Positions 1 to 64,000 of a stretch of 64,000 bases of DNA are shown here, piece by piece. The DNA lies in NCBI GenBank assembly GCA_021734945.1, contig JAIPIA010000001.1, positions 90,243-154,242 on the forward strand, written 5' to 3'. Origin of the DNA: Minisyncoccota bacterium (GTDB lineage Bacteria > Patescibacteriota > Minisyncoccia > Phycocordibacterales > CAIZLB01). Below the pieces are notes generated by a model. The model worked only from the letters and a program-made list of their open reading frames with translations. It was not told the DNA's origin and searched no databases. The translations under genes and the position numbers were made by a program. Numbering within the stretch: the stretch's first letter is position 1; the number at the start of each line of letters is the position of its first letter.

Positions 1-73
1 TTCTCAATCAGTTTTTCTGTTGTTTCAGCCGTAGCCATATATTTAATAGAATTATAGCATGAAAATATGACGC

Positions 74-424
74 CTACTTTTTCCTTTTTTCAGGTAGGCT
101 CTTTGCAATATTAAATAAAATCTTTGATAAACCCGCAATCTGAGAGAGTTGGCTTTCTTCTACAAGGTAGTATGGTTTTGATCCTTTGTAGGCTTCACTT
201 TTCTCACATATATTTTCAAGGGCGGCGCTTGCTGGTACTATTTTTACATACAGTTGCTCATCACATATGAGTGCTACTACCTTACCCGCAGCATACAGTG
301 CGTATTCGCCAAACATTGCTCTAGTAGAGAATTGGTTAGCTGTGTCCGTGTCACTTGCGTTACTACCAATATCTGCCCCGAGTTTCTCTAGTATAAAGTC
401 TACAGTTTCTTTTTGCGTGGACAT
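74..424 (-). CDS. TfoX N-terminal domain protein (competence regulator Sxy/TfoX-like)
   Basis: 116 aa; motif RAMFGEYALY matches TfoX_N core (MFGG-YGLY); size typical of stand-alone TfoX_N. Confidence 0.65.
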   Translation of the reverse strand: MSTQKETVDFILEKLGADIGSNASDTDTANQFSTRAMFGEYALYAAGKVVALICDEQLYVKIVPASAALENICEKSEAYKGSKPYYLVEESQLSQIAGLSKILFNIAKSLPEKRKK

Positions 425-499
425 ATATAGGTGGATTATATCAGTAAAATAGATTAGTAATCTACGTCTGTTCTATCATTTTTATATATAAAGCAAGAT

Positions 500-1801
500 T
501 CATAACTTTTGGGACATCCAAACTTGTGCTTTTCGTCTGGCTTCAAGTTTTTTGATATCCTTAAGGCCTAATCCTCCTTCGTATATAATATCAAGTGCGT
601 ATTTGTAGAATGTACCAACCTGTACTAGGTTATCTGTTTCGATTCTTTTTATAAAAGCAGCTTCTTCGGGTAAGACAATCTTTTGCCACTGCTCTTTCAT
701 TAATGAAATGCATTCCCTAGACCTACCACCTACAAGTGGCTTAATTCCGCAGTAAAATATGAGTACACTATAGACTAAGAAGAGATTCGGGTAAATTTTT
801 TTATGTTTAAGGCTATTTAAAATATTTTCTTTAGTGAGTGGTATACGTATAGACTCATCTAAACTAACTAGATTGTTACCTTCAATACGTAGTCTTTGAG
901 CTTTTTGTACCGCATCAATAGCCCAGAAGAAATGTGTACCGTGCTCAAGGTTAGGGTGCCAACATCCATCAATTCCTGAAAATAATTTTACAACTAAATT
1001 TCTTGTATCTTCATCAAAAAGTATCTTTGAAAAGATATGATTAGGTTGCTCCAAATATGTTGCAAGAAGTGATGTCGCAATAGATTCACCAGGTATTTGA
1101 AATAATTCCGGAACATTTGATCTAATCTTTTCATCAAATAATTTCTTCCAAAGGTAACGATTAGTAAGTGAGACCTGGTCTATATAGGAGTTGATATGCG
1201 GTTTCTCTGCATACTTATGGAGTATTTCTTCGATTGTATCTATAAAAATAGCCTCTTTCTTGTTCTTCGTGTACTTACGTATTTGCCTACCGAGGTTAAA
1301 TGTATTGTGTGTAGGAGAACTGTATATATTGATATTTCGCATCTTGTGAGTAAAAAGACGAAGGTGCGTATCTTTAAATTTTAGACTGCGTCTGTTCCCA
1401 AAGTGACTCACTGAAAGCCCAGAATCAGTGATGGAAATTATAGCTTTGCTTTTTTTTGATATTTCGAAAAATCTGGAGAGATTACCAACGATATTTGGTG
1501 ATAAAAAAAGTGGGTGATTCAATATGTCGTGATGGTCAACAATATTGCAGACCGCCTGATTGCCCAAGTCAAAATCTTTAATACGAATATTACTCCCGTG
1601 CACTCTCATCAATTCTAATTCGACAAACTTTATAAATAACTTCTGACGTTCAATATAAGTAGATGGTGGCACGTATGAATGAATTTTTTTAGAATATACG
1701 TACACATCAGATATACCAAATACAAAACTCGCTGAATGAAGTATGAGTGACCTTAGCGCGCGTAGGGGGTAGGAGAGGTATGTATTGAAGGCTGTAGACA
1801 T
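500..1801 (-). CDS. hypothetical protein (433 aa, no recognisable motif)
   Basis: long uninterrupted ORF filling gap between flanking genes; no signal peptide seen. Confidence 0.5.
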   Translation of the reverse strand: MSTAFNTYLSYPLRALRSLILHSASFVFGISDVYVYSKKIHSYVPPSTYIERQKLFIKFVELELMRVHGSNIRIKDFDLGNQAVCNIVDHHDILNHPLFLSPNIVGNLSRFFEISKKSKAIISITDSGLSVSHFGNRRSLKFKDTHLRLFTHKMRNINIYSSPTHNTFNLGRQIRKYTKNKKEAIFIDTIEEILHKYAEKPHINSYIDQVSLTNRYLWKKLFDEKIRSNVPELFQIPGESIATSLLATYLEQPNHIFSKILFDEDTRNLVVKLFSGIDGCWHPNLEHGTHFFWAIDAVQKAQRLRIEGNNLVSLDESIRIPLTKENILNSLKHKKIYPNLFLVYSVLIFYCGIKPLVGGRSRECISLMKEQWQKIVLPEEAAFIKRIETDNLVQVGTFYKYALDIIYEGGLGLKDIKKLEARRKAQVWMSQKL

Positions 1802-1840
1802 GGCAAATATTGTACAATATACATTTGATATAATGAAAAT

Positions 1841-2233
1841 ATGAAATTTAAAAAAGTAGTAAAAAAGACACCAATAGCTAGTAGAATATACACGATGATA
1901 TTTGCAGATGTGTACCCACTATATATTGCAAAGGTTGTGAGAAAAGGTCGCACTAAGGTAGGTGCCAAAACTGATCTTGACCATATTATCCGTTGGCTAA
2001 CAGGGTATAGCCAAAAAGGGCTAGAAATTCAAATTAAAAAACAAACAACCTTTGAAAGGTTTTTTGCCGATGCTCCAAATATGAATCCTTCACGAAATCT
2101 AATTACAGGTACAATTTGTGGGATAAAACTGGACGAAATAAAAGACCCTCTTATGCGAGAAATTCGATATTTGGATAAGCTTGTGGATGAATTGGCAAAA
2201 GGGAAGGAGATGGAGAAGATTTTAAGAACTTAA
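1841..2233 (+). CDS. DUF2200 family protein
   Basis: 130 aa; near-consensus DUF2200 segments [41 protein letters not shown]. Confidence 0.85.
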
Positions 2234-2254
2234 TTCAAATATTAAAATTCCTCA

Positions 2255-3790
2255 ATGAAATTACTATCTCAGCTACTCGCAAATGTCGATGTTTTGGAAA
2301 TAAGTGGAAATACCTCTGTTGAAGTAGAATCTATAAATTTTTTCTCCAATATAAAAGCTCCAAATTCACTTTTTGTCTCCGCAAAAAATATTGAGCATGA
2401 TGGATTTGACTCAATTTCTGAAGCTATCCAAAATGGTGCAAAGGTAGTGGTTTATGAAGATGACGCAGTTCGATCATTGCTTGATGGTTTAGGTAATGAC
2501 GTGGGTAATCAAAGCAATGCAGCAATAACATTTGTTAAGGTAAAAAATGGCTCAAAGGCACTCGGAATCATTGCTAATAATTTTTTTGATAACCCTTCTG
2601 AGGCTTTTAAGCTTATTGGAGTAACTGGTACAAATGGTAAGACAACTATCGCAACTTCTCTATATTTTGTATTTAAATCTTTAGGTCACAAAGTAGCGCT
2701 TATTTCTACTGTTGAAAATAAAATAAATGACGAAGTTTTTAAAACAACTCACACAACCCCAACGCCCGTAAATCTTGCTTCTGTTTTAGCGAAAGCTAAA
2801 GATGCTGGAGTAGAGTATGTTTTTATTGAATGTTCATCACATGGCATTGAAGAGGAACGAATAGCGGGTTTACGATTTGCTGGAGGTATTTTTACAAACT
2901 TCACACAGGATCACCTCAATTTTCATGGCACCATGGAGAATTATGCTCGCTCAAAGAAAAAGTTTTTTGATAATCTATCAGCTGGTGCATTTGCGCTTTC
3001 CAATGCAGATGACAGTAAAGGTGAATACATGCTTCAGAACACAAAAGCTAAGAAGTATTTTTATGGAATTGAACATAAGGCACATTTTGTAGCTTCAGAA
3101 ATTCATTCCTCATTTCAAGGTACAGATTTTAAGATAGGTGATAAAGCAGTCCACTCAAAGTTAATTGGAAAATTTAATGTACACAATCTGCTGGCAATAT
3201 ATGGTGCTTCACATTTATTAGGAGTATCAGCAAATGAAATTATTAACATTATTCAAGATATTCAACCACCAAGTGGCCGATTAGAAATTTTCAAATCAAA
3301 AACAGGTGTGTTTGGAATAGTAGATTTTGCACATAGTCCTGACGCGCTCGAGAAAGTTATAACAACGTTGAGTGAGATTAAGAATACAAATAATAGAATA
3401 ATAACTGTAGTAGGTTGTGGTGGTGGAGGTGATAAAACTAAGCGACCACAAATGGGTGAAATTGTAACGAGACTTTCTGATTATGCAGTGTTCACTTCTG
3501 ATAATCCGAGGAAAGAAGATCCTGAAGAAATTATAAAGCAGATTGTGGTGGGGATTCCAGTTGATAATGAGGCTGGTACACACGAGACTTTGCCTGATAT
3601 AGCAAACCCATCTAAAAAATATGAGTGTGTTACCGATAGAAAAGAAGCTATTGTAAAGGCAGTTAGTCTAGCAAAAGCAGGCGATATAGTACTAGTCGCT
3701 GGTAAGGGTCATGAGAACTATCAGGTGTTTGCAGATAAGACTATTGATTATTCTGATCAAGAAGAGGTGAAGAAAGCTTTAGGGTTGTAA
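2255..3790 (+). CDS. murE: UDP-N-acetylmuramoyl-L-alanyl-D-glutamate--2,6-diaminopimelate ligase (MurE)
   Basis: 511 aa; Mur ligase P-loop GVTGTNGKTT; DNPR motif (TSDNPRKEDP) characteristic of meso-DAP-adding MurE; C-terminal Mur ligase domain. Confidence 0.9.
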   Translation: MKLLSQLLANVDVLEISGNTSVEVESINFFSNIKAPNSLFVSAKNIEHDGFDSISEAIQNGAKVVVYEDDAVRSLLDGLGNDVGNQSNAAITFVKVKNGSKALGIIANNFFDNPSEAFKLIGVTGTNGKTTIATSLYFVFKSLGHKVALISTVENKINDEVFKTTHTTPTPVNLASVLAKAKDAGVEYVFIECSSHGIEEERIAGLRFAGGIFTNFTQDHLNFHGTMENYARSKKKFFDNLSAGAFALSNADDSKGEYMLQNTKAKKYFYGIEHKAHFVASEIHSSFQGTDFKIGDKAVHSKLIGKFNVHNLLAIYGASHLLGVSANEIINIIQDIQPPSGRLEIFKSKTGVFGIVDFAHSPDALEKVITTLSEIKNTNNRIITVVGCGGGGDKTKRPQMGEIVTRLSDYAVFTSDNPRKEDPEEIIKQIVVGIPVDNEAGTHETLPDIANPSKKYECVTDRKEAIVKAVSLAKAGDIVLVAGKGHENYQVFADKTIDYSDQEEVKKALGL

Positions 3791-3810
3791 GATGATATTA
3801 TTGAATGAGT

Positions 3811-4188
3811 CTATTTCGTCTTTGTAAGCTTCCATTTACCATCTTGTTCAATACTTTCACGTACACGAAAAGTCGTTATCTTTCTAATAAGTGTTAGGGG
3901 AAGTGGTTTATCAAGCGGGAATTGTATAGAACCCTTCGCAATTTTATAACCAGCTTTGGATAATTCTGTAGAAAATGAGGTTATAGCAGATGGCGTAGGG
4001 TAAAATCCTATGTGATGTTTGAAAGCGCCGTATATAACTAGGATACGCTTATATGAAAATGAAGGCATGCCCCATTTAATATCTTCAACAGCACGTGGTG
4101 CAGCTTTCTTGATACACGCTCTCATCTGGCGAAGTTTAGTGCGAGCCTCTTTTGGTGATTTGTTAATGTATTCAGTTACGTTTTTCAT
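3811..4188 (-). CDS. DUF1801 (YdhG-like) domain protein
   Basis: 125 aa; pattern EDIKWGMPSF ... KGSIQFPLDKPLPLTLIRKIT matches DUF1801/YdhG family. Confidence 0.75.
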   Translation of the reverse strand: MKNVTEYINKSPKEARTKLRQMRACIKKAAPRAVEDIKWGMPSFSYKRILVIYGAFKHHIGFYPTPSAITSFSTELSKAGYKIAKGSIQFPLDKPLPLTLIRKITTFRVRESIEQDGKWKLTKTK

Positions 4189-4209
4189 AAGGTTTGCCTG
4201 TCCTATTTT

Positions 4210-5562
4210 TTAAGTTATTTTTGTAGGATTATTTGAATCCCAATTTTCAATAAAATCTAAAGCCGCCTTCCCTCCATATTTTGTGTAATATGCGTCGAAT
4301 TTGACGAAGAATAGGGGGTCGTGTGGGTAAGCTTGACGTATTGCCTCTGTTAACTTTTTCCAATATATGTGTGAGGTTCCTTTTTCTTTTGCTTCAATTG
4401 TTTTTCGTTCAAAATATGCATCAAGAAAAAGTTGCTCATCAATCGGTGTTATTCCTTTAACACAGAAGTTTTTAAATATATTTCTTTCATCTTCGTATTC
4501 TATGGATTGTAAATTTGTTAAAGAACTTGCATATGTCTCTGTCAGGGCTTCATTTAGCCATGTGAACTGAATCTTAGTTATCTTTGTGCCAGTTTCAAGA
4601 CCACCCCAATCAGTGCCGATTGATCCAATAGTTTTTTTATTCCCGTCTGCATCCTTAATAGTCTTTTTACTTAGAATTTGATCAGAAGAGGTAATAGAGT
4701 GCAACATTTCATGACTCATCATGTGTAAAAATCGCTTTTTAAAATATAATGCCTCTTCGTCATTTTTTCCGTCTTCAGACTCTGAGTACATTGCTTGCTG
4801 GATAATAGGTATGGATGAAAAAACTATATGGTTTGAGCCAGTACGAGTAGTTGCGCCTATATGCTTTTCTACAGCAAGTGGATCTTGAACAGTAAAATTA
4901 AAATCATTTAAAATTTCTTTTATTTCCTCAGGTGTTTTAGGCGATTGTAATTTCGGATTTATTTTTTCAATAAATGAATCAACAAAATCACTTTTCAGTG
5001 CCTCAGACTTTTCTTTTAGCCAGTCTCTAGTTTCTTGAACCACACCATCGTATCGCTTAAGAATTTCTAACCAGTCTTCTGCTCCTAATGAACCTTGATG
5101 GAGTGATTTTATTATTTTATCGATGATAACTTCTTTTTGAGTTCCTCCGCTTAAGGATTGTTCAATACCTGCTGATTCCCAAGCTTCTGCTATTGCGGGT
5201 ATGTCTGTTGAATAAACAGCGGCATCTATTAATGGTTGAACATTAAATTCATTCCGTCTTAATTGTAGTATCTTTGCAACAGTATCTAAATACCCTTGGG
5301 CGATACCACTATCAATTTCTTCCTGCGAAATTTTATATAAAAAAGGTCTCTCATACTCATTTTCAAAATATTCTTTAACGCCACTTTTTTCTTCAGCATT
5401 CATAGCTTTTCGTGTGAATAACACATCAATTTTTACAGGAACTGTTAACTCAGGTTCTTGAGTAGGTATATTTTCTACCTCGTTTGTTAATGTAGAGTGA
5501 GGGGCTTCATTAATAACTAAATTTTCTTCTATTATATTTGTTGTGGGAGATTCTGAGCTCAT
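4210..5562 (-). CDS. hypothetical cytoplasmic protein with HExxH (zincin-like) motif
   Basis: 450 aa; HEMLH motif followed about 40 aa later by NEALTE (possible third zinc ligand Glu); no signal peptide. Confidence 0.5.
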   Translation of the reverse strand: MSSESPTTNIIEENLVINEAPHSTLTNEVENIPTQEPELTVPVKIDVLFTRKAMNAEEKSGVKEYFENEYERPFLYKISQEEIDSGIAQGYLDTVAKILQLRRNEFNVQPLIDAAVYSTDIPAIAEAWESAGIEQSLSGGTQKEVIIDKIIKSLHQGSLGAEDWLEILKRYDGVVQETRDWLKEKSEALKSDFVDSFIEKINPKLQSPKTPEEIKEILNDFNFTVQDPLAVEKHIGATTRTGSNHIVFSSIPIIQQAMYSESEDGKNDEEALYFKKRFLHMMSHEMLHSITSSDQILSKKTIKDADGNKKTIGSIGTDWGGLETGTKITKIQFTWLNEALTETYASSLTNLQSIEYEDERNIFKNFCVKGITPIDEQLFLDAYFERKTIEAKEKGTSHIYWKKLTEAIRQAYPHDPLFFVKFDAYYTKYGGKAALDFIENWDSNNPTKIT

Positions 5563-5679
5563 ATCGTTATATAGTATATTTATTTTATCTTTCTTCCAAC
5601 TATTATACCAGTCTAAACGATTGAGTTTTAGTTTCAGATCAATACAAGTATATGTAACTTCTTTGATATACTATAATAT

Positions 5680-6210
5680 ATGTCATACAATATCCACCCA
5701 ATATTTGTTCATTTTCCGATAGCCTTATTATTTGTGTATTCAGTTATCAAAATTCTCCCTTTTAAGAAATGGTTTCCTTCCGTTGCTTGGCATGATATTG
5801 AAGGAGCTCTCCTTTTTGTTGGTGTGTTTGGTGCTTTTGGTGCATTGGCAACTGGTGACACTGCAGAACATCTCACACATCCAAACCGACAATTAGTAGA
5901 TATGCATTCTACTTTTGGTGCAGCATCAACATGGCTATATGGATCACTTCTCCTAGGTGAAATTTCAGCATTTATAAATGCGCGTACGTATACATCTCGA
6001 TATGCTTTTTTTGCAAAATATCCAGTTGTGGTAAAAATACTTGCTTTGCTTGAACAAGTATTTTGCAATAGAGTATTTTCCTCAATATTGGCTCTAGTGG
6101 CTCTTATAACACTTTCAATAACGGGCGTCCTCGGTGGAGTACTAGCATACGGTCTCACGGCAGATCCATTTGCTGCAACACTAGTTAGTTGGTTGGGTAT
6201 AACCTTGTAG
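5680..6210 (+). CDS. integral membrane protein (DUF2231-like, 4-5 TM)
   Basis: 176 aa, hydrophobic segments; N-terminal HPIFVHFPIAL resembles DUF2231 membrane proteins; antisense ORF 5709..6158 judged a shadow. Confidence 0.5.
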   Translation: MSYNIHPIFVHFPIALLFVYSVIKILPFKKWFPSVAWHDIEGALLFVGVFGAFGALATGDTAEHLTHPNRQLVDMHSTFGAASTWLYGSLLLGEISAFINARTYTSRYAFFAKYPVVVKILALLEQVFCNRVFSSILALVALITLSITGVLGGVLAYGLTADPFAATLVSWLGITL

Positions 6211-6285
6211 GTAAGCTAGGTGAGAATCATACATAAAAGCAGAGTGATATTTACAGAATACTTTTGATTCGCTAAAATAAATTAC

Positions 6286-6660
6286 ATGCAAAAATATAAA
6301 AACACGTTTTGGGTTACAACAGTCATTATCTTTTTAATGGAAGGACTTCTTCCTGCGTTTACGTCTCAAAGTCAGATGGCACTCGATGGCATTACACACC
6401 TTGGTTATCCTGTTTATTTTAGTGGTATGCTAGCTGGATTCAAATTCCTCGGTGCTTGTGCACTTATTATTCCAAGAGTGTCAGCTCGAATAAAAGAATG
6501 GGCATACGCAGGTTTTGGTATAGATTTTATCTCAGCATTTATTAGTATCTGGGTAGTAGATGGATTTGTACCTCTACTTATTGGTCCAGCAATCTTCATG
6601 GTAATCCTCGTACTCTCATACAAATCATATCGAAAGATTTCAAGAACATCTCAAGCTTAG
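6286..6660 (+). CDS. DoxX-like family membrane protein
   Basis: 124 aa, about 4 TM helices, sequence pattern typical of DoxX_2 small membrane proteins. Confidence 0.55.
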   Translation: MQKYKNTFWVTTVIIFLMEGLLPAFTSQSQMALDGITHLGYPVYFSGMLAGFKFLGACALIIPRVSARIKEWAYAGFGIDFISAFISIWVVDGFVPLLIGPAIFMVILVLSYKSYRKISRTSQA

Positions 6661-6870
6661 TCTGTGTTTAGATCGACTTGTGTTTAAAAAGTTTATGATA
6701 TAATTCTGGTATTAATAATTTCGCAGCGCGTAAATAAAATATCCAAAATAAAATAGTCGCGTTACAATACATAAAATATATGGCAAATAGAGACCAAAAG
6801 AGTAATAAAGAAAAAAAGAAGCAGCCAAAAAAGAAGAAATAATTTACGAGAATAGTTTGAGCAAGAAAAA

Positions 6871-6900
6871 ACACCAGCTATAAAAGCTAGGTGTTTTTTC
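6871..6900. terminator. bidirectional rho-independent terminator between convergent genes
   Basis: AAAAAACACCAGCT-ataaa-AGCTAGGTGTTTTTTC: GC-containing stem flanked by A-run upstream and T-run downstream. Confidence 0.6.
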
Positions 6901-6923
6901 TTGCTGTACAGGCTTTTGCTAGA

Positions 6924-8213
6924 TTATTTAAATGTACAAACAAATATTTTTGGATGAATATGTGAATTTACAATAGTTGTAATCTGCAGGTTCAATGTTT
7001 TTTCAATATGAAGTTTTGAGCCACGGAGAGCATTTTCAAAAGTATCTATCTCAGTTGTATAAACGACTAGTGTTCCAGTTTGATTTAGGTGAGATTCTAC
7101 ATACTCCACAAAGGCCTTATATAGCTTGTTTAAATCAGTACCTTTAGCAATTTGCATGCCAAAGGGTAAATCAGATGTTATAGTATTAAACATTCCAAAA
7201 TCAGGTTTGTCTAACAAATCAGCCGTCTTTATTTGAATGGATCTTATAAAACCAGCTTTTTTAATATTTTGGATCGCTAGTGAGTTAGTTTTATTATCAA
7301 TATCAAAACCCAGTAGTTTAATTGTAGTAGGAATATTTGTTGGAGTAAGTATACTGTTTCCAAATTGTGCCTGAATGTCAGTACCAGCTTCAAGGAGTAG
7401 TGTAGCGCTTCCCGAGCAAATATTAAGATATGAGAAAGGCGAGACGGTATCCAACTTTTTTAAAGCGAATGTGTTTACTGCGTATGCTACTGCAGAGTTC
7501 ATACCGCCTTTTATGTTTTCTACTTTGTAATTTCGAACCGATATAGGTCGGGGTGTAACTCGAACACCAACTTCCCAAAGTTCACCTGGCTTATGTATAT
7601 ACGTATCCAAGTCAGCATCTTCAGAGAGTGTAAGCTTGAATGTGTCTGAAATATACTTTTGTATCAAAATAGCTTCAGGTGAATCCGAGCCCGCACATCG
7701 AAGCTTAAAAGTCTTGTATGCTTTGATACTTTTAGTTATTGATTTACTTTTGCTCGTTAAGTGGAGATGTAACACAAGTTCAATCATCGTACCCAAGATG
7801 GATTTATGATTGTTGATGTGAATAGGATGAAGTTTTTCTCCTTTTTGAACTAAATAAATATTTGTAATGCTTCTAAGCTGGATAAGTTTTTCGAGAGTCT
7901 TAAGAAATGAATCAACAATAGTAGCTGAATCCTCATTCTCCTCATCTTTAGTTTTTAGTTTCTTAGAGCTATTTGAACTTTCTGATGTATCAGTAGGAGA
8001 ATCTTCGGATGGATTCTCAAGTGAGTTCTCAATAATTGCAGGTATAAAATCAAAATACAGATAATCTACTCCTCGTTCTACAATTCGAATGAGATCTTTT
8101 AGTTCAGGATATTTTGAAATTTCGCTGAGTACAATTTCTTGTAGTCCATGGACGAAAGTAAGCTTTATAAGTATAGGTTGCTGGTTTTTCATGTGATTTA
8201 CACACTCTACCAC
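6924..8213 (-). CDS. THUMP-type SAM-dependent RNA methyltransferase (putative)
   Basis: 429 aa; motif-I-like LNICSGSATLLLEAG (cf. DPMCGSGT) and motif-IV-like SDLPFG (cf. NPPYG); contains acidic Ser/Asp-rich insertion (aa about 70-100). Confidence 0.5.
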   Translation of the reverse strand: MVECVNHMKNQQPILIKLTFVHGLQEIVLSEISKYPELKDLIRIVERGVDYLYFDFIPAIIENSLENPSEDSPTDTSESSNSSKKLKTKDEENEDSATIVDSFLKTLEKLIQLRSITNIYLVQKGEKLHPIHINNHKSILGTMIELVLHLHLTSKSKSITKSIKAYKTFKLRCAGSDSPEAILIQKYISDTFKLTLSEDADLDTYIHKPGELWEVGVRVTPRPISVRNYKVENIKGGMNSAVAYAVNTFALKKLDTVSPFSYLNICSGSATLLLEAGTDIQAQFGNSILTPTNIPTTIKLLGFDIDNKTNSLAIQNIKKAGFIRSIQIKTADLLDKPDFGMFNTITSDLPFGMQIAKGTDLNKLYKAFVEYVESHLNQTGTLVVYTTEIDTFENALRGSKLHIEKTLNLQITTIVNSHIHPKIFVCTFK

Positions 8214-8249
8214 GTAACACTCAAATTACTACTCTGATACTACTCAAGG

Positions 8250-9473
8250 TTACTCATATCTCAATGCTTCAATAGGGTTCAAGTTTGCAGCTCGTTTTGC
8301 AGGGTAATATCCAAATATGATTCCGATACCAGCAGAAACTCCGAATGCGAGCAATACAGAACCAAGTGAGATCGACGTTTGGAGTAATCCAGTTAGTTGA
8401 ACAATCCATGAAATGAGGGCGCCAAGTATCACACCAATAATACCTCCCAGACATGTTAGTACAATTGCTTCAATAAGAAATTGTTTGCTGATGTCTTTTT
8501 TGTCAGCGCCAATAGCTTTACGAAGCCCAATTTCTCGAGTTCGCTCAGTAACAGTTGTAAGCATCATATTCATAATACCAATACCTCCAACAACAAGTGA
8601 TATGCCAGCAACCGCACCAAGAAGGATTGTAAATGTCTGTGTGATACTCGAGGCTGTAGCAACAATATCTGCTTGGTTAAATGTACTAAAATCTGCTTGA
8701 GTTGCATCGCTTATGTTGTGTCGGTCGAGAAGTAGTGTAGTGATTTGGTCTTGCAATGATTTCATTGAATCTGTATCAGCTGCTTGTACACTGATAGTTG
8801 AAACATATTCTTCGCCAGCAAGAAATCGTTGAGCAGAAGTTAGGGGAATGAAGACCATGTCGTCCTGGCTTCCAAATCCAGAACCGCCTTTTGCTTTTGT
8901 TACACCTACTACAGTGAATACAATATTTTTAATGCGTATAGTCTGTCCAATAGGGTCAACTTCATCTCCAAATAAGTCCGTGCGAGCTGTTGGACCAAGT
9001 ACTGCAACCCGAGAGAGACTTTTAAGATTTTGATTAGTGATAAAATTTCCTTCCGATATTTCGACATTCCTTACTTCTGTATAATTTTCATCAACACCAT
9101 TTACACTTGTATTTGTATTTTTACCTTTAGTGGTGATTTGGTATCGGCCTGACAGCTCTGGAGCTACAGCTTTTGCGAGGGTGACTTCATCTCTAATAGC
9201 CTCTGCGTCAGCTTGAGTGAGAGTCTTTGCAGAACCACGTCCTGTACTTACTTGGGCTCCTGGACCACGCTGTGCACCGGGGTATACGAGAATGAGGTTT
9301 GAACCAATAGACTGAATACTTGATGAAATAGAACTTTGAGCTCCTTGTCCAATGGATACCATGGCAATAACAGACGAAATTCCAATGACAATACCGAGCA
9401 TCGTCAAACCCGATCGCACTTTGTTGGCGGATAGGGCAGTGTATGTTTCGTTGAGTATGTCTTTTGTTTTCAT
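8250..9473 (-). CDS. ABC transporter permease, MacB/FtsX family
   Basis: 407 aa; N-terminal TM, large extracytoplasmic domain, C-terminal 3 TM FtsX-like region ending PIEALRYE (MacB-type). Confidence 0.85.
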   Translation of the reverse strand: MKTKDILNETYTALSANKVRSGLTMLGIVIGISSVIAMVSIGQGAQSSISSSIQSIGSNLILVYPGAQRGPGAQVSTGRGSAKTLTQADAEAIRDEVTLAKAVAPELSGRYQITTKGKNTNTSVNGVDENYTEVRNVEISEGNFITNQNLKSLSRVAVLGPTARTDLFGDEVDPIGQTIRIKNIVFTVVGVTKAKGGSGFGSQDDMVFIPLTSAQRFLAGEEYVSTISVQAADTDSMKSLQDQITTLLLDRHNISDATQADFSTFNQADIVATASSITQTFTILLGAVAGISLVVGGIGIMNMMLTTVTERTREIGLRKAIGADKKDISKQFLIEAIVLTCLGGIIGVILGALISWIVQLTGLLQTSISLGSVLLAFGVSAGIGIIFGYYPAKRAANLNPIEALRYE

Positions 9474-9487
9474 GCGATATTTAAATT

Positions 9488-10201
9488 TTAATCATCTTTA
9501 TGAGAACTTTTTCTTTTTATATGATTTGTTGAGTCTTCAACAATCTCTCCGTCTTTAATAACGATTATTCTATCTGCATGTTCTGCGACATCACGTTCAT
9601 GAGTAATAAGTACAACAGTACGTCCAAGAGTTTTATTGAGATGTTCAAATGTTCCAAGTACAATTTCGCCGGTCTTTGAATCAAGGTTTCCAGTAGGTTC
9701 GTCTGCCAAGATAAGACTTGGATTGTTTACAAGAGCTCGCGCAATGGCTACACGCTGTATCTGTCCGCCAGAAAGTTGATTGGAAAGGTTGTTAAAGTGT
9801 TTAGGATCGAGCCCAGCAGATTTGAGTGCGGATGAAGCTCTCTCGACTCGCTCTGTTTCATCGACTTCTGCATATACAAGAGGAAGGGTTACATTTCGCA
9901 GTGCGCTTGTTCGAGGTAATAAGTTGAAAGATTGAAATACAAAGCCAATCTTATCTCGACGAATCTTAGCGAGCTCATCTTCATTGTACTCAGAAACACT
10001 TCGTCCATCGAGAAGGTATGTGCCAGATGTTGGGGTGTCGAGCGCCCCAAGAATATGCATGAGTGTGGATTTTCCAGAACCTGATGGTCCCATTATTGCC
10101 ACAAACTCACCATCATTAATAGTGAAGGTTAAACCCTTTAAAGCGGTAAAGGGTTCGATACCTGAAGTATATGTTTTTACGATGTTTTTTACTTCAATCA
10201 T
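9488..10201 (-). CDS. ABC transporter ATP-binding protein (MacB/LolD-like)
   Basis: 237 aa; Walker [13 protein letters not shown] signature LSGGQIQR, Walker [13 protein letters not shown]. Confidence 0.9.
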
Positions 10202-10230
10202 TGGTGTAATTATTGTCTTTTTTACGTGAA

Positions 10231-12102
10231 TTATCGTCCTCTAGCTGCACCACTTACACCACCAGCACCTCCTGTTCGGGGAACACTAAAGAGAGAGTTG
10301 GTTGTAGCCTTTGTGGTTGTAGCATTCATTATTGTTCGAGTAACTACAAATTCACCCTCAGAGAGTCCACTCAAAATTTCTATAGATGTATCATTTGATT
10401 CACCAACAGTTACGATTTTTTCAATGGGTGGGGTAGGGAGAGCTGTACCACTTTGGCTGTTTGGTCCTATTGGCCCAGTCAAAGGAGATGTTGCGAGATT
10501 TGCGCCAGTAGATGATCCTCGTCTTTTGAACTCACTCATACTCGTACTACCTGTCGTACTACTAAAAGTATTCTTTTTGATTGAAGTTTGTACCGCTGTC
10601 ATGTTTGCAACTTCTACATACTTTGTGCCATTTTTACTTTTTACTGCAGCAGTTGGGATAAGTAATACATTAGGTTTGTTTTTTGTAATAATCGTAGCAC
10701 TAACACTCATACCTGGTTTGATTCTCTCATCTGTAGTGTCAAAAGCAATCTGTGTAGTGTAACTTACGACACCTTGAGAAACAGTTCCGACAAGATCAAT
10801 ATTGGCTACTGTACCAGTAGCTGTCACATCATCGACAGCATCAAATGTGAGTAAAACAGGCTGTCCTACTTTTATGTTTGCCACATCGACTTCGTTGAGC
10901 GTAATTTCTGCAACTTTTTGTTTTGTTATAAAGACACCGACTGAATCAGAAACATTGTCACCAATTTTCACATTTAGTTTTGCCAAGATTCCATCAAATG
11001 GTGCGCGGATATTGTACTTGTCATAGTCAAGTTCCTTTTGAGCTATGTTGAGCTGCTGAGAACGAATATCAAGCGGATCTGCACCCTTGATTGTCTGGGC
11101 TAATGATTCATTTCTTTCTTTTATATTTCGGTCTGCTGCTGATATATCATTCTTAGCATTTTCAATCGCAGTTTTTGCTGACAAGAGATTACTAAGGTTA
11201 GAATTATTTTTTGAAATCCAGCTATTTATATTATTGAGGGCAGTCGTTGCTTGACTTGATATCTGACTGTTGGCACTGTTTCTTATAAATTCTACTGCAA
11301 GACTTGAATTTTTTAAGGACTCACTCAGTTTTGATGTAAGAGAATATGTTTTTAATAGTAATGTTTCAGTAGTGTTTGTCGAATTTGACCTTGCTGTAAG
11401 GCGATATTCTGATTGGAGGTCCTTGTAGTCATTTTGAGCCACATCGAAAAGTGTACCAGCACTATTTCGGTATGTTTGTGCTGTGCTTGAAAGTGTCGAG
11501 ACACTCGTATCGTTTAAAAAACCATCTTTTGCATAAAAAATATCGTTTGTACCTAATATAATAGAAGGTAAATCAACGAAACTACTAGATACTGCAGTAA
11601 GCCCATCTTCGTATGCTTTTGCAAGAGCGACCTCTGCTTTTACTTTTGACTGTTGTGCGTCTTGGAGCGAGTTTTGTGCTTGAGTGAGGGTGTTTGCATC
11701 TGCGGGTTGGGTAAGTTTTTGCAAAGATAGACGCGCACTTTCTAGAGAAATAGAGACATCTCGATTATCAATCTGTGCAATAAGTTGGCCTGCTTTCATC
11801 TCTTGTCCAACTTGGGCATTTATTCGTGTGATGTTACCAGATGCTTTTGCTTTTAGATCAATTTGATTTGAAGCTGAAACTTGGCCAGTACCAACTATAG
11901 TAGTGGTAAGCTCACCAATTGTAGATCGAGAGAGTACATAACGAGTTTCACTACTCGTACCAAATAGTGCGTGATATGAGTAGTATCCACCTGTCGCAAT
12001 AACAACTACTCCGATGGTGCTTATAATCTTGTGTGTTTTTGAATAATTAAATAAAGATCTAAAGAGTTGAGCAGTGCATTTCATAATGTGTATTATACAC
12101 AC
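10231..12102 (-). CDS. HlyD/MacA-family periplasmic adaptor (membrane fusion protein), unusually long
   Basis: N-terminal TM anchor, long coiled-coil, beta-barrel/lipoyl-like region, C-terminal Gly/Arg-rich tail. Annotated start 12102 is GTG; ATG (MKCTAQ...) at 12084 is more likely. First gene of the MFP-ATPase-permease operon. Confidence 0.7.
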   Translation of the reverse strand: MCIIHIMKCTAQLFRSLFNYSKTHKIISTIGVVVIATGGYYSYHALFGTSSETRYVLSRSTIGELTTTIVGTGQVSASNQIDLKAKASGNITRINAQVGQEMKAGQLIAQIDNRDVSISLESARLSLQKLTQPADANTLTQAQNSLQDAQQSKVKAEVALAKAYEDGLTAVSSSFVDLPSIILGTNDIFYAKDGFLNDTSVSTLSSTAQTYRNSAGTLFDVAQNDYKDLQSEYRLTARSNSTNTTETLLLKTYSLTSKLSESLKNSSLAVEFIRNSANSQISSQATTALNNINSWISKNNSNLSNLLSAKTAIENAKNDISAADRNIKERNESLAQTIKGADPLDIRSQQLNIAQKELDYDKYNIRAPFDGILAKLNVKIGDNVSDSVGVFITKQKVAEITLNEVDVANIKVGQPVLLTFDAVDDVTATGTVANIDLVGTVSQGVVSYTTQIAFDTTDERIKPGMSVSATIITKNKPNVLLIPTAAVKSKNGTKYVEVANMTAVQTSIKKNTFSSTTGSTSMSEFKRRGSSTGANLATSPLTGPIGPNSQSGTALPTPPIEKIVTVGESNDTSIEILSGLSEGEFVVTRTIMNATTTKATTNSLFSVPRTGGAGGVSGAARGR

Positions 12103-12223
12103 TATAATATTAAAAAGGTGTGAAGAAAGTATGAAGATATATGTATCAACTCTGTCAAACAGATTTCCAACATCAGCACCTCTTGTTCAATAGTTAGAAA
12201 TTGATTGTGATACAATAAAATTC

Positions 12224-13417
12224 ATGTCATCCCCGTTTTCATTAACGAGCAGTGTTTATTATTTTTTAATAATGGCTTGTATATTAGTTTTGGCTCATGT
12301 GATTGCAAAAAAAAGTTCTTTTTATAATTCACTTACATCAAAAAAACACGATACATTCGAGCCAGAGTCTGTTGTAAATTCAAAACTTAAAAATAGGCAT
12401 GAGATGCTTGATGGCCTTCGAGGTTTTCTGGCATTGGGAGTTTTATTTCAGCATGCTGTCACAAACTTTGCGTATTTTAATACTGGTATTTGGAAAATAA
12501 CAGATGTACGATTTTATCGCCATGCTGGTGGGGAAGCAGTCATCTTATTTTTTATGATTACAAGTTTTTTGTATTGGTCAAAGGCTATTACGAGTAAAGG
12601 ATTCTTAGATACAAAAAGTCTGTATAAGAATAGATTCAAAAGACTTGCGCCTATGTATCTTTTCTCAGCCACAATTGTTACATTATCAGTTTTGGTACAA
12701 AATAATTTTCATATATATTCTGTAATAACTTTTATCAAGGATGTGGCGTCTTGGCTAACCTTAGGTCTGATTACGACAACATCTATTGATGGGATAAGTG
12801 TGATTCCTATAAATGCGGGTATTCACTGGACACTCCATTATGAATGGATTTTCTATTTATTATTGCCTTTTACGGCTATGGTCCTTCGTGGTGGTTATTA
12901 CAGACTTTTTGCAATACCACTTGTATCTCTAGTCTTTATGTTGAACGATCGAGGATATTGGGTAATTTTCTTATTCGGTATTGTTGCGGCATCTATCGTA
13001 CACAAATGGCCTAAAATAGATTGGATATACGGTAGTGGTACGTCAAAGAATTGGTGGGTGTCTCTAATTCCAATAATCGGGTTACTTATGATCTATGAGA
13101 TTCAGTATAAACCATATTCAATGTTGCAGTATGTTATAAGTCTATGTGTACTTCTATTGTTTATATACGGGAACAGTTTCTTTGGACTGCTCAAAACAAG
13201 GGCAGCGTTGTTTTTAGGCACAATTAGTTACAGTGTGTACTTAATGCACGGTATTATTTTATTTGTTGTGTTACACCTAGCAAATACCATTATTCCTATC
13301 AAAGACTTGGCAGCGATCCATTTTTGGGCATTAATACTTATAACAGCATTAGTAACAGTATTGTCTTCAACAATTACCTATAAGTACGTAGAACATCCAT
13401 TTTTAAAGAAAAAGTAG
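12224..13417 (+). CDS. acyltransferase family 3 (OafA-like) membrane protein
   Basis: 397 aa multi-TM; N-terminal LDGLRGFLALGVLFQH motif typical of acyltransferase_3. Confidence 0.8.
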   Translation: MSSPFSLTSSVYYFLIMACILVLAHVIAKKSSFYNSLTSKKHDTFEPESVVNSKLKNRHEMLDGLRGFLALGVLFQHAVTNFAYFNTGIWKITDVRFYRHAGGEAVILFFMITSFLYWSKAITSKGFLDTKSLYKNRFKRLAPMYLFSATIVTLSVLVQNNFHIYSVITFIKDVASWLTLGLITTTSIDGISVIPINAGIHWTLHYEWIFYLLLPFTAMVLRGGYYRLFAIPLVSLVFMLNDRGYWVIFLFGIVAASIVHKWPKIDWIYGSGTSKNWWVSLIPIIGLLMIYEIQYKPYSMLQYVISLCVLLLFIYGNSFFGLLKTRAALFLGTISYSVYLMHGIILFVVLHLANTIIPIKDLAAIHFWALILITALVTVLSSTITYKYVEHPFLKKK

Positions 13418-13572
13418 GGTATATGCCTGTTGGAGTTTTCTTTTGAGCTTATTTTTTAAGGGACAGCTGCCTAGGGCTGCTTTTTACCTAATTAGCTTAT
13501 TTATACTATTACGTGTACTATATAGTCCAAATAAGTCGAATTTAAGAAAAAAATAAAAAAATCACATATATT

Positions 13573-13770
13573 ATGAAAGGAATCGTAAAAACATTGAACC
13601 CAAAGGGCTTTGGCTTTATCTCTCGAGAAGGAGAAGCTAAGGACCTATTCTTCCACTCTTCAGAGTTGGTAGGGGTAACTTTTGACGAATTGAAAGCAGG
13701 TGACGAAGTTACATTCGAAATCTCTCAAGGCGAAAAAGGTCCTGCAGCTACAAACGTAGCTCGGGCATAA
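13573..13770 (+). CDS. cold-shock protein (CspA family)
   Basis: 65 aa; KGFGFI RNP1-like and FFHSS RNP2-like motifs; about 150-nt AT-rich 5' leader as in csp genes. Confidence 0.9.
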   Translation: MKGIVKTLNPKGFGFISREGEAKDLFFHSSELVGVTFDELKAGDEVTFEISQGEKGPAATNVARA

Positions 13771-13824
13771 ATAGCTGTTAAAGCTATAAAAACTATTTAC
13801 TATTAAACTAGTAAATAACAAAAA

Positions 13825-13855
13825 ATACCTAGCGTAAAAACTAGGTATTTTTTGT
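13825..13855. terminator. bidirectional rho-independent terminator (csp / VKOR-like convergent pair)
   Basis: AAAAAATACCTAG-cgtaaaaa-CTAGGTATTTTTTG: 8-bp stem, A-run 5' and T-run 3'. Confidence 0.7.
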
Positions 13856-13866
13856 GTGGTATTTTT

Positions 13867-14259
13867 TTAATTGACTTTCTTAAGAGTAGTAAGTTGTCTT
13901 AAACTAAATATGAATATGATGATAAAGAATAATAAACCTAAAGAACATGTTGATAGCTTGAAGTTTTCTGAGACAACAAAGAAACCTGAAAAAACTACTC
14001 CAACTATAGATATACTAGTTAGAGTCTTAGTATGTGCTTGTGCTTGGATTTTTCCAATTAACCCAAGAATTGAGACAATAAACAAGATTAAAAATAGAGC
14101 AAATCCATAGTAGCAAGCAGGATAACCTAGAAAGTAGGGACATGTTTCACCAAAAGAACAGGTCTTAAGGAAAAACTTTATAGAGCTGAGATACCCTGAA
14201 AAGAGAACTCCGCCAAGACTAATAATGAATAATATTTTATTGAAAAGTTTTTGTTCCAT
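13867..14259 (-). CDS. small VKOR-like (vitamin K epoxide reductase family) membrane protein, putative
   Basis: 130 aa, 4 hydrophobic helices, Cys pairs CSFGETC and CYYG in loop regions as in the VKOR CXXC active site. Confidence 0.45.
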   Translation of the reverse strand: MEQKLFNKILFIISLGGVLFSGYLSSIKFFLKTCSFGETCPYFLGYPACYYGFALFLILFIVSILGLIGKIQAQAHTKTLTSISIVGVVFSGFFVVSENFKLSTCSLGLLFFIIIFIFSLRQLTTLKKVN

Positions 14260-14262
14260 ATA

Positions 14263-14271
14263 TGCTATAAT
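14263..14271 (+). promoter_or_regulatory. extended -10 promoter element (TGcTATAAT) upstream of cyclophilin gene
   Basis: TATGCTATAAT about 65 nt upstream of the ATG at 14338; no good -35. Confidence 0.35.
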
Positions 14272-14337
14272 ACGTCGTATTGTTTATAAATCAAATAGGT
14301 AGAAATATAAAGGAATTATAAAAGTATATAAATATTT

Positions 14338-15048
14338 ATGAAGAATTTTTTAATTTTAGTAGTGTGCGTTGTCGTAGTTGTTGTTTTAAGTTCATTTTTT
14401 TCAAAAAAGAATGATCTGACTCAAATTAATAGTGTCAACAATAGTGAAACATCTATATCGTCAACATCTACTCCAAATTCAGAGAGTACTGCCACAAGTT
14501 CATCTGTAAAAATGGTAACTAGTACTTCAACTGTAAGCATGACTTCTTCATTATCAAATAACACTAAAAAAAGTATGAACGTTACATTTAAAACAAATAA
14601 AGGAAATATTAAGATTGAACTTTTTGATAGTTTAGTTCCAAACACGACTGCAAATTTTAGAAAGCTTGCTGAAGCAGGATTTTACAATGGAGTTAAATTC
14701 CATCGAGTTATTAAAGGGTTTATGATCCAGTCAGGTGATCCACTTACAAAAGATGATAGTAAGAGTGCGGAATGGGGAACTGGTGGACCTGGTTACAAAT
14801 TCGCAGATGAAATAGGCCCTGCAAATCGTAACGATGTTGGCACTATTGCCATGGCTAATGCTGGTCCAAACACAAATGGAAGCCAGTTCTTTATTAATGT
14901 TAATCCGAACAATTTCTTGGATGGAAAGCACACGGTCTTTGGTAAGGTGGTAGAAGGAATAGATGTAGTTGCGGCTATTGAAAACACCCCAACAGATGGC
15001 AGTGACAGACCTCTTTCTCCAGTCGTCATTGAGTCAGTCTCATTCTAA
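14338..15048 (+). CDS. peptidyl-prolyl cis-trans isomerase, cyclophilin type, membrane-anchored/secreted
   Basis: 236 aa; N-terminal TM, Ser/Thr-rich linker, then cyclophilin domain (FHRVIKGFMIQSGDP, HTVFGKVVEG). Confidence 0.85.
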   Translation: MKNFLILVVCVVVVVVLSSFFSKKNDLTQINSVNNSETSISSTSTPNSESTATSSSVKMVTSTSTVSMTSSLSNNTKKSMNVTFKTNKGNIKIELFDSLVPNTTANFRKLAEAGFYNGVKFHRVIKGFMIQSGDPLTKDDSKSAEWGTGGPGYKFADEIGPANRNDVGTIAMANAGPNTNGSQFFINVNPNNFLDGKHTVFGKVVEGIDVVAAIENTPTDGSDRPLSPVVIESVSF

Positions 15049-15121
15049 AATTATTCATTTGCTCAAATCCTATTATTTCTTAGAAATATAAAGATTAATT
15101 CTGATATTACACATAAATATA

Positions 15122-16336
15122 ATGGTACAAAAACGAAAGAGAAGAAGTAGAATTGATCCTAGAAAATTAACTGTTTTAATTCTTTCGGTTATTGTAATTA
15201 TGTTCATAAGTATATGGTGTTATGGCATAGTCAGCAGGACAATTGAAAACTTTCTAAAAAATAACCATGTAGGCGGTTTCACTGGTGTCTTTACGAAGCC
15301 TATATATCCTAAGAAGCCGGAACTTGATAAAGGAGAATATGATCTTCGGATGTCTTACTTGGCCCATAAGTTTAATTTTAACGATGCGACCTCAACAGCA
15401 CTTTTTAAAGAAGCTCTCAAGTTTTCAAATGCTTCAACTACTGTCGCGACATCAACTGTTGCTTCCACAACAAGTACAACTACAAAAGTTTTGACCAAAA
15501 AAATAGTATCAGATTTGTGGCCAGCAAAAGGGACAGCATATCCAAAAGTTGGAGCTATTTTGCCATTTAAGAGGGTGGTTGCGTATTATGGAAACCTTTA
15601 TTCAAAAAAAATGGGAATACTTGGCGAATACGAGTCTGACGAGGTTTTGCGGCGACTTCAAGCACAGGTAAAGGAATGGGAAATAGCAGACCCTGCAACA
15701 CCTGTTCAGCCAGCATTACATTATATTGCAGTCGTAGCACAGGGTGCGGCAGGGAAAGATGGAAAATATCGTACTCGGATGCCTGATGAACAAATTGATA
15801 GAGTTTTGGAGATGGCTAAAAAAATTAATGCAATAGTGTTTCTTGATATTCAAGTTGCGTTGTCTGATGTTCAACATGAGGTTCCTGCACTTGAAAAATA
15901 CCTTATACTGCCAAATGTACATCTAGGTATCGACCCAGAGTTTTCCATGAAAACTGGTAAAAAGCCAGGCAGTGTTATTGGCAGCATGGATGCAAGTGAC
16001 ATAAATTATACTGCATCATACCTAGCAGACTTGGTAAAAAAGAATGACCTTCCTCCAAAGATTTTGGTATTCTATCGCTTCACTCGAAACATGGTCACAA
16101 ATTACAAAAATATTAAAACATTGCCTGAAACGCAACTTGTATTAGCAATGGATGGTTGGGGACACCAAGCACGTAAAGTGGGTACATATAATGCTTTTGT
16201 AAATCCTGAGCCGATTCAATTTGCAGGGTTTAAGCTTTTTTACAAAAACGATCTAAAACAGGATAATTCTCGTTTGATGACACCGTCCGAGGTTCTAAAG
16301 CTCACACCGTCTCCAATATATATACAGTATCAGTAG
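15122..16336 (+). CDS. hypothetical membrane-anchored extracytoplasmic protein (possible TIM-barrel glycoside-hydrolase-like fold)
   Basis: 404 aa; N-terminal basic stretch and TM, Thr/Ser-rich linker; weak resemblance to DUF4015-type putative glycosyl hydrolase domains. Confidence 0.45.
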   Translation: MVQKRKRRSRIDPRKLTVLILSVIVIMFISIWCYGIVSRTIENFLKNNHVGGFTGVFTKPIYPKKPELDKGEYDLRMSYLAHKFNFNDATSTALFKEALKFSNASTTVATSTVASTTSTTTKVLTKKIVSDLWPAKGTAYPKVGAILPFKRVVAYYGNLYSKKMGILGEYESDEVLRRLQAQVKEWEIADPATPVQPALHYIAVVAQGAAGKDGKYRTRMPDEQIDRVLEMAKKINAIVFLDIQVALSDVQHEVPALEKYLILPNVHLGIDPEFSMKTGKKPGSVIGSMDASDINYTASYLADLVKKNDLPPKILVFYRFTRNMVTNYKNIKTLPETQLVLAMDGWGHQARKVGTYNAFVNPEPIQFAGFKLFYKNDLKQDNSRLMTPSEVLKLTPSPIYIQYQ

Positions 16337-16432
16337 ATTTAAAAGCTGGTACAGGTATCCCATTTTAAGCCTTATTTTAAGGTTATTTTGGTGTTTAAAG
16401 GAGTTTTGAGAGTACAATGTTAGTCTAAATAC

Positions 16433-16460
16433 TTGCATTTTCTAAAACTTGTGATATAAT
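16433..16460 (+). promoter_or_regulatory. sigma70-type promoter (TTGCAT, 16 nt spacer, extended -10 TGaTATAAT)
   Basis: good match to consensus about 70 nt upstream of 16529 gene. Confidence 0.5.
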
Positions 16461-16528
16461 ATATCTACTAAGTAAGTTTATTTAAAAACCCTTAACTCTC
16501 TCTAATTTAACTTTAACTCACTAAACAT

Positions 16529-17092
16529 ATGAAAAACATCGTAAAAATTACTTCAAAAATTCTTTCAATTACCCCAACTGCTCTTGCCACTATGTTTGCG
16601 ATAGCGCTTGTCTTTGGTCTAGTAGGTACAACTCAAGTAGAAGCTGCTGCTCAATCTACATACTTCGTTGATATTACTGGAAATGGCTGTGGAAATAATT
16701 GTTCTGACTTCTATAAATATTTAACTGCAAACGGTATTTCTGTTGGAACAAATAATACTAATACTTCAAACTATACTAATAACGGAGCGTCTACATCTAA
16801 TGCAGGATATTCTGTTCCAGTTGGTCAAAATGGTAAAGTTCCATCATCAAATTATACTCAATTCCCATATCAGATTTATACTCCATTTGCGAGTGCTAAT
16901 ACTAACTATCAGCCATATGTTCCAGTTCAATATCCAGAATACATATATATTCCTTATGGTAAGGATGCCACAGAACAGATGAATAAGTATAAAAAGACTT
17001 ACACGTCTACAGCTTCTGCAGGTGCATACTCACCAAACAGTTCAGCCTCAAATGGAAATTCTGGATTCACAATCACATCTATACTTAAATAG
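16529..17092 (+). CDS. secreted low-complexity Asn/Ser/Thr/Tyr-rich protein
   Basis: 187 aa; signal peptide ending VEAAAQ; C-terminal Tyr/Pro/Gln-rich motifs (YQIYTPF, YQPYVPVQYPEYIYIPYG). Confidence 0.6.
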   Translation: MKNIVKITSKILSITPTALATMFAIALVFGLVGTTQVEAAAQSTYFVDITGNGCGNNCSDFYKYLTANGISVGTNNTNTSNYTNNGASTSNAGYSVPVGQNGKVPSSNYTQFPYQIYTPFASANTNYQPYVPVQYPEYIYIPYGKDATEQMNKYKKTYTSTASAGAYSPNSSASNGNSGFTITSILK

Positions 17093-17169
17093 TACAAAGG
17101 TAAGGTTGGGCATAAAGCATTATATGGGTGTTTGCTGGGCTTAATAAAACATGATATAAAAGTGTTACT

Positions 17170-17619
17170 ATGAGAAAACTAAGTTTTCAGAAGGTAACAC
17201 TTTTTGTCGTTTACAGGACTGCTTTGATGTTTTGTTTTACTCTCTTTGTTATTGGGTTTATTTCTCTCACTCAACCTAAAGAGGTCTCTGCCTGTTCTTA
17301 TTATGATACATATGTGTGTGGTAGCTATGGGTATTCTAACTATGGTGCTCCATATTATGGATACGGAAATGGCTACTACGGATACGGTACTCCGTACTAT
17401 GGATCTTACAATTATTCTCCATCTCCCACATATCAATATATTCCTTACCAACAATCTAACCCGGGAAATTCAGGTTCATCTATATTCAATTACAAATACG
17501 TTCAGTACCCATATTATCAGTATGTGCCTTTTCAAAATGCCGCACCTTCAAACTCTCAATATGGTCTAAATACTAATTACGTACAGTATCCGTACCAAAC
17601 ATATATTCCTTATAGATAA
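17170..17619 (+). CDS. secreted Tyr/Gly-rich protein (paralogous C-terminal motif to upstream gene)
   Basis: 149 aa; signal/TM then YGYSNYGAPYYGYGNGYYGYGTPYYG and YVQYPYYQYVPF / YVQYPYQTYIPY motifs. Confidence 0.6.
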   Translation: MRKLSFQKVTLFVVYRTALMFCFTLFVIGFISLTQPKEVSACSYYDTYVCGSYGYSNYGAPYYGYGNGYYGYGTPYYGSYNYSPSPTYQYIPYQQSNPGNSGSSIFNYKYVQYPYYQYVPFQNAAPSNSQYGLNTNYVQYPYQTYIPYR

Positions 17620-17666
17620 ATTTATCAACACGGCTTTTAAAGGTCACATGCTATAATCAAAAGCAT

Positions 17667-19118
17667 ATGAATCCTACGAATTCACCTTGGCTACATCAAC
17701 TCGAACGAACAAGACCTGTCGATACTTTAAAAGATGATATTGCGGTAGATATTGCAATTGTTGGAGCAGGTATTGCTGGGGTAATGACATCTTATTTTAT
17801 ATTGAGAGATACTAAAAAGCAGGTTTTACTTATTGAGGGTGGAAGAGTTGCACATGGTGCAACAGGCCACAATGCGGGACAAATCGTATCTGACTTTGAA
17901 AGAGAATTTTATTCACTTGTTGAAGAGTATGGACTTTCTTTGGCGGCTGATGCAGAAAACTCAGTGAGAGGTGCATGGATTTTGCTTGAGCAAATATTTG
18001 CTGAAGCTAAACTGAGTACACCCATGTCTTCATTTATGGGGTATAACGGATTTACTCATGTTGATCGTATTGTTGATGAATTAAAGAATAATGCATTACG
18101 TCTGGAAGCTGGAATACAAATTTCTCCTATTTATATATCTGATACTGCTCCAGGGTTAGATGAAATTCCAAAGGATTATAAAAATCTATACAATTTGGTT
18201 CCTCATGCCGATATTCTTTCCTTGCTTGAAACACATGATGTACAATATATTGCTGTTATTTCAGAGAAGAAAGGTTGTGTTAACAGTGCAATGCTCGTTG
18301 AAGAAATTGTTGGATATCTACTGGCAACATACAAAGATCGCTTTATGCTTTGCGAGGAGACTCATATTCATGAGGTCACTTTGGAAAGAGATTTAGCATT
18401 ATTGAAAGCAAAGGAACATTCTGTCACTGCGGATAAGGTTATTCTCTGTACAAATGGATTTGAAAAATTTTCTATCAACAATAATGCTGGTGCAGATATA
18501 GATGTTAAATTCCACCATATGGTTAGAGGTAAGATAGGTTATATGGCCGGATTACTTGAGGAATTAAAACATCCTCCAGTTGCATTATCATTTTATGATC
18601 AAACTGCAGAAGATGTGGAGAGTGTAGTGGACCCGTATGATCAAAAGCCATATATCTATATGACACGACGCCCATATGAATTAGAGAAAAATGAGAAACA
18701 CAATCTAGTGTGTGTAGGAGGGCCTGACGTCTCGTTGGATGATACTGGTCAGTACATAAAAGAAGCAGAGTATAGCAAGGAAGCTATTGCGGAAATTGAA
18801 GGATTCCTTCATAAGACATATCAAAATTCACCTAAGGGAGATATTGATTTTCGATTTAAATGGCATGGTTTGATGGGTTATACTCCTACAAGTATTAGAG
18901 TAGTGGGTGAAGAGCCTAAAAATAGAGTCTTGATGTATAATCTAGGTTGTAATGGAGTTGGTATCTTGACCTCAATATATGGTGGCAAAAGAATCTCCGA
19001 GATTGTAGGAGGTACAAAACTGGCACCTTCACTATTTGATCCACGTGCAGTCTATAAAGGCTCAAAGACCTTAAGTCGGAAAAAAAGAATTCATCGGCTT
19101 GTTGCTCAAAAACTATAG
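17667..19118 (+). CDS. FAD-dependent oxidoreductase (DAO/glycine-oxidase-like)
   Basis: 483 aa; N-terminal dinucleotide-binding motif DIAIVGAGIAGV; DAO-family length and C-terminal pattern. Confidence 0.75.
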   Translation: MNPTNSPWLHQLERTRPVDTLKDDIAVDIAIVGAGIAGVMTSYFILRDTKKQVLLIEGGRVAHGATGHNAGQIVSDFEREFYSLVEEYGLSLAADAENSVRGAWILLEQIFAEAKLSTPMSSFMGYNGFTHVDRIVDELKNNALRLEAGIQISPIYISDTAPGLDEIPKDYKNLYNLVPHADILSLLETHDVQYIAVISEKKGCVNSAMLVEEIVGYLLATYKDRFMLCEETHIHEVTLERDLALLKAKEHSVTADKVILCTNGFEKFSINNNAGADIDVKFHHMVRGKIGYMAGLLEELKHPPVALSFYDQTAEDVESVVDPYDQKPYIYMTRRPYELEKNEKHNLVCVGGPDVSLDDTGQYIKEAEYSKEAIAEIEGFLHKTYQNSPKGDIDFRFKWHGLMGYTPTSIRVVGEEPKNRVLMYNLGCNGVGILTSIYGGKRISEIVGGTKLAPSLFDPRAVYKGSKTLSRKKRIHRLVAQKL

Positions 19119-19132
19119 TCTAGATTTTATAT

Positions 19133-19810
19133 ATGATTCATTTTGTTATACATTTTTTAAATACAAATATTTTACCGATTGTTAATCAAATTGGTGTGTG
19201 GTTTTATATCATAGTAGCTATAGTCGCTCTTCTAGAATCTACTATTATCATAGGTACTTTTGTGCCGGGTACTATTATCCTATTATTTTTTGGATTCACA
19301 GCTTCACAAGATAATGTGAGTGTATTTTGGGTGATTGTAGCGACGAGTATTGGTGCAGTGATAGGTGATTTCATAAGTTACTACATTGGTAGGTATGGAA
19401 GTGGTTTTATAAAAAGTGATAAAGGTATTTTGAGGATAAGTCATGTAAATATCGGTAAGGCTTTTTTTGCAAAGCATGGGAGCGTCAGTGTTTTATTGGG
19501 TAGATTTGTGAGTCCTATTAGACAAATTATTCCGTTCATCGCAGGGGCAGTCCATATGACATATCGAAGATTCCTATACTTAAATATTATAGGGGCGCTA
19601 CTCTGGGCGATTTCTTATATATTACTTGGCTATTATTTCGGAGCAAATTGGAGACTAATTGATAAGGTTATTATGCGCGTCGGTGTAGTGCTGACTGTTG
19701 TTATAGTAGGTGCGATAATTTATTTCTTTAATAAAAGAAGAGAGAAAAAATTAAATGCGCTAGGTTCTGTTGACCTAAAGATAGATGGTATAGATACTGA
19801 TGAATTTTAA
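19133..19810 (+). CDS. DedA/SNARE-associated family membrane protein
   Basis: 225 aa; conserved DedA region FVPGTIILLFFGF ... GAVIGDFISYYIGRYG. Confidence 0.8.
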   Translation: MIHFVIHFLNTNILPIVNQIGVWFYIIVAIVALLESTIIIGTFVPGTIILLFFGFTASQDNVSVFWVIVATSIGAVIGDFISYYIGRYGSGFIKSDKGILRISHVNIGKAFFAKHGSVSVLLGRFVSPIRQIIPFIAGAVHMTYRRFLYLNIIGALLWAISYILLGYYFGANWRLIDKVIMRVGVVLTVVIVGAIIYFFNKRREKKLNALGSVDLKIDGIDTDEF

Positions 19811-19880
19811 ATAAAATAAAGTATGTACAGAGTTAAATTTAGGATTTGTTTATAGAAATTTTATTGGTGCTGCGTATGGT

Positions 19881-20384
19881 TTGGTAATGAGACTCAAAGA
19901 TACATATAATACACAGCCGTGCCGGGGGTTTATTGCTCTGTTTTTTGTATTGTCTATGGCTTCGTTCCTTACAGTCCTTATATATAGCGTAAGTCATAAT
20001 TTTAGCTATACATTGAGTATGCTTGTAAATTTCAAGAAACTAGACAACTCTCGTTCATCTGCATTGTATTGCAAATATAAGTTACTCAATAATCTATTAA
20101 TAAATATTGAGTATATACCAGCTGTTAAAACTGATATCACGACACCTTATGGTTCAACGTGTAGGTATGACTCATATAAACATGTATCTTCACAGGAAGT
20201 TGAAGTAGTTATTGTAGGTAAAAATAAGCAGTATCAAAATATATCACCGCAGAACGAATCAAATAATGAACTTATCAACAATCCAATTTCACGAAGTATT
20301 ACGCTAAGGTATACGTACAATATTACGGGCGATTTCTATGATTATGTCAGGAAGGTTGAGGGGGCTCAGATTAGTATGGATTAA
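19881..20384 (+). CDS. hypothetical membrane-anchored protein (possible pilus-associated, lacks canonical prepilin motif)
   Basis: 167 aa; single N-terminal hydrophobic helix following RGFIALFF; sits immediately upstream of two pilin genes. Confidence 0.4.
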   Translation: MVMRLKDTYNTQPCRGFIALFFVLSMASFLTVLIYSVSHNFSYTLSMLVNFKKLDNSRSSALYCKYKLLNNLLINIEYIPAVKTDITTPYGSTCRYDSYKHVSSQEVEVVIVGKNKQYQNISPQNESNNELINNPISRSITLRYTYNITGDFYDYVRKVEGAQISMD

Positions 20385-20471
20385 TTTTTTTGATAGTTGA
20401 AATAGACCAATCCCTAAGGAAATTTATAAAAAATTTATTATGGTTTCATATAGTTCTAGTAACATCTTGTT

Positions 20472-21056
20472 ATGAAACAAAAAATAAATATGTTTAATGT
20501 TTTTAAAATTAAAAAGCATAATAAAAATTACAAATCTTATCAGGATAAAAATGATTATGGAAAAGACAGAAAATCTCGATTTTTAACTACAAAGTCTGTA
20601 GTTCGTTCTAGGGGTGGTTTTACACTTCTGGAAGTGTTGATGGTTATAGGTATTTTGGCAATATTAGCAGGAGTTGTCTTAGTTGCTATAAATCCAGCCA
20701 GACAATTTAAAATTGCACGAGATTCACAAAGAAACGCCAACGTAAGTACAATACTCAATGCTATAGGACAAAATTTGACTGACCACGGGGGTGTGTTTAC
20801 TTGTGAGGGAGTCATTACAGATTTACCGACAACAAAAACAAATATTTCGTCTGAGGAAGGTGACTTCAATGTCGCAAACTGCTTAGTCCCTGATTATATT
20901 TCTGTTTTGCCATTTGACCCCTCAAAGGAAGGTTCTAACTATACTGATGAGTTTAGTTATAATACTGGGTACAGTATAGAATCAGATGTTGAAGGACGAA
21001 TCACTATATCAGCTGATGGTGAGGTCTCAGATAGGGTAATATCAGTTACTCGATAA
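20472..21056 (+). CDS. type IV pilin / pseudopilin (prepilin-type N-terminal methylation domain)
   Basis: 194 aa; G|FTLLEVLMVIGILAILAGVV class-III signal motif with Glu+5; unusually long (about 45-50 aa) basic leader unless start is mis-assigned. Confidence 0.75.
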   Translation: MKQKINMFNVFKIKKHNKNYKSYQDKNDYGKDRKSRFLTTKSVVRSRGGFTLLEVLMVIGILAILAGVVLVAINPARQFKIARDSQRNANVSTILNAIGQNLTDHGGVFTCEGVITDLPTTKTNISSEEGDFNVANCLVPDYISVLPFDPSKEGSNYTDEFSYNTGYSIESDVEGRITISADGEVSDRVISVTR

Positions 21057-21135
21057 TATTGAGCCTGAAATGTGTTTTTATGAGTGTTTACTGATATTTC
21101 TTACCTCAACGATATGATGTATAATTAGTGTTATT

Positions 21136-21711
21136 GTGGTACTCAATTTCAATCGAAATAAAATAAAGGTCTTCAGACAAGTTAGTAAATTCAAAAAAGG
21201 CTTCACTATACTTGAACTATTAATCGTAATTGGAATTATTGGATATTTATCATCTATTGTGTTGACGAATACTCAGTCAGCACGAGATAAAGCTTACACT
21301 GCAAGAGGTCAAAAGGAATTAAATACGATATACCAAGCATTGCAAATGTATATGTCAGATAGAGGTGGGCGCATACCACCTGATGTAAGTCGTGGTTTAC
21401 CACCAGGGCTTGAGAACTATTTACCTACTGGTAAATGGCCTGATGCACCTTGGCCTGGTTCTGTGTATGACTGGGACGTTTGGGATGATCCACAGAGTTC
21501 AACTGATATCGTCCAAGTTAGTGTAAGGTTCTGCCCAGCAGGTGGAGACATTGCAACTTGTAACTTCCCAAAGGAGAGTTGGGCATCAGGTTTCGGTGTT
21601 GATAGTTCTTACTACTATTGTATACAAGGTACCTGTAGATCACATATAAACCAACCTGTAACATACCCTGGTAAGTGCGCAAACTGCTCAGGGACATCAA
21701 CCTCACCGTAG
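21136..21711 (+). CDS. type IV pilin-like protein with Cys-rich C-terminal domain
   Basis: 191 aa; KKG|FTILELLIVIGIIGYL prepilin motif; C-terminal region has 8 Cys. Confidence 0.75.
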   Translation: MVLNFNRNKIKVFRQVSKFKKGFTILELLIVIGIIGYLSSIVLTNTQSARDKAYTARGQKELNTIYQALQMYMSDRGGRIPPDVSRGLPPGLENYLPTGKWPDAPWPGSVYDWDVWDDPQSSTDIVQVSVRFCPAGGDIATCNFPKESWASGFGVDSSYYYCIQGTCRSHINQPVTYPGKCANCSGTSTSP

Positions 21712-21802
21712 TTAAAAGTTGGAACATGTTTGGTATTACAAATCCACAGATAGGGGCGCAATCTGTATTGTGAGTATAGCGTTCATAATATACAATTAGA
21801 GT

Positions 21803-22015
21803 ATGAAAAAAATATTTAGCAGTTCACGATCATATGCATTATTGGCTGTAATGTCTGTAGCTGTATTCAGTCTTGCAGTATGGGGTAAAGTAGTAGCATA
21901 TATCCAAAATGGACTTACTGATTCTGCATCTATTCGAGTATCAGAAAAGGCATCTTGTGACGAATCCTCACAAGATTCAAATACAAAATTCAGTGGTTGC
22001 AATTCAGTCCTCTAA
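21803..22015 (+). CDS. small putative secreted protein
   Basis: 70 aa with plausible signal peptide and 2 Cys; competing antisense ORF; weak. Confidence 0.3.
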   Translation: MKKIFSSSRSYALLAVMSVAVFSLAVWGKVVAYIQNGLTDSASIRVSEKASCDESSQDSNTKFSGCNSVL

Positions 22016-22031
22016 GGATTAGTATTGTCAC

Positions 22032-23684
22032 ATGAAGAAGGCCTCAGAAAAAAATAAAAGAGCAGTATTCTCTATAGGTAGCAAAGACATCAACATCTCC
22101 AACGTCGGGGATGTTGCTTTGCGTTTGCAAGAGATAGCTATTTCGAAGGAGTCACGTTCGAGACTAGTCAAAAACTTTGAGTATCTTAAAGAGAGATCTA
22201 CTAAAGAAGTCATATACGGATTAAATACTGGTTTTGGCCCGATGGCCCATATCTTTATTTCAAAAGAAAAACAGACTGAGCTCCAGTACAATCTCATTCG
22301 AAGTCACGCTGTCGGACTGGGGGATTTTATAGAACCAAGGTATGTTCGAGCAATTATGTTTATTCGATTGCAGACATTGCTAAAGTCACATTCCGCTGTG
22401 CACGGAGACACTTGTCGTTTATTGGTAGAGTTTTTAAACAGAAACATTGTTCCTATAACATACCAGCACGGATCAGTTGGGGCGAGTGGGGACTTAGTCC
22501 AACTAGCTCACATTGCAGAAGCACTCATCGGTGAAGGTAGAGTGATGTATCAGGGTAAAATTATAGAAACACAAAGATTGTTTAAAACCGTCCTAGCTAA
22601 GGATGGAATTGTCCCTTTAAAGATGCATCTTCGTGAGGGTCTGGCATTGATAAACGGCACGTCTTCGATGACAGGTATTGCTGCTTTGAATGTTCATTAT
22701 TCAAAAATACTCTTACAAAATTCTGCAAGAGCGAGTTCGTTATTATTTGAAATAGTAAATGCTTCAGAGGATTACTTTTCTAAGGAAATATCCGATGTGC
22801 GTCCTCATTATGGACAAATGAAAGTCGGGGAATTTTTCAGATCTATTCTTAAATCATCTAAAAGAATATTGCGTGAGGGTGCTAATGCCGCCAATGCTTT
22901 TGCAAAACACCCAGTGGACAGTTTGAATAAAATAAATAAAGATATTGAATCTACTAATTATGATACTCATCATATGGATCGAAGTCGGCAGGAGATTTAC
23001 TCTATTCGGTGTGCTATCCAGGTATTAGGACCTATACTAGATGAAATTAAGAATGCAACACAGGTGGTGGAGATTGAAATGAATTCTGTCACAGATAATC
23101 CTCTTGTCTTTATTGATTCAAAGATTGTTCATGGGGGAAATTTCCATGGCGATTATATATCGTATGAGATGGATAAACTTAAAATTGCTATAACAAAGTT
23201 ATCAATTTTTTCTGAACGAAAGTTAAACTTTTTAGTAAATGATAAAGTTAATAAAATTCTTCCACCATTTTTAAATACGGGTGTAGTTGGTTTAGACTTG
23301 GGTCTTCAGGGTTTGCAATTTGTTGCCACTTCTACTGTAGCAGAAAATCAATCATTATCTATGCCTGTCAGTATTCATTCTATTTCTTGTAATAACGACA
23401 ATCAGGATATTGTGAGTATGGGTACAAACTCCGCATTGATGGCTCAGAAGGTGATAGAAAATACTTTTGATGTATTAGCAATTGAACTTATGTCTATAGT
23501 ACGAGCTGTTCAGATACTTGGCATTGAATCAGATTTAAGTGTAGGTACAAAAGCTTTTTATGAGAGTATTAAGAGATATATTTCAGGCAAAGCGGATTTG
23601 GTAAAGAGAGATGAAGTACAAGCTATTGTCGATTTTCTTAAAAATCAAGAGGTTTCCGATTTTTATAATACAACGCGAAAGTAG
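22032..23684 (+). CDS. hutH: aromatic amino acid ammonia-lyase family, histidine ammonia-lyase-like (MIO cofactor)
   Basis: 550 aa; signature GSVGASGDLVQLAHIA (Ala-Ser-Gly MIO triad); selectivity region RSHAVG with Ser-His as in HAL rather than PAL/TAL. Confidence 0.8.
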   Translation: MKKASEKNKRAVFSIGSKDINISNVGDVALRLQEIAISKESRSRLVKNFEYLKERSTKEVIYGLNTGFGPMAHIFISKEKQTELQYNLIRSHAVGLGDFIEPRYVRAIMFIRLQTLLKSHSAVHGDTCRLLVEFLNRNIVPITYQHGSVGASGDLVQLAHIAEALIGEGRVMYQGKIIETQRLFKTVLAKDGIVPLKMHLREGLALINGTSSMTGIAALNVHYSKILLQNSARASSLLFEIVNASEDYFSKEISDVRPHYGQMKVGEFFRSILKSSKRILREGANAANAFAKHPVDSLNKINKDIESTNYDTHHMDRSRQEIYSIRCAIQVLGPILDEIKNATQVVEIEMNSVTDNPLVFIDSKIVHGGNFHGDYISYEMDKLKIAITKLSIFSERKLNFLVNDKVNKILPPFLNTGVVGLDLGLQGLQFVATSTVAENQSLSMPVSIHSISCNNDNQDIVSMGTNSALMAQKVIENTFDVLAIELMSIVRAVQILGIESDLSVGTKAFYESIKRYISGKADLVKRDEVQAIVDFLKNQEVSDFYNTTRK

Positions 23685-25299
23685 ATATCAATAAGATAGT
23701 TATAAATATATCCTGTCCATTACGTTCAAAGGGAGTTGTGTCTGATTTGTGAGGTACTTCAACAGTTCCGTGTAAAACTCCTTCTTTCCCAAAAGCTAAT
23801 TCTGCTTGTATGTTTCCATTATTGTCTACTATAGCTGATGGGCCAAGGCGGTTTGCGCGTATGATAGGAGTGTTGTTTTCGATTGCTCTATAAACTGTAT
23901 TTCCAAGGTTAAACTCACCCGCTCCACCGCTTGAAAAGAGCGCTTCCGAACCTATAGCAAAAATAAGATCCTTATCAGCAGCATTTGTAGTCTGAATAGG
24001 GTGTGTAACTTCTGAGCAAACAAGAGTTCCAATACTTCGATCGTATAGGAGGGTTTCCAAAGTTGAGCTTCCAGGAGAAGAGTCGATAGGTGTAGTATAC
24101 ATACCAAGTTTTTGAGAAAACATAGGAGTGTAATCTAAGAAAGGAAAAAGTAGTTTTTTTTGAGAATAACCTATAAGTACGCCATTTTTCCAAAAGTGTA
24201 TTTCGTTATAAAAGAGAGTATCTCTATATGTGGTGTTCCATGTAACAAAAATATTATCCTTTTTGATGTACAGTTTTGTCCAATTGCTAAATGTCTCGAA
24301 GTCAGTAGCGATTACTTTCTTGTTAAAGAGATTCTTGTTTTTCTTTTCGGTAATTGCTCCATTCCAAGGCGCAAATGGGTAAATGATTATTTGAGGTTTT
24401 ATCTGATCTTTCTGTGCTTCTAGTACTAATTTTTGAAGCCTAGGGAATGAAAAATAAGTTTCTCCAGTCTGTGTGTCCGTTTTCTCTTCACCAAAAGGGG
24501 ACTCAGTCTTGTCTTGATCTTGAATGAGAGATACATCAATACTAGACTTTTCATTTGTACTTTTTTCCTTTTCAATTTTTATAATCGTCAACTCATGAAG
24601 AACTAAAGCTCCAGCGATACAAAAAAATAGTACCGCTATAGATCTCTTTATATTTTTTTCATCTAGTTTGTGTACCTCCGTGGAACATGACCTGTTACTT
24701 CTCTTTATTAAATAATAAAGTATAGAGCCAATACTCATATTGATAAGTGCAATAGCAAAAATAGTCATGTACACACCACCATACTGTGCGAGTGATGCAA
24801 AAGTTGTATTATGTGCTGGATATCCAATAATGCTGTATTCGATACTAAACATCATTTTGTGTGTACACCACTCGCTAAAAGTCCAACACCCTGCTGCGTA
24901 GAATATATGTGCTACTGCGTTTTGAGATTTGAGCAATCTCAAAAGTAGAATTTGAAATGATGCAAAAATTCCGATGAAAATAAGTATAAAGAGGCTTGAT
25001 ATTCTGATCAATTCTGTAAATAAATAAGTCTCCTCTACCCAATGGAATTGCAGAACGGTTAATGACAAAATAAATGCTGTGAAAATAATACCAAAGAGAA
25101 AACCACCGAGAGCAGTCCTTTTCCATGGGTATGTATCCGAAATTCGTGTAAATAGATATATTGGAACGAGGCATATAAAACAAAGCCACCAAATCTTAAT
25201 CGGCGGAAGTGTTGCAATGACCAGGATCGCAGACACTACAGGTAAAATAAACCATTTTTGTCCATAAGATTTAATTTTGTCATATTCAAGTTTGTTCAT
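23638..25299 (-). CDS. lnt: apolipoprotein N-acyltransferase-like (Lnt family: polytopic N-terminal domain plus carbon-nitrogen hydrolase domain)
   Basis: 553 aa; 6-7 N-terminal TM helices, low-complexity linker, C-terminal CN-hydrolase region with candidate catalytic Cys (GTLVCSEV); 3' end overlaps hutH-like gene by 47 nt (convergent). Confidence 0.7.
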   Translation of the reverse strand: MNKLEYDKIKSYGQKWFILPVVSAILVIATLPPIKIWWLCFICLVPIYLFTRISDTYPWKRTALGGFLFGIIFTAFILSLTVLQFHWVEETYLFTELIRISSLFILIFIGIFASFQILLLRLLKSQNAVAHIFYAAGCWTFSEWCTHKMMFSIEYSIIGYPAHNTTFASLAQYGGVYMTIFAIALINMSIGSILYYLIKRSNRSCSTEVHKLDEKNIKRSIAVLFFCIAGALVLHELTIIKIEKEKSTNEKSSIDVSLIQDQDKTESPFGEEKTDTQTGETYFSFPRLQKLVLEAQKDQIKPQIIIYPFAPWNGAITEKKNKNLFNKKVIATDFETFSNWTKLYIKKDNIFVTWNTTYRDTLFYNEIHFWKNGVLIGYSQKKLLFPFLDYTPMFSQKLGMYTTPIDSSPGSSTLETLLYDRSIGTLVCSEVTHPIQTTNAADKDLIFAIGSEALFSSGGAGEFNLGNTVYRAIENNTPIIRANRLGPSAIVDNNGNIQAELAFGKEGVLHGTVEVPHKSDTTPFERNGQDIFITILLISTFALYYKNRKPLDF

Positions 25300-25324
25300 A
25301 ATATACTCATAACACCTCGGCAGT

Positions 25325-26650
25325 TTATTTTATGTGACTCACTATATGTCTAGTTTTCTGTGTCTGCACTGACAAATTCTCTACAAAATGTATTTCAGGT
25401 TGCAGTGCGAGACCTTTATCAACGGCTGTTTGAAGAGTTGCGTTCGCTGTAAAGTACCACTTATCAAGCAACGCCTGCAAAATCTTTTCCTCAGCTTCTC
25501 TTTTTGAAAATTCATTTATGAAATTTTTAGAAATTTCTATTACTATTTTGATTGTTTCTTTATTTGTTTGAGGTGATAAGGCTGAATAAAAATGAAATTG
25601 ATAATTTGTTCCAATATCATTTCTACATGATGAAAGAGCTTGCTCAATATCTTCGCTTTTAATCTCTAATCCATTTACACGTATCTTGTCTACGTCCATT
25701 CTGCCATCCCATTGTAGGATAGGGCAGGTTGATATGTCCCTAGCGCTATCTTTTGAATCTTCAGGATCTTGCCCAAAGATTTTAAAGAAATCACCCGTCT
25801 TGTAGCGTATGAGAGGGAAGGCTTTGTTTTGCTCCATTGTTAGGATCAATTCACCGTCTATTAACTCAGCGGCAACTACTGCTTCAGTCTGCATGTGCAT
25901 AAGGTCAATCTTACCCTGTATATCATCTATAGATGGATACATGAGTATTTGACCTATCTCACTTGATGCATACACGTTCGCAATTTTTGCGTTTGGATAT
26001 CTACTTTCTAGAACTTTACGCTTTGTTGATGTGAGTGTCTCTGAGAAGAGTACTAATAGTTTTATTTTGTGTGAGTCATATTTCTTATTAATATGATCTG
26101 CTATATGTTCAGCAAGTGTTGGGGTTGTATATATAGTATCGGCAGATGTAGCACTTGCTAAGACGGCGCTTTGTTCGAGGTTTTGATAATCGGCAAAAAT
26201 AGGTGTTAGAGGTTTTTTTGCTTCTCTGCATTGTCGTACAAAGGTGTGCCCAAAATTTTTATTTAACGCAGGATGAAGTATAAGAATATTTTGTACATCA
26301 AGACCGAGAGATGGGTCATAAAAATAGTTATCGACATGTCCCCAATAGAGTATAAGTGGTTTACCGTCTGTTGTCCCTGACGTATATGATATAAATTCAA
26401 TCTGATCTCTATTTATATAAAGTCTTTCATTTGGGTGAGTTGAAGTAATATTTTGGCGCATCAAAAACGGCAATTTTTCAAACATATTGACTAGCTCACT
26501 GCTATTGTTGAAGCTCAAGTTGTTTTTGTTTTTTAGCAAAACTTGTCCCAAAGCAATCAGATAATTTTTTTTATAAAAATCTGAACATGAGCTTTCAATA
26601 ACTCGATTGAGTAGAGCTTCTAGTTTTTCCAAGTTTGCGTAGATTATCAT
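25325..26650 (-). CDS. adenylate-forming enzyme, phenylacetate-CoA ligase (PaaK)/CapK/F390-synthetase-like
   Basis: 441 aa; AMP-binding motif YTSGTTDGKP (cf. SSGTTGKP); PaaK-like size and C-terminal domain. Confidence 0.7.
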   Translation of the reverse strand: MIIYANLEKLEALLNRVIESSCSDFYKKNYLIALGQVLLKNKNNLSFNNSSELVNMFEKLPFLMRQNITSTHPNERLYINRDQIEFISYTSGTTDGKPLILYWGHVDNYFYDPSLGLDVQNILILHPALNKNFGHTFVRQCREAKKPLTPIFADYQNLEQSAVLASATSADTIYTTPTLAEHIADHINKKYDSHKIKLLVLFSETLTSTKRKVLESRYPNAKIANVYASSEIGQILMYPSIDDIQGKIDLMHMQTEAVVAAELIDGELILTMEQNKAFPLIRYKTGDFFKIFGQDPEDSKDSARDISTCPILQWDGRMDVDKIRVNGLEIKSEDIEQALSSCRNDIGTNYQFHFYSALSPQTNKETIKIVIEISKNFINEFSKREAEEKILQALLDKWYFTANATLQTAVDKGLALQPEIHFVENLSVQTQKTRHIVSHIK

Positions 26651-26674
26651 ACTCTGAGGGTTAGAGAATTACGG

Positions 26675-27337
26675 TTAGATAATTTTCAGGAAATCATTCG
26701 TAGCGGTATCGTATTCCCAATATGCATTACTCATGTCTCCAACTTTTGAATTAACTAAAATAGTGTCTTCCTTTGATGGTATTTTTCCTATGAGTATCGT
26801 CTCGAGAGCATTAAAATATTCTGTTATGGCAGCTATGAGTGCATGAGATTTCTCTATATAGTCAGCGTACTCTGGGATGTTAGATACCTCTAACTTTGCT
26901 AACTCAGTGTTAATCTCAGAAATTCTTGAAAGGTTCTGTTCAATTTCAACTTTTATTTCTGTAATAAGATCAAAAATGCCACCCCATTCTGTTTTAATAG
27001 CTTTTTCTTTTAGTAAGAGTAGATCCTCGTAAATTATAGAATTATTACTTTTTGTAATCTCTGAAAAATTTGTTTGGATAATGTTAAAAGATTGAACTAC
27101 TGAAGCAGAACGTGTTGATTGAGTTATTATAGGAGCTTGCCTAAAGGTGAGGGAATTAATATTTACTATTTTATTGTTTGTTGGGGCACCAAAAGTGTTG
27201 AGATAATCAGCCGTTTCAGGAGTAATCAGTAATGTGGGTTTAGAAAAATAAGTCGTGTAATAATAGTGAGCGACAAGTACAGTCACTGTTCCTCCAAAGA
27301 GTATTCCAAAAAGTAATATTGTTATATTTTTTACCAT
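26675..27337 (-). CDS. hypothetical membrane-anchored extracytoplasmic protein (paralog of upstream gene)
   Basis: 220 aa; N-terminal TM, helical low-complexity ectodomain; C-terminal region ...IGKIPSKEDTILVN resembles ...LSGSVPTKEQLNDLN of neighbour. Confidence 0.5.
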   Translation of the reverse strand: MVKNITILLFGILFGGTVTVLVAHYYYTTYFSKPTLLITPETADYLNTFGAPTNNKIVNINSLTFRQAPIITQSTRSASVVQSFNIIQTNFSEITKSNNSIIYEDLLLLKEKAIKTEWGGIFDLITEIKVEIEQNLSRISEINTELAKLEVSNIPEYADYIEKSHALIAAITEYFNALETILIGKIPSKEDTILVNSKVGDMSNAYWEYDTATNDFLKII

Positions 27338-27341
27338 GATA

Positions 27342-28139
27342 TTATTTTTTATTCTCAGAATTCAATTGACTAATAATCAAGAAAAGGTTTGTCCCATCTT
27401 TTCTAAAAGGCTCTGTCTTTAGATTTAAGTCTGCAATATTTAAGTTAAGGTCGTTCAATTGTTCTTTTGTTGGAACACTACCACTAAGAAGTGTATTTAC
27501 TGAAATTAGATATTCATTGAATGAATTTGCGAAGGCTTTACTAGAGTTTATAAAACTATCTGTACTTGAAAGAATTTTTGAATCTTTTGTTGTTGATCTA
27601 TTCTCTTGGTCAAGTTTTGTTAATGAAGTAACAGCATTTTTAATCAGTACTGTGTCGTCCTTGATGGCGAGCTTAACCTGTTTCACTTCTTCAAAAACAT
27701 TTCCCCAGTTACCTGACTGTAATTTTTGAGGAAGGGCCAGCATTATAGGTAAGATAACATCATTATTGTTATTGATAAGTGTATTGAGTGAACTAACAAC
27801 ATTTTCTAAATGAAGTTTGTAGTCTGAGGTCACTGCATTTTGTAGCTCTGGAAGCACAATGGCCTGAGGTAGATTTTCTGGCTTTGTATTTTCTTTGTTT
27901 ACGTTTGTTTGAATTCCAACTTCTAGGTTTTGTTTAGGTACAACAGCAACCTCATTGTCAGTTTCTACACTTGTTTTCGTATAGATTGTATATACCGCGA
28001 ATACTGCGATACTAGTACCTACTAATGATCCTATAATGAATAATAAAATGTTTTTCATAATACGTTTGTAATTGTTTCTAGTATACCATTCTGATATACT
28101 TAAGGGTATAAGAATTGTCAACAGTACTCTAAAATACAA
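27342..28139 (-). CDS. hypothetical membrane-anchored extracytoplasmic protein
   Basis: 265 aa; N-terminal TM; same architecture as 26675..27337; first gene of a minus-strand 4-gene operon. Confidence 0.5.
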   Translation of the reverse strand: MYFRVLLTILIPLSISEWYTRNNYKRIMKNILLFIIGSLVGTSIAVFAVYTIYTKTSVETDNEVAVVPKQNLEVGIQTNVNKENTKPENLPQAIVLPELQNAVTSDYKLHLENVVSSLNTLINNNNDVILPIMLALPQKLQSGNWGNVFEEVKQVKLAIKDDTVLIKNAVTSLTKLDQENRSTTKDSKILSSTDSFINSSKAFANSFNEYLISVNTLLSGSVPTKEQLNDLNLNIADLNLKTEPFRKDGTNLFLIISQLNSENKK

Positions 28140-28141
28140 CT

Positions 28142-28636
28142 ATGGAAAAAATAAAAAATTCAATGCAAGGTCTTGAGGTGGGGAATACTAAGCAAAAATT
28201 TGTATATGGTTTATTTCTAATATTAGGAATTTTGTTTTTTGTTGCTTCATTATCAACATTTTATTCAATGTACTCTTTGATTCAAAATGTAGATCCTCTC
28301 TTTGGAATAAGTATTAAGAAGCTTGTACTCTTTAGTTTATATATTATTCTAAATTTTATAGTTGGGTATGGCTTAGTCTTTTGTAAAAGATGGATTATCC
28401 CTCTGCTTGGATTCAATGCAGGACTTATGGGGTTAACCGCACTATATAGTCAATTTGTTACCTCAAATCAGGTCAATGCTAGTGCTACTACCTCTGCATT
28501 CTGTATCTCTTTTGTTCTCTTATCAATTACATATTTGCTCAGAAAATACCTAAACGATTCATCTTATAAAAAATCTATTGACGTGTTATACATATCATTA
28601 TTGTTAATAACTTTTATTGTGACTTATTTGATTTGA
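28142..28636 (+). CDS. hypothetical 4-TM membrane protein
   Basis: 164 aa; four hydrophobic helices. Confidence 0.5.
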   Translation: MEKIKNSMQGLEVGNTKQKFVYGLFLILGILFFVASLSTFYSMYSLIQNVDPLFGISIKKLVLFSLYIILNFIVGYGLVFCKRWIIPLLGFNAGLMGLTALYSQFVTSNQVNASATTSAFCISFVLLSITYLLRKYLNDSSYKKSIDVLYISLLLITFIVTYLI

Positions 28637-28703
28637 TATACTAGTTATTATAAGTAGTCATTATTTCAAAGACTTAATACTAAGAGACTTAAAAATTTAA
28701 AAA

Positions 28704-29432
28704 ATGAATTTAAAAACGATAAAAACAAAATTCACACTGTATATACAGCTTTTTGCCCTTGTGTTAGGTGTTGCGTCATTTGTTCCGCAACGTTCAGATG
28801 CTCTTTTGATACTTCTCATTATTGACCACAATAGTTGTTGGGTGAACCTTATTTGGGGGTGTGATGGTGGCGATGGAGGAGGAGGCGGTGGTGGCGGGAA
28901 TGTGACATATACATATGAGTCAGACTATCCAGGTGGAGGAAGTAGCACATCAGGTGGAGGTGCAACAGCAAGTACTGATCCAGAAGGTAAACCCATCACA
29001 AGAATGACGGATACTCGTGATTCATTAAAGGATCCATGTACTACAGGGGATACGTGTCCTGGTGATGACTTAGGTGTATTGGCTGGAAAGATATCTGTAA
29101 ATCCTGCATACGCAAGTGCTCAAACAGATACATGTCCACTTCTCTGGACTCAAGGTGGTGATGATACAAACAGTACTGTTGTATGTAATCTCGTAACAAA
29201 TGGAACATCTCAAGTGTTGCCAAAGAGTGCTTCTGGTAAGAATACATTCAATGTGCCAATTGGTAGACACGTACTTTCATGTACACGTACAACCTCAGAA
29301 ACTGTAACTAAGTATGGTACAAAGGAGGGTGAGACCACTAAGACTGCTGTTGATTCTCAGACGAATACCTGGTCTAGTACCGAAGAGCACAATATCCGAT
29401 GCTTGGCTCGACCGAATGTAAATGAAATTTAA
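28704..29432 (+). CDS. secreted Gly-run / Cys-rich hypothetical protein
   Basis: 242 aa; signal peptide; GGDGGGGGGGGN run; 10 Cys in mature part; followed by terminator. Confidence 0.55.
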   Translation: MNLKTIKTKFTLYIQLFALVLGVASFVPQRSDALLILLIIDHNSCWVNLIWGCDGGDGGGGGGGGNVTYTYESDYPGGGSSTSGGGATASTDPEGKPITRMTDTRDSLKDPCTTGDTCPGDDLGVLAGKISVNPAYASAQTDTCPLLWTQGGDDTNSTVVCNLVTNGTSQVLPKSASGKNTFNVPIGRHVLSCTRTTSETVTKYGTKEGETTKTAVDSQTNTWSSTEEHNIRCLARPNVNEI

Positions 29433-29459
29433 AGCTCGGTAGTTATATAGGACTAGTGA

Positions 29460-29502
29460 AGACAAACGGCTTTCTCTAAATGAGAGGGTCGTTTGTCTTT
29501 TG
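29460..29502 (+). terminator. rho-independent terminator
   Basis: AGACAAACG-(21-nt loop)-CGTTTGTCT followed by TTTT. Confidence 0.55.
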
Positions 29503-29553
29503 AAAATGACCACAAAAAAATGCAAAAATGGGGGTTTTCAACTTCTCAAAATA

Positions 29554-29562
29554 TGCTATTAT
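29554..29562 (+). promoter_or_regulatory. extended -10 element (TGcTATTAT) upstream of tRNA-Asn
   Basis: about 28 nt upstream of tRNA 5' end; weak -35 (TTTTCA). Confidence 0.3.
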
Positions 29563-29590
29563 GGACAACGTTCCATTGAGGAACAGATAT

Positions 29591-29662
29591 TCCGTGGTAG
29601 CTCAGCGGTAGAGCAATCGACTGTTAATCGATTGGTCGTAGGTTCGATCCCTACCCACGGAG
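29591..29662 (+). tRNA. tRNA-Asn (anticodon GTT)
   Basis: manual fold: acceptor TCCGTGG/CCACGGA, D-stem GCTC/GAGC, anticodon stem ATCGA/TCGAT with loop CTGTTAA, T-stem GTAGG/CCTAC with loop TTCGATC, discriminator G; CCA not encoded. Confidence 0.85.
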
Positions 29663-31327
29663 CAAGTTAGGACAGACCGACGCAAAAACGTCGGTTTTTC
29701 CTTTGTCTACATCATAATTTCTAGGTTCGAACTGTGGGTTTTTGAGTTTTGCTTCTTTGAGGCCTTGAATGAGTATATCCATCCATTTTGTGTTGATAAT
29801 ACTCACTTTTTCTTCATCCCATATTAGGTTCGAACCAAAACGTGAAAGAACCTCTCTTTTGGAGTTTATATTGTCAGATTGCATAATATCCACAAACTCT
29901 TTTGTGAGGTCAGCAATGTTGATTGCTGTGTCAAACCAGCTAGCATCAACTTTCCTTCTCGAACTTGATAAGATAGTTTTGTTTAATTCCTCAAGTGACA
30001 CTTTTCCATCAGCTGGAGATAGTGCTCCATCGGCCATCATTTCGATAATCTTCTTTTTTCGTTTTTCAGCTGTCTCAACTTCGTCTTTTGCATGAGTTGT
30101 CATTGCTTGCTGTAGCTCTATATCTTTATCCTTTAATTCGTGTAGATACTTTTTACTCCACTCGACAAGACTTGGGGATAGTTGTACGTTTTCTTTTGCA
30201 TAATCAACTATGTGTCCCGTTAGTTTATTCTCACTGATGTATTTAGTCTTTAGGTAGCTTTTTCTTCTTGCAACATTGTAGTAATAAACGTATTCAAGAT
30301 ATGTAGGCTTATCTATCTCCATGATCAATTTTCCACAATCAGGACAATTTGTCTTATTTGAATATGCAAACTTTTTCTTACAATCACAAATAACCTGGAA
30401 CTTAATGTCTGGTCCTATAAAATCACCGTTAGGGGCCTTAATAAAACCGGCAAAAGTGGTTACATGTGTCTTTGTCTTTGGGAGGTTTCTGTCCGAAAGC
30501 ATTCTTAAGATCTTGTTGTGCTGTGCTTCTGTTATCACTCTCGGTAAGCTTGCGTTTAGCTCATAACGCTGCCCATTCTGATAAAAGAAACCAGCGTATA
30601 TAGGGTCTTTTAGCATCGTATGAACTCTTGAGATGGCCATAAGAGCTCCACCAATTCTTTTATGTTTTGGAGTGGTTAGTTTTAATTCTTCACGTACGTA
30701 TCGTGCCAATCTATTTGCAGACCAATTACCAGTAAGGAACATGTGAAAAATCCTTTCAACTAGCGGGTATTTGTCTTTATCGACTAGCCACTTTCTATTT
30801 CCTTTCTCTTCGGTCTTATCATTGATAAAACCGATAGCAGCGACTCCATGAGGGTAACCCTTTAATGCTTTAGTCTTTTGTCCATTTTTTACAAAGGCAC
30901 TTTTATCGTCACTATCTCTTTTTGAAAAAAGGAACTCGAGTCCTAAAGTCATTTTGTCGATAGATGTATTGTAGTAAGTTCTTGTAGGTGTTTTAACACA
31001 AAGCAGTTTACCTCTATCCATTGCATCTATAACTCTTGCTCCATCAATCGCATTACGTGCGAGACGGTTCGGATGTATAGCTAAAATTGCATTGATCTCG
31101 CCTTTGTTTATTTTTGAAATAAGGCCGTCGAAAATCTGTCGACCCACCTTAAAAGCACTTTTCTCTTCCTTCAAGTAAAGACAAACATTCAGGTCCATTC
31201 TCACTGAGAAATCAGCAAGCTCACGTTCTTGAGTCTCGATTGACTGCACCTGCTTATCTTCGGTATCACTTGATTTTCTACAATATGATCCAAAGCGAAG
31301 TTCTTTTTCATTGATATTGTTGTTCAT
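29651..31327 (-). CDS. large serine recombinase (resolvase/invertase catalytic domain, recombinase domain and zinc-ribbon)
   Basis: 558 aa; N-terminal YCRKSSDTEDKQVQSIETQ (catalytic Ser region), recombinase zinc beta-ribbon CDCKKK...CPDCGK; last 12 nt of CDS overlap tRNA-Asn 3' end. Confidence 0.85.
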   Translation of the reverse strand: MNNNINEKELRFGSYCRKSSDTEDKQVQSIETQERELADFSVRMDLNVCLYLKEEKSAFKVGRQIFDGLISKINKGEINAILAIHPNRLARNAIDGARVIDAMDRGKLLCVKTPTRTYYNTSIDKMTLGLEFLFSKRDSDDKSAFVKNGQKTKALKGYPHGVAAIGFINDKTEEKGNRKWLVDKDKYPLVERIFHMFLTGNWSANRLARYVREELKLTTPKHKRIGGALMAISRVHTMLKDPIYAGFFYQNGQRYELNASLPRVITEAQHNKILRMLSDRNLPKTKTHVTTFAGFIKAPNGDFIGPDIKFQVICDCKKKFAYSNKTNCPDCGKLIMEIDKPTYLEYVYYYNVARRKSYLKTKYISENKLTGHIVDYAKENVQLSPSLVEWSKKYLHELKDKDIELQQAMTTHAKDEVETAEKRKKKIIEMMADGALSPADGKVSLEELNKTILSSSRRKVDASWFDTAINIADLTKEFVDIMQSDNINSKREVLSRFGSNLIWDEEKVSIINTKWMDILIQGLKEAKLKNPQFEPRNYDVDKGKTDVFASVCPNLLRG

Positions 31328-32026
31328 TTTTTTGTTAATTTTAGCACGCGCCGGGATCTTTTACCTCTGATCGATAGTAAAAGTTATCCTTATATGACAA
31401 CACATCCGGGGCTTCATCACGATGTTTTCTCAAGACCCTTGATGAAGATCAGATTGATACGACTCACATCAGACGGCTGGGCAAGAGATCCCGGAGAGAA
31501 CTTGTTTTCCCAGCTTTCGCATGTGCACCTTATCAACCCTTATTTGTTTTGTAGAGCGAAGTTGTTTAACCAGATGCTCTAAATCAGCTGGTGTGGATGT
31601 GTATTTGTTCTACGCTTATGAGCTTCGGCAAGCAAGGTCAATAAGAACAAGCCAATCTGTTGTAGATCGTTTTGATCCAAGAGGTTTGACTTATCTTCGC
31701 CGATTTCTAGGCGGAGAGCCTCTTTTAAATCTTCGATTGCTTTAGTGCTCAAAGTTTTCATACTTTTGAGCCGGTTTCGTCCCAAGAACCGGCCATTCAC
31801 GGGCTAGGTTGAATGACTGGTTTTTAAGACCAAACACGTCTAGCCCATAGTATGAGTCTACGAAATAGCACTCAAAACTCCGAGATCAATATCCAAAATT
31901 ATCTTTATTTAACAACGTATTTTTTATGTGTATTGACACCACTTGCATAAAACAAGAAATACTATCTCTTTCTCTACCAATAAAAATAAGCTAGAATGTA
32001 ATTACAACTAAATAAGCCGACCTAAC

Positions 32027-32165
32027 CCATCGAGAGAAATCTCGGTGGTATGGTCAAAAGTCCAGTAACGATCAAAGAACCCATTATGTGGGGTTGTCGT
32101 TACTGGCCATGCAGGGAAACTTGCATGGAGGCCGCAAGGTCTCACTCACGTAGTGGGCTTTTTGG
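32027..32165. ncRNA. candidate structured RNA element (four consecutive hairpins, two GNRA tetraloops), function unknown
   Basis: CCATCGAGA-GAAA-TCTCGGTGG; CCAGTAACGA...(nested AACCC/GGGTT)...TCGTTACTGG 10-bp perfect stem; CCATGCA-gggaaact-TGCATGG; GAGGCC-GCAA-GGTCTC. Lies within the 720-bp non-coding region and directly upstream of a membrane-protein gene. Confidence 0.3.
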
Positions 32166-32172
32166 TTGCCAA

Positions 32173-32511
32173 ATTATGAAAAAGATAATAGGCATTTTGA
32201 AGAAAGATAAAATAGGGAGACTAGATTACATAATTGCTCTAGGCACATTTCTTGTGCTGGAAGTAGTCATTTTCAGCTTCATCTTCTTGCTTGTCGATCA
32301 CATCAGTAACGACACATGGTTATTTATTTTCGGTACTTTGCTTATTACATCTCTAGGTACTCTTGCTTGGATAAATTCAAAGAGGATGCGAGACGCTGGA
32401 AGGAATACTAAGGAGCTTTTTTACTACTTTGTCATCCCTTTATTCTTTGCTGCCCATAGTATTTTCCTTATCTTTTTAACCAGCAAAGATGCACATCTAC
32501 GACAAAAATAA
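32173..32511 (+). CDS. small 3-TM membrane protein (island-encoded)
   Basis: ORF track gives 32050..32511, but the N-terminal 41 aa overlap the structured non-coding element; ATG at 32173 (MKKIIGIL...) followed by hydrophobic helices is the likely start. Confidence 0.45.
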   Translation: MMKKIIGILKKDKIGRLDYIIALGTFLVLEVVIFSFIFLLVDHISNDTWLFIFGTLLITSLGTLAWINSKRMRDAGRNTKELFYYFVIPLFFAAHSIFLIFLTSKDAHLRQK

Positions 32512-32592
32512 AAATCTAAAGGCAATTTTGGACTTCAAAGACGATAAACCTATTTTGACCTTTAACCCTAAATCGTGGGTCAATAAATTAAG

Positions 32593-32823
32593 GTGGAAGT
32601 TGAGGGTAATACTAAAAAAACTACTGCCATGATTACAGCAGTATATGTTCTAGCTATCACAGTCCTTTGCTTTCAGATCTTGGTAGTACTTTTCGTTATC
32701 TTATCCCTATACAACCTTATTAAGGTTTACGTAAAGACCAAAGAGAAAGAATACCTAGCTGTAATTATATTGGTACTCGGAATTATAGGACTTTGTCTTA
32801 TTTTCCCAGATTTGAGGCCTTAA
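32593..32823 (+). CDS. small 2-TM membrane protein
   Basis: 76 aa, two hydrophobic helices; overlaps 3' end of convergent HTH gene by 26 nt. Confidence 0.35.
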   Translation: MEVEGNTKKTTAMITAVYVLAITVLCFQILVVLFVILSLYNLIKVYVKTKEKEYLAVIILVLGIIGLCLIFPDLRP

Positions 32824-33217
32824 CCCAGCCATTACTTTTTGCCATTTTATCAATACGTTCCTGGAGTTCATCATCGCTTAAACCCTCAAAGCCTGTCCGC
32901 ATAGGTTCTGGAGTCTCAACACGTACTCGGTTAGTGTATTCGCTCGGGTAGCGTCTCTCAAGCCACCAGGCGGCCGCTTGCCAGGTCTTTTTACTAGCTT
33001 CTTTAATTATCTTTATATGCTCCATCTTGTACTCGATCTCTTTTTGCCTCATCTGTTCTGAGAAATCTGAGTCTCGTTTCCAAAAAGAAAGAGTGTCTTC
33101 GCTAATACCAGCAAGAGCAGAAGCGTCCCGCTGGCTAGCGCCATGACTGATAGCGTCTAGGATGATCTTAATGGTTTTTGGGGTAGCTTTTGTTTTACCT
33201 TTAAGTATTTGCGTCAT
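32798..33217 (-). CDS. phage-type helix-turn-helix protein (terminase-small-subunit-like / phBC6A51-type HTH)
   Basis: 139 aa; HGASQRDASALAGISEDTLSFWKR HTH and AAAWWLERRYPSEY motif typical of this phage HTH family. Confidence 0.55.
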   Translation of the reverse strand: MTQILKGKTKATPKTIKIILDAISHGASQRDASALAGISEDTLSFWKRDSDFSEQMRQKEIEYKMEHIKIIKEASKKTWQAAAWWLERRYPSEYTNRVRVETPEPMRTGFEGLSDDELQERIDKMAKSNGWVKASNLGK

Positions 33218-33254
33218 GAAAGAATGATAACAAAACTACCCTATATTATCCGAG

Positions 33255-36200
33255 CTATTTTATATTGAGACTTTCCCACGCAGAGATGATTTGTTGCATT
33301 CTGGCTCCTGCAAGTGGCATTGATGCAAAACGAATTCTGATCACGCTGCGAATAAGTTCAATTGCTGTTCGTGCATCTCTTTCAAAGGTCAAAGCATCAA
33401 GAACGGTCATAATCAGACCTTCACGCTCCTTATCGGTAACCGGCTGCTGCCATAGTAAAAACATGAAGTCAGCTAACACACCAACGACTGATCTAAGCTC
33501 CATTTTTACACCTTTAAGCGTGGCCAAGACTTCTTTGAATGGACTTTGGTTTTCCCATTGTGCTTGCCTTGCTGCCTCAATCAGAGTAGTGCTTTCAAGA
33601 GTAACGTGCTGATATCTGCGAAGAACCAGCTTGATGACTGCATCCCAGTATTCTGAACTCGAGATCTTCTTGTCGATAAGAAAGTGCATCAAAATTGCTT
33701 GCGTCCAAACGCCGTTCACTTTGAAGTCATCGTTCTTTGCATACATTCTAGTGGCCAAGTCTTCAGCGTACAACGAGCACTCGTTTTCTTTTGCGATAAG
33801 TATTGTTTCAATTGCATACTTTCCGAGCACTTTTTCCATCTCTTCAAACTGTTGAGTCTTCGGCAATGTTTTGCATGGTGTTAGAGTACAGTTTTCACGT
33901 ATCCATTTTTTCAGAGACTCAAGTGCTTCCACTTCGGTCGCAGCTTGTTCAGGAGTTTTTTCGTCTCGAATAAAGCTACCATCCATTTTTCCTAAAGTAG
34001 TAGATCCTTTTGAGCCCATCCCTTTTCTTTCTGAAATTGCCTCGTTCAGAGTATCTATGGTTGATTGTGTTACAAGAACTTTCTTGAATTTATCTTTGAA
34101 CATTTCAAGCAAGCCAAGTTGAGATAGAGTGAGTAGGGATGTAATGTCTATGGCTATAGTGTCGTTTGTTTTGATTGAGTCGAGGGCGACTTGACGCTCT
34201 TCAAGGGTGCCAACGCAAGACCTTATACCTACGCTTGCTGAAAGGCCATACCATACATCAACAATGTTCTTGTTAATTACACTTGCGAAAGCACCTACCG
34301 TGAGTTTCATGTCAATATAAAGTTTCTCTGCTTGAGAGACATATTCACTGTGATTTGAGACAACCTGCAAAACTTTATCGAGACTCTCTTTTGTCTTTTC
34401 CTCAGAGCTTACATCTACTGAAAAGCGTTCAAGAGACTTTTGTTCGGAAAATCGTTCCGGCATCAGTCGCATAGACTCATGAAGTGCATGCACGTATTTG
34501 TTTTTGATCTCAGTGATTTTAACCACAATTTTACTGATGGCCCCTTCAGACACAACAACATCATCATTAACCGATCTGCCCAAAAGCTTTTCACCAATTC
34601 CAGAAGAAACACCTATTTCATTCAAAGCCATGCTGAGATCTTTTCGGTCTTCAAGTAGGTAGCATGTGATCTGATCAGCGTCGTTTTTCGTGTATACAGC
34701 ACTAGATATGACTGCAGTTTTTGGGATCTCAAGTAGTTTCTCAAGTTTATGGTCTTGCGCCAAAAAGATAGTCATATACTTGGCATGTGCTTCGCCGTCA
34801 TCGAAGTACTTCCGTCTCAACTGATAGGCGGCTTCGAGTGATTTTTCTACCTTATTCCTTTCAGCGTATAGCTGGGCCAACTGGAACCCCGGGTTTATAG
34901 GGAGTTGGGTTATATCAATATCTTCATCGAGAAACTTATCAAGCTTTTCAAACTCATCAAGTCGAAACCAGTGTGTAGCTAGCCGAGTTTTTATTTCCAG
35001 GTCGTCTGGATGAGATAATAAGTATTTTTCTGCAGCAGCAGAAGCAGCAGACAGATCTCCGATGTTCTCGAGAATAGATAGCTCAATCTGCAACAGAAAC
35101 AAACCCTTGTTTTCGTCTGGTAGACGCTTAAACAAGCTTAGTGCTTTATCAACCTCGTTGGCTCTGTAGTACGAATAGAAAAGATTATCTAGGTGAGGTG
35201 ACGGAACTCTGGGGTCAATTATCTTTTCATACAAAGGCCATGACTGCGCGTATTTTTGCATGTTATACAAGTCGTCTGCCAAATTGATGACAATGTGAGC
35301 AGGGGTCATGTCAGTAATATATCCGTAGGCCTCATCAAGTAGATTGCCCGCCGCTTCCTTGTTACCAGCAAACCTTTCGGTACGGCTTGCGGCAATTAAA
35401 TTCTCGATATTCGTTGGATCAAACGATCTAAGTTTATCGACGATTTTTTTTGCTTTCTCATAATTTTTCTCCTTGATATAAACATGAACAAGCATGCGTT
35501 CTTCCTCGGATCGTAATTCAGGCGGGAGGTCGTCGCTGAACGATTTGATCAGTGTCTCCCGTGCCTCTACTAGGTTATTTTCATCAAAATAGATACCAGC
35601 AAGAACATATGCGGCTTCTGGAACCTCTTTTTTACCTACCACAGTCTTGAGTATCTCAATGGCCTGCTTTCTCTCTCCCTTTGAGTAGAGCATGAACGCC
35701 TGCTGTTTCAACATTGCCGCATCTTCAGGCTGGTAGCGCACCGCGCTGGCCATATCAGCATTAGCCTTATCCATTTCACCTAGTAGCTTATAAGCTGTTG
35801 CTCGATTGGCGTACCAAGAGGGACGATAGCTTATACTTTCAGAATTAGAAAGACTGTCTATGGCTTCCGAAAGTAATTGAACAGCTTTTTCTATTTTTTC
35901 CTTGTCTTCTGGGATAAGTTGCATATTGTTTGCGACTTCATGCTTCTGCATAAAAGTCTCAAGGATCGTGGATGCAAGATTTGCTTGAATGTCAGGGTTC
36001 TTCTTTCTGATTTTTATAGAGTCTTCCATTGCAATCTCAAGCCACTTTATAGATGATGCGAGATCACCGCGTTCACGTGCTGCATGCGCAATGGTAAACG
36101 CCACATCTTCTGACTTTCGAAACTCTGCTGGTATATCCTTCAGTATATCTTCAAGCGCTTGAGTCTTTGGGGAGCAGTTTATCAGAATGCCGATTGCTCG

Positions 36201-37532
36201 TGTGCTCGCTGGGTTCTTGTCCAAGACTTTTCTAATGTATGTCTTACACTCTTCTGTCTGATCGAGCATGAGATGACCCAAAGCTCTGTTACAAAGTGAT
36301 TTTTCATCTTCGGGATTGTATTGGTGAGCTTGTATAAAAAGTGACCCTGCCTCTTTTTCTCGATGTAGAGATGCTAATGCGGCGGCCTTGTTCGTTAGTA
36401 TTCGAAACTTAGAGATGTCGTTTGCACTGCTCCAGATCCGCTTCTCCAGACCCTCAAGAAAGTCCAGAGCTTCTTTCGGCTTCATATTGTTGATCAAATC
36501 TCTTCCGTGATCGATCTCAGCGGCATGTTCACTCGCGATTGCAGTAGTGTCAAAAACCATCTGAGCTATTTCCTTTTTTTCTGTTGTGTTAGCGGCAACA
36601 GACTCATTTATGAGAGCAAGACCGTCACCAACCTTTTTTTCAATGTTGCCGAGCTTTTCCGTAAAAGCATCAGAAAGAGAAGGATCGACGTTCGAAGAGG
36701 CTAATGCCGGGTAGTATTTTGAGGCAACATTTCCAAAGTTCCCAAGTTTTTCGAGTATGTCATCCCAAGAGAAGACGTGAACGGAAAACATTCCCTTTGT
36801 TGCGTGCTCCATTGAGATCTTCAGTGCCGCTTGTTGTAGCGACGTGTCTCTTTTACCAGTGTATGCAATAACGAGTTCTGTAAGAGGAGGGTTGAATTTT
36901 TTTGCTTCATCGACAATATCTTGAATATCGCTCACTGATAAAGCGTCAGCAGTTTCATTGCTTGTCGCATCCTTCTTCTTGCACTGTATTGCTCCAAGTT
37001 TTTGTGTCTCTTTAACTTTACCTAAGATGTCTATTCCGTTCTGTCTCTGTCCTGAACGACCATATCTCACTAAGTTGTGATCGTTCCAAATCTCTTGCCA
37101 TAAATCAGCAGAAAGTCTTTCAAATTTCTCCCATTCTCTTGGAGGAGGGACTTGCCACTGGGCAATATCAACAGGACTCGAAGATGTAGACTTTGGCTCA
37201 TTCCCGATAGAGCTGTCTATAAGTTTTTGCAGGCTTAAAATGAAATCGTTCCAGGTCATTTCGCCTTTGTACCAAAGAATACAGATGTCGGTTCTGTGCC
37301 GGAGGACGCGCATGAAGGTTTGCCATGTGAAGCCTTTCGCCTTGAGCTGACTTTTCAGGTTATCCCAGAGGTATTTCGGCAGTTTGTTGCCTGTCCAGAC
37401 GATAGAAGCATCGTCGCTGCTTTCAGGGGAAGACTGCTTCATAGATTGCATCAACGCTTTTAGGTCCAAAGGTTCAGGTGGAGTATTTATTTTCATACCC
37501 CCAGTATATGGGGTATAAAAGTAAAATACCAT
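33255..37532 (-). CDS. 1425-aa multidomain protein: N-terminal Mrr-like PD-(D/E)xK restriction-endonuclease-fold domain, long TPR array, C-terminal PIN-like(?) domain
   Basis: aa about 134-262 match the Mrr_cat pattern (FE.L..LW...GRSGQ.QNGIDI...IQCK...ELVIAYTG, FSWDDIL); aa about 350-1000 tetratricopeptide-like helical repeats; C-terminal DTIAIDITSLL plus later acidic residues suggest PIN-like fold (weak); no Walker A found. Confidence 0.8.
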   Translation of the reverse strand: MVFYFYTPYTGGMKINTPPEPLDLKALMQSMKQSSPESSDDASIVWTGNKLPKYLWDNLKSQLKAKGFTWQTFMRVLRHRTDICILWYKGEMTWNDFILSLQKLIDSSIGNEPKSTSSSPVDIAQWQVPPPREWEKFERLSADLWQEIWNDHNLVRYGRSGQRQNGIDILGKVKETQKLGAIQCKKKDATSNETADALSVSDIQDIVDEAKKFNPPLTELVIAYTGKRDTSLQQAALKISMEHATKGMFSVHVFSWDDILEKLGNFGNVASKYYPALASSNVDPSLSDAFTEKLGNIEKKVGDGLALINESVAANTTEKKEIAQMVFDTTAIASEHAAEIDHGRDLINNMKPKEALDFLEGLEKRIWSSANDISKFRILTNKAAALASLHREKEAGSLFIQAHQYNPEDEKSLCNRALGHLMLDQTEECKTYIRKVLDKNPASTRAIGILINCSPKTQALEDILKDIPAEFRKSEDVAFTIAHAARERGDLASSIKWLEIAMEDSIKIRKKNPDIQANLASTILETFMQKHEVANNMQLIPEDKEKIEKAVQLLSEAIDSLSNSESISYRPSWYANRATAYKLLGEMDKANADMASAVRYQPEDAAMLKQQAFMLYSKGERKQAIEILKTVVGKKEVPEAAYVLAGIYFDENNLVEARETLIKSFSDDLPPELRSEEERMLVHVYIKEKNYEKAKKIVDKLRSFDPTNIENLIAASRTERFAGNKEAAGNLLDEAYGYITDMTPAHIVINLADDLYNMQKYAQSWPLYEKIIDPRVPSPHLDNLFYSYYRANEVDKALSLFKRLPDENKGLFLLQIELSILENIGDLSAASAAAEKYLLSHPDDLEIKTRLATHWFRLDEFEKLDKFLDEDIDITQLPINPGFQLAQLYAERNKVEKSLEAAYQLRRKYFDDGEAHAKYMTIFLAQDHKLEKLLEIPKTAVISSAVYTKNDADQITCYLLEDRKDLSMALNEIGVSSGIGEKLLGRSVNDDVVVSEGAISKIVVKITEIKNKYVHALHESMRLMPERFSEQKSLERFSVDVSSEEKTKESLDKVLQVVSNHSEYVSQAEKLYIDMKLTVGAFASVINKNIVDVWYGLSASVGIRSCVGTLEERQVALDSIKTNDTIAIDITSLLTLSQLGLLEMFKDKFKKVLVTQSTIDTLNEAISERKGMGSKGSTTLGKMDGSFIRDEKTPEQAATEVEALESLKKWIRENCTLTPCKTLPKTQQFEEMEKVLGKYAIETILIAKENECSLYAEDLATRMYAKNDDFKVNGVWTQAILMHFLIDKKISSSEYWDAVIKLVLRRYQHVTLESTTLIEAARQAQWENQSPFKEVLATLKGVKMELRSVVGVLADFMFLLWQQPVTDKEREGLIMTVLDALTFERDARTAIELIRSVIRIRFASMPLAGARMQQIISAWESLNIK

Positions 37533-37603
37533 ATTGCTTGTCAGATAAAACTGTGTCCTGGTTGCATATCTATCTCAATTTAACTTTTTGAGTTAAAGTA
37601 AGG

Positions 37604-38197
37604 GTGTTTATGGCGACTACAACCCCAACAATATGGACTTTCATTGATGCGTCACCTTTTTGGTCGGCTTTTTTTGCACAGCTTCTTGCTACTCTTATTG
37701 TTGTTATTATCGGTTCTGTTGTAATTCCACCAATACTAAAGTGGAGGAAAAGAACAAAATTAAAGTTTTTCAAAACCCATACCTTTTTTAGTAAGAACTT
37801 TGAATTAACAGAGTCATCTGACGGAGAGTATGAGGCCACACTTCATTTATCTATAAAAAACTTTGGATCTGAAACGGTAGAGCGCTTTTATTGGGAGATG
37901 TATTTCCCAAAAGAGATGTCTGTTGAATTGGTTACCAAACCTCCTTACCCTCGTTACTTCACCACAAATCATCAGAAAGGAAATAAATACTTGAGACATT
38001 ATGGTTATGTAGAGTTACCGCTCTTTTCACTTGATGAAGTTGATTTTGTATACGAAATAAAAGTTAAAATTAAAGAAAAGAAAAAGATCAAGATATTCTA
38101 TTTCTTCAACAGCGATAATGGCGTATCGCCAGCATGGACTTGGCTTGCTATTACTCTTAAGAAACATCATTGGCTAAAGTTTTTGGTTCTTGAATAA
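37604..38197 (+). CDS. hypothetical membrane-anchored protein
   Basis: 197 aa; N-terminal hydrophobic helix, Lys-rich C-terminal part; last gene before candidate attR. Confidence 0.45.
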   Translation: MFMATTTPTIWTFIDASPFWSAFFAQLLATLIVVIIGSVVIPPILKWRKRTKLKFFKTHTFFSKNFELTESSDGEYEATLHLSIKNFGSETVERFYWEMYFPKEMSVELVTKPPYPRYFTTNHQKGNKYLRHYGYVELPLFSLDEVDFVYEIKVKIKEKKKIKIFYFFNSDNGVSPAWTWLAITLKKHHWLKFLVLE

Positions 38198-38336
38198 CTC
38201 ATTTCCTCTATTATAGCTATTCGGACAGCGTCCCAGGTTCGGAGCAGTAAAAGAAAGAGTGCCAGCACAAGCTGGTGCTTTTTCTTTTGCATGACTGTGT
38301 GAATACTGTGATCGAATTTCGACCAAGGGGAGGGGT

Positions 38337-38352
38337 GATCCATACCCACGGA
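38337..38352. repeat. candidate attR: 16-nt direct repeat of tRNA-Asn 3' end (15/16 identical)
   Basis: GATCCATACCCACGGA vs tRNA 29646..29661 GATCCCTACCCACGGA; a second weaker copy CCCACGGAGATAAGTT at 39540..39555 resembles tRNA end plus its downstream flank. Confidence 0.45.
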
Positions 38353-38466
38353 ACTCGTCTGTACATAATAGAAATAATGTTATATAAATGTAATGTTCTT
38401 TTGCGTCAGTAAACAATCAATAGGCTTAAAGGAGAGCCTGGTACGATTTGTACCGAATATGTCAGT

Positions 38467-38685
38467 ATGCATTTCAATACAAACGAAATCATGATTCCAC
38501 TCACTTCGTGGACTGCGTTCGACAGAGGAGAAATTATTGAAGCCAATTCGCCAGATGGTATTACTCTTAAGGTGGGAGATACAATCTGGTGGGTATGTGC
38601 TCAGTATGATGGTACGTGTAGCGTTGTGGAAGCAAAATCGACTGTGCCAGGAAGTACTGTGAAGATCAAAAAACTGGCGAATTAA
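38467..38685 (+). CDS. small hypothetical protein
   Basis: 72 aa ORF in otherwise non-coding stretch; no motif. Confidence 0.3.
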   Translation: MHFNTNEIMIPLTSWTAFDRGEIIEANSPDGITLKVGDTIWWVCAQYDGTCSVVEAKSTVPGSTVKIKKLAN

Positions 38686-38889
38686 AAAGCTACCAACGAA
38701 AGCAGGAGGTCACCTCTACTCGTTGGTGGCTTTTCTGTTTTATATAAAATACTATATAAGGTGATTTTTTTACCCTAAAACTTTTCTGAACGAAAATATT
38801 TTTTGTATTTTTATTTTGACACCTAATAATACATGTGTTAATTTATTTCCAGACTGACAATCCCGTCAGCCCGAACAAAGGAGGTTCTT

Positions 38890-39462
38890 TTGAAACCTGA
38901 TATTCTCTGCAGTGTTTTGGCAGGACTTCTCAGTGTCCTCGCCTTCGGCATCTATAATTGGCAAACTTTCCAAGGACAAGTCAGCCCTAACATCACTTCG
39001 TGGGCAGTGTGGAGCTTTATGACGCTCCTCAACTTCACTTCCTATAAAGCAATGACAAAGGATGGCTGGAAAAGTCTTCTTCCGACCATTAGTGGTATCC
39101 AGTGCATTCTCACCTTTGTGCTCGCTCTCTTCCAAGGGCAACTCAAAGTAATTGGAATGAACGACGGTATCGTCCTCGTGGTCGGCATCACGGCAAGTTT
39201 GTTGTGGTGGAAGCTTAAGTCTCCAACAGTCACGAACATGATGCTCCAGCTTGGCATCACCATAGGTTTCATCCCGACGTTTCAAAGTGTCTGGATGCGA
39301 CCTCAAAGTGAAATCGCCCTTTGCTGGTTTCTGTGGACTGTCTCGTTTGTGTTCCAAACTACCGTGGTCATTCAGCGGTGGAAAGAACAAAAGCGAGACC
39401 TTGTCTATCCAATCAATTGCCTTTGGCTTCATCTCGCTGTGGCACTGCTGGCTCTTCGGTAA
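38890..39462 (+). CDS. hypothetical multi-TM membrane protein, GC-rich gene
   Basis: 190 aa; TTG start 8 nt after a strong RBS AAAGGAGG; 5-6 TM helices; noticeably higher GC than genome; antisense 218-aa ORF rejected. Confidence 0.55.
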   Translation: MKPDILCSVLAGLLSVLAFGIYNWQTFQGQVSPNITSWAVWSFMTLLNFTSYKAMTKDGWKSLLPTISGIQCILTFVLALFQGQLKVIGMNDGIVLVVGITASLLWWKLKSPTVTNMMLQLGITIGFIPTFQSVWMRPQSEIALCWFLWTVSFVFQTTVVIQRWKEQKRDLVYPINCLWLHLAVALLALR

Positions 39463-39649
39463 TAACCCACTCAACAGGATACCCCTGCTTGCAGTGGGTT
39501 TTCCTTTTATATAAGTAAACAAGTTCTAATATCCTCAAGCCCACGGAGATAAGTTGTCAGACAATTTGTGAGGTGTATCATTAAGTCAGATTTAAGCGTT
39601 TAAAACCTGCGGAGTTAACATCAACCCACAATACAGAAAGGAGAACTTA

Positions 39650-40561
39650 ATGAAAATCTTTTATGATAGCACTTACGATTTAGAAGGTTACGACACCACA
39701 AGGAAAGCTAAATGGATCTATGATTCTCTGTGCCAAAACCCAATCAGAAATGTCGAGGTCATAAGTCCTCCATTGCTGGATGAGACGCTCTTAAAAAGAG
39801 TTCATTGTCAAAGGTATATAAACACAGTGAGGTCAGGATCACCAATCAGACTTGCTGAATCGCAAGGTCTTCGTTGGTCACCTGATCTTTGGAGATCTGT
39901 AACTGCTTCCACTATGGGCGTAGTAGCTGCTGCACAACAATCATTGAATGATGGTGTTTCTGGTTCATTATCGAGTGGATTGCATCATGCACAGTACGCG
40001 CGTGGAGCAGGATACTGCACGTTCAATGGTCTTGTGGTAGCAGCAGAGCATCTCCATCAAGAAGGAGTTGAACATATTCTCATTCTTGATTTGGATGCCC
40101 ATTTTGGAGGAGGTACAAACTCACTTCTTGTCAAAAGGGGTTATATCCATCATGTTGATGTATCAGTCAGCAGGTTTGATAGGTATCCTGTGTGTCCTTG
40201 TCAGGCTGGCACGAATCCTCGTCCTTTCAGAACAGCTTTGTTGATTACTAATTCCGATGAGTATCTTCGATCAATTGAAATCTGCCTTGAAAAGATTGAG
40301 GAATTAAACATCAAGTTTGGCGCTTGCTTATACAACGCTGGTGTGGATCCACATGAAAATTGTATGGTAGGAGGAATTGATGGAATCACGACTGATACCC
40401 TGCACTGTCGCGATCAGATGGTTTTTGAATGGTGTAAGAGACGGGGAGTACCTATTTCATTTGCTTTGGCTGGCGGTTATATAGGCACACAGCTGTCAGT
40501 GGAGACGCTTGTTGGCTTGCATCGAGGAACGATTGAAGCGGCAGCTAGGACTATTCGTTGA
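39650..40561 (+). CDS. histone deacetylase (HDAC)/acetoin-utilisation AcuC/acetylpolyamine amidohydrolase family protein
   Basis: 303 aa; HDAC motifs GLHHAQYARGAGYCTFNGL and ILILDLDAHFGGGT (variant of D.D.HHGNG); strong RBS AGGAGA; GC-rich. Confidence 0.8.
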   Translation: MKIFYDSTYDLEGYDTTRKAKWIYDSLCQNPIRNVEVISPPLLDETLLKRVHCQRYINTVRSGSPIRLAESQGLRWSPDLWRSVTASTMGVVAAAQQSLNDGVSGSLSSGLHHAQYARGAGYCTFNGLVVAAEHLHQEGVEHILILDLDAHFGGGTNSLLVKRGYIHHVDVSVSRFDRYPVCPCQAGTNPRPFRTALLITNSDEYLRSIEICLEKIEELNIKFGACLYNAGVDPHENCMVGGIDGITTDTLHCRDQMVFEWCKRRGVPISFALAGGYIGTQLSVETLVGLHRGTIEAAARTIR

Positions 40562-40569
40562 GATTTTGT

Positions 40570-40603
40570 GGTGGCGCTGTCCTTAGTTGGACGGCGCCAC
40601 TTT
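40570..40603 (+). terminator. rho-independent terminator
   Basis: GTGGCGCTGTCC-ttagtt-GGACGGCGCCAC 12-bp stem (one G-U) followed by TTTT. Confidence 0.7.
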
Positions 40604-40669
40604 TACGTTTATATTACTTACACTTGATAATAGTGATGAATTTAATTATCATTAGTGTAATTAAATAAT

Positions 40670-41962
40670 ATGAATAGCGATAAAGTAAATGTTCGGAGAG
40701 AATTTTTTGCTGGCCTTGCCACGTATTTGGCAATTACGCATGTATTCATACTTAATCCAATATTATTGTCTAAGGCAGGTATTAATTTAAGTGCAGGTTT
40801 CTTTGCTGTAATAATATCTAGTTTTGTCGCTACTTTGCTTATGGGTATTTGGGCAAAATTACCTTTTGTAGTTGCTCCTGCTACTACGCTAACCACTTTC
40901 CTTGTCTATTATGTAGTTATAGAAAATGGTGTTCCTTGGCAAGGAGCATTAGCTGCTGTGTTTGTATCTGGTGTGCTTTGCATACTGATGACATATTTCT
41001 CAGTTAGAACAAAAATAATTGAGTCTATGGATGGTGTGTTGAAAATTGGACTTCTTTTTTCCCTGGGCTCATTCTTAGTAGCAAATGGACTAGTGCAAGC
41101 TAAGATAATAGTTTTTAATAATGGTCTAATTAAGTTTTTGCCATTCAATTCATTTCAAACGTATACAGGTTTTCTTATTTTATTGGCGGGGCTTGGCACA
41201 ACACTTCTTTTTAGAATTAGATTTATGAGGCTATCTTTTGCTCCAGTTATTGGAATAATTGTCGCTGCACTGCTTGCTTATAGTCTTGGAATTAAGTCTA
41301 CAGTGGGCGCACACTTCTCTAAGGAAATGTTTTTATCTATTGGAAAATTGGATTTTTCGCTTCTTTTGGATTCTCGAGTAATTACCGCAATACTTATTTT
41401 TTTTATAGTTGATTTCTTTGGTAGCGTAGGGAAATTCGTCGGGTTGTTTGGTTTTATAAAAGGAATGGGGTCTATTGAGGAGAAAGAGAAGATGAACAAG
41501 GCGCTATATATTGATGGAGTAGGAAATATAGTTGGAGCACTATTCGGGGCAACTACTTTATCAGTATTTTTATCAAGTGCTGTTGGAATAAAGGTGGGAG
41601 GTAGAACAGGTCTTACTGCTATATTTGTTTCACTATTTATTCTATCAAGTCTATTTCTGTTTCCATTAGTTGGGTCAATCCCTCCTGGGGCAATAGCCGG
41701 CACTTTGATATATATAGGTTGCAGTATGATTCCTGCTAGAAAAATATTCGGTAATAGTAAGGACATGCTTGGTTATTTATCTGTTTTTGCATTTTTAGGT
41801 GCATCTGTTATTTCTTTCATAACATATAGTATTGATAAATCTATATTATTTCTATTTGTAATTCAAACAATACTTAGTTTACGAAATGGGATTCAGAAAA
41901 GTAATATTACTTTTATGGTAATTACTATTATCCTTGGATTAGCTATCTTTCTTCAAAATTAG
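40670..41962 (+). CDS. NCS2-family purine permease (AzgA-like guanine/hypoxanthine permease, COG2252)
   Basis: 430 aa, about 12 TM; N-terminal REFFAGLATYLAITHVFILNPILLSKAG is characteristic of COG2252 permeases. Confidence 0.7.
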   Translation: MNSDKVNVRREFFAGLATYLAITHVFILNPILLSKAGINLSAGFFAVIISSFVATLLMGIWAKLPFVVAPATTLTTFLVYYVVIENGVPWQGALAAVFVSGVLCILMTYFSVRTKIIESMDGVLKIGLLFSLGSFLVANGLVQAKIIVFNNGLIKFLPFNSFQTYTGFLILLAGLGTTLLFRIRFMRLSFAPVIGIIVAALLAYSLGIKSTVGAHFSKEMFLSIGKLDFSLLLDSRVITAILIFFIVDFFGSVGKFVGLFGFIKGMGSIEEKEKMNKALYIDGVGNIVGALFGATTLSVFLSSAVGIKVGGRTGLTAIFVSLFILSSLFLFPLVGSIPPGAIAGTLIYIGCSMIPARKIFGNSKDMLGYLSVFAFLGASVISFITYSIDKSILFLFVIQTILSLRNGIQKSNITFMVITIILGLAIFLQN

Positions 41963-41977
41963 TATATAATTGAACAT

Positions 41978-42322
41978 ATGAATAATACAAACAAAATAGT
42001 AGTAGCGGTTTTAGTCATCGCTGTAATTGGTATATTTGCTTATTATCAAAAAGTCGGTGAACAGCCAGTTGTTTCTGAGGTCACACCAAGTACTGAAACA
42101 GTATCAACAAGTACATCATCAACAGCTACAACATCTACAGATACAGCAGCTATGGGAAAAATAAATATTGATGTGGTCTGTCAGGGCGCTCTTGCATATA
42201 TGAGTTTCAAAGATGGTGCGAGTGCAGATGCTTTTGTTGCAGAATGTAAAGAAGGAAAACATCCAGAAGTTATTGAGCGATTTAAAGCAGATATGAACCT
42301 TGGTGACGGGGCACAAATATAA
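41978..42322 (+). CDS. small membrane-anchored/secreted Ser/Thr-rich protein
   Basis: 114 aa; N-terminal TM, Thr/Ser linker, small C-terminal domain with 2 Cys. Confidence 0.45.
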   Translation: MNNTNKIVVAVLVIAVIGIFAYYQKVGEQPVVSEVTPSTETVSTSTSSTATTSTDTAAMGKINIDVVCQGALAYMSFKDGASADAFVAECKEGKHPEVIERFKADMNLGDGAQI

Positions 42323-42360
42323 CTTGTTTTTTATTTTTATAGGTATGTTAATATAAAAAT

Positions 42361-43434
42361 ATGTTTTTAAAGGTACTTTTTGCCTTATCATTTCTTTTAA
42401 TTCCACTCAGTTCGGCTTCTGCTCATGAGGCGTATGTTCTTCCGTATGATGCCTTTTGGGATGGAATCAAACAACCATTTAGCTTCCATGCTTTTGATGC
42501 ATTAAAAAATCCGGTTGATCTCCATGTAACTATTGTTATTGTATTGTCAGTTTGGCTTCTCCTTGCTTTAAATTTCTTGTTTCGTCTGACTAAGACTGGA
42601 AATAAATTACATAAATTTGCGGAGAGATTTGCACATTGGGGTCCACATTTTACACGTATTACTATTGCGATCGCATTGTTCTTTTCAGCATGGAGTAATA
42701 GTTTTCTAGGGCCAGAGTTACACTCAAATTTATTGCCATATGCAGGTATAGTACGTGGTGTATTGTTTACTATTAGTATTATGATTGCAATCGGATTGTT
42801 TACGGAGATAGCGGCTCTTGCCGGAATCATTATTTTTGGTCTGGGTTTATCTGTATACGGTCCTTATACATTTACGTATTTAAATTATCTTGGAGAACTT
42901 ATTGTCTTGTTTCTTTTTGGTATGCGAGTTTTTTCTCTTGATAAATATATACTCGGTCCACTTCGTCACTTTAATTCGTTTGAAAAATACGAGACATTAA
43001 TAGTGAGAATAATGTACGGCTTGGCGCTTATATATGCAGCTATTACAGTCAAACTTCTTCATCCAGATTTGACTATCGATGTGGTCAATACGTGGAATTT
43101 GACCAAGTTCTATTGGCTCTTCCCGTCAGATCCATTGCTTGTAACTTTTGGCGCTGGTATTGTCGAAGCTGTAATTGGTATTTTTATTATTTTTGGATTT
43201 GAAATGCGTCTAACTATACTGATTAGTCTTTTCTATATTACGCTGTCACTTTTGTATTTTAGAGAATTGGTTTGGCCACATCTTCTTCTATATGGTATTT
43301 CTTTCAATCTTTTAGTTCAACCTGAGGTTTTTACGATGGATCATCTGTTTTTGGAATATCATCGCAAGACAAAAGATTGGTGGAAAAGACCTTTCTCTGC
43401 ACACAATAAGATTGGAAAAAGTGATATCAAATAA
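42361..43434 (+). CDS. hypothetical polytopic membrane protein
   Basis: 357 aa, signal peptide then about 8 TM helices. Confidence 0.55.
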   Translation: MFLKVLFALSFLLIPLSSASAHEAYVLPYDAFWDGIKQPFSFHAFDALKNPVDLHVTIVIVLSVWLLLALNFLFRLTKTGNKLHKFAERFAHWGPHFTRITIAIALFFSAWSNSFLGPELHSNLLPYAGIVRGVLFTISIMIAIGLFTEIAALAGIIIFGLGLSVYGPYTFTYLNYLGELIVLFLFGMRVFSLDKYILGPLRHFNSFEKYETLIVRIMYGLALIYAAITVKLLHPDLTIDVVNTWNLTKFYWLFPSDPLLVTFGAGIVEAVIGIFIIFGFEMRLTILISLFYITLSLLYFRELVWPHLLLYGISFNLLVQPEVFTMDHLFLEYHRKTKDWWKRPFSAHNKIGKSDIK

Positions 43435-43602
43435 ATTATGAAAAAATAAACATTACATGAGATTGTAAAATTTGCGTCTGGGTTAGTATTTGGAGATTTT
43501 CTCTGCTTAGCATGGATCAGTACTCATGATCACTTGACTTTGACGTTGGGTAATAGTTTATACTAAATTCTAGTAGATTTTTTTTATCACTCTTTTAAAG
43601 TA

Positions 43603-44376
43603 TTGAGTGTATATTTACTACTATTATCTATGTCGTACTCTATAAAACAACTTGCCAAGATAGCTAAAGTAAGTGTTCGAACGTTACATTATTATGATGT
43701 TGTTGGACTACTTACTTCCAATCGAAATAATAAGAATCAATATCGTGTCTATGAAGAGACTGATCTTCTAAAGTTGCAACAGATTCTCTTTTTTAAGGAA
43801 CTTGGTTTTGCGCTTAAGGATATTAAAATAATTATTGAAAATCCAAATTTCAATATAGAAGCGGCACTTAATGAGCATAAAAAAATAATTTTACTCAAGC
43901 AAAGACGTTTACTGGGTCTGATACAGACAATTGACAAGACAATTAACAAAATAACAAATAAGAAATATATGAAAGACGAAGAATTATATGACTCATTTAC
44001 TAAAGAAGAAATGAATAAATTAGCACATGAAGCAAAAGAGAGGTGGGGTCACACCGATGCTTTTAAAGAATCTGAAAAAAAGATGAGAAGTATGAGCAAG
44101 GAGCAAATGGATGTTATAAAAATAGAAGGAGATAATATTCTAAGAAAAGCTGCAACTCTTGTAGATAAGGATGTGCACAGTAACGAGGTCCAAAACCTCA
44201 TTGCTGAACATTATAAACATCTTTCAAATTTTTACACACCAACTCCAGAAATGTATAGAGGATTAGCTGAGATGTATATTGGTGATACAAGATTTAAAAT
44301 TCATTTTGAAAAATATCATCCTGAACTACCACAGTTTATGCATGATGCTATGATTGCTTTTGTGGATAATAAGTAA
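43603..44376 (+). CDS. MerR-family transcriptional regulator with TipAS-like C-terminal domain
   Basis: 257 aa; N-terminal MerR HTH (YSIKQLAKIAKVSVRTLHYYDVVGLL); C-terminal helical domain of TipAS/Mta type. Confidence 0.8.
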   Translation: MSVYLLLLSMSYSIKQLAKIAKVSVRTLHYYDVVGLLTSNRNNKNQYRVYEETDLLKLQQILFFKELGFALKDIKIIIENPNFNIEAALNEHKKIILLKQRRLLGLIQTIDKTINKITNKKYMKDEELYDSFTKEEMNKLAHEAKERWGHTDAFKESEKKMRSMSKEQMDVIKIEGDNILRKAATLVDKDVHSNEVQNLIAEHYKHLSNFYTPTPEMYRGLAEMYIGDTRFKIHFEKYHPELPQFMHDAMIAFVDNK

Positions 44377-44412
44377 AATTATAAGAATAAAATGATTCAA
44401 ATTTTTCAGGCC

Positions 44413-44664
44413 CTATCGGTGTATACATCCAGCCCAACAGCATGGTCTACGCTTTCCAGCTGCGAGATTCTCACTCATTATCCTAATTCGACGACTACGA
44501 GTATCTTCTTTTTTGGCTGACTCAACCCAACATATCCATTCGTTTCGCGCTAGGGGAGTTATATCCTCCCATGTATCTATGAGTTTTTTGGAAAATACAA
44601 GTACATCTTGCATATCCCTGGGTATTTTGTGTAGGGAACCATTTGACAGTGTATTCTTAGTCAT
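44413..44664 (-). CDS. YdeI/OmpD-associated (OmdA) family protein
   Basis: 83 aa; pattern NEWICWVESAKKEDTRSRRIRIMSENLAAG matches OmdA domain. Confidence 0.6.
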   Translation of the reverse strand: MTKNTLSNGSLHKIPRDMQDVLVFSKKLIDTWEDITPLARNEWICWVESAKKEDTRSRRIRIMSENLAAGKRRPCCWAGCIHR

Positions 44665-44700
44665 ATAATTATTTTACCAGAAATAATATATAATATTTGA

Positions 44701-45378
44701 ATGATTGGTGAATTCCCCAAAGTAGAAGGTTTTAAAGATTTTCCTGGTAATATCGCCGCAGGCCTTTTAGATGGTATTAAAAAATATAAAAGTAGCGATC
44801 ATCCATATTGGATTCAAATAATGGGTATACCAGGTTCAGGAAAAACGACGTTGGTACAAATGATTAAAAAGGCGCTTAATGATAGTCATCTATATACACT
44901 GGCAGCTTTTGATGAGTATATGGAGCAAATACCTGACTATCATTTGGAGCGCAACAGAGTTCAAGCTTTTACAAAATATGAAGCTCCGGCTCGGGCGGCA
45001 GGTTTTAAAATATTCGAAGAATTAATTGAAAGAAAAGTTAATGTGTTGTTTGAACACAGTACTGTATTTCCAGCGGTCAAAGACCTTATGTATTTTATTA
45101 AGCAGTCTGGTTACACTTTTATTTTAATACGAGTAACAACTGACACTGGTATTGCTAAAAATCGCGTTAAAAAAAGAGAGAAGCGCACAAAGCGTCATGT
45201 ACCAGAATCTTTAATAGATGAGCGAGCAATTGTTACGGCTGAAAGATGGGACGAATTATCAAAAATTTCTGATGCGCAATTTTCTATTGAAAATAACGGA
45301 AAGCAAAAAGTCGGTGAAACGTTTAAAGTTGTTGTCGCAGAGGTTGCTGACTTTGTGAAGTCTTTAAATATTCTGTAA
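44701..45378 (+). CDS. P-loop kinase (zeta-toxin/AAA_33-like)
   Basis: 225 aa; Walker A IMGIPGSGKTTL; size and layout like small-molecule/UNAG kinases; 3' end overlaps convergent gene by about 55 nt. Confidence 0.55.
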   Translation: MIGEFPKVEGFKDFPGNIAAGLLDGIKKYKSSDHPYWIQIMGIPGSGKTTLVQMIKKALNDSHLYTLAAFDEYMEQIPDYHLERNRVQAFTKYEAPARAAGFKIFEELIERKVNVLFEHSTVFPAVKDLMYFIKQSGYTFILIRVTTDTGIAKNRVKKREKRTKRHVPESLIDERAIVTAERWDELSKISDAQFSIENNGKQKVGETFKVVVAEVADFVKSLNIL

Positions 45379-45856
45379 TCATATATTCTATATTTCGTTC
45401 TGGCTTATATAAAATACAGCCAATCTTTTTTAAACGATCATCATTTTGTATTACATTTAAGACTTCTTCATTGTCGGTTATAAAAGTTGAGATTGTAAAA
45501 GTCACCATCCATTGTAGTTGAAAATATTTTAAATGTTCCAAGTCCTCAATGATGGTTATTATTGGTTTTTTGAGGCCATAACCATAGCCACATTCCCATG
45601 AACTGTCTGTGCCAACAGGTCCATCGACCTCGTAGTTAGATTCATAATTTTTCATATATACCAAAAGAGCATCTGCTTCTTGTATTTGTTGTACATCAAA
45701 GAGAGCAATATCTGGGTTAATGTGCATTTGGTTTTGAGGTACATTCATACTGCCTGGTTCAAAAAGCTGTATGCTTGTCCCAAAACTAGTTGAATATCTT
45801 TCTTTAAATTCAGACCGCCAGAGTTTTACTGATCCACAGAGGTACATTTTTATCAT
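45323..45856 (-). CDS. nucleoside 2-deoxyribosyltransferase-like protein
   Basis: 177 aa; MYLCGSV N-terminus and DSSWECGYGYGLKKPIITI resemble NDT family (D.GTAFELGYA..GKPV). Confidence 0.45.
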   Translation of the reverse strand: MIKMYLCGSVKLWRSEFKERYSTSFGTSIQLFEPGSMNVPQNQMHINPDIALFDVQQIQEADALLVYMKNYESNYEVDGPVGTDSSWECGYGYGLKKPIITIIEDLEHLKYFQLQWMVTFTISTFITDNEEVLNVIQNDDRLKKIGCILYKPERNIEYMITEYLKTSQSQQPLRQQL

Positions 45857-45874
45857 AGGCCTTATTTTAACATG

Positions 45875-46729
45875 CTATAGCTTGAGGCTGAAATATACAA
45901 AACCAACAATATAATGGAGATAAATATAGTACTTATAGAGTATGTGTGGAGAAATTTTACTAGAAAGCTGGTATAAAAAGTAAATAAAGTAGAGACTCAT
46001 TGCTATAGATAATTCAGGGAGACCTTGAATCCATAAACCGCACATAAGAATTGCTGTGAGTAGGAGACATACTAATAGTGTTTTTTTGATGGAGCCGATA
46101 AGTACTGCGGTTGTATAAATTCCATCTCTTCTATCGAACTCTATATCTCCAGACGCTGTATATATATGCATAACTGTGGCAAAAACTGCAATCATAGCTA
46201 GAGTAAAATTTGTGGGGAGATTACCTTGAATCAAATAGTAGCCAAACACGCCCCAAAGTGGAAAGTTGAGCGCAAATAAATTATCGACTATTGGTCGCAT
46301 TTTGAAACGGAGAGGAGGAACATTATATGTAACAACTATAAGAATCCAAATTAGGAAAATAGTTTGAGCAATCAAATCGAGACTGAATATTATTGGCAGA
46401 TATAAAAGAACACTGATTAAAGAAATAACCAACAGAGTTTTTTTGTCACTCGAATCAGCTTTTATCTCAAAACCATCTTTTTTGGGGTTGTCTTCATCTG
46501 TGCCGGTATCGTACGCGTCGTTGAGTGCGTATAAAAAAATATTGGCAGGTATAGTGAGCCAAAAAACTGTGTAAATAATTTTCCATGTTGGGAAAGAAAC
46601 CAAAATGTGTGAGGTTGGGATGTTAAATGACTGTGAATAAAATATTCCTAAAAGGAATGAACCAGCCGTATAAATCCAGATTCGTGGTCTTGATATAAGT
46701 AGAAGTCGTTTAAAAGATAGGGAATGCAT
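45875..46729 (-). CDS. UbiA-family prenyltransferase
   Basis: 284 aa polytopic; Asp-rich motif YALNDAYDTGTDEDNPKK (NDxxDxxxD). Confidence 0.8.
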   Translation of the reverse strand: MHSLSFKRLLLISRPRIWIYTAGSFLLGIFYSQSFNIPTSHILVSFPTWKIIYTVFWLTIPANIFLYALNDAYDTGTDEDNPKKDGFEIKADSSDKKTLLVISLISVLLYLPIIFSLDLIAQTIFLIWILIVVTYNVPPLRFKMRPIVDNLFALNFPLWGVFGYYLIQGNLPTNFTLAMIAVFATVMHIYTASGDIEFDRRDGIYTTAVLIGSIKKTLLVCLLLTAILMCGLWIQGLPELSIAMSLYFIYFLYQLSSKISPHILYKYYIYLHYIVGFVYFSLKL

Positions 46730-46788
46730 AAGTACTTTTTGTTGTGTCGTAATTATATATGTATTAGTAACGGTAGTACAATGTAACT

Positions 46789-47187
46789 ATGAACAATGCA
46801 TACAACTGGTATTCAACGCTTATTAGGCCAACATGGTCACCACCCTCATGGCTTTTTGGTCCTGTCTGGAGTGTACTCTATATTTTGATTGCAATTTCTT
46901 TTGGAAAAGTATTCATGATGGCTTGGCAAAAACAGATACCTTTCACGGTAGCCTTACCGTTCATTCTTAATTTGATTTTTAACTTTACCTTCACCCCTTT
47001 ACAGTTCGCACTTAAAAATAATGGACTAGCTGCTGTAGATATAGTACTAGTACTCGTCACTTTAATATGGGCAATGACAGCTATTTTTCCGTACGCTAAG
47101 TGGATTACCTATATTCAGATTCCGTATGTACTTTGGGTCTCTTTTGCGACTGTACTTCAGTTGACGATAACGTATCTAAATCGATAG
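46789..47187 (+). CDS. TspO/MBR family protein (short)
   Basis: 132 aa; RPTWSPPSWLFGPVWSVLY Trp-rich N-terminal motif, 4-5 TM. Confidence 0.65.
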   Translation: MNNAYNWYSTLIRPTWSPPSWLFGPVWSVLYILIAISFGKVFMMAWQKQIPFTVALPFILNLIFNFTFTPLQFALKNNGLAAVDIVLVLVTLIWAMTAIFPYAKWITYIQIPYVLWVSFATVLQLTITYLNR

Positions 47188-47267
47188 GTAGAGTAAAACA
47201 CTGTAGACACATACCTCAGCAGAAATCTTCTGTCAGGGTTAGTTTATCGTGGTACAATTAAAGCATT

Positions 47268-47954
47268 ATGGAAAATATCAAAAACAATAGACCTTTACTA
47301 ATCAGTGGCGCACTCGTAATCTTTGCTCTATTAATTTCGCTTAGTTTCTTTATTTCTGCATACAACTTCTCTAAACAAGGTTCATATGTCGAAGTAAAAG
47401 GTCTTTCAGAAAAGATTGTAAAAGCAGACACAGCTATTTGGTCAATGAGTTTTGATATCAAATCAAACAATGTGGATTCACTCTACTCTGATATTGAGAC
47501 AAACATCGCTACTATAAAATCTTTTCTTGTAGGGAAGGGATTTGATGCTTCAGAGATAAATGTTGCTCCCGTAAATATTTATCAAGATACATATAAAGAT
47601 GCAGCCTTTAGATACAACTCGACAAATCAGGTTTCTGTCTATACAAAAAAGGTTGATCTCGCAAAATCAACATCAAATGAAACTCTACTCTTAGTGAAGA
47701 AGGGGGTAGTTTTAAGTCAAAATAATATCTCATTTGAATTCTCAGACCTAAATGGCATTAAGCCTGAAATGCTTGCTGAGGCTATTAAAAATGCAGAAGA
47801 TACTGCAAACAATTTTGCACAAAATGCCAACTCGACGGTAGGTAGTGTTACAAGAGGGAATCAAGGTGTATTTGAAATTGAAGAGAAGGATCCAGGTTCT
47901 CCTGAATATAAGAAGATTCGTCTTGTTTCTACATTGCGGTTTTTGCTGAAGTAA
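47268..47954 (+). CDS. SIMPL-domain (DUF541) protein
   Basis: 228 aa; N-terminal TM; alternating beta pattern and C-terminal GSVTRGNQGVFEIEE consistent with SIMPL domain. Confidence 0.55.
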   Translation: MENIKNNRPLLISGALVIFALLISLSFFISAYNFSKQGSYVEVKGLSEKIVKADTAIWSMSFDIKSNNVDSLYSDIETNIATIKSFLVGKGFDASEINVAPVNIYQDTYKDAAFRYNSTNQVSVYTKKVDLAKSTSNETLLLVKKGVVLSQNNISFEFSDLNGIKPEMLAEAIKNAEDTANNFAQNANSTVGSVTRGNQGVFEIEEKDPGSPEYKKIRLVSTLRFLLK

Positions 47955-47988
47955 TCTAATTTAACCTATATAAAATATTTGGAGTGTT

Positions 47989-48252
47989 ATGTGCACACCC
48001 CAAAATACTCCTGGAGCAATTAACGGTGGACTTCGAAAAGAAATGGGTACTGATGTAAAAGAACAGACAAAAAGTGTTAATGGTTTCATTAACTTTGTCG
48101 CAGTTGCGGATATTGATGATATCTCAGAAAAAATAAAGTTGAATGGTGGAGAAATAATGCAGCCTAAAATGGCAGTTCCTACAATTGGTTTCCTCGCATA
48201 CTGTTTGGATACGGAAGGAAATATGTTTGGATTGATTCAACCAGAGATGTAA
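47989..48252 (+). CDS. VOC/glyoxalase-family half-domain protein (possibly truncated)
   Basis: 87 aa; C-terminal TEGNMFGLIQP typical VOC beta-alpha-beta-beta-beta end; only one module present; RBS GGAG upstream. Confidence 0.45.
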   Translation: MCTPQNTPGAINGGLRKEMGTDVKEQTKSVNGFINFVAVADIDDISEKIKLNGGEIMQPKMAVPTIGFLAYCLDTEGNMFGLIQPEM

Positions 48253-48331
48253 ATGGCGGAAGAGAAATTATTTCGAAAATTAAATCTTTTCTGCAGACCT
48301 AATATAAAGAAAAACCAACATCATGACCTGA

Positions 48332-48781
48332 TTATGATAGGCTTTTTGCTACACATTTAGAACATCGACACCCAAGAGGTTTGATATGATCATCCCAATA
48401 CTCTTTGCCATAGTCGTAACAAATTTCTTCGCCGGATTTTATGTTCTTTATTGTAAAAATAAAAACTCGGCCTTTGTGAGTTTCTGGCTCTGCATTAGGT
48501 TTACATGAATGGTTTATGTATCGAGCGGTATTTGAACGATCTCTGCCATCTATAGTCTTTCTTGCATGAACTTCAAATAAATATTTACTAGTACTTGTAT
48601 ATTCTTCTTCTCCTTTAATCTGCCTACCAACATACTCAATAAAGCAGACGCCTTTTGGGATGTCCTCACCTGCATATAAGCCAAGTCCTGCGCTAGAACG
48701 TCCGACACGTAGTTTGTGTCCACTTATATCATACTTGGCTTTCTTTTTTGTCTTGTGTGCTGCTTTGGTAGTTTTCGGCAT
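48332..48781 (-). CDS. SET-domain protein (putative lysine methyltransferase)
   Basis: 149 aa; RYINHSCKPN and EICYDYG SET motifs, post-SET Cys cluster CRCSKC; Lys-rich N-terminal tail. Confidence 0.8.
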   Translation of the reverse strand: MPKTTKAAHKTKKKAKYDISGHKLRVGRSSAGLGLYAGEDIPKGVCFIEYVGRQIKGEEEYTSTSKYLFEVHARKTIDGRDRSNTARYINHSCKPNAEPETHKGRVFIFTIKNIKSGEEICYDYGKEYWDDHIKPLGCRCSKCVAKSLS

Positions 48782-48814
48782 GTTGTATATTTTCTGGTTT
48801 TTTAATGCTTAGAA

Positions 48815-49549
48815 TTGTATCATATAAACATGGCTCATCTTAAATTTGAATCTCAAATTTCTCCCTCTTCACTGAGAATACTCAAAAAACTTTCATCCCC
48901 AAAGAAGATTCAGGATTTCTTGGATACGTTGCCAGTCAACCTAGAAGAAACAAGTGATACGTATATGTCAGTCGAGCGAACTCTAGCTTCGGGTGAAGCA
49001 CATTGTCTTGAGGGTGCTCTTGTTGCTGCATTATCATTGTGGATACAGGGGCAACCACCATTGTTATTAGATTTAAAATCTTCAAATGGTGATGACCATA
49101 TTGTGGCGCTTTTCAAACAAGGAGGAAGATGGGGTGCGATAAGTAAGACAAATCACACAACACTACGATTTCGAGATCCGGTATATGAGACTGTACGTGA
49201 ACTCGCACTCTCATATTTTCATGAATATATACACCTTAAAACTGGAGAAAAGATTTTGGTAAGTTATTCTGAACCCTTTGATTTACGTAAGGTAAAAGCT
49301 GTATATGAACCTGGTGAAGATAGAAATAGTGACATGAGTTTGAAACACAAAACAGTACTCACAAATAAGGAAAGTATAATAGACTGGATATCTGGCAAAG
49401 GAGAATTAGACTGGCTGGCAGATTCTCTTGATGAGTCTGTCCACCATAAGATTTACCCGAGTAGAAATAAGAAATACCTAAGGAAAGCTGATAAAGTAGA
49501 GTTGAGTGCAGGGAACATTGTAGAATGGAATAAAAAAGATAAAAAATAA
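48815..49549 (+). CDS. hypothetical protein (possible papain-like/transglutaminase-like Cys enzyme)
   Basis: 244 aa; GEAHCLEGALVAA candidate nucleophile Cys context; otherwise unrecognised. Confidence 0.45.
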   Translation: MYHINMAHLKFESQISPSSLRILKKLSSPKKIQDFLDTLPVNLEETSDTYMSVERTLASGEAHCLEGALVAALSLWIQGQPPLLLDLKSSNGDDHIVALFKQGGRWGAISKTNHTTLRFRDPVYETVRELALSYFHEYIHLKTGEKILVSYSEPFDLRKVKAVYEPGEDRNSDMSLKHKTVLTNKESIIDWISGKGELDWLADSLDESVHHKIYPSRNKKYLRKADKVELSAGNIVEWNKKDKK

Positions 49550-49611
49550 TTTCATACAATATAAAGCTAAACACTAAAACAGTTTTTCTGTTAAGTAAGC
49601 CAAATAAAAAA

Positions 49612-49639
49612 ACACAGTCATTTCTGGCTGTGTTTTTTT
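49612..49639. terminator. bidirectional rho-independent terminator
   Basis: AAAAAAACACAG-tcatttctgg-CTGTGTTTTTTTATTTT between convergent genes. Confidence 0.6.
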
Positions 49640-49723
49640 ATTTTCTTCTAGACTTCGTAGTTTCTTCTCTATACTTTAAAACTTATGTCTCTTGCTTTCG
49701 TAGGGAAAGTTGAGAATCAAGAT

Positions 49724-50389
49724 TTAGTTAGTATGGAAAACTGCTGGCCATGTAACACTTACATTACCACTCTGATCAGTTGTATAGATCATGTAGAAGT
49801 AATTAGTGTTTGATGCAAGATTTGGGATAGCGATACTCTGTGAACTTCTGAAGTTTGTGTCAGTCATAATTGATGCACTGTTGATATCAACTGCATTTTC
49901 TCGTTCGAATGCTACAAGTGGACTTGTACTATAGTACACAACTCCTTTAGCTAATTCATCAGTTGTCCAAGCGATAGTTGGTACATTTCCGTTAATTGAA
50001 ACACCAACATTTGATATCTGCGCTGATCGTCCTCCTGTAACACTTGCACCCATGTTCATACCGAGAGCCATCTGGGCGTTAAGTACAGGGAGAGTTTGAG
50101 GTCCTACTCGGCCTACTGATGAAATACCGTTTCGCACCTGGAAGTTAGATACAGCTGACTTTGTGAGTGAGCCGAAGTATCCAGTTACAAGACCTTGTGG
50201 GTAAATAGTTGCATCAGATGCAAGGAAAGTCTGGAGTGATGAAACATCGTTTCCTCGTGATCCAACTTCAAGCTGTCGGTAGAGTGTATCTGCTGATGCT
50301 AGTGCTGGCACGACTGAAACTGCAAGTGTTGCAGCTAGGAGTCCTGTTGTAAATAATGCGTTTGTGATTTTTTTTGTTGTGATTTTCAT
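49724..50389 (-). CDS. secreted peptidoglycan-binding-domain protein
   Basis: 221 aa; signal peptide ...ALASA; PG_binding_1-like repeat (LQTFLASDATIYPQGLVTGYFGSLTKSAVSNFQ); beta-rich C-terminal domain. Confidence 0.65.
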   Translation of the reverse strand: MKITTKKITNALFTTGLLAATLAVSVVPALASADTLYRQLEVGSRGNDVSSLQTFLASDATIYPQGLVTGYFGSLTKSAVSNFQVRNGISSVGRVGPQTLPVLNAQMALGMNMGASVTGGRSAQISNVGVSINGNVPTIAWTTDELAKGVVYYSTSPLVAFERENAVDINSASIMTDTNFRSSQSIAIPNLASNTNYFYMIYTTDQSGNVSVTWPAVFHTN

Positions 50390-50623
50390 GTTTTTTAAAT
50401 GTAATTAGTATTTATTAGTATTAGGTTTAGAATATTTTAGTATTCTGATATCTCCTTTGGGTAATGCCATAAATATACGACTGATTATCTATCTAGTACC
50501 CTCTGTTCATAAGAGCCGACCAGTATTGAAAGTCATTACAGAGTTTATAATTTCCTTTTCTTGCTAGAGGTGAGTTCTGGAGGTGCTATTACATTATTTA
50601 GATAAAAATGTATACTTAGTCTC

Positions 50624-51244
50624 GTGAACCTTAGAAAGGCACAGAGTGTGGTAAAGCCACCAAAAGTGTCGGAATCGAAGTTACTCTCAAAGGCGCCTAA
50701 GAAGATGACTAGTGGGCAAAAGGTGGAAAGGCAAGACCAGCTTGCTTCAGCACATCTGAATTATCATAAAAGCTTAAATGCATATGCTTCTTATAAGTTG
50801 AGTGACAGTGTATTAAGTCAAGATTTGGTGCAAGATACATTTATAAAAACGTGGAACTATCTGATGAAGAAAGGGGAGATAAAAGGAATGAAATCTTTTT
50901 TGTACCATGTTCTTAATAATTTAATTGTCGATGAGTATAGAAAAAGAAAGAGAAAAACTGTATCATTAGACGTGTTGCTAGAAAATGGTTTTGCTCCAAA
51001 TACAGGGGAATCTGAATCAATAAAAAACCAAAATATATTTGACGGGAGTCTAGTTGTTCTTTTAATAAAAAAACTACCAATCTCGTATCAAGAGGTGATA
51101 AGAATGAGGTATGAACAAGATTTGTCATTAAAAGAGATGTCGGTCATTATGAAAGAAACAGAAAATACAGTATCTGTCCGACTTCATAGAGGTATACAAA
51201 AATTACGTCTTTTACATGAGTCACATGACGTGACCCATACGTAA
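50624..51244 (+). CDS. RNA polymerase sigma-70 factor, ECF subfamily
   Basis: 206 aa; region 2 (LVQDTFIKTWNYL...DEYRKRKR) and region 4 HTH (LPISYQEVIRMRYEQDLSLKEMSVIM); true start may be an internal Met. Confidence 0.7.
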   Translation: MNLRKAQSVVKPPKVSESKLLSKAPKKMTSGQKVERQDQLASAHLNYHKSLNAYASYKLSDSVLSQDLVQDTFIKTWNYLMKKGEIKGMKSFLYHVLNNLIVDEYRKRKRKTVSLDVLLENGFAPNTGESESIKNQNIFDGSLVVLLIKKLPISYQEVIRMRYEQDLSLKEMSVIMKETENTVSVRLHRGIQKLRLLHESHDVTHT

Positions 51245-51312
51245 ATACATAGAACCTTTCATCTAACCGATATAATTAGAGAATTTGTAAGAAATTACTC
51301 ATATAGACGGCT

Positions 51313-51693
51313 ATGACAGTTAGTATGAACTTATCCCAGAAAATCCTTATAATAGAAGACGAAAAGACACTTGCCAGAGCTCTAGAAATTAAACTTGTTA
51401 AAGCTGGATTTGACGTAAGGGTGGTATTTAATGGTGAAGACGGAATCACACTACTAGAAAAGGATACGTTTGATCTAATTCTCCTAGATTTGATAATGCC
51501 TAAAATGGATGGTTTTGGGGTACTGAATAGTCTTTTGGAAAAAAAAATTAAAATCCCTGTAATCGTTTTAAGTAACTTAAGTCATGAGAGTGATATGAAA
51601 AAAGCAAGAGAATTTGGAGCAAGAGAATTTTATATTAAATCAAATACTCCTCTAAATGTAATTATCGAAAAAGTGAAAAAAATACTTAAATAA
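51313..51693 (+). CDS. single-domain response regulator (CheY-like receiver)
   Basis: 126 aa; ILIIEDE...LILLDLIMPKMDG phospho-acceptor Asp, conserved Ser/Lys positions. Confidence 0.85.
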   Translation: MTVSMNLSQKILIIEDEKTLARALEIKLVKAGFDVRVVFNGEDGITLLEKDTFDLILLDLIMPKMDGFGVLNSLLEKKIKIPVIVLSNLSHESDMKKAREFGAREFYIKSNTPLNVIIEKVKKILK

Positions 51694-51722
51694 TCAAGAA
51701 TAATCAGATATTTTAAAATACT

Positions 51723-53165
51723 ATGACAATCCCAAATAATAAAATATATAAAGTAAACAGTGTACGTAAAAATAAGAATTTGAAAAAAGATATTTCTCCA
51801 TCTGTTGATATTGCTCACAAGCTCAAGGTGCGAGCTAAAGAGAAAGAAAACATTAGACGTAAACTCGCAGTTACCGCAAAGCAATTGGCCTTGGTAGCTA
51901 GAGAAAATGAGAATGCAAGACGTAAGCTAGTAATAACAGCTAAGAAACTCGCATTGAGTGCTAGTGAAAAAGAGACAGCAAGACGCAGTCTCGCAGTCAC
52001 TGCTCGCGAGCTTAAGCGCTTACATTGGACGCTTGAAAAGAAAGTTTTGAAACGAACGAAGGATCTTGACCAGGTTAGGTCTAAAAATGAAGCAATATTG
52101 GCAAGTATAGGTGATGGGCTTGTTGTTGTTGATAAAGAAGGGAAAATTACCTATATAAATAAATCATTTGAAGAAATGCTAGGTTGGAAGTCTCAAGAAA
52201 TTATAGGAAAATCTATGGTTGAGATAGTTCCACGTGAAGATGTAGATGGGGTGGAGGTGCAATTTAAAGAAAGAATTTTGACACAGGTCCTATCTGGCAA
52301 AAAGTTTGTTGCCAATCTCACTAACCCTTTCTACTATATTCGTAAAGATAAGAGTCGTTTTCCAGTGAGTAGTATTATTGCTCCAGTTGTTTTAGCCTCA
52401 AAAATTATTGGAGCAGTGGAGGTGTTTCGCGACATAACAAAGGAAAAAGAGGTTGATAAAGCTAAGACAGAGTTCGTATCACTTGCTTCTCATCAACTGC
52501 GTACACCACTTTCGACAGTGAGTTGGTATAGCGAAATGCTTTTGGCGGGAGATGTGGGAGACGTAACTCCAGAGCAAAAAAAATATATTGAAGAGATTTA
52601 TCGTGGAAATCAGCGAATGGTAAATTTAGTCAACACTCTTCTAGATGTTTCTCGTATTGAGCTAGGTACTTTTATAGTCGAATCCAAGCCAACAAACATT
52701 GTAAAGTTGGTGCAGGGAGTAATAGAAGAATACAGATTGCAAATTCGCGAAAAAAGAATACATTTTTCATTTTCATCAGAAAAAAGTATTCCTAATATAC
52801 AAGTCGACCCAAAGATTTTACGCATGGTTGTTCAAAATCTTTTATCAAACGCTATAAAATATACTCCAGAGGGAGGAAGGGTTTTTATTTCGCTTTTTGC
52901 TCAAAAAGGAAATGCCGTGCTTTTTAAAATAGTTGATACCGGCTATGGAATTCCAAAGAATCAGCAGGACAAGATTTTTACAAAACTGTTTAGAGCCGAT
53001 AACGTAGTTGGTAAAGATACAGAGGGTACTGGTCTAGGACTTTATATTGCAAAATCAATAGTAGAACAATCAGGAGGAAAAATCTGGTTTGAGTCAAGTG
53101 AAAATAAGGGTACTACATTCAATGTAACCCTTCCGTTGAAGAGGAAAAATCCAAAAAAAGCATAA
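51723..53165 (+). CDS. cytoplasmic sensor histidine kinase (coiled-coil repeats, PAS, HisKA, HATPase_c)
   Basis: 480 aa; no TM; PAS-like region (GKITYINKSFEEMLGW); H-box FVSLASHQLRTPLSTV; G-boxes DTGYGIP and GTGLGLYIAKSIVE. Confidence 0.85.
   Translation: MTIPNNKIYKVNSVRKNKNLKKDISPSVDIAHKLKVRAKEKENIRRKLAVTAKQLALVARENENARRKLVITAKKLALSASEKETARRSLAVTARELKRLHWTLEKKVLKRTKDLDQVRSKNEAILASIGDGLVVVDKEGKITYINKSFEEMLGWKSQEIIGKSMVEIVPREDVDGVEVQFKERILTQVLSGKKFVANLTNPFYYIRKDKSRFPVSSIIAPVVLASKIIGAVEVFRDITKEKEVDKAKTEFVSLASHQLRTPLSTVSWYSEMLLAGDVGDVTPEQKKYIEEIYRGNQRMVNLVNTLLDVSRIELGTFIVESKPTNIVKLVQGVIEEYRLQIREKRIHFSFSSEKSIPNIQVDPKILRMVVQNLLSNAIKYTPEGGRVFISLFAQKGNAVLFKIVDTGYGIPKNQQDKIFTKLFRADNVVGKDTEGTGLGLYIAKSIVEQSGGKIWFESSENKGTTFNVTLPLKRKNPKKA
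51837..52025 (+). repeat. three tandem 63-bp (21-aa) repeats inside the kinase N-terminal region
   Basis: KEKENIRRKLAVTAKQLALVA / RENENARRKLVITAKKLALSA / SEKETARRSLAVTARELKRLH; the same repeats produce the mirror ORF on the minus strand. Confidence 0.8.
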
Positions 53166-53278
53166 ATTAAAAATGAACGAATTGATTGTACTTTGATTAG
53201 TAGTTCTGACTATAACGTGACATACTTTGTCTTGAAAGACAAAAAACAGACTATGTAAGTTTTTATAACTTCAAATAT

Positions 53279-53785
53279 ATGACACAAATACGAAAAAACA
53301 AGACAAAAGATAAACCAATCGAGCGTAAAACTATTTTGGTTATAGAGGATGAAAGGTCTCTGCTTGAGATTGTCGACTCAAGGCTTAAGAATAAGGGTTT
53401 TGATGTAATGACTGCTCGTAGTGTTGATGAAGTATTTAATGCTGGAATAGAAGCAAAGGGTATGGGGATTATAGCTGTTAAAAGTATTCAACAGGCACTC
53501 GACTATCTCGAAGATTTAGAAAAAGTAGATGCTATTTGGTTGGATCATAACCTATTGGGTAAAGAGAACGGTTTTGATTTAATAAAGAAAATAAAGGCGA
53601 ATGGGGGAAGATGGAAAAACGTACCTATATTTGTAATTTCAAATTCTGAAAAATCTGAGACAATAAACACGTATATTGAGTTGGGTATAAATAAATACTA
53701 TATTAAGAGTAATCATAAACTTGATGATATAATAGGGGATATTCATAAACATTTGGATGCTAAAGTTAATAAAAGAAAATCATGA
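53279..53785 (+). CDS. atypical receiver-domain protein
   Basis: 168 aa; ILVIEDERSLL...IWLDHNL receiver-like with insertions; 3' end overlaps next gene by 4 nt. Confidence 0.55.
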   Translation: MTQIRKNKTKDKPIERKTILVIEDERSLLEIVDSRLKNKGFDVMTARSVDEVFNAGIEAKGMGIIAVKSIQQALDYLEDLEKVDAIWLDHNLLGKENGFDLIKKIKANGGRWKNVPIFVISNSEKSETINTYIELGINKYYIKSNHKLDDIIGDIHKHLDAKVNKRKS

Positions 53786-54378
53786 CAATAAATCATAAAT
53801 TTATAAATAAAAAATTTGCAATATATGGACTATTACTTATTGTGTTTGTCGGATTAGTCTATCTTTTTTATCCTAGACCTATTGTCGACAGTCGGCATGA
53901 TGCTGATGTGTTTGGTGGCCCAACTACTGCTTATACGTTTGATCCAAAAAATGCCACTTATACTATAGAGGGACAGTCAGTGACTTTAGTAAATGGCGTA
54001 GCAGAAACTCCAAGTGCTCCAGGTTCAGCTTCAATGACGACAACTCGATATTTTGGTAACGAAGCATACGGTGATATTGATGGTGATAATGACAATGACG
54101 TCGCGTATCTTATTACACAAGACGGAGGTGGAAGTGGACTATTTTATTATGCAGTAGTTGCATTGCGTACTTCTACGGGCTATAAGGTTACAAATACATT
54201 TTTGGTAGGCGACAGGATCGCATCTCAGTCGACAGAAATTCATGAAGACTCACAAGAATTGCATGTAAATTTTGCTGAAAGAAAGAATGGTGAACCTATG
54301 AGTGCTGAACCATCTGTCGGCGCTGTACTACTTCTCAAAGTAACTCCAGAGGGAGTTCTTGAAGGTTTGATGAAATAA
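53782..54378 (+). CDS. hypothetical membrane-anchored extracytoplasmic protein
   Basis: 198 aa; N-terminal TM; Gly/Asp-rich beta-like ectodomain. Confidence 0.45.
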   Translation: MTINHKFINKKFAIYGLLLIVFVGLVYLFYPRPIVDSRHDADVFGGPTTAYTFDPKNATYTIEGQSVTLVNGVAETPSAPGSASMTTTRYFGNEAYGDIDGDNDNDVAYLITQDGGGSGLFYYAVVALRTSTGYKVTNTFLVGDRIASQSTEIHEDSQELHVNFAERKNGEPMSAEPSVGAVLLLKVTPEGVLEGLMK

Positions 54379-54639
54379 TAAAATAACCACACTTTGATAT
54401 GTGGCTTTTTACAAAAGTCTATTCTCGGAGGAATTCCTCTATGAATGCTACTTTTTCTTCTTTGCGTCTCGAACCGCGTTTCGAGCATGCTTAGTAGCAA
54501 GACGTTTCTTTGTTTTCTTTGATCTCGATGTCTTGAGTCGAGCGTTGATTCTTTTAGGCATAATGACAGTATACTCTAAAAGTCAGATTTTTGGTATACT
54601 TTATGTATACATTAACAGATAATATTTCTATAAAAAAGC

Positions 54640-55104
54640 ATGGCAGATCCAACATGGTTCAATAAAGTACCTGGCACAACAGAACAATCAGCAGAAAATC
54701 CACTGCCTGAAGAAGACCGTGTTAATTTTCTTGATCCTGAGGCGACCGCAGAAAAAACAGACTATGTTGAGTCTGACGCCGAAAGAGATCTAAAAGTAGA
54801 GCTTAGAGGTATTCTAGATGAAAAAAAATCTAAGGAGATGATAGATTTGCCTGAACTTTCTAAACCTTATCCTTTGTCAGTACTTTGGGGACAGCTTAAG
54901 AGAAATTTTGAAAAAGCCCTTAACGAAAGAGGTTTAACTAAAAATGATTTAGTACGAGTAAATCTGTATCATCTGTTGTACGACAGTAGTCCGATTCCTC
55001 AGTTACCTATTGATAAGTTTGACTTGCCTGGTGGAGATATTGAAAGATTTATTAGAACGGGTGAGTTTTTGAGTAATGGACCAATGTCACTCGAAGATAT
55101 TTAA
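54640..55104 (+). CDS. hypothetical acidic protein
   Basis: 154 aa ORF, no motif. Confidence 0.4.
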   Translation: MADPTWFNKVPGTTEQSAENPLPEEDRVNFLDPEATAEKTDYVESDAERDLKVELRGILDEKKSKEMIDLPELSKPYPLSVLWGQLKRNFEKALNERGLTKNDLVRVNLYHLLYDSSPIPQLPIDKFDLPGGDIERFIRTGEFLSNGPMSLEDI

Positions 55105-55156
55105 TTATGTAATATACAGCAAAAGAAATAATAAAATAGTTTAAAACTATACACAT

Positions 55157-55381
55157 TTGCTCATCCACGTCAAAATAAAACCAGATTCAAAAAAAGATGA
55201 AGTTATTATGAAAAATAGCGCTTCATTTATTGTCTCTGTCAGAGAAGAAGCGAAGGAAAACAAAGCAAATTACGCCATGTTGCTTCTTCTCGCTGAACAT
55301 TTAGACGTTCCTGTATCTATTTTGCGTATTGTTACAGGGCATCATTCTCCTTCGAAGATTATTGATGTAATGGGCAGATAG
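55157..55381 (+). CDS. DUF167 (YggU) family protein
   Basis: 74 aa, TTG start; KANYAMLLLLAEHLDVPVSILRIVTGHHSPSKIIDV matches YggU pattern (GKAN...v.G..sr.K.v.i). Confidence 0.6.
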   Translation: MLIHVKIKPDSKKDEVIMKNSASFIVSVREEAKENKANYAMLLLLAEHLDVPVSILRIVTGHHSPSKIIDVMGR

Positions 55382-55548
55382 AGCACTATCACACCATAAA
55401 TAATTGTGTAAATAAAGTGATACTGAGGCGTCTAATTGTTGTGTAACCATCTTTGAATAGGTGTATAATATAAGTATTATAAAGTGTTTTAATTTGGTCT
55501 AGCAGGTTTATATCTTGCGAAGCCTATAAAATAAATAAATCAATCAAA

Positions 55549-55941
55549 ATGAATATCATCATCAAGGGTTCACATATAGAAATTAGTGAGGCAATTGACG
55601 CTTATGTTACAAAAAAGCTCAAAACCCTCGAAAAATTTTTAGATGCTGATTCTCAGGTTGAGGCAGACTTGGGAAAGACATCTAATCACCATAAGTCTGG
55701 AGATATTTTTAGAGCAGAATTTAATGTTAATTCACACGGTCAGTTTTCACGTGTAGTAGCTGAGGATTCTGACTTGTATGCAGCTATAGATAAAGCACAG
55801 AACGATCTGTTTAATGTTCTTGCATCAAAGAAAGATAAGAAACAAACTTTGTGGAAGCGTGGTGCTCAGACTATCAAGGCGCTTGCACACGGTATGGCAG
55901 GTTCAGCAGGGAGAAAGTTGAAGAGATTGAGAGGTAAGTAA
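55549..55941 (+). CDS. hpf: ribosome hibernation promoting factor / RaiA (sigma-54 modulation protein family)
   Basis: 130 aa; NIIIKGSHIEISEAIDAYVTKKLKTLEKF ... FRAEFNVNSHGQFSRVVAEDSDLYAAIDKAQNDL typical of HPF/YfiA. Confidence 0.85.
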   Translation: MNIIIKGSHIEISEAIDAYVTKKLKTLEKFLDADSQVEADLGKTSNHHKSGDIFRAEFNVNSHGQFSRVVAEDSDLYAAIDKAQNDLFNVLASKKDKKQTLWKRGAQTIKALAHGMAGSAGRKLKRLRGK

Positions 55942-55945
55942 AATT

Positions 55946-56878
55946 TTAAGCAATATAATTCTCAAAATCTTTCCAAGTCATTTCTTTTTTACCTTCAGGT
56001 ACGACTCGTAATATTTCCATTGTTTCGAGTGCTGTATTCCATGAAGCTTCCTTAACTTTTACCCGAATATTTACACCACCATCTACCGTTCCATCTACTC
56101 CTTTACTTGCTCCACCTTTATGTGCAAAAAAGAAAAGACCAGGCCATTCAATGAGAGCATTGTATTTGAGAAATGTATTCCAGCCAGCCTCGCCGGTTAG
56201 TTCATCGAGCGTAATAAACCCGTCTTGTTTCTCAATTTTTTTAGTAAAAGTAGCATTCTCATGAATCTGCTCGGTTAGTTTTAATTTTCCAGAAATATAT
56301 CCCTCTAATGAGTCTGTAAGAATGTTTGCACCCTTTAGCGCTAGGTATTTTTCAAGTTCAGGGTATGGAAGTGGCCATCCTGGGATTTTTTCTTCATGCA
56401 TCGCAACTATTGGACCGTGATCCATTTCTTTATCCATTTGTATGATACTTACTCCTGTGTATTCCATGTCTTGAATGATAGATGTTTGAAGAGGTGTTGC
56501 TCCACGAAGTTTAGGTAAAAGTGAAGGGTGAACATTGAGTGCTCCGTGTTTAGGTATTTGCAAAAGGGCTTCGGGAATTATTTTTCCATACGATGCCACT
56601 ATAAAAAGATCAGGGCTGAGCATCTTTAATGTTTCAATGGTATTTTCTTCCTTTAATTTTTCAAATTGAAAGAAATTAACTCCGTGTGAAAGTGCCCATA
56701 TCTTGAGAGGTGGGGAAGCCATCTCCATTTTTCGTCCGGCAGGTCTGTCTGGAACTGTCACTATTGCACAAGGTACAACGCCTCGCTTTATAAGTTGTTC
56801 GAGCGCATATATAGAGAATTCAGATGTGCCAAAATATATTATATGTGTATCGGTACTAATTTTGGAGTTTTTAGTCAT
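55946..56878 (-). CDS. fmt: methionyl-tRNA formyltransferase
   Basis: IIYFGTSEFS N-terminus, formyltransferase motif HGALNVHPSLLPKLRGATPLQ, C-terminal Fmt domain; ORF track start 56944 is an upstream extension, Met at 56878 (MTKNS...) is more likely; ends 4 nt after def. Confidence 0.85.
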   Translation of the reverse strand: MTKNSKISTDTHIIYFGTSEFSIYALEQLIKRGVVPCAIVTVPDRPAGRKMEMASPPLKIWALSHGVNFFQFEKLKEENTIETLKMLSPDLFIVASYGKIIPEALLQIPKHGALNVHPSLLPKLRGATPLQTSIIQDMEYTGVSIIQMDKEMDHGPIVAMHEEKIPGWPLPYPELEKYLALKGANILTDSLEGYISGKLKLTEQIHENATFTKKIEKQDGFITLDELTGEAGWNTFLKYNALIEWPGLFFFAHKGGASKGVDGTVDGGVNIRVKVKEASWNTALETMEILRVVPEGKKEMTWKDFENYIA

Positions 56879-56882
56879 AAGA

Positions 56883-57629
56883 TTATTTTTTCTTCGCAGA
56901 AATCGCAGAACTTTTTTTACTTCTGTTTTGTTCTTTAGGATCAACCTCTTCTAGGTCCTTCGCTTTATCAATAAACAGAATACCATTTAAGTGATCAACT
57001 TCATGTTGAAAGATATGAGCTAATAAGCCGCCAGCGCCTCTCTCAAAAGCTCTACCGAATTGATCGTAGGCTCGAATAGTTACTTTTGTAGATCGTCTAA
57101 CTTTTCCGTATACCCACCGCACCGATAGACATCCTTCTCCTTCCATCCATTTTTTCTCTTTTGATTCTTTTGTCAGTACAGGATTTATAAAAACAAGGTC
57201 ATCAATAACGGTTTGTGAGCTTGCAACTGTAGGTATGGCACTTTTTACTGATTCAGTTTTTGAGGAATTCTTTGTTGTTCCGTCCGTAGTGTCTGTTTCA
57301 GAAGATTTTTGACTTACTTTTATATCTTCTCCATTTGTTTTGTGAGTAGAAAAGATCTTTTTTGAAACAATAAAAATTCGCAGGGGGATACCAATTTGAG
57401 GTGCAGCAAGTCCGATGCCATCTTCTTGAGAATCCAAAGCCAATTTCATATCCTCTATAACTTGCTGTATTTTTGCAGATTTTATTTCAGATAATGAGAT
57501 TTCATCGGCCACCTGTCGGAGTGCAGGATGTTGACCCTCACTTACAATTTGAGGTACATGTCCTTTTTTGACAAGGATTTCCTTCTTTGCAGGTAGTTCT
57601 TTTTTAGAATTTTTTGAATCATTTTTCAT
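56883..57629 (-). CDS. def: peptide deformylase (long form with Ser/Thr-rich insertion)
   Basis: 248 aa; motifs GIGLAAPQIG, EGCLSV, HEVDHLNG; about 55-aa low-complexity insertion and Lys-rich C-terminal tail. Confidence 0.85.
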   Translation of the reverse strand: MKNDSKNSKKELPAKKEILVKKGHVPQIVSEGQHPALRQVADEISLSEIKSAKIQQVIEDMKLALDSQEDGIGLAAPQIGIPLRIFIVSKKIFSTHKTNGEDIKVSQKSSETDTTDGTTKNSSKTESVKSAIPTVASSQTVIDDLVFINPVLTKESKEKKWMEGEGCLSVRWVYGKVRRSTKVTIRAYDQFGRAFERGAGGLLAHIFQHEVDHLNGILFIDKAKDLEEVDPKEQNRSKKSSAISAKKK

Positions 57630-57669
57630 ATGTAGTGTGTATATGGTGTATTCTGCATTATATCGTTAA

Positions 57670-59811
57670 CTAGAGCAAGCTCTCAGGGTTCACATGTACA
57701 GAGTATTCATGAGGAAGACTGAGGAGAAGCGCTCGTAGATGCTCATCAGGCCAATCTTTTTTGTCTATAGAAAGTAACATATGTAGTGTTGATTTTCCTT
57801 TGGCCCCAGGTACAAAAGCAGGGAATACAAGCATTTCAAATTTTGCATGTGATTGCTTTTCACATTCTTCGAGAAGTTGTTGGAGCCGCTTCATCTTGGT
57901 TGTAGCGCCCGAACGAGTATCTTCGATTGTTATTTTTATATGAGTAATAAATGGTGGATAATTGAGCATTTTTCTCATAGAAAGTTCCTCCCTGTATAAA
58001 CTGAGTAAGTTTCCTGACGCAATATGTTTAAGAACAGAATTTTTAGCATTTCGAGTTTGAATCAAAACGTATTTTTCAGTTTTTTCTAAGATACGCAAAA
58101 TTGTGTGAGTGATACGTTCATTGATTTTAAAATCTGGTATTGAGAAAAGACTATCAAGAGAGGCAATGGCGGAATATTCAATCTGAGGGATAAATGCCAA
58201 CGAACTTTCCGTACCTAGCAAAATCCCATCAGAACTATTTTTAAATTCTGCAATAACTGACTGAGCTTGTTTATCAGTCTTAACCATATCTTTATCTAGT
58301 CTAAAGATTTCACGTTTTGGAAAATATTTTTTAATTTCATCAGCAACTGTTTCTATTGCGATACCAAGGGTTATGAGTTTCCAGCTGCCACATACTGTAC
58401 AAGCTTCAACAGCACTCCGTTCCGTTCCACAGTGGTGGCATAGAAAAAAACGATTTGGATTTATATCTAAAGAGTATTCGTTGCCACCAGTTTGGTTCTG
58501 TGACTCATGTCCGTTTGAATTTTGACCAGGTGCAAACGCTATCGGCGCAGATTTTTTTTGGTGAAGCACTATAGGTGCTTTGCATACTTGGCACTCAACA
58601 GTATGCCCACAGTCTCCACAAATAGTTTGAGGAGAGAGACCTCGTCGTGCCGTAAAAATAAACATTGGTAGTGATTTTTTGCCTGTGTACTCAATCATTG
58701 AATGGAGCTCCTCTGAAAATATTTGAAATCCTTTTTTATCATCTTTACTTTTTTCACGTTTAGTTTCGCGAACCGTATCATCTTGATTTGTTTGACTTAT
58801 TGACTCATTTTTATGTTTATCATCTTTTTTGTCTGAAGACATATCGATGATAATGAGATCTGCGTCTTTTTCAACTCGATAAGAAATAGGGAAGAAGTCA
58901 GCTATCTCACCAACTTCTCGACGGTATAATGTCTCAACTCGAAGTAAGGTGTCTCCATATATGAGTCTAGAGCCCTGTAGTTTTGCATATGTCTCAATAT
59001 AGTCTCGAAAATCGATATACGGTGTACGAATAGCAGAGTATGCTCGTGAGGATTCTCTTTCTAAAACAATTGTTTGAATATCCATTCGTGGAATAGATGC
59101 AAAAAGAGGAGTAGTAATAATAAGAACAGGGTGCTCAGTTTCGAGAGATTTTTTCCAGAGTTCAATTTGTTTCTTTTTACTTAAACTGCCATGTAGAACA
59201 ATGACATAGTCTTCAATACCTTTTTGCAGATTTTTGTGTAGCTCTTCAGCAGACATAACTGTTGGAGTGACAATGAGCACCGACCTCTTGCGGGCAAATT
59301 CTTCACGTACAATACTTTTGTATGTACCCATTCTGTCTTCTGTATTTGTTTGAAAAACTAAAACATCGCTCGTAATTCCTAAATTATTAATACCTATTTC
59401 TGAATCATTCTTTGCATTTTTTGAAGCCTCTATTTTTTCTGAACGAACTTTAGTCGTAGAAGATTCTTTCGAAAGAGCATCTTGTAAAATAGCATCAGGA
59501 ATACATGATTTGAGAACACTACCAAGTGGTACTGCATATACCTCAGACATTTTTACACATGCACGAATACATTCTGGTTTGACCACATGAAGTTCTTTTG
59601 TCTTCTCAATTTTACGAGTTACAAAAGAAGCTTGTTTAATGTTTGCTTTCGCATGACTTGCCGGTGTGACAGTTCCAACGAGGGCGGGGATAGTTCTTCC
59701 ACGAAGTGGTACTTCTATGATAGTCCCAATATCAAAAGTATGAGAACTCCAGTAGGTGAGTTCATCTTTGAATGCTCCTCTGATGATTGGATATACGGTT
59801 AGGATGTTCAT
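57670..59811 (-). CDS. priA: primosomal protein N' (PriA)-like helicase, apparently degenerate
   Basis: 713 aa; N-terminal 3'-DNA-binding-like domain, two CxxC pairs (CGDCGH...CQVCK; CHHCGT...CTVCGS) as in PriA Cys-rich region; no canonical Walker A GxGKT found; low-complexity Lys/Asp insertion. Confidence 0.65.
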   Translation of the reverse strand: MNILTVYPIIRGAFKDELTYWSSHTFDIGTIIEVPLRGRTIPALVGTVTPASHAKANIKQASFVTRKIEKTKELHVVKPECIRACVKMSEVYAVPLGSVLKSCIPDAILQDALSKESSTTKVRSEKIEASKNAKNDSEIGINNLGITSDVLVFQTNTEDRMGTYKSIVREEFARKRSVLIVTPTVMSAEELHKNLQKGIEDYVIVLHGSLSKKKQIELWKKSLETEHPVLIITTPLFASIPRMDIQTIVLERESSRAYSAIRTPYIDFRDYIETYAKLQGSRLIYGDTLLRVETLYRREVGEIADFFPISYRVEKDADLIIIDMSSDKKDDKHKNESISQTNQDDTVRETKREKSKDDKKGFQIFSEELHSMIEYTGKKSLPMFIFTARRGLSPQTICGDCGHTVECQVCKAPIVLHQKKSAPIAFAPGQNSNGHESQNQTGGNEYSLDINPNRFFLCHHCGTERSAVEACTVCGSWKLITLGIAIETVADEIKKYFPKREIFRLDKDMVKTDKQAQSVIAEFKNSSDGILLGTESSLAFIPQIEYSAIASLDSLFSIPDFKINERITHTILRILEKTEKYVLIQTRNAKNSVLKHIASGNLLSLYREELSMRKMLNYPPFITHIKITIEDTRSGATTKMKRLQQLLEECEKQSHAKFEMLVFPAFVPGAKGKSTLHMLLSIDKKDWPDEHLRALLLSLPHEYSVHVNPESLL

Positions 59812-60046
59812 TGGTCTGTGTACTCTTGGAAATAGTCACTTCTGATTACTTCCCTCAAGTTTTATTACTCCTATTCTCTCAAATATGAAGGAGGTATACT
59901 ATTGACATTTATATATAATTGTATTACTGTTTATTCATTCACTACCAAAATATTTCGGTTGGCTAACTGCCTAAAGAATTAAAATGGAAGACGGTGAATA
60001 AATCCAGATAGATAGTCAAAACAGACAAAACGCCAAACTTAGACCT

Positions 60047-60727
60047 ATGAAAAAAAATCACATTGTCGTCCTCGCCGTGCTTTTTATTGCGGCAGTTATC
60101 TTTGTATCAATGAAAATGAGTATGCAGGAGGAGAAAGCTTCTCTGGTCGCCCCGTTGGCTTCACCTGTTGTTGCCTCCTCGAACGTCCAATCCACGACCC
60201 CAAATACGGATCTGGTTGATCCGTCAGTTCCCGAGCTGGTAGTGGTCGTTCCGGCCAAAAAAATCTCGCTCGACTTGGGTATTGAGAGGCTCAAGTCGAT
60301 TCGGCTGGAGTTGTCTAAAAGAGGCTTTATCATCAATGATACTGTCCCGTCGGTGCCAGGTGAGGTAGTTCCAATTGAAATCCTCACGTATTCAAAGAAC
60401 TCTTCGTCAAAAGAGAGAATTGAACTCTCAGAGATTTTAGAGGATTTGATGAATGCTGGTTACAGACCAATCAATGCCGTGGAGTTAGTGTCGATGGATG
60501 ATAACTTCAGGGAGATTTCGGAGCAATGCATCTTTGCTTTCGGAACGATTCTCAAGCCGGAGAGTCTTAGTCGTAGGGCGATCATCTTTGGAGGTACAAA
60601 TCATGAGAAGACTTTTAGAGCTCAGCTTTATGATATTCCGTTGACTGGTTGGAATCGGAACGATGAACTGTTGCTTGCTGTCGTCAAGGTGAGGCCTACA
60701 AAATCAGACCTTACAGAAAAAAAATAG
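60047..60727 (+). CDS. hypothetical membrane-anchored protein, GC-rich gene
   Basis: 226 aa; N-terminal TM; Pro/Val-rich linker; clearly higher GC than neighbours. Confidence 0.5.
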   Translation: MKKNHIVVLAVLFIAAVIFVSMKMSMQEEKASLVAPLASPVVASSNVQSTTPNTDLVDPSVPELVVVVPAKKISLDLGIERLKSIRLELSKRGFIINDTVPSVPGEVVPIEILTYSKNSSSKERIELSEILEDLMNAGYRPINAVELVSMDDNFREISEQCIFAFGTILKPESLSRRAIIFGGTNHEKTFRAQLYDIPLTGWNRNDELLLAVVKVRPTKSDLTEKK

Positions 60728-60949
60728 TGGTAAACCACTCATACCGTTGAGGATGTGTCTCTCAATAAAAAGGCTTAAAGCCTTTAAGCGTCCGTGTCCC
60801 ATCTCGAGGTTTCGAGCTCTGCGGTATCGGACGTTTTTCATTTTGTTAATTATGCAAAGTATGTAGGCTTTTCCTATTTCTCATATATATAGTAATATAT
60901 GCCCAACAAACCGGTATAATACTTCTGTGATCCCGGGGCTTTAAAATAC

Positions 60950-61963
60950 ATGTCATTCTTCTCAAAAAAACTTGGAATAGATCTAGGAACTGCAAACACA
61001 CTCGTGTTTTTGCCTGGACGTGGGGTAGTGCTTAATGAACCATCTGTAGTTGCCGTGTCCGAACAAGACAATCAGATTCTTGCAGTAGGAAATGATGCAA
61101 AAGATATGATTGGAAAAACTCCAGACAGTATTATTGCGTATCGTCCAATGAAAGATGGGGTGATTGCTGACTATCGTGTGACTGAAGCGATGCTCCGTTA
61201 TTTTATAAACAAAGCTTTGGGTAAATGGAATATTTGGAAACCTGAAGTTATGATTTCAGTTCCTGCTGGTGTTACGTCTACAGAGCGACGGGCAGTGATT
61301 GAAGCTGCTATCAAAGCTGGTGCAAAAAATGCATACGTTGTGAAAGAACCAATTCTCGCGGCTATTGGTGCCGGTATTTCTATTCAAGAAGCTGTTGGAC
61401 ATATGATTGTAGATATTGGAGGAGGTACTACTGATGTAGCTGTGATTTCACTCGGAGGTATCGTTGCATGTACATCAGTAAAATGTGCAGGTAACAAACT
61501 CGATGCTGCTATTACTGACTATATAAAGAAGACATATAACCTCGCAATCGGAGACAAGACTGCAGAGGAAATAAAAATACAGGTTGGTTCTGCAGTACCA
61601 GTAGAAGAGGAGCTCGCTATGACAATCAAAGGCCGTGATTTTCTTACAGGACTTCCTCGCGCTGTTGAAATCAAAACAAATGAAATAGTAAAAGCAATTT
61701 CAAAAGAACTTCGAGATATGATCAAAGCAATCAAAGATGTATTGCAAGAGACTCCACCTGAACTTGCGTCTGACATTATTGATAATGGAATCATCATGAC
61801 AGGTGGTTCATCAATGCTTCGTAACTTGCCAGAGCTTGTATTTCGGCGAACTGGTGTAAAAGCTGTGCTCGCTGACGACGCACTCTATTGTGTGGTAAAG
61901 GGGACTGGTATAGCTCTCGACCACTTGGATACATATAAGAAGACTATTATTACGAAGAGATAG
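60950..61963 (+). CDS. mreB: rod shape-determining protein MreB
   Basis: 337 aa; actin-fold motifs GIDLGTANTLVF, VDIGGGTTDVAV, IIMTGGSSMLRNL. Confidence 0.9.
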   Translation: MSFFSKKLGIDLGTANTLVFLPGRGVVLNEPSVVAVSEQDNQILAVGNDAKDMIGKTPDSIIAYRPMKDGVIADYRVTEAMLRYFINKALGKWNIWKPEVMISVPAGVTSTERRAVIEAAIKAGAKNAYVVKEPILAAIGAGISIQEAVGHMIVDIGGGTTDVAVISLGGIVACTSVKCAGNKLDAAITDYIKKTYNLAIGDKTAEEIKIQVGSAVPVEEELAMTIKGRDFLTGLPRAVEIKTNEIVKAISKELRDMIKAIKDVLQETPPELASDIIDNGIIMTGGSSMLRNLPELVFRRTGVKAVLADDALYCVVKGTGIALDHLDTYKKTIITKR

Positions 61964-62002
61964 AAATAGCAAACTTTCTGTTTTTACGATATTCTTTAGG
62001 TA

Positions 62003-62734
62003 ATGTTGTCTCACCTCAAAAAAGAATCAATGCATCACGCTTTTGTTATAGAAGGCGATATTAAACAATCGCGTGCGGCACTTTTTGATTTTCTTAAAAA
62101 TGAATTTGGTATGGGGCTTGGGCATAATGACCTCGTCCTTTTGGACCGTGGTGATTTTGGTGTTGAGAATGTTCAGGAAATTATAGATGTAAATTCGAGA
62201 AAGCCAACGGTAGGAATGTATAAGATTATTGTTGTGGTCCTAAATTCTATTTCGCACCAAGCTCAAAATGCAATTCTCAAGACACTCGAAGAACCTCGTC
62301 CAGGTACGTTTATTTTTATACTTGCAAATACTGCGTCTGTTTTTCTACCAACAATACTGTCACGTGTGCAGGTTGTGAGAGGAGTTGCTGGTGCGTCTAA
62401 AGATGAGTTGAAGGATGTGTCTAAATCAGATATTAAAAAAAATGAGAGTCTCGATGCTCAAATTTTCATCAAAAATAGTTCAAGTGAAAGACTGTCTCAG
62501 ATTAAAGAAATTCTTGATCTCAAGTCAGATGAGGAAATAGGAGATGGAGAGATATTTGCTTTTATACAAGGCGTAGAAAAGATTACCTCTGAACTCGCTC
62601 AGAAAAGTAAAGACGCCGCACTGAATACTTTGGTAGCACAGATATTTACAAAAGTTGAAGATTATATGAGAGATACTTCATCATCTAAAAAGCTTTTACT
62701 TGAGTATGTGGCACTAAGATTGCCTGTGCTATAG
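62003..62734 (+). CDS. holB: DNA polymerase III delta-prime subunit-like (clamp loader)
   Basis: 243 aa; HAFVIEGD start, sensor/box motifs LKTLEEPRPGTFIFILANTASVFLPTILSRVQVV. Confidence 0.65.
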   Translation: MLSHLKKESMHHAFVIEGDIKQSRAALFDFLKNEFGMGLGHNDLVLLDRGDFGVENVQEIIDVNSRKPTVGMYKIIVVVLNSISHQAQNAILKTLEEPRPGTFIFILANTASVFLPTILSRVQVVRGVAGASKDELKDVSKSDIKKNESLDAQIFIKNSSSERLSQIKEILDLKSDEEIGDGEIFAFIQGVEKITSELAQKSKDAALNTLVAQIFTKVEDYMRDTSSSKKLLLEYVALRLPVL

Positions 62735-62752
62735 ATTTTAAATATTGTAGGG

Positions 62753-62783
62753 AACAAAAAAGCCACCGTCTAGGAACGGTGGC
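62753..62783 (-). terminator. rho-independent terminator for minus-strand gene 62867..63529
   Basis: minus strand reads GCCACCGT-tcctag-ACGGTGGC followed by TTTTTTG. Confidence 0.6.
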
Positions 62784-62866
62784 CTGCCATTGTATGGCGA
62801 TTGTGTTTGTTGAATACTTTCCTAGTAGTATTTTGATCAATAGTGACCAGTGTGTCCGTTTGGACC

Positions 62867-63529
62867 TTAGGGCATCCTGAAGTCAGGATCTTCAAAGAGT
62901 TTCGTGCACAACTCACGAGCCCGAGCGTTCATCATTTCTTCGGTATCCATAGTTTCGGAGTCTGGAATCACAAGGTTGTATGAACCCATGAGCTCGAGCC
63001 TGACAATTATCGCCAAGGTTGCCTTGACGAATGCGTGCAAGTCAGCGATCTCCGATGTGTGATCTGTCTTCGTGTCTTCTTGAAAGGCTAGAATGAGGCG
63101 AACGGCTGCCCGTACCTCATCTTCTAACACCTGTGCAAGAACACTCGAGCTCCTTACTTCTTCGATCCGGTTTGTTGCCCAGATTCCAAGAAATAACTTC
63201 TCGAGCCGGTGATAGTCTTCCAGGTCGTACGAGTTATCCTTAACCCGGCCTTTCTGGATATTGATCCAGGTGCACAGGACAGATGCGGAGATGATTAGAC
63301 CTCCTGCAGTAAGTGCGAATCTTTCCCAAGACGGTGCCTTGAAGAAGAAACACGTTGCAGCAATCATGACTGCGATTTGGATACAGCTGCTGGTGATATA
63401 GCGAACATCCAAGCTTTTCACCTGCTGTAACATTTTCTTGCAGCTGATGTGTAAGGCCATCCGGGAATCAAAAAGTTCGCGGAAGATTTCCAACATTGCT
63501 GCTGGAAGTTTGCTCTGTTTGGTTTTCAT
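62867..63529 (-). CDS. hypothetical membrane protein, GC-rich gene
   Basis: 220 aa; 2-3 central TM helices; higher GC than flanking genes. Confidence 0.5.
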   Translation of the reverse strand: MKTKQSKLPAAMLEIFRELFDSRMALHISCKKMLQQVKSLDVRYITSSCIQIAVMIAATCFFFKAPSWERFALTAGGLIISASVLCTWINIQKGRVKDNSYDLEDYHRLEKLFLGIWATNRIEEVRSSSVLAQVLEDEVRAAVRLILAFQEDTKTDHTSEIADLHAFVKATLAIIVRLELMGSYNLVIPDSETMDTEEMMNARARELCTKLFEDPDFRMP

Positions 63530-63770
63530 GGAACAAGGTTGTGAAGTGTCAGAACTTCACTCTTTGGTGTGTGTTGTAGAAAGAGGGTGTGGACTTCAGG
63601 TCCCATTCGGTACATTTTCAGACTGCACCTCACTTTTTTCACTCTCCACTAACTGACATTAGTAATATTATTATACAATTCTTATTCATTAAAGTCAAGT
63701 ATAAATATGCCCAAAGTAAAGGCTATTTATTAGACAAAGTTCAAACATTCTATGTTATAATCCTCACCAT

Positions 63771-64000
63771 ATGGCATACAATTTTTCAAAATTTCAGCAA
63801 AAAATAAAAGAAACACAGGAATGGTATTCAAAAGAACTTGCTAGTATTCGTACTGGTCGGGCTTCTACTGCATTTCTTGATCCAGTACGAGTAGAATCAT
63901 ACGGGTCTGAAATGCCTATTACATCACTTGCAACTGTAACTTCAGAGGATGCTCGATCTATTCGAATTTCTCCTTGGGACAATAGTCAGACTCAAGCTAT
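63771..64000 (+). CDS. frr: ribosome recycling factor (5' partial, continues beyond window)
   Basis: ATG at 63771; translation MAYNFSKFQQKIKETQEWYSKELASIRTGRASTAFLDPVRVESYGSEMPITSLATVTSEDARSIRISPWDNSQTQA matches Frr N-terminus (IRTGRA, YG...P, ISPWD); not in ORF track because it runs off the window. Confidence 0.8.
   Translation, partial: MAYNFSKFQQKIKETQEWYSKELASIRTGRASTAFLDPVRVESYGSEMPITSLATVTSEDARSIRISPWDNSQTQA

Follow-up and report, generated by a model that had tools for sequence, protein, structure and literature searches.

Two tandem paralogues sharing a conserved tyrosine module lie beside type IV pilin genes in a CPR bacterium

Results

Two tandem genes with separate promoters and predicted signal peptides

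The window, by which we mean the whole 64-kb stretch of DNA analysed, contains the two tandem ORFs that an earlier note on this DNA had described. ORF1 corresponds to the NCBI 'Candidatus Pacebacteria' gene K9M11_00515, and the organism is an ultra-small CPR bacterium. The genes, their promoters and the features of their N-terminal parts are listed below.

16433-16460, + strand: ORF1 promoter, with a weak -35 element TTGCAT (16433-16438), a 16-nt spacer and an extended -10 element TGATATAAT (16452-16460); 5' UTR of ~68 nt
16529-17092, + strand: ORF1 (A-type), 187 aa, with signal peptide, presumed disulfide loop, N/S/T-rich linker, Tyr modules, charged helix and conserved C-terminal motif
16529-16645, + strand: ORF1 signal peptide, residues 1-39, predicted from the sequence to be cleaved at V-E-A↓A
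16679-16702, + strand: invariant GNGCGNNC loop of ORF1, residues 51-58, with a presumed C54-C58 disulfide; columns G51-N57 and C58 invariant
17132-17160, + strand: ORF2 promoter, with TTGCTG, a 17-nt spacer and TGATATAAA (17152-17160), ending 9 nt upstream of the ATG (leaderless-like)
17170-17619, + strand: ORF2 (B-type), 149 aa, with signal peptide, Cys loop, Gly/Tyr-rich spacer and three Tyr modules, the last of which forms the end of the protein
17170-17292, + strand: ORF2 signal peptide, residues 1-41, with KVTLF conserved in the n-region and predicted cleavage at V-S-A↓C; M1, K8, V9, L11 and F12 invariant in alignment A2
17293-17409, + strand: Cys loop CSYYDTYVC of ORF2 (residues 42-50), followed by a G/Y/S/N spacer with YYGYGNGYYGYG

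The -35 element of ORF1 matches the consensus at only 3/6 positions and lies at a spacing of 16 nt, which is why a consensus scanner missed this promoter. The earlier note had placed a strong sigma70 promoter with an extended -10 before the pair; the extended -10 stands, but this promoter is not the only one of the pair, since ORF2 has its own conserved extended -10. In orthologous loci the ORF1 promoter is near-consensus (TTGACA-16-TGnTATAAT), and the arrangement TGnTATAA[AG]nGTGT[CT]ACT-ATG before the ORF2-type gene is kept in five of them (L003, L005, L007, L009 and L010). Terminator-like hairpins, read by eye, separate the A- and B-type genes in L013 and L014. Near-consensus or extended -10 elements on both genes suggest that these would be strongly expressed.

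As the earlier note had proposed, both proteins begin with signal-peptide-like N-termini. In ORF1, the K-rich residues 1-10 are followed by a hydrophobic stretch (residues 18-33; mean Kyte-Doolittle hydropathy of the best 12-residue window, 2.6) and by the predicted cleavage site after A39, a residue that is invariant across the 22 homologues of alignment A1. ORF2 has basic residues at R2/K3/K8/R16, a hydrophobic stretch at 17-33, a polar run TQPKEVSA and a predicted cleavage before C42, with A41 and C42 nearly invariant in alignment A3. Both would thus be Sec substrates, cleaved by signal peptidase I at a site of the A-x-A type; this would place near the new N-terminus a short loop (CGNNC in ORF1, C-x7-C in ORF2) that is probably closed by a disulfide. 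Cysteine counts are even (2, 4, 6, 8 or 10) in ~70/80 superfamily members, the odd or zero counts being due mostly to a cleavage site misplaced by the crude predictor used. A VKOR-like gene nearby, at 13867-14259, would fit such a disulfide, although its match is weak (E 9.6e-5) and, at 23 bits, falls short of the Pfam cutoff of 27.5 bits.

A small orphan superfamily under purifying selection

The earlier note had called for a search for related genes, and this search did find a conserved family. ORF1 has 22 homologues with E values down to 1e-71 (alignment A1), and those of ORF2 were collected in alignments A2 and A3. The superfamily as a whole is very small, with 23 clusters among 1.84 billion representatives; a scan of a genome collection yielded only 2 loci and a metagenome scan only 3 short ones. 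The few members with a named source come from Patescibacteria, and the diverged members were placed taxonomically by the similarity of neighbouring genes. Neither the single proteins nor both family profiles matched Pfam, NCBIfam or PDB; in Pfam, zero families were found for ORF1 and ORF2 at E <= 0.01 and zero for 35 family members at E <= 1. No description of the family was found in literature searches on YVQYPY, on tyrosine-rich Patescibacteria proteins, on CPR pili and low complexity and on Tyr-rich functional amyloid.

In all pairs compared, pN (0.11-0.38) lies far below pS (0.54-0.89), and dN/dS is ~0.1 between L003 and L005. ORF1 and ORF2 are therefore real genes under purifying selection, and this, together with their conservation, rules out a reading as spurious ORFs. 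Both evolve faster than their neighbours, with identities of 43-67% versus 63-83%.

A positionally conserved tyrosine module unites the two proteins

Both families carry 2-4 copies per protein of a module, nYVQYPY[YQ]xYxY[FY]QNPxP, that is positionally conserved and between whose copies lie N/S/T- or G/Y-rich spacers that differ in length. At least one module is present in 79/80 proteins, and over the 205 instances found in these 80 proteins the fixed positions are occupied by Y in 99%, P in 100% and Q in 69%. The copies in the window, and the conserved C-terminus of ORF1, are the following.

16850-16888, + strand: Tyr module 1 of ORF1, NYTQFPYQIYTPF, residues 108-120, aligning with the family's SYVQYPYQVYTPF
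16904-16960, + strand: residual module of ORF1, NYQPYVPVQYPEYIYIPYG, residues 126-144, with a copy of the DNA repeat D1 at 16925-16957
17060-17089, + strand: conserved extreme C-terminus of ORF1, SGFTITSILK; G179, F180, T181, T183 and S184 invariant
17431-17463, + strand: degenerate module of ORF2, YQYIPYQQSNP, residues 88-98, with a D1 copy at 17416-17448
17488-17547, + strand: core module of ORF2, NYKYVQYPYYQYVPFQNAAP, residues 107-126; V111 to Y116, Y118, F121 to N123 and P126 invariant
17575-17616, + strand: terminal module of ORF2, NYVQYPYQTYIPYR, residues 136-149; N136 to Y142, Y145 and R149 invariant

The description of both mature regions as Tyr-dominated suits ORF2 well (Y 29%, S 11%, G 11%, P 10%, N 9% and Q 8%; charged residues number only 3) and ORF1 far less, the 148 residues of its mature form comprising N 13%, S 12%, T 11.5%, Y 11.5% and G 9%. 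The YGYGNGYYGYG-type run noted in the second gene is indeed there, at ORF2 residues 62-73. It belongs to a spacer whose length ranges from ~30 to ~130 residues among orthologues, so that B-types span 133-252 aa with the same ends. Similarly, the claim that both proteins end with variants of YVQYPY..YIPY holds for the terminal module of ORF2 and fails for ORF1, in which YVPVQYPEYIYIPYG occupies residues 130-144 and is followed by 43 further residues. The family's central and best module, NYVQYPYYxYxYFQNPAPKYDSYLSG, is deleted in the window ORF1 (P0008 shows a gap there that none of the 21 homologues has). ORF1 ends instead in the C-terminal family motif GF[TVIS][IMLR][TV]S[GI]x, which also ends diverged A-types and diverged B-types. 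The chain stops 7 residues past the GF motif with no hydrophobic segment, so that a C-terminal sorting signal of a sortase substrate is absent; nor is GFTITS a prepilin N-terminus, as it stands at the C-terminal end of the protein and no helix follows.

Although BLASTP of the window ORF1 against ORF2 is not significant (E 0.59), the similarity extends beyond low complexity. Profile-profile alignment of A- and B-types with hhalign gave a probability of 98.8% and an E value of 1.1e-16 over 118 colinear columns, in which the core module of ORF2 matches A-type NYVQYPYYAYQYFQNPAP, and in a database of 5.8 billion sequences the ORF2-type profile pulled out ORF1-type proteins at E 1e-12 to 1e-6. Under composition-preserving shuffling, the ORF1-ORF2 score corresponds to z = 3.6 and was reached in 4/1000 shuffles; for ORF2 against other ORF1-family members, the respective score was reached in 0/1000 for P0009, P0012 and P0029 and in 4/1000 for P0023. 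The module repeat is visible in the DNA as well, where D1 comprises four 33-nt copies that are 67-76% identical, and the A-type tail is still present on diverged B-types (YYNKPASQQLSQYYRP...GGF in L013, ...SGFVRN in L014). The motif shared by the two proteins, as judged from these comparisons, is true homology; ORF1 and ORF2 are paralogues within an orphan superfamily and are separately transcribed. Conservation of the module position by position is what one would expect of a specific structure or of a surface for binding, and not of generic, cross-linkable low complexity.

With both family alignments, AlphaFold2 returned no confident fold (mean pLDDT 40 for ORF1 and 50 for ORF2), the sole confident element being the signal helix of ORF2 (residues 2-33); the alignments were shallow, with 22 and 7 sequences, and depth alone may account for this failure.

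The pair is kept beside type IV pilin genes

Downstream of the pair, the window carries the following genes.

17667-19118, + strand: FAD-dependent oxidoreductase of the DAO family (PF01266 at 4e-22), no signal peptide
19133-19810, + strand: DedA/VTT-domain membrane protein (PF09335 at 1.6e-19)
19887-20384, + strand: pilin-like protein with N-terminus RGFIALFFV..., no Glu5 and no family match; a conserved neighbour
20472-21056, + strand: strongly conserved type IV pilin, GFTLLEVLMVIGILAILAGVVLVAINP... (N_methyl, PF07963)
21136-21711, + strand: second pilin, with a TIGR02532/GspG-like N-terminus

Across diverged lineages the block runs in the order ORF1-type, ORF2-type, (DAO), (DedA), pilin-like gene and conserved type IV pilin, with variable outer flanks. 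The A-type gene is directly followed by the B-type in 10/11 distinct contexts; the A-type of L012 stands without a B-type, which shows that the two need not occur together. Wherever the downstream sequence is long enough, the pilin-like gene and the conserved pilin follow within 1-3 genes. DedA is found in all loci with enough sequence except L018, and DAO, which most loci have but L014 and L017 lack, is a frequent rather than an obligatory neighbour. In diverged loci, the type IV pilin is 67-74% identical, DedA only 39-51% and the pilin-like protein 23-39%, and DAO is 63-67% identical across lineages. The pilin and DAO values indicate fairly close relatives, and some of the synteny may therefore go back to a gene order shared by descent and need not imply that the genes work together. 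None of the genes retained around the pair is a dedicated assembly or secretion gene.

Several other associations were rejected. The upstream cyclophilin, 404-aa exported protein and SNase keep their place only among close relatives, a clade whose neighbouring genes share 63-83% identity, and do not occur upstream in L016, L017 and L018; a link to a tyrosine ammonia-lyase-like gene likewise has no support beyond that clade, and a phage origin of the pair was dismissed after zero tblastn matches.

Discussion

As the best explanation we tentatively favour, while stopping short of calling it probable, that the two paralogues would form a self-associating extracellular surface or adhesive material tied to the pilus locus. 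The modules would act as specific aromatic 'stickers' or as beta-strands, through which both proteins self- and cross-associate outside the cell into a non-globular, non-covalent assembly. The A-type protein, with its extra charged helix and the invariant terminal ...GFTITSIxK, may be the anchoring or nucleating subunit, and the B-type protein, almost uncharged and with an expandable G/Y spacer, the bulk subunit; the material would work at the cell surface alongside the neighbouring pilus, for example in attachment. Such a role would fit the retention of the pair beside type IV pilin genes in diverged lineages. The earlier suggestion of surface or adhesion material in an epibiont thus holds as regards predicted export, CPR membership and pilin neighbours, while the function itself, including self-assembly and a surface location, is what we infer from the sequences.

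The logic of this arrangement, though only by analogy, resembles that of two-paralogue functional amyloids (CsgB/CsgA, FapB/FapC, TapA/TasA, long/short chaplins), in which small exported proteins are encoded by adjacent paralogous genes, a polar/aromatic repeat with conserved positions recurs a few times, and one paralogue is extended at its C-terminus by a part that may serve for anchoring or nucleation. With curli, the A/B pair shares by analogy the adjacent paralogous subunits. ORF1 and ORF2 have no sequence relationship to curli and no match to Curlin_rpt (PF07012) or another family; no csgE-, csgF- or csgG-like or other assembly genes occur in the gene tables of the 11 contexts; their repeat is Tyr/Pro-based, that of curli Gln/Asn/Gly/Ser-based; and the organism is presumably monoderm. 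The ORF2 spacer SYGYSNYGAPYYGYGNGYYGYG, almost uncharged and expanded in L003 and L005, also recalls FUS-type [G/S]Y[G/S] prion-like domains and eukaryotic high-glycine-tyrosine proteins. However, these are intracellular or eukaryotic structural proteins, whereas in ORF2 the low complexity is a variable spacer between modules of a predicted exported bacterial protein.

The strict positional conservation of the module fits a ligand-binding motif equally well. As a rather unlikely alternative, the proteins may be adhesins whose Tyr/Pro/Gln modules bind a specific polymer by aromatic stacking, with no self-polymerisation. The proteins could recognise peptidoglycan or wall glycans of the cell itself, or else a polysaccharide on the host surface, and would then either coat the wall or assist the pilus in the manner of lectins, in soluble or attached form. 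That the strictness includes the non-aromatic V, Q, P and N, as is typical of binding motifs, argues for this alternative, as does the adjoining position of the pilin genes, and there is a precedent in Saccharibacteria, whose attachment is mediated by pilus-associated lectin-like minor pilins and host wall glycans (PMC11623550). The two cases have in common a CPR surface factor beside pilin genes with a candidate attachment role. Unlike those minor pilins, ORF1 and ORF2 have ordinary signal peptides, no prepilin G↓FxxxE, no N_methyl match (PF07963/TIGR02532, which do match the neighbours at 20472-21056 and 21136-21711) and no predicted globular lectin domain. Against an adhesin, Pfam, NCBIfam and PDB gave no match to families that bind carbohydrates or the wall, and AlphaFold gave no confident fold.

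A more specific version of the self-associating material, which we consider unlikely, would be a previously unrecognised extracellular polymer or 'glue' of Paceibacteria-type CPR, made of two subunits that a tyrosine-zipper repeat (YVQYPY...YFQNP) holds together, with the A-type C-terminus as nucleator or anchor and with functional coupling to the type IV pilus; it would attach the episymbiont to its host.

The earlier note had instead envisaged dityrosine cross-linking. In this alternative, dityrosine or isodityrosine would form at Y-x-Y motifs and produce an insoluble surface layer, in the manner of Bacillus spore-coat proteins, extensins and resilin. Resemblances to CotC/CotU/CotG, plant extensins (Y-x-Y), resilin and mussel foot proteins do exist: a very high Tyr content accompanied by Gly/Asn/Ser/Pro, frequent Y-x-Y triplets (ORF2 has 9, and homologues have as many as 16), a predicted extracellular location and little predicted fold. 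DAO, a family of the H2O2-generating flavoenzyme type, is moreover often the next gene. Nonetheless, there is no homology to these proteins and no Ser-Hyp or Lys-rich context, the motif is conserved position by position and not just in composition, and neither the scanned ORFs of at least 150 aa in the 64-kb window nor the gene tables of related loci include a peroxidase, laccase or tyrosinase. Since DAO itself lacks a signal peptide and is missing from two loci, we regard a covalently cross-linked matrix as improbable.

Little credence can likewise be given to a membrane-tethered B-type, in which a lipoprotein acylated on the nearly invariant Cys after the signal peptide would hold the chain on the outer face of the cytoplasmic membrane. 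Besides the near-invariance of the +1 Cys in B-types, V-S-A-C in the window fits the lipobox [LVI][ASTVI][GAS]C, and an Lnt-like gene lies at 23638-25299. In homologues, however, the -2 residue is mostly charged or polar (E, D, K, Q or H, as in A-E-A-C, V-E-A-C, A-D-A-C and A-K-A-C), and in all of them a polar c-region of 6-8 residues with Pro separates the hydrophobic core from the Cys, which is the pattern of signal peptidase I. The +1 Cys also has a conserved partner Cys 7-8 residues on, which fits a disulfide, and one subgroup (P0060, P0062-P0064) has no +1 Cys.

A secreted bioactive product, bacteriocin-like or an effector against hosts or competitors, is very improbable: the proteins are small, secreted and disulfide-looped by prediction and evolve faster than their neighbours, Gly/Tyr-rich antimicrobial peptides offer a parallel, and ORF1 has, close to where its mature chain would begin, a G-N-G with two nearby cysteines (C-x3-C) after it, a loose echo of the pediocin box of class IIa bacteriocins, but the ORF1 motif differs from YGNGVxCxxxxC, no match to Bacteriocin_II (PF01721) or another bacteriocin family appears even at E up to 1, the mature proteins (108-230 aa; 148 aa in ORF1, 3-5 times longer than the ~37-48 aa of class IIa) far exceed class II length, no immunity or transporter genes are conserved next to the pair, and the chromosomal position is stable with no phage match. 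Some class IIa bacteriocin peptides are exported by Sec. A RiPP precursor was rejected in view of the Sec signal peptides, the lack of a conserved modifying enzyme and the dispensability of DAO.

How CPR/Patescibacteria hold on to their hosts is largely unclear outside a few cultivated Saccharibacteria, for which type IV pili and lectin-like minor pilins are important (PMC11623550). The pair described here is conserved, predicted to be exported, equipped with promoters that suggest strong expression, located at a pilin locus and without a described family, and would thus be a specific candidate for surface or adhesive material of environmental Paceibacteria that is small and simple to synthesise. 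Should the two prove to be no more than fast-evolving secreted proteins of unknown role, they would add another orphan family to those of CPR; the Tyr module, conserved position by position, is in itself an unusual sequence motif.

Two adjacent genes for tyrosine-module proteins predicted to be exported

The two same-strand genes placed at 16529-17619 by the earlier note were confirmed, and they are real genes, since pN (0.11-0.38) lies far below pS (0.54-0.89) across every pair compared, with dN/dS of ~0.1 for the closest pair.

16529-17092, same strand as ORF2: ORF1 (A-type), 187 aa
17170-17619, same strand as ORF1: ORF2 (B-type), 149 aa

We infer that both proteins carry signal peptides, as proposed earlier, because ORF1 starts with a Lys-rich n-region and a hydrophobic core (residues 18-33) that leads into V-E-A and, past the predicted cleavage site, A, while ORF2 starts with a basic n-region, a hydrophobic core (17-33), a polar TQPKEVSA stretch and then Cys42. 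The Ala at -1 is invariant in the ORF1 family, Ala41-Cys42 is near-invariant in the ORF2 family (alignment A3), and the N-terminal helix is the sole confident AlphaFold element in ORF2. The mature region of ORF2 is indeed Tyr-dominated (29% Tyr and only three charged residues; S, G, P, N and Q account for most other positions) and contains the reported Gly/Tyr run, YYGYGNGYYGYG, but in mature ORF1 N/S/T predominate (36%) and Tyr is 11.5%. Similarly, the motif thought to end both proteins forms the C-terminus of ORF2, NYVQYPYQTYIPYR, but its relative in ORF1, YVPVQYPEYIYIPYG, is followed by 43 residues.

The shared module reflects homology beyond low complexity

A direct comparison shows only marginal sequence similarity between the two window proteins (BLASTP E 0.59; z = 3.6 in a composition-preserving shuffle test, the score being reached in 4 of 1000 shuffles), as ORF1 has lost its best module through an in-frame deletion relative to its family alignment, A1. 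Both proteins have homologues, 22 for ORF1 (A1) and, for ORF2, 7 at first (A2) and 13 after synteny-derived sequences were added (A3). A nearly identical module recurs in both families, NYVQYPYYAYQYFQNPAPKYDSY in A-type and NYVQYPYYQYTYFQNPAP in B-type proteins. Profile-profile comparison relates A-type to B-type with 98.8% probability (E 1.1e-16) in a colinear alignment that begins at the signal peptide, spans the Cys loop and takes in all modules, and a search of a 5.8-billion-sequence database with the B-type profile picks up A-type proteins at E 1e-12 to 1e-6. At least one module is present in 79 of 80 members, which together hold 205 instances whose residues keep fixed places, among them Y (99%), P (100%) and Q (69%); the module is also visible as DNA, in four 33-nt copies within the window. 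The family profiles, colinear alignment and fixed module positions settle that the motif similarity exceeds low complexity. The earlier observation is confirmed and is stronger at family level than from the window sequence alone.

Organization of A-type and B-type proteins
A-type, after signal peptide: (Q)STYFVD(I/L)TGNGCGNNC(A/S)DFYxYL, GNGCGNN invariant
A-type, linker 1: N/S/T-rich, precedes modules
A-type, modules in order: YVQYPYQxYTxF, YVQYPYYxYxYFQNPAPKYDSY; after them QYPExxYIYYGKDATEQMNKYKKTY
A-type, C-terminal part: second linker, then invariant extreme C-terminus SGFTITSIxK (diverged members, GF[VT][MI]TSG[RFYN])
B-type, signal peptide: KVTLF conserved
B-type, Cys region: A, cleavage site, C-S-x-Y-D-x-x-G-C; second GCGxCG often present
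B-type, spacer: G/Y/S/N, ~30 to ~130 residues
B-type, modules: as in A-type, ending YVQYPYQxYVYN[RK]

Diverged B-types retain an A-like tail and GF terminus; the pair therefore descends from an old tandem duplication, with the tail lost in the close clade's B-type. Mature-part cysteine counts are even in ~70 of the 80 members, most exceptions reflecting a cleavage site misplaced by crude signal-peptide prediction, and these even counts suggest disulfide loops. A VKOR-like match at 13867-14259 is weak and under the Pfam cutoff. AlphaFold2 with family alignments gave mean pLDDT of 40 (ORF1) and 50 (ORF2) and no confident element past the signal helix in either, which, because the alignments are shallow, argues only weakly for disorder.

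Across 1.84 billion representative proteins, the A-type profile hit only 23 clusters in an exhaustive HMM search. The B-type profile yielded 40 clusters at 90% identity, all of 126-277 aa and none with a Pfam domain or name. Pfam, NCBIfam and PDB gave no match to single proteins or profiles, the pair had no phage match, and a literature search found the family described in no paper. The family is undescribed, and its likeness to known secreted repeat or structural proteins is by analogy only. These data establish a small orphan superfamily of Tyr-module proteins, predicted to be exported and disulfide-looped, whose few named sources are Patescibacteria (MAGs of 'Candidatus Pacebacteria', 'Paceibacterota' and 'Patescibacteria group').

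A conserved gene pair beside pilin genes

In close-clade loci the genes run acyltransferase, CSD, (VKOR), exported cyclophilin, a 400-440-aa exported protein, (SNase), A-type, B-type, DAO (FAD-dependent oxidoreductase), DedA/VTT, pilin-like, pilin(s), ..., TAL-like lyase. As these neighbours are 63-83% identical, this synteny is uninformative on function, and the diverged contexts are more telling.

Gene content of diverged loci
L012: A, DAO; B-type absent
L013: A, B, DAO, DedA; contig ends
L014: A, B, DedA, pilin-like, pilin; DAO absent
L016: A, B, DAO, DedA, pilin-like, pilin; none absent
L017: A, B, DedA, pilin-like, pilin; DAO absent
L018: A, B, DAO, pilin-like, pilin; DedA absent

The outer flanks of these loci are unlike the window's and DedA is only 39-51% identical to the window's DedA (L013, L014, L016, L017); the A-B pair, pilin-like gene and pilin remain together, the pilin being strikingly conserved (67-74%). 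In this superfamily the A and B paralogues form a conserved pair next to pilin genes. The A-type end (GFTITSILK, window 17060-17089; GFVMTSGR and GFTITR in relatives) resembles the C-terminal strand (...VISVTR) of the conserved pilin at 20472-21056; if this means anything, strand complementation is one conceivable meaning.

Cyclophilin, the 404-aa protein, SNase and the TAL-like lyase fall outside the conserved core.

15122-16336 (+): 404-aa exported protein; TM anchor, S/T linker, ~270-aa domain; 71-75% identity across the close clade; no match in Pfam, NCBIfam or PDB sequence searches
22032-23684 (+): aromatic ammonia-lyase; best score flexirubin-type tyrosine ammonia-lyase FlxA, 608 bits (cutoff of 700 not reached), versus 419 for histidine ammonia-lyase

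The lyase, unexpected for a reduced CPR genome, is syntenic in L003 and L009 and not in diverged loci. The SNase, an exported nuclease of the staphylococcal type, is encoded between the 404-aa and A-type genes in L003 (5085-5828), L007 (5099-5815) and L010 (6857-7486) and is absent from the window.

Separate transcription of the two genes

Of the strong extended -10 promoter proposed ahead of the pair, the extended -10 stands (16452-16460, TGATATAAT), but the -35 is weak (TTGCAT, 16 nt spacing) and ORF2 has its own promoter. The window holds 10 matches to TGNTATAAT versus 5.2 expected, only ~twofold enrichment; orthologous loci have TTGACA-16-TGnTATAAT upstream of the A-type gene. The ORF2 promoter (TTGnnA, 17 nt, TGnTATAA[AG], then a conserved 9 nt, nGTGT[CT]ACT, up to the ATG) has a layout common to the window, L003, L005, L007, L009 and L010, and in L013 and L014 a hairpin with a T-run, read by eye, separates the two genes, which are therefore adjacent yet transcribed separately. 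For ORF2 (17152-17169) and the DAO gene (17649-17666) the extended -10 ends only 9 nt 5' of the ATG, implying leaderless or near-leaderless mRNAs. The window, L003 and L005 conserve the start of the ORF1 5' UTR (CTACTAAGTAAGTnTATTAAA...CCTTTAAAAAC, 16460-16500), which may serve as a regulatory leader; in L009 and L014 the A-type gene is instead leaderless-like.

Possible assembly into surface material

As a tentative model, somewhat short of an even chance as a whole, both proteins would be exported by Sec and cleaved by signal peptidase I, and their aromatic modules would make them associate with themselves and with each other, forming non-globular surface or adhesive material. In it the A-type, with its extra tail and invariant terminus, would be anchor or nucleator, and the B-type, which has hardly any charge and an expandable spacer, would provide the bulk. 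Such a logic would be similar to the two-subunit CsgB/CsgA and TapA/TasA systems and to chaplins. The main rival, that the modules are a ligand-binding (glycan or wall) repeat, is less probable, at roughly one chance in four, and the strict positional conservation of the module fits it as well as it fits self-association. That the B-type is a lipoprotein is possible for ORF2, whose V-S-A-C is compatible, but fits the family poorly because in most B-type members position -2 is charged, the c-region is polar and the Cys is paired. Of the surface material suggested earlier, a surface role is plausible, but nothing speaks positively for dityrosine cross-linking: the scanned window ORFs (64 kb of this genome) and the related loci yielded no extracellular oxidase, and the DAO flavoenzyme next to ORF2 is cytoplasmic and dispensable (absent from L014 and L017). 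ORF1 and ORF2 do not have the defining features of bacteriocin-like proteins, RiPPs, pilins or sortase substrates.

Other features of the window

29591-40000: probable integrated element, made up of the next four entries; GC rises from ~0.35 to 0.42
29591-29663: tRNA-Asn
29651-31327 (-): large serine recombinase
32019-32143: LOOT RNA (89 bits)
33255-37532 (-): 1425-aa TPR-GreAB-C-PIN protein
44701-45378 (+) and 43603-44376 (+): zeta-toxin family kinase and MerR/TipAS-type regulator, in the right half of the window

Serine recombinases lie just 3' of the pilin genes in the related loci L008, L014 and L016.

Follow-up and report, generated by a model that had tools for sequence, protein, structure and literature searches.

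Why does a gene for an Lnt-like membrane protein lie beside a gene for an acid-activating ligase, and what would the two enzymes acylate? The question was raised by a 64,000-nucleotide stretch of DNA from a Minisyncoccota bacterium, hereafter the window. The core of the locus is formed by four minus-strand ORFs at 27342–28139, 26675–27337, 25325–26650, and 23638–25299 (265, 220, 441, and 553 aa, respectively), which encode the anchored proteins parB and parA, a PaaK-family ligase, and the Lnt-like protein, with intergenic gaps of 4, 24, and 25 nt. A preliminary description had recognized these four co-directional, closely packed genes, and all of the ORFs are present; the extent that it gave to the unit, 23638–28139, was too small. 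The cluster has seven genes and spans 22032–29432: the core of four; a convergent ammonia-lyase gene; and a divergent operon composed of mem164 and p242. The lyase gene, which accompanies the ligase/Lnt-like pair and overlaps the 3′ end of the Lnt-like gene by 47 nt, had been missed. No report of this gene cluster was found in the literature, and its predicted functions point to an undescribed route of cell-surface decoration and not to ordinary lipoprotein maturation.

The comparison of 25 non-redundant loci from the ultra-small Patescibacteria (CPR) revealed that in every one the ligase gene adjoins the Lnt-like gene and that a parB-like gene is present in 20; the gene arrangement is conserved. 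Identities across these loci range from 34 to 73% for the ligase and fall to 28% for the Lnt-like protein, and the arrangement far exceeds what chance would give. The outgroup ligases (L008 and L028) have no adjoining Lnt-like partner, and a canonical Lnt (L057) has no ligase beside it.

The ligase (25325–26650, minus strand; 441 aa, cytoplasmic) gave weak AMP-binding and PaaK matches and carries the ANL motifs, what upholds its earlier assignment as a PaaK-like adenylate-forming enzyme. The family alignment keeps the motifs SGTTxGKP, YASSE, and RYxTGD and the C-terminal Lys432; and the AF2 model (pLDDT 90) has as best Foldseek matches BT_0428, PaaK1/2, ClxA, AjiA1, NatL2, and HCL, with E ~1e-22 and TM ~0.65 against PaaK-family structures. 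It thus shares with this family the fold, the P-loop, YxxSE, RYxTGD, and the C-terminal Lys, but it is only 13–18% identical to any solved member, no paa or benzoxazole genes are found near it, and its partner is a membrane acyltransferase. A housekeeping PaaK was rejected, as the ligase scores 46.8 bits with the PaaK model against a cut-off of 646 and paa genes are absent from the neighbourhood. Matches to the DltA models were also weak. Where the substrate of a matched structure has been identified, it is an aryl acid, the exception being that of HCL, a 2-hydroxyisobutyryl-CoA ligase. NatL2 and ClxA acylate a nucleophile directly from the acyl-AMP with no need of CoA, NatL2 making an ester in this way (PMC7204872). 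Given the invariant pairing, the exclusion of a housekeeping PaaK, and the absence of the ligase from canonical Lnt relatives, the suggestion that a dedicated ligase implies an acyl donor other than a phospholipid is supported.

A hint at the identity of the acyl group is suggested by the lyase (22032–23684, plus strand; 550 aa), which by Pfam, NCBIfam, and motifs is an aromatic amino acid ammonia-lyase of the FlxA type, similar to tyrosine/phenylalanine ammonia-lyases. It matched Pfam Lyase_aromatic with 497 bits; the top NCBIfam model was the FlxA TAL, with 608.6 bits and therefore below its equivalog cut-off of 700, and hutH reached 419. The MIO motif is ASG; motif 1 is SH, which is HAL-like; and motif 2 is NQD, with the Gln characteristic of TAL/PAL where HAL has Glu. 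FlxA, which has the same motif pattern, is a biochemically proven TAL inactive on histidine, and substrate preference in this family is not reliably readable from sequence (PMC3992019). The closest relatives outside CPR (~45% identity) adjoin KR, ketoacyl-synthase, and LpxL-like genes, and not hut genes. The lyase is found in 14 of the 25 loci, in four different arrangements: in three loci (L020, L021, and L024) it is co-operonic, on the same strand and immediately after the ligase/Lnt-like pair, and in L004 it shares an operon with GT2, UbiA, and polyprenyl synthase genes. It is absent in the other 11, several of them with full 10-kb flanks (L006 and L019), so an aromatic acid cannot be the substrate in all loci unless those genomes carry the lyase gene at another place. 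The pairing of a lyase with an atypical, non-4CL acid ligase resembles the initiation of flexirubin synthesis by FlxA/FlxY in Chitinophaga pinensis (PMC3992019). On the other hand, the match of the cluster ligase to FlxY is weak (22 bits), the enzyme that would act next is Lnt-like and predicted to be extracytoplasmic, and genes for a ketosynthase, KR, DH, or ACP are lacking, which means no polyene extension.

In the divergent operon, mem164 (28142–28636, plus strand) is the first gene and encodes a small polytopic protein (~5 TM) of no known family, with no Pfam or NCBIfam match; its family occurs in 13 of the 25 loci and in L055, is in nearly every case transcribed away from the parB-ligase-Lnt operon, and conserves only YG...(R/K)xW. 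The second gene, p242 (28704–29432, plus strand), encodes a secreted protein also without Pfam or NCBIfam matches. Its signal peptide (..PQRSDA) is followed by another hydrophobic segment, which carries D-x4-C-x6-C (LLILLIIDHNSCWVNLIWGC), and by poly-Gly and a Cys-paired beta-rich domain. This N-terminal design is present in 14 of the 25 loci plus L055, always adjoining the cluster. The motif, [D/E]x3-5-C-x5-6-C with poly-Gly, was set by eye and regex from few sequences, and its distribution was surveyed across these loci; by regex it was found in none of 889 control ORFs and nowhere in the remaining window.

The preliminary description had instead taken parA and parB as candidate acylation substrates. 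They are indeed membrane-anchored paralogs, each with an N-terminal TM anchor, though distant ones (BLASTP E = 1e-12, 23% identity), and were recovered within one jackhmmer family; the duplication is restricted to the lineage of the window (the window itself and L001/L002) and L007. parA (26675–27337, minus strand; 220 aa) has an extracytoplasmic helical domain, while in parB (27342–28058, minus strand; 238 aa) the anchor is followed by a variable linker and a four-helix bundle, modelled by AF2 at residues 78–115, 121–156, 160–190, and 198–231 (pLDDT 80–94) and with no significant match among PDB folds (best E = 0.16). Neither protein has a Cys or a lipobox. Within the family hardly any residue is invariant, and neither a Cys or Lys nor any trait of the N-terminus is conserved, which makes both weak substrate candidates. 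They look like accessory extracytoplasmic four-helix-bundle proteins, and the p242 family is the better candidate.

We tentatively propose, at somewhat less than even confidence, that this is a CPR-specific envelope-modification cluster, in which an aromatic acid derived from tyrosine would be activated in the cytoplasm and attached to an exported acceptor outside the membrane. A rather unlikely, though substantial, alternative is that the product is a membrane-bound small molecule and not a modified protein, such as a tyrosine-derived phenolic lipid, with the Lnt-like protein acylating a head-group amine or acting as a scaffold. Examples of such products are prenylated and/or methylated hydroxycinnamates or hydroxybenzoates and an N-hydroxycinnamoyl lipid. 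UbiA, polyprenyl synthase, GT2, and an ICMT/PEMT-like methyltransferase recur within the cluster in other lineages; and the nearest relatives of the lyase belong to aryl-polyene/flexirubin lipid pigment pathways. However, UbiA is in the cluster in only 6 of the 25 loci and the methyltransferase in 12, and the cluster of the window has neither. The window does encode a UbiA-family prenyltransferase at 45875–46729 (minus strand; Pfam UbiA, 68.9 bits), which is closely related to the cluster-encoded ones (E = 2e-67 with their HMM); it is separated from the cluster by ~16 kb of island-like DNA and may, with uncertainty, be a detached component. The small-molecule explanation is also weakened by the lack of ketosynthase, ACP, and dehydratase genes, and it leaves the conserved secreted motif protein and the four-helix-bundle protein without explanation.

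The Lnt-like protein (23638–25299, minus strand; 553 aa) matches LNT_N with 70 bits and CN_hydrolase with 28.9 bits, the latter spanning only the C-terminal two-thirds of the Pfam model. As in Lnt of E. coli and P. aeruginosa (PDB 5N6H, 5N6M, and 6NWR; TIGR00546), it has an eight-TM LNT_N architecture with the CN-hydrolase domain between TM7 and TM8. The charge distribution (a Lys-rich N-terminus, a loop at 198–218 with +7, and a C-terminal KNRK) predicts the N-in/C-in topology of Lnt, with the catalytic domain outside. In the alignment to E. coli Lnt, the equivalents of Cys387, Lys335, and Glu389 are kept, and the protein probably works, by analogy, via a thioester acyl-enzyme. It differs from Lnt in having Asp for Glu343, Ser for Tyr388, and YPF(A/S)PW in place of WPE(S/T)A, so that the catalytic Glu267 is Phe in the window (IIIYPFAPW). 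Glu267 is lost throughout the clade (~60–75 representatives at 50% identity), being Phe in most members and F, Y, L, D, Q, H, G, N, or S in distant ones. The Lnt architecture assigned earlier stands, while a normal Lnt does not: the TIGR00546 score, 112 bits, is below the equivalog cut-off of 132.9, and a canonical Lnt was rejected.

In E. coli, Aas and LplT re-acylate the lysophospholipid left by Lnt, and to our knowledge CPR bacteria have no fatty-acid synthesis, in which case acyl recycling would be valuable. It is thus conceivable, but improbable, that the protein is an ordinary lipoprotein N-acyltransferase, that the ligase re-activates scavenged fatty acids for this re-acylation, and that the lyase, missing in 11 of 25 loci, is an unrelated neighbour. 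The complete Lnt architecture, the predicted topology, and the kept Cys and Lys fit such a role. Against it are the clade-wide loss of Glu267; the score under the cut-off; a ligase with the PaaK fold, not that of the FadD/Aas type; the absence of a PlsC-type acyltransferase; a lyase that is co-operonic in several lineages; and the canonical Lnt relative without an adjoining ligase, which differs from the Lnt-like genes, always placed beside one.

The loss of Glu267 could alternatively signify lost activity. We consider it quite improbable that the Lnt-like protein is a dead pseudo-enzyme serving as membrane dock or receptor for the ligase or the four-helix-bundle proteins, in which case the pairing would reflect a structural complex; the variability of the Glu267 position in distant members and the partial CN_hydrolase match are in its favour. 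Cys387, Lys335, Glu389, and the PF-DY loop, however, are invariant over clade members otherwise 25–35% identical, and a dead enzyme would not be expected to keep its nucleophile and its third triad residue, Lys335, so strictly. Since these residues are invariant while Glu267 is mostly Phe, the protein looks like an active enzyme of altered chemistry, and not like one in decay. A scavenging module, in which acyl groups would be removed from host-derived lipids or lipoproteins by the extracytoplasmic CN-hydrolase domain, taken up as acids, and re-activated by the ligase, is very improbable: nitrilase-superfamily enzymes are typically hydrolases, CPR bacteria rely on host lipids, and the pairing is invariant, but of all reactions hydrolysis fits worst with an enzyme that has lost its general base, this reading accounts for neither the PaaK-type ligase nor the co-operonic ammonia-lyase, and the cluster has no conserved transporter.

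In the envelope-modification model that we favour, the lyase would turn tyrosine (or phenylalanine) into p-coumarate (or cinnamate), as its sequence signatures and nearest relatives suggest; and the ligase, of which the family and motifs are established, would adenylate this presumed substrate. The acyl group would then reach the outer leaflet on some carrier, a step that is conjectural and the main gap of the model; most economically, an O-ester on a membrane lipid would be formed straight from the acyl-AMP, as NatL2 and ClxA do with small molecules. Finally, by analogy with the ping-pong mechanism of Lnt, the Lnt-derived enzyme would load the acyl group on its invariant Cys and pass it on to the acceptor, at an amine or a thiol; this acceptor would most likely be the co-operonic p242 family with its signal peptide, Cys stretch, and poly-Gly N-terminus, with parA, parB, and mem164 as accessory subunits. 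The ICMT/PEMT-like methyltransferase, UbiA, polyprenyl synthase, and GT2 genes in the clusters of other lineages suggest that the aromatic group may there be methylated or prenylated as well. Against this model, activation with ATP takes place in the cytoplasm whereas the predicted location of the CN-hydrolase domain is outside, and no carrier protein, MBOAT, or flippase was identified for the cluster. Dlt D-alanylation (DltA-DltC-DltB-DltD) likewise adenylates a small acid in the cytoplasm and then moves it over the membrane onto an acceptor in the envelope, but the cluster lacks a carrier protein, an MBOAT, and a DltD homologue, and its membrane enzyme comes from another superfamily. A further parallel is the chromophore of photoactive yellow protein (PYP), made by a TAL and a p-coumaroyl-CoA ligase, where the activated p-coumarate is finally held in thioester linkage by a Cys of the protein.

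The start of parB was also revised. The ORF of the preliminary description is open to TTG at 28139, but the gene almost certainly begins at ATG 28058 and encodes 238 aa, not 265, because the NCBI call (P0081) and all homologues begin there. The region between parB and mem164 (28059–28141) is then intergenic and divergent. The consensus promoter scanner did not include the site at 28121–28093 among its calls; read directly from the sequence, a minus-strand promoter-like TTGACA-17 nt-TATATC falls there, within the TTG extension of the parB ORF.

The four minus-strand genes between 23638 and 28139, read in a preliminary description as a candidate protein acylation module, were recovered as ORFs at the same positions, with gaps of 4, 24 and 25 nt. 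The observation itself is confirmed, and its interpretation is supported in part and substantially extended here, to a cluster of seven genes (22032-29432). The first of the four genes, parB, is a genuine ORF, but its earlier TTG start at 28139 is almost certainly wrong; the start is placed at ATG 28058, giving a protein of 238 aa, because the NCBI call and every homologue begin there. A promoter-like site (TTGACA-17 nt-TATATC, 28121-28093) lies inside the TTG extension, and the scan for promoters and terminators performed no better than on shuffled sequence.

The Lnt-like gene encodes a 553-aa protein that matches PF20154 (LNT_N; 70 bits, residues 23-188) and PF00795 (CN_hydrolase; 28.9 bits, residues 354-513) and has a hydrophobic C-terminal helix (530-545) after the CN-hydrolase domain, which is the domain order of Lnt. 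The alignment to TIGR00546 runs end to end at 112 bits, below the equivalog cut-off of 132.9. Lipoprotein maturation ends with the reaction catalyzed by Lnt, an enzyme for which the Glu-Lys-Cys triad is taken as defining. In E. coli numbering, the accepted catalytic apparatus is Glu267-Lys335-Cys387 (PMC5500888, PMC10313180). The protein was aligned with E. coli Lnt and 25 relatives from the fetched loci, then with 42 database relatives, and then with 140 representatives from an exhaustive search. What emerges is a sharply bounded clade of Lnt-like proteins in which Lys335, Cys387 and Glu389 are invariant. In place of Glu267, the window protein and most members have Phe (IIYPF(A/S)PW versus IIWPESA in Lnt), and the remaining ones have Y, L, D, Q, H, G, N, S, T or I, with E found once only; Glu343 is always replaced by Asp and Tyr388 always by Ser. 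With Glu267 missing, the Lnt-like protein lacks the triad. Canonical Lnts (WPET / CYE / PFGEY) were matched only at E ~1e-11 to 1e-14. The automated 'apolipoprotein N-acyltransferase' labels carried by this clade in the genomes of Patescibacteria (CPR) are probably wrong.

An intermediate group of database proteins (P0192-P0258) keeps the Glu in a '(L/I/M)PEN' motif, presents 'CSE' instead of 'C(Y/F)E', and scores between the Glu-less clade and the canonical Lnts; it may be the sister lineage and the source of the Glu-less clade. The loop 198-218 of the window protein has a charge of +7 and its C-terminus reads KNRK, a distribution that, by the positive-inside rule read by eye, predicts a topology as in Lnt, with the catalytic domain outside. 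No lgt or lspA gene was found among the scanned part of the ORFs of the 64-kb window. In one relative locus (L019, 11227-14372), two tandem Glu-less Lnt-like genes (YPF and YPY) follow the ligase gene and are themselves followed by two UbiA genes and GT2.

The ligase (441 aa) is 100% identical to NCBI K9M11_00565, encoded on a 383-kb contig, and the window belongs to a Candidatus Pacebacteria (CPR/Patescibacteria) MAG. It scores weakly against AMP-binding and PaaK models (TIGR02155, 46.8 bits, cut-off 646.3) and retains every ANL adenylation motif (P-loop, YxxSE, RYxTGD), together with the catalytic C-terminal Lys; the family alignment shows no variation at S91, G92, P98, Y227, S230, E231, R282, Y283, T285, D287 and K432. 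Its AF2 model (pLDDT 90) presents the PaaK-type two-domain ANL fold, with Foldseek matches to 2Y27 and 4R1M at E ~1e-22, and the nearest structures (BT_0428, PaaK1/2, ClxA, AjiA1, NatL2 and HCL) share 13-18% identity with it. Since a weak PaaK score and conserved ANL motifs are combined with a PaaK fold at such low identity, the ligase is a separate PaaK-family subgroup, neither housekeeping PaaK nor CapK, and the clustering with those enzymes that the preliminary description had considered did not occur. No paa genes were found across the 25 loci surveyed, so that, by both cut-off and gene context, the ligase is not a member of PaaK.

The survey comprised 25 non-redundant loci with a relative of the ligase (34-73% identity), from Paceibacteria, Kaiserbacteria, Nomurabacteria and other Patescibacteria MAGs, whose ORFs were classified by phmmer and jackhmmer with the window proteins as seeds. 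Ligase and Lnt-like genes are adjacent in all 25 loci, and a parB-like four-helix-bundle protein is encoded in 20, which bears out the gene co-conservation proposed earlier as a check. The ammonia-lyase is present in 14 loci, a mem164-like membrane protein in 13, an ICMT/PEMT-like membrane methyltransferase, absent from the window, in 12, and UbiA in six, sometimes with a polyprenyl synthase and GT2. The ligase and Lnt-like pairing persists where the Lnt-like identity is 28% (L056). No Lnt-like gene adjoins the outgroup ligases (L008 and L028), nor is a ligase encoded beside a canonical Lnt (L057). The lyase gene is convergent in the window, L010 and L012-14; just after the ligase/Lnt-like pair, in the same orientation, in L020, L021 and L024; upstream in L007; and, in L004, part of an operon that also holds genes for GT2, UbiA and polyprenyl synthase. 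This linkage, rearranged but retained, argues for a shared function. Three contigs bearing the cluster have non-CPR labels: L015 (Patiriisocius, Flavobacteriaceae), L018 (Acidimicrobiales) and P0049 (KSB1). These are probably mis-binned CPR contigs rather than cases of horizontal transfer; the GC content of L018 is 40%, which we take to be too low for Acidimicrobiales.

The aromatic amino acid ammonia-lyase gene (22032-23684, plus strand) is convergent with the Lnt-like gene, with a 47-nt overlap. Its top NCBIfam model is FlxA (flexirubin tyrosine ammonia-lyase, NF053541), at 608.6 bits against a cut-off of 700. All cluster lyases, including that of the window, carry the motifs GSVGASGDL, IYGLNTGFG and DNQDIVSMG. 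The enzyme carries the MIO triad Ala-Ser-Gly, the catalytic Tyr loop, a HAL-like 'SH' at motif 1 and, at motif 2, Gln in place of Glu; the same combination of motifs 1 and 2 was described for FlxA, which deaminates Tyr (and Phe), not His (PMC3992019). A histidine ammonia-lyase (HutH) was rejected on the basis of the scores (hutH 419 versus FlxA 608 bits), the motif-2 Gln and the lack of hut genes in the vicinity of the lyase and of its relatives, and the 'SH' of motif 1 was discarded as a HAL marker, being also carried by SgTAM and FlxA. A reciprocal metagenome scan with the lyase returned no new CPR loci; it found non-CPR relatives of ~45% identity, none with ligase or Lnt-like genes. These nearest non-CPR relatives adjoin ketoreductase, ketoacyl-synthase and LpxL-like genes, and their neighbourhoods are aryl-polyene/flexirubin-type clusters, not hut operons. 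KS and KR genes are absent from the CPR loci, which do not present the flexirubin/aryl-polyene context. The lyase is FlxA-like, yet it falls below the equivalog threshold and belongs to a different gene context.

The paralogy of parA and parB, the two small membrane-anchored proteins, is true but distant (E = 1e-12, 23% identity). Both are cysteine-free and anchored by an N-terminal TM helix; in the AF2 models, a disordered linker connects this anchor to a four-helix bundle (pLDDT 80-94). A word-indexed homologue search with parB returned three proteins only, so the AF2 alignment for parB was shallow, and the family was gathered instead by jackhmmer over the fetched loci; almost no residue is invariant in its alignment. 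The fold gave no significant PDB match (best E = 0.16), and the resemblances to 4HB chemoreceptor sensor domains and to ApoE were weak, below significance, and reflect a generic four-helix bundle only.

Divergent from parB lies mem164 (28142-28636), which encodes a small ~5-TM protein and shares its operon with p242 (28704-29432), the second gene, encoding a secreted protein of 242 aa. The idea of mem164 as a divergent LspA or other intramembrane protease found no support: the protein has no Pfam or NCBIfam match, and acidic, His and Ser residues are not conserved in its family. No model of either database matches p242. Its N-terminus is of a type common to counterparts in 14 of the 25 loci and in L055, and this design, defined by eye on few sequences, is apparently undescribed. 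It consists of a signal peptide with an AxA-like end (..PQRSDA) and a second hydrophobic stretch of 20-37 residues with [D/E]-x3-5-C-x5-6-C, followed at once by a Gly/Ser-rich linker; the motif is LLILLIIDHNSCWVNLIWGC-DGGDGGGGGGGG in the window and VVDATMCDVEIVFNC-DDGPGGGSGGGG in L055. Past the linker are beta-rich repeats with paired Cys, and the C-terminus reads ..(Q/K/R)E(V/F/I). A regular-expression search found the motif in none of 889 control-locus ORFs and nowhere else in the window. Genes of this family always adjoin the ligase/Lnt-like cluster, usually right downstream of a gene for a small polytopic membrane protein; further members include those at 5185-5928 in L001, 5190-5993 in L003, 3872-4864 in L007, 3584-4369 in L013, 570-1523 in L015 and 2047-2736 in L055. 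The p242 family is a candidate acceptor of the acyl group, and its members are concrete, testable substrate candidates, with a mass shift that is searchable in existing metaproteomes.

A lyase and ligase pair is the classical route to an activated hydroxycinnamate, as with TAL/pCL for photoactive yellow protein; FlxA/FlxY is a known pair of this kind. On the Lnt scaffold, the acyl group is bound as a Cys thioester before its transfer to an amine on the outer face of the membrane. In the mechanism that we propose, lyase and ligase would supply activated p-coumarate or cinnamate, which would acylate the Cys of the Lnt-like protein and be passed on to an acceptor. A dedicated ATP-dependent ligase, together with the loss of the general base in favour of an aromatic residue, fits an aromatic donor more activated than a phospholipid ester. 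A lipid O-ester is conceivable as the acyl carrier across the membrane, with mem164 as a candidate helper in the crossing, because two PaaK-family enzymes, ClxA and NatL2, acylate hydroxyls straight from acyl-AMP without CoA (for NatL2, PMC7204872).

The strongest alternative is a small-molecule phenolic-lipid pathway, to which the UbiA, methyltransferase and GT2 genes of the surveyed loci point, and which is compatible with protein modification too. An ordinary Lnt served by a recycling ligase of the Aas kind is less likely: by both triad and cut-off, the window protein is not a member of Lnt. A pseudo-enzyme scaffold would agree with the loss of Glu267 but less with a nucleophile invariant across the clade. 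A scavenging hydrolase would fit poorly with the loss of the general base. The Dlt system is set apart by its DltC carrier, MBOAT (DltB) and DltD, as no such Pfam families occur in any surveyed locus.

The genomic evidence is strong, and its parts agree with one another. Given the established gene families, residue pattern and co-conservation, the cluster would represent a variant form of envelope acyl transfer on the Lnt scaffold, the chemistry of which we infer. The Glu-less clade retains the nucleophile despite the loss of the Glu and is firmly tied, by gene linkage, to an ATP-dependent acid-activating ligase, often also to a tyrosine ammonia-lyase; if it is active, the Lnt scaffold can use donors other than membrane phospholipid. 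A new protein-sorting or modification system has a minority chance. Its fullest form, which we consider improbable, is a novel anchoring or decoration pathway, an aromatic substitute for lipoprotein N-acylation. Under it, CPR secreted proteins would carry a new N-terminal sorting signal (signal peptide, [D/E]x3-5-C-x5-6-C hydrophobic stretch and poly-Gly). A Glu-less Lnt descendant fed by a dedicated PaaK-type ligase would attach to them covalently, on the outer face of the membrane, a hydroxycinnamoyl group made from tyrosine, to which some lineages would add methyl or prenyl groups. To our knowledge, CPR bacteria are unable to make fatty acids, and their envelopes and host-attachment surfaces are almost uncharacterised; an active clade would give them a surface modification built from an amino acid, not from lipids beyond their own synthesis. 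A literature search found nothing on Lnt with PaaK-type ligases, nor on Lnt or ammonia-lyases in CPR/Patescibacteria.

Directly past the cluster, the region 29591-~45400 is a probable genomic island. It contains a tRNA-Asn gene (29591-29663), a large serine recombinase gene on the minus strand (29651-31327) whose 3' end runs into the tRNA gene, a LOOT RNA (32019-32143, 89 bits) and a gene for a 1425-aa TPR-GreAB-C-PIN protein (33255-37532). Further genes encode a histone-deacetylase-like protein, a permease, a MerR/TipAS regulator and a zeta-toxin-like kinase. Its GC content is 0.40-0.42 versus ~0.35 elsewhere, and no att-type direct repeats were found flanking it past the tRNA-Asn. The SIMPL gene, at 47268-47954 in the window, is only ~3 kb from the p242 homologue in L001 and L003, which indicates a ~16-kb insertion in the window. 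A UbiA-family prenyltransferase gene on the minus strand (45875-46729) stands back to back with a gene for a TspO/MBR tryptophan-rich sensory protein (46789-47187, plus strand), and the UbiA product closely matches the profile of the cluster UbiAs of other CPR lineages (E = 2e-67).

On the other side, the region 19881-22015 holds two type IV pilin-like genes with the N_methyl motif (20472-21056 and 21136-21711) and a 70-aa signal-peptide ORF (21803-22015), all upstream of the lyase gene on the same strand. The same order is found in L001-L003, and L004 and L006 have pilin or prepilin-peptidase genes within 8 kb; this linkage may be mere shared ancestry. A membrane acyltransferase of the Acyl_transf_3 family (12224-13417, 75.7 bits) is encoded ~10 kb upstream of the cluster.

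Follow-up and report, generated by a model that had tools for sequence, protein, structure and literature searches.

We analysed a 64,000-nucleotide stretch (the window) of contig JAIPIA010000001.1 of a Minisyncoccota bacterium, a member of the candidate phyla radiation (CPR), and found that its positions 29663 to 38244 very probably constitute an integrated genomic island of 8.58 kb, inserted right at the 3′ end of a tRNA-Asn gene by the large serine recombinase (LSR) that it encodes. The insertion was demonstrated by comparison with relatives that carry an empty site. An earlier sequence-only reading had proposed such a recombinase-borne island at this tRNA, and both the empty-site relatives and a raised G+C content agree with it. 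The right end, however, lies at a conserved recombinase site (38206–38251) and not at the 16-nt repeat that had been taken for it. The island belongs to a widespread and apparently undescribed family of elements, in which the recombination site is located inside the recombinase gene itself.

A large serine recombinase gene runs into tRNA-Asn

The left end of the island contains the following features (coordinates, strand, description):

29591–29662, +, tRNA-Asn(GTT), chromosomal target and left arm of attB (ARAGORN; Rfam, 72.4 bits)
29651–31327, −, LSR of 558 aa in its truncated, integrated form (Pfam Resolvase and Recombinase)
29658–29664, no strand, attL core CGGAGCA, consisting of the last 5 nt of the tRNA and 2 nt more, with the crossover presumably inside
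29674–29697, +, terminator-like hairpin with T-run, supplied by the element (terminator scan)

As had been read from the letters, the ORF of the 558-aa recombinase (29651–31327, minus strand) extends into the tRNA gene, which ends at 29662 (29663 according to ARAGORN). Its TAG stop appears on the plus strand as CTA (29651–29653), in the 3′ strand of the T-stem, and its final codons (R-G-stop) come from tRNA sequence. Integration leaves the tRNA intact, and the hairpin at 29674–29697 comes directly after it, within the last codons of the recombinase ORF; a comparable hairpin follows the tRNA in other loci.

The LSR has a resolvase domain (PF00239, E 1.2e-11, residues 14–157) and a Recombinase domain (PF07508, E 1.1e-9, residues 185–280), matches the integrase family phrog_95 (E 4e-48) and has more than 350 homologues, while being only remotely related to solved structures. 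Across 34 homologues, conservation of Y15, R17 and S19 is 90% or higher, and R88 and R91 do not vary. Four likewise invariant cysteines (C314, C316, C328 and C331) are found at the place expected for a zinc ribbon, where the Pfam family Zn_ribbon_recom was not detected. Recombination between attP and attB is the predicted activity of this enzyme.

An empty tRNA-Asn site in related genomes, which had been suggested as a check, was found in loci L072–L075. The left flank of these loci is collinear with that of the window (70–90% identity in tblastx segments), and an identical 72-nt tRNA-Asn gene is followed by CAAACG and a terminator; these loci have neither an LSR nor att sites. The relatives are of a different species, with 69% identity in a flank protein. 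To the right of the tRNA their DNA is not alignable with the right arm of attB in the window, and synteny resumes only at 42.16 kb, so that the comparison alone leaves the right boundary unfixed to the base. A composition scan showed a raised G+C content of the element (0.404 vs 0.354–0.356 in the flanks).

The right end is a detached recombinase tail

Three features are located around the right end:

38206–38251, −, attR, the orphan left arm of attP and a class-B site of the family (nhmmer, 42.6 bits, E 1e-12)
38264–38279, +, native terminator hairpin of tRNA-Asn in the right arm of attB, moved 8.6 kb away when the island inserted (terminator scan)
38296–38352, +, degenerate tRNA-like remnant holding a 16-mer, outside the element (alignment)

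The attR profile match is unique in the window, the next match scoring 3 bits (nhmmer). Its core CGGAGCA at 38240–38246 repeats the tRNA end at 29658–29664, and homology breaks at the attL core in a four-way comparison of attB, attL, an attP-like site and attR. This 7-nt core is the only sequence common to attL and attR, the flanking arms being unrelated, as is expected from serine recombinases with short cores. The exact crossover dinucleotide would lie within these seven bases. Terminator-like hairpins were found directly after both cores (terminator scan), and the empty-site relatives have an analogous hairpin directly 3′ of the tRNA.

The attR arm encodes the detached tail of the recombinase, LLLRTWDAVRIAIIE, with 80% identity over 15 aa to the tail of homologue P0003 (tblastn). 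When the attR arm was joined in silico to attL, an in-frame recombinase of 580 aa was restored. It ends ...CPNLLRTWDAVRIAIIEEMSYSRTKNFSQ, its closest long form P0003 ends ...RPILLRTWDDVRIAINEF..., and its tail matches those of longer homologues that do not adjoin a tRNA. Dyad symmetry at the reconstituted attP and three attP-like sites was not above shuffles in its count, in a crude test that leaves room for weak symmetry.

These sites suggest a model in which attP of the element sits within the 3′ end of the recombinase ORF and recombination inside the core CGGAGCA links the host tRNA, wholly intact, to the element. Integration would then swap terminators, since the element would give the tRNA a replacement and the native terminator would be moved 8.6 kb, to a position beside attR (38206–38251). 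It would also swap the tail of the recombinase: the predicted protein would be shortened from 580 to 558 aa, and the conserved tail (RTWDAVRIAIIEE...) would give way to R-G-stop read from the tRNA acceptor and T-stem. With attP inside its ORF, the enzyme would therefore differ between the integrated and the excised state, a testable regulatory idea, and the tail swap may have a regulatory meaning. The junction k-mers predicted for the attP circle and attB are GTCCCAGGTTCGGAGCAAGTTAGGACAG and CCCTACCCACGGAGCAGTAAAAGAAAGAG.

The 16-nt repeat and the extent of the insertion

The near-exact 16-nt copy of the tRNA 3′ end noticed earlier at 38337–38352 (GATCCaTACCCACGGA, plus strand) is indeed present, with 15 of 16 bases identical, and is the sole match in the window with at most one mismatch. 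Taken as a fixed 16-mer it is well above chance (0.14 matches expected even with 3 mismatches), and, viewed as the best match to a query 200 nt long, it becomes borderline (E 0.59 by blastn-short). Around it, a gapped alignment revealed some 65 nt of degenerate tRNA-like sequence (approximately 38301–38366), in which the 16-mer is the segment preserved best; this sequence scores 36 compared to 19 ± 3.3, maximum 31, in 393 random windows. This remnant is absent from L072. The third copy that had been placed at 39540 amounts to a 9-nt match, to which the site profile lends no support.

The sequence-only reading took this repeat to bracket the island. In such a model, direct repeats at 29646–29661 and 38337–38352 would form the boundary and the crossover would lie in the T-loop or acceptor region, like that of classical tRNA-targeting integrases. 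Uniqueness of the repeat, its end exactly where a tRNA 3′ end would be and the longer tRNA-like stretch scoring above background speak for such a boundary, which we nevertheless regard as very improbable. The family-wide site, with 42.6 bits and unique in the window, lies 93 nt to the left of the 16-mer, and its joining to attL restores the frame and tail of the recombinase. Moreover, in most of the loci examined next to a tRNA, no repeat of tRNA origin exceeded the control level within 10 kb, and in L022 the 13-nt repeat falls within the element, the L022 site lying 3 kb farther on. The varying acceptor stems of the hosts are easiest explained if the whole acceptor stem is host-derived, and the remnant, with its mismatches and indels, would not pair as a T-stem. 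A direct repeat of the tRNA 3′ segment of at least 15 nt that could mark the crossover was not found, the flanking repeat being 7 nt.

A larger insertion was also considered, in which a block of 12.3 kb (29663 to about 41970) was either inserted at once, making the site at 38.2 kb internal, or consists of the LSR element and older hotspot insertions. The block is entirely missing from the relative, with L072 synteny back only at 42158, and G+C is 0.396 through 38245–41970, where genes for a 72-aa, a 190-aa and an HDAC-like protein reach 0.43–0.48. Tandem elements and multi-site arrays at related loci and the tRNA-like scar at 38296–38352 would also fit. We nonetheless find this larger insertion quite unlikely: there is a single site-profile match in the whole window, the terminator-like hairpin expected of a tRNA gene directly follows the attR core, and the permease has a host-like G+C content (0.343). 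In addition, L072 carries unrelated genes of its own there, over about 2 kb, which indicates that the region is variable in both genomes.

Backbone and cargo of the island

Between the recombinase gene and attR we annotated the following features:

31579–31800, −, conserved small protein of 73 aa, directly upstream of the recombinase (BLASTP)
32019–32143, +, LOOT RNA, RF03000 (Rfam, 89.1 bits vs a gathering score of 46.4)
32141–32157, terminator-like hairpin after LOOT (terminator scan)
32167–32511, +, small membrane protein with weak DUF805 similarity (Pfam, E 7e-4, below the curated cutoff)
32593–32823, +, hydrophobic ORF of 76 aa (ORF list)
32798–33217, −, HTH protein of 139 aa resembling phage terminase small subunit, TerS (phrog_4102, E 5e-22; Pfam HTH_28)
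33255–37532, −, cargo protein of 1425 aa with TPR, GreAB-C and PIN (Pfam PF20698 PIN-TPR-GreABC, E 3e-25; TPR families)
37604–38197, +, protein of 197 aa with an N-terminal hydrophobic stretch (ORF list)

The 720-bp stretch previously described as non-coding in fact holds a conserved 73-aa ORF and a LOOT RNA. In CPR as well as Bacteroidota loci, the small ORFs immediately preceding the recombinase gene (clusters C11 and C48) match the 73-aa protein (BLASTP). The protein has no Pfam, PHROG or PADLOC family and is a candidate directionality factor or regulator. The LOOT match covers model positions 1–121 of 121. It is oriented away from the recombinase and opens the cargo region, whose first ORF starts at 32167. 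LOOT was detected at 31 of 67 recombinase loci (own model R1) and is followed after 5–75 nt by a locus-specific ORF on the same strand. LOOT is a part of the backbone of these elements. In our model the backbone would consist of the recombinase, the 73-aa partner gene and LOOT, and the cargo would be variable. The roles suggested here for the 73-aa protein, LOOT and the TerS-like protein are putative.

The largest cargo protein (1425 aa) is composed of a weakly Mrr-nuclease-like N-terminal region (Mrr_cat_2), TPR repeats, a GreAB-C-like region (GreA_GreB, E 1e-3, below cutoff) and a PIN domain. It is of the PF20698 type, in which PIN is joined to TPR repeats and a domain like the C-terminal one of GreA/B, and belongs among conflict or defence proteins by type; PADLOC gave no system match for it. 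Neither the 76-aa ORF (Pfam, PHROG) nor the 197-aa protein (Pfam, PADLOC, PHROG) matched a family.

Since the 139-aa protein matches a terminase small subunit family (phrog_4102, E 5e-22), the island might be a phage satellite or cryptic prophage that moves by helper-phage packaging through this TerS-like protein, and one related locus (L071) has a GP3_package-domain protein near its recombinase. We consider this improbable. The island contains no genes for capsid, portal, large terminase, replication, primase or capsid remodelling, relatives of the recombinase were found in none of 2.9 million IMG/VR contigs, and of about 70 loci only 4, among them L003, L026 and L035, have a TerS-like homologue. 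From the gene set of phage satellites (replication, packaging redirection and helper interference) only the integrase and the TerS-like protein were found.

The arrangement recurs in CPR bacteria

Serine-recombinase islands at a tRNA gene had been thought uncommon in such genomes. The same overlap of tRNA-Asn and recombinase gene was however found in about 40 of 56 homologous CPR loci. In 29 of these the LSR stop codon lies inside tRNA-Asn (ARAGORN), in six further loci a group I intron interrupts tRNA-Asn, and in four the tRNA is partial or lies at a contig end. The overlap was absent from all of about 10 Bacteroidota loci. The family spans Paceibacteria as well as Nomura-, Yonath-, Zambryski-, Vogel- and Taylorbacteria.

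The LSRs form two length classes. Homologues located away from a tRNA have about 593–615 aa and conserved tails, and the similarity between short and long forms stops right after the LL(R) codons, which correspond to the last bases of the tRNA. It is conceivable that the long-form loci taken as attP-like (L070, L018 and L063) instead represent integrations at different targets. A regular expression for the tail motif gave 38 matches, all on the LSR strand, and the site profile 57 matches in 32 loci, with a median distance of 8.5 kb from the LSR end to the nearest site (27 loci). These orphan tails mark the far end of the element. Acceptor-stem sequences differ among the hosts; as only the last five tRNA bases (CGGAG) are common to the element, hosts with different acceptor stems are all usable.

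Some related loci, though not the window, harbour arrays of units of 0.7–1.6 kb with one ORF each. Every unit is terminated by a copy of the recombinase site, and most of the ORFs run in the same direction. Tandem elements and multi-site arrays occur there as well.

Present-day mobility

The island may still be mobile. Its recombinase ORF is full length and keeps all invariant residues, the cores are identical at 7 of 7 bases, the orphan arm matches the best sites of other loci in score, the 73-aa partner ORF is open and LOOT is full length relative to the Rfam model. All of this argues against a fixed relic, in which excision no longer occurs and only the truncated recombinase and the sites persist, a reading that we hold to be possible but on the unlikely side. 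In its favour, the integrated recombinase is without its conserved tail, decayed recombinase fragments are common at related loci, and the source sample showed no assembly branch at attR. The Logan assembly of that sample breaks inside the tRNA and not at attR, and neither an excised circle nor an empty-site read from the same population was seen.

Comparison with known systems

Mobile elements of CPR bacteria are poorly charted. Among known elements, the island is a large-serine-recombinase island most like SCC elements. In SCC/SCCmec, the Ccr large serine recombinases insert the island at the extreme 3′ end of rlmH, which stays functional, and the elements have a short shared core, variable accessory or defence cargo, tandem or composite arrays and some units without a recombinase. 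Similarly, the LSR insertion studied here adjoins the 3′ terminus of a conserved housekeeping gene that remains functional, with a short core and variable cargo of accessory or predicted defence type, and related loci show tandem and composite arrays, repeated sites and recombinase-less units. The target is here a tRNA gene instead of rlmH, there is a single recombinase gene, and the hosts are CPR bacteria. In addition, the backbone includes LOOT and the 73-aa partner gene, and the predicted attP lies within the recombinase ORF, so that integration would alter the C-terminus of the enzyme. A comparable event is known from the mycobacteriophages BPs and Brujita, in which attP is inside the repressor gene and integration by a tyrosine recombinase cuts the repressor. 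Here too an ORF spanning attP would be cut and its C-terminus changed. In contrast to these phages, however, the gene that is cut encodes the serine recombinase itself, and a functional consequence is putative.

Phage serine integrases usually target protein-coding genes. The LSR shares the Resolvase and Recombinase domains, the four cysteines and the short core with those of phiC31, Bxb1, A118 and TP901-1, and differs from them in its target, the 3′ end of tRNA-Asn, in the lack of phage structural genes on the island and in having no IMG/VR relatives. Short cores have been described for serine integrase sites, and a mycobacterial survey assigned all 16 attB sites that overlap a tRNA or tmRNA gene to systems with tyrosine integrases (PMC10654092). 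As in tyrosine-integrase islands and prophages at tRNA genes, the element abuts the 3′ end of a tRNA that remains functional, the integrase gene adjoins the tRNA, the composition is atypical and the insertion is missing from relatives. In contrast to those islands, the recombinase is of the serine type, the repeat comprises 7 nt and not a tRNA segment of 15–60 nt, and the element would replace the terminator and not a part of the tRNA. The family represents an LSR lineage whose target is the final few bases of a tRNA gene. Its recombinase, for which attB and attP are predicted to single-base precision (conserved arm, about 45 nt), is a candidate reagent for genome engineering.

The arrays of single-ORF units with copies of the recombinase site at related loci resemble integrons. 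Nevertheless, the sole recombinase is of the serine type and the window has a single site; the family has no IntI tyrosine integrase, its sites are not attC hairpins, the recombinase lies at a tRNA and capture of units is only putative. A speculative and rather unlikely joint reading would make the family an LSR-based platform for gene acquisition at tRNA-Asn in CPR bacteria. According to this reading, the exchange of the C-terminus (580 vs 558 aa) would sense the integrated or excised state and bias the direction of recombination, one-gene-one-site units would be taken up into arrays beyond the main element in a manner similar to integrons and SCC, and LOOT would be a conserved leader that drives or gates expression of the downstream cargo.

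With exact ends, a conserved backbone and cargo of predicted defence type, the family makes a systematic annotation of such islands possible. The orphan RNA LOOT (RF03000) gains a genomic context, at the boundary between the backbone and the cargo of these elements.

Insertion at tRNA-Asn

At the left end of the element, the recombinase gene and tRNA-Asn overlap on opposite strands:

29591-29662, + strand: tRNA-Asn(GTT), found by ARAGORN and Rfam
29651-31327, − strand: recombinase ORF of 558 aa (Pfam Resolvase, E 1.2e-11; Recombinase, E 1.1e-9)

The recombinase also matched phrog_95, a serine-integrase family of PHROG (E 4e-48). Read on the other strand, its stop codon TAG is a CTA within the 3′ strand of the tRNA T-stem, so the ORF and the tRNA overlap by 12 nt, and the sequence-only reading had this end right.

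Homologues of the 441-aa flank protein led us to contigs from four samples (L072-L075); a scan of genome contigs with the same protein gave no matches. All four are collinear with the window from 16.8 to 29.67 kb (tblastx segments of 70-90% identity) and carry a tRNA-Asn identical over 72 nt, followed by CAAACG and a terminator and then by unrelated genes. Neither a recombinase nor att sites were found in L072-L075, and a search of L072 against Rfam gave no copy of the structured RNA LOOT (RF03000). Similarity to the window returns only at 42158 and 47.3-49.3 kb. The G+C content is 0.404 in the element versus 0.354-0.356 in the flanks. These empty-site relatives, together with the composition, show that the island is an insertion, as the sequence-only reading had proposed; neither the gene order of the relatives nor the repeat similarity spoke against it.

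Distribution of the recombinase family

In NCBI, the window recombinase belongs to a Candidatus Pacebacteria metagenome-assembled genome, where it is encoded by a contig of 383 kb. More than 350 homologues were found, and all those with a source name come from candidate-phyla-radiation (CPR) lineages; no relatives were found when IMG/VR viral contigs were scanned with the recombinase alignment. An alignment of 34 homologues showed a conserved catalytic motif, four invariant Cys at the expected position of the zinc ribbon and a conserved C-terminus ...LLRG. The final codons track the acceptor stem of each host (LRG*, LPG* and so on), indicating that this "conserved" C-terminus is really tRNA sequence.

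A family scan with one genome per species yielded 67 loci. At 29 of these the window arrangement is repeated exactly, the 3′ end of the recombinase gene overlapping a tRNA-Asn on the other strand. The same arrangement exists at six further loci, where ARAGORN missed the tRNA because its anticodon loop is split by a group I intron, read from the sequence in all six and confirmed by Rfam in four. At another four the contig ends within the tRNA or only a tRNA fragment is present, and about ten Bacteroidota loci have no tRNA at the recombinase end. Thus, the arrangement that had been called uncommon is instead a common CPR trait, recurring at many recombinase loci.

The Rfam-confirmed introns (RF00028, 67-87 bits) are L013:11693-12064, L031:11717-12002, L019:11687-11998 and L009:8272-8497; L004 and L066 were judged by sequence to be split at the same loop. 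The recombinase still abuts the 3′ exon where tRNA-Asn is split. The Bacteroidota loci (L021, L029, L036, L037, L040-L042, L053, L054, L058 and L069; Flavobacteriaceae and others) have a conserved neighbourhood on both sides (protein clusters C2, C10, C5, C13, C12, C16 and C6, C7, C8). Their recombinases, for instance in Dokdonia, Kordia and Sediminibacterium, are 36-44% identical and have the same small partner ORF.

A recombination site inside the recombinase gene

The homologues fall into a short class of about 556-580 aa, which abuts tRNA-Asn, and a long one of about 593-615 aa, which has no such contact and ends in additional conserved tails, of class A (...STML/PLVDKFRTxNWTxIKSDLQFSG) or class B (...LLR/TWDDVRIAINEF). 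Long-tail examples are P0003 at L070, P0027 at L030, P0032 at L005, and those of L018 and L063; the Bacteroidota recombinase of L040 has a long class-B tail. Short and long forms diverge directly after the LL(R) codons, which correspond to the last tRNA bases. From this it follows that attP, the site of the element, lies within the 3′-terminal part of the recombinase ORF, and that an integrated element should bear a detached tail-coding arm at its far end.

We searched for such arms by tblastn with the tails, by regular expression and with an nhmmer site profile. The tail-motif expression gave 38 matches, all on the recombinase strand, and the profile gave 57 matches spread over 32 loci, almost always on the upstream side of the recombinase. 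The matches lie mostly outside ORFs, their conservation stops sharply at CTCCG, and the median distance from the recombinase end to the nearest site is 8.5 kb (27 loci). A far end that carries a conserved orphan arm is demonstrated for many independent loci. The window has exactly one site, the runner-up scoring 3 bits:

38206-38251, − strand: site encoding LLLRTWDAVRIAIIE (42.6 bits, E ~1e-12), with the core at 38240-38246

The right end is therefore here and not at the 16-nt tRNA repeat at 38337-38352, where it had previously been placed. The junctions are compared in the table.

Sequences around the core at the four junctions
attB (chromosomal target), empty-site relative L072: ...CCCTACCCACGGAG/CAAACGAAAAAGACC...
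attL (left end), window: ...CCCTACCCACGGAG/CAAGTTAGGACAGACC...
attP-like, long-tail locus L070: ...CGTCCCAGGTGCGGAG/CAAGATAGGACGGATGG...
attR (right end), window: ...CGTCCCAGGTTCGGAG/CAGTAAAAGAAAGAGTGCC...

All junctions have the core CGGAG(CA) in common, at 29658-29664 and 38240-38246 in the window, which delimits the element to 29663-38244 (8,582 bp). On the sequence level, comparison with the empty site demonstrates the insertion; both junctions, with the 7-nt core that they share, are demonstrated as well. So is the return of the reading frame: joining the ends in silico gave an in-frame recombinase of 580 aa ending in ...CPNLLRTWDAVRIAIIEEMSYSRTKNFSQ, a tail homologous to that of the closest long form, and put a terminator behind tRNA-Asn again. 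A terminator-like hairpin stands directly after each core:

29674-29697: terminator-like hairpin supplied by the element
38264-38279: native terminator-like hairpin

The predicted junction k-mers are GTCCCAGGTTCGGAGCAAGTTAGGACAG for the attP circle and CCCTACCCACGGAGCAGTAAAAGAAAGAG for the restored attB. The dyad symmetry of the reconstituted attP was not significant, and the exact right arm of attB had no match in metagenome contigs.

Two other left-arm candidates were considered. The sequence ATGATATAGTCC... by the tRNA 3′ half, read as the attP left arm with crossover in the anticodon loop, was rejected because it is the 3′ part of the Rfam-confirmed group I intron in tRNA-Asn. The motif GGGGTACRCATCA was found only in the long-tail loci L018 and L063.

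Site arrays extend beyond the main element at L013:453-3821, L019:963-3574, L031:1207-3496, L065:1311-6487 and L066:3910-7994. They consist of 3-6 copies spaced 0.7-2.5 kb apart (mostly 0.7-1.6 kb), with essentially one ORF per interval, usually in the same orientation as the tRNA. These arrays resemble those of integrons or SCC, whereas the window has one site. At L023:12572 (−), an inverted class-B site lies 650 nt to the host side of the tRNA. Two recombinase genes or fragments occur within 10 kb at L005, L030, L033, L043, L062, L063 and L066; at L005 and L030 the second one is complete, without tRNA contact, and of the long C-terminal form. Such pairs fit repeated integration at one site.

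Flanking hotspot and tRNA-like remnant

Next to the element, the block 38245-41970 is likewise G+C-rich (0.396) and absent from the relative. It holds a tRNA-like scar, a 72-aa ORF, a 190-aa DUF6962-like membrane protein, a histone-deacetylase-family (HDAC-like) gene and a xanthine/uracil-type permease, and the site profile had no match in it. This block may have entered the same hotspot earlier. Its place is taken in the relative by ~2 kb of different genes (PF1765-like, glyoxalase), so the region behind tRNA-Asn is a variable hotspot in both genomes.

An independent Logan assembly of the source sample SRR12088351 (L001 = _16817, L002 = _5498) is unbroken across attR and breaks within tRNA-Asn, at ~29609-29626. 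Such a break could reflect excision; an identical tRNA in a co-occurring relative explains it better.

The 16-mer GATCCCTACCCACGGA does recur at 38337-38352 with one mismatch, as had been read, and this is the only such match in the window; it was wrong to take it as a boundary. As best match of a 200-nt query it is borderline (E 0.59). In a gapped alignment it is the best-preserved part of a degenerate tRNA-like stretch of ~65 nt, which scores 36 compared to 19 ± 3.3 (maximum 31) in 393 random windows. The stretch 38296-38352 is a decayed tRNA-Asn copy that starts at the anticodon stem and continues to the 3′ end, 52 nt past the attR core and beyond the native terminator. It was not found in the empty-site relative and was unmatched by the site profiles, including that of class A. 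An earlier integration of another kind may have left this remnant. The supposed third copy at 39540 (CCCACGGAG plus AAGTT) did not hold up, being a 9-nt match only to which the site profile lends no support.

Ungapped and gapped searches for direct repeats of the tRNA 3′ end covered 29-38 loci. Conspicuous matches came only from the window, L005, L022 and L066 and are not at element ends, and a long tRNA repeat was therefore dropped as a family trait. Pieces of tRNA-Asn T-arm and acceptor occur directly 5′ of the intact tRNA, ~100 nt upstream, at L006, and beside the recombinase end at L047.

Backbone and cargo

The "720-bp non-coding stretch" of the sequence-only reading contains both an ORF and an RNA:

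31579-31800, − strand: conserved ORF of 73 aa
32019-32143, + strand: LOOT RNA (RF03000), 89 bits

Homologues of the 73-aa ORF lie directly upstream of the recombinase in CPR and Bacteroidota loci alike. This partner could not be assigned to a family, and Pfam gave nothing usable for it or for the backbone proteins C1 and C52.

With a covariance model built from 19 copies, LOOT was found in 31 of the 67 recombinase loci (L003-L068), all of CPR type. In tRNA-adjacent loci it is always on the element side of the tRNA, never on the host side. It usually lies 0.6-3 kb upstream of the recombinase and points away from it, and is followed after 5-75 nt by a same-strand ORF that is unrelated from locus to locus. 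This placement and the locus-specific ORF indicate that LOOT marks the boundary between backbone and cargo; LOOT itself belongs to the backbone of the recombinase elements. The window has a terminator-like hairpin at 32141-32157, after LOOT and before the first cargo ORF. The literature searchable here gave no description of LOOT biology or context.

The window cargo comprises small membrane proteins, a 197-aa protein, a 139-aa protein resembling the terminase small subunit (phrog_4102, E 5e-22) and a 1425-aa protein that combines TPR repeats with a PF20698-type ("TPR-GreAB-C-PIN") PIN domain (E 3e-25) and has a weak GreA/B C-terminal match. PADLOC gave no matches on this cargo. At other loci, sequence inspection revealed proteins like type III restriction-modification enzymes, giant proteins and accessory genes. 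No phage structural genes were found in element cargo.

Proposed mechanism and known systems

We propose that CGGAGCA is where the recombinase carried out attP x attB recombination. The element would share only the last bases of the tRNA, which would explain how one family can use hosts whose acceptor stems differ. A directionality factor would be required for excision, the 73-aa protein being the obvious candidate, and the recombinase could behave differently at 558 aa than at 580 aa. LOOT may act on cargo expression, and the TerS-like protein hints at possible phage-mediated transfer. Present-day mobility is unproven.

The closest analogue in function is SCC/SCCmec, where a large serine recombinase, with a short core, inserts its island at a conserved gene's 3′ end, and where composite arrays occur with some units lacking a recombinase. 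Unlike SCC/SCCmec, the element has a tRNA target, an attP within the recombinase ORF, an RNA component and a different host phylum. From classical tRNA islands it differs by its enzyme class and by having no long tRNA repeat. In a survey of mycobacterial prophages, tyrosine-integrase systems accounted for the attB sites that overlap tRNA or tmRNA genes, and the cores of serine integrases were short and hard to predict (PMC10654092). Serine-recombinase islands of CPR are not described in the literature searchable here.

T-arm-like motifs within the recombinase gene

The 3′ coding region of the recombinase contains two copies of the motif TAGGTTCGAAC, which has the same sequence as the tRNA T-arm TAGGTTCGA. 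They lie at 29722-29732 and 29825-29835 and are read in different frames, once as F-E-P and once as G-S-N-L, at the same positions in 46 recombinase genes. Judged from these sequences, the constraint on both copies is on DNA or RNA. Their synonymous positions are frozen: F-E-P is TTC GAA CCT in 46/46 genes, and the Ser of G-S-N-L is TCG in 44/46, compared to a background use of 7%.
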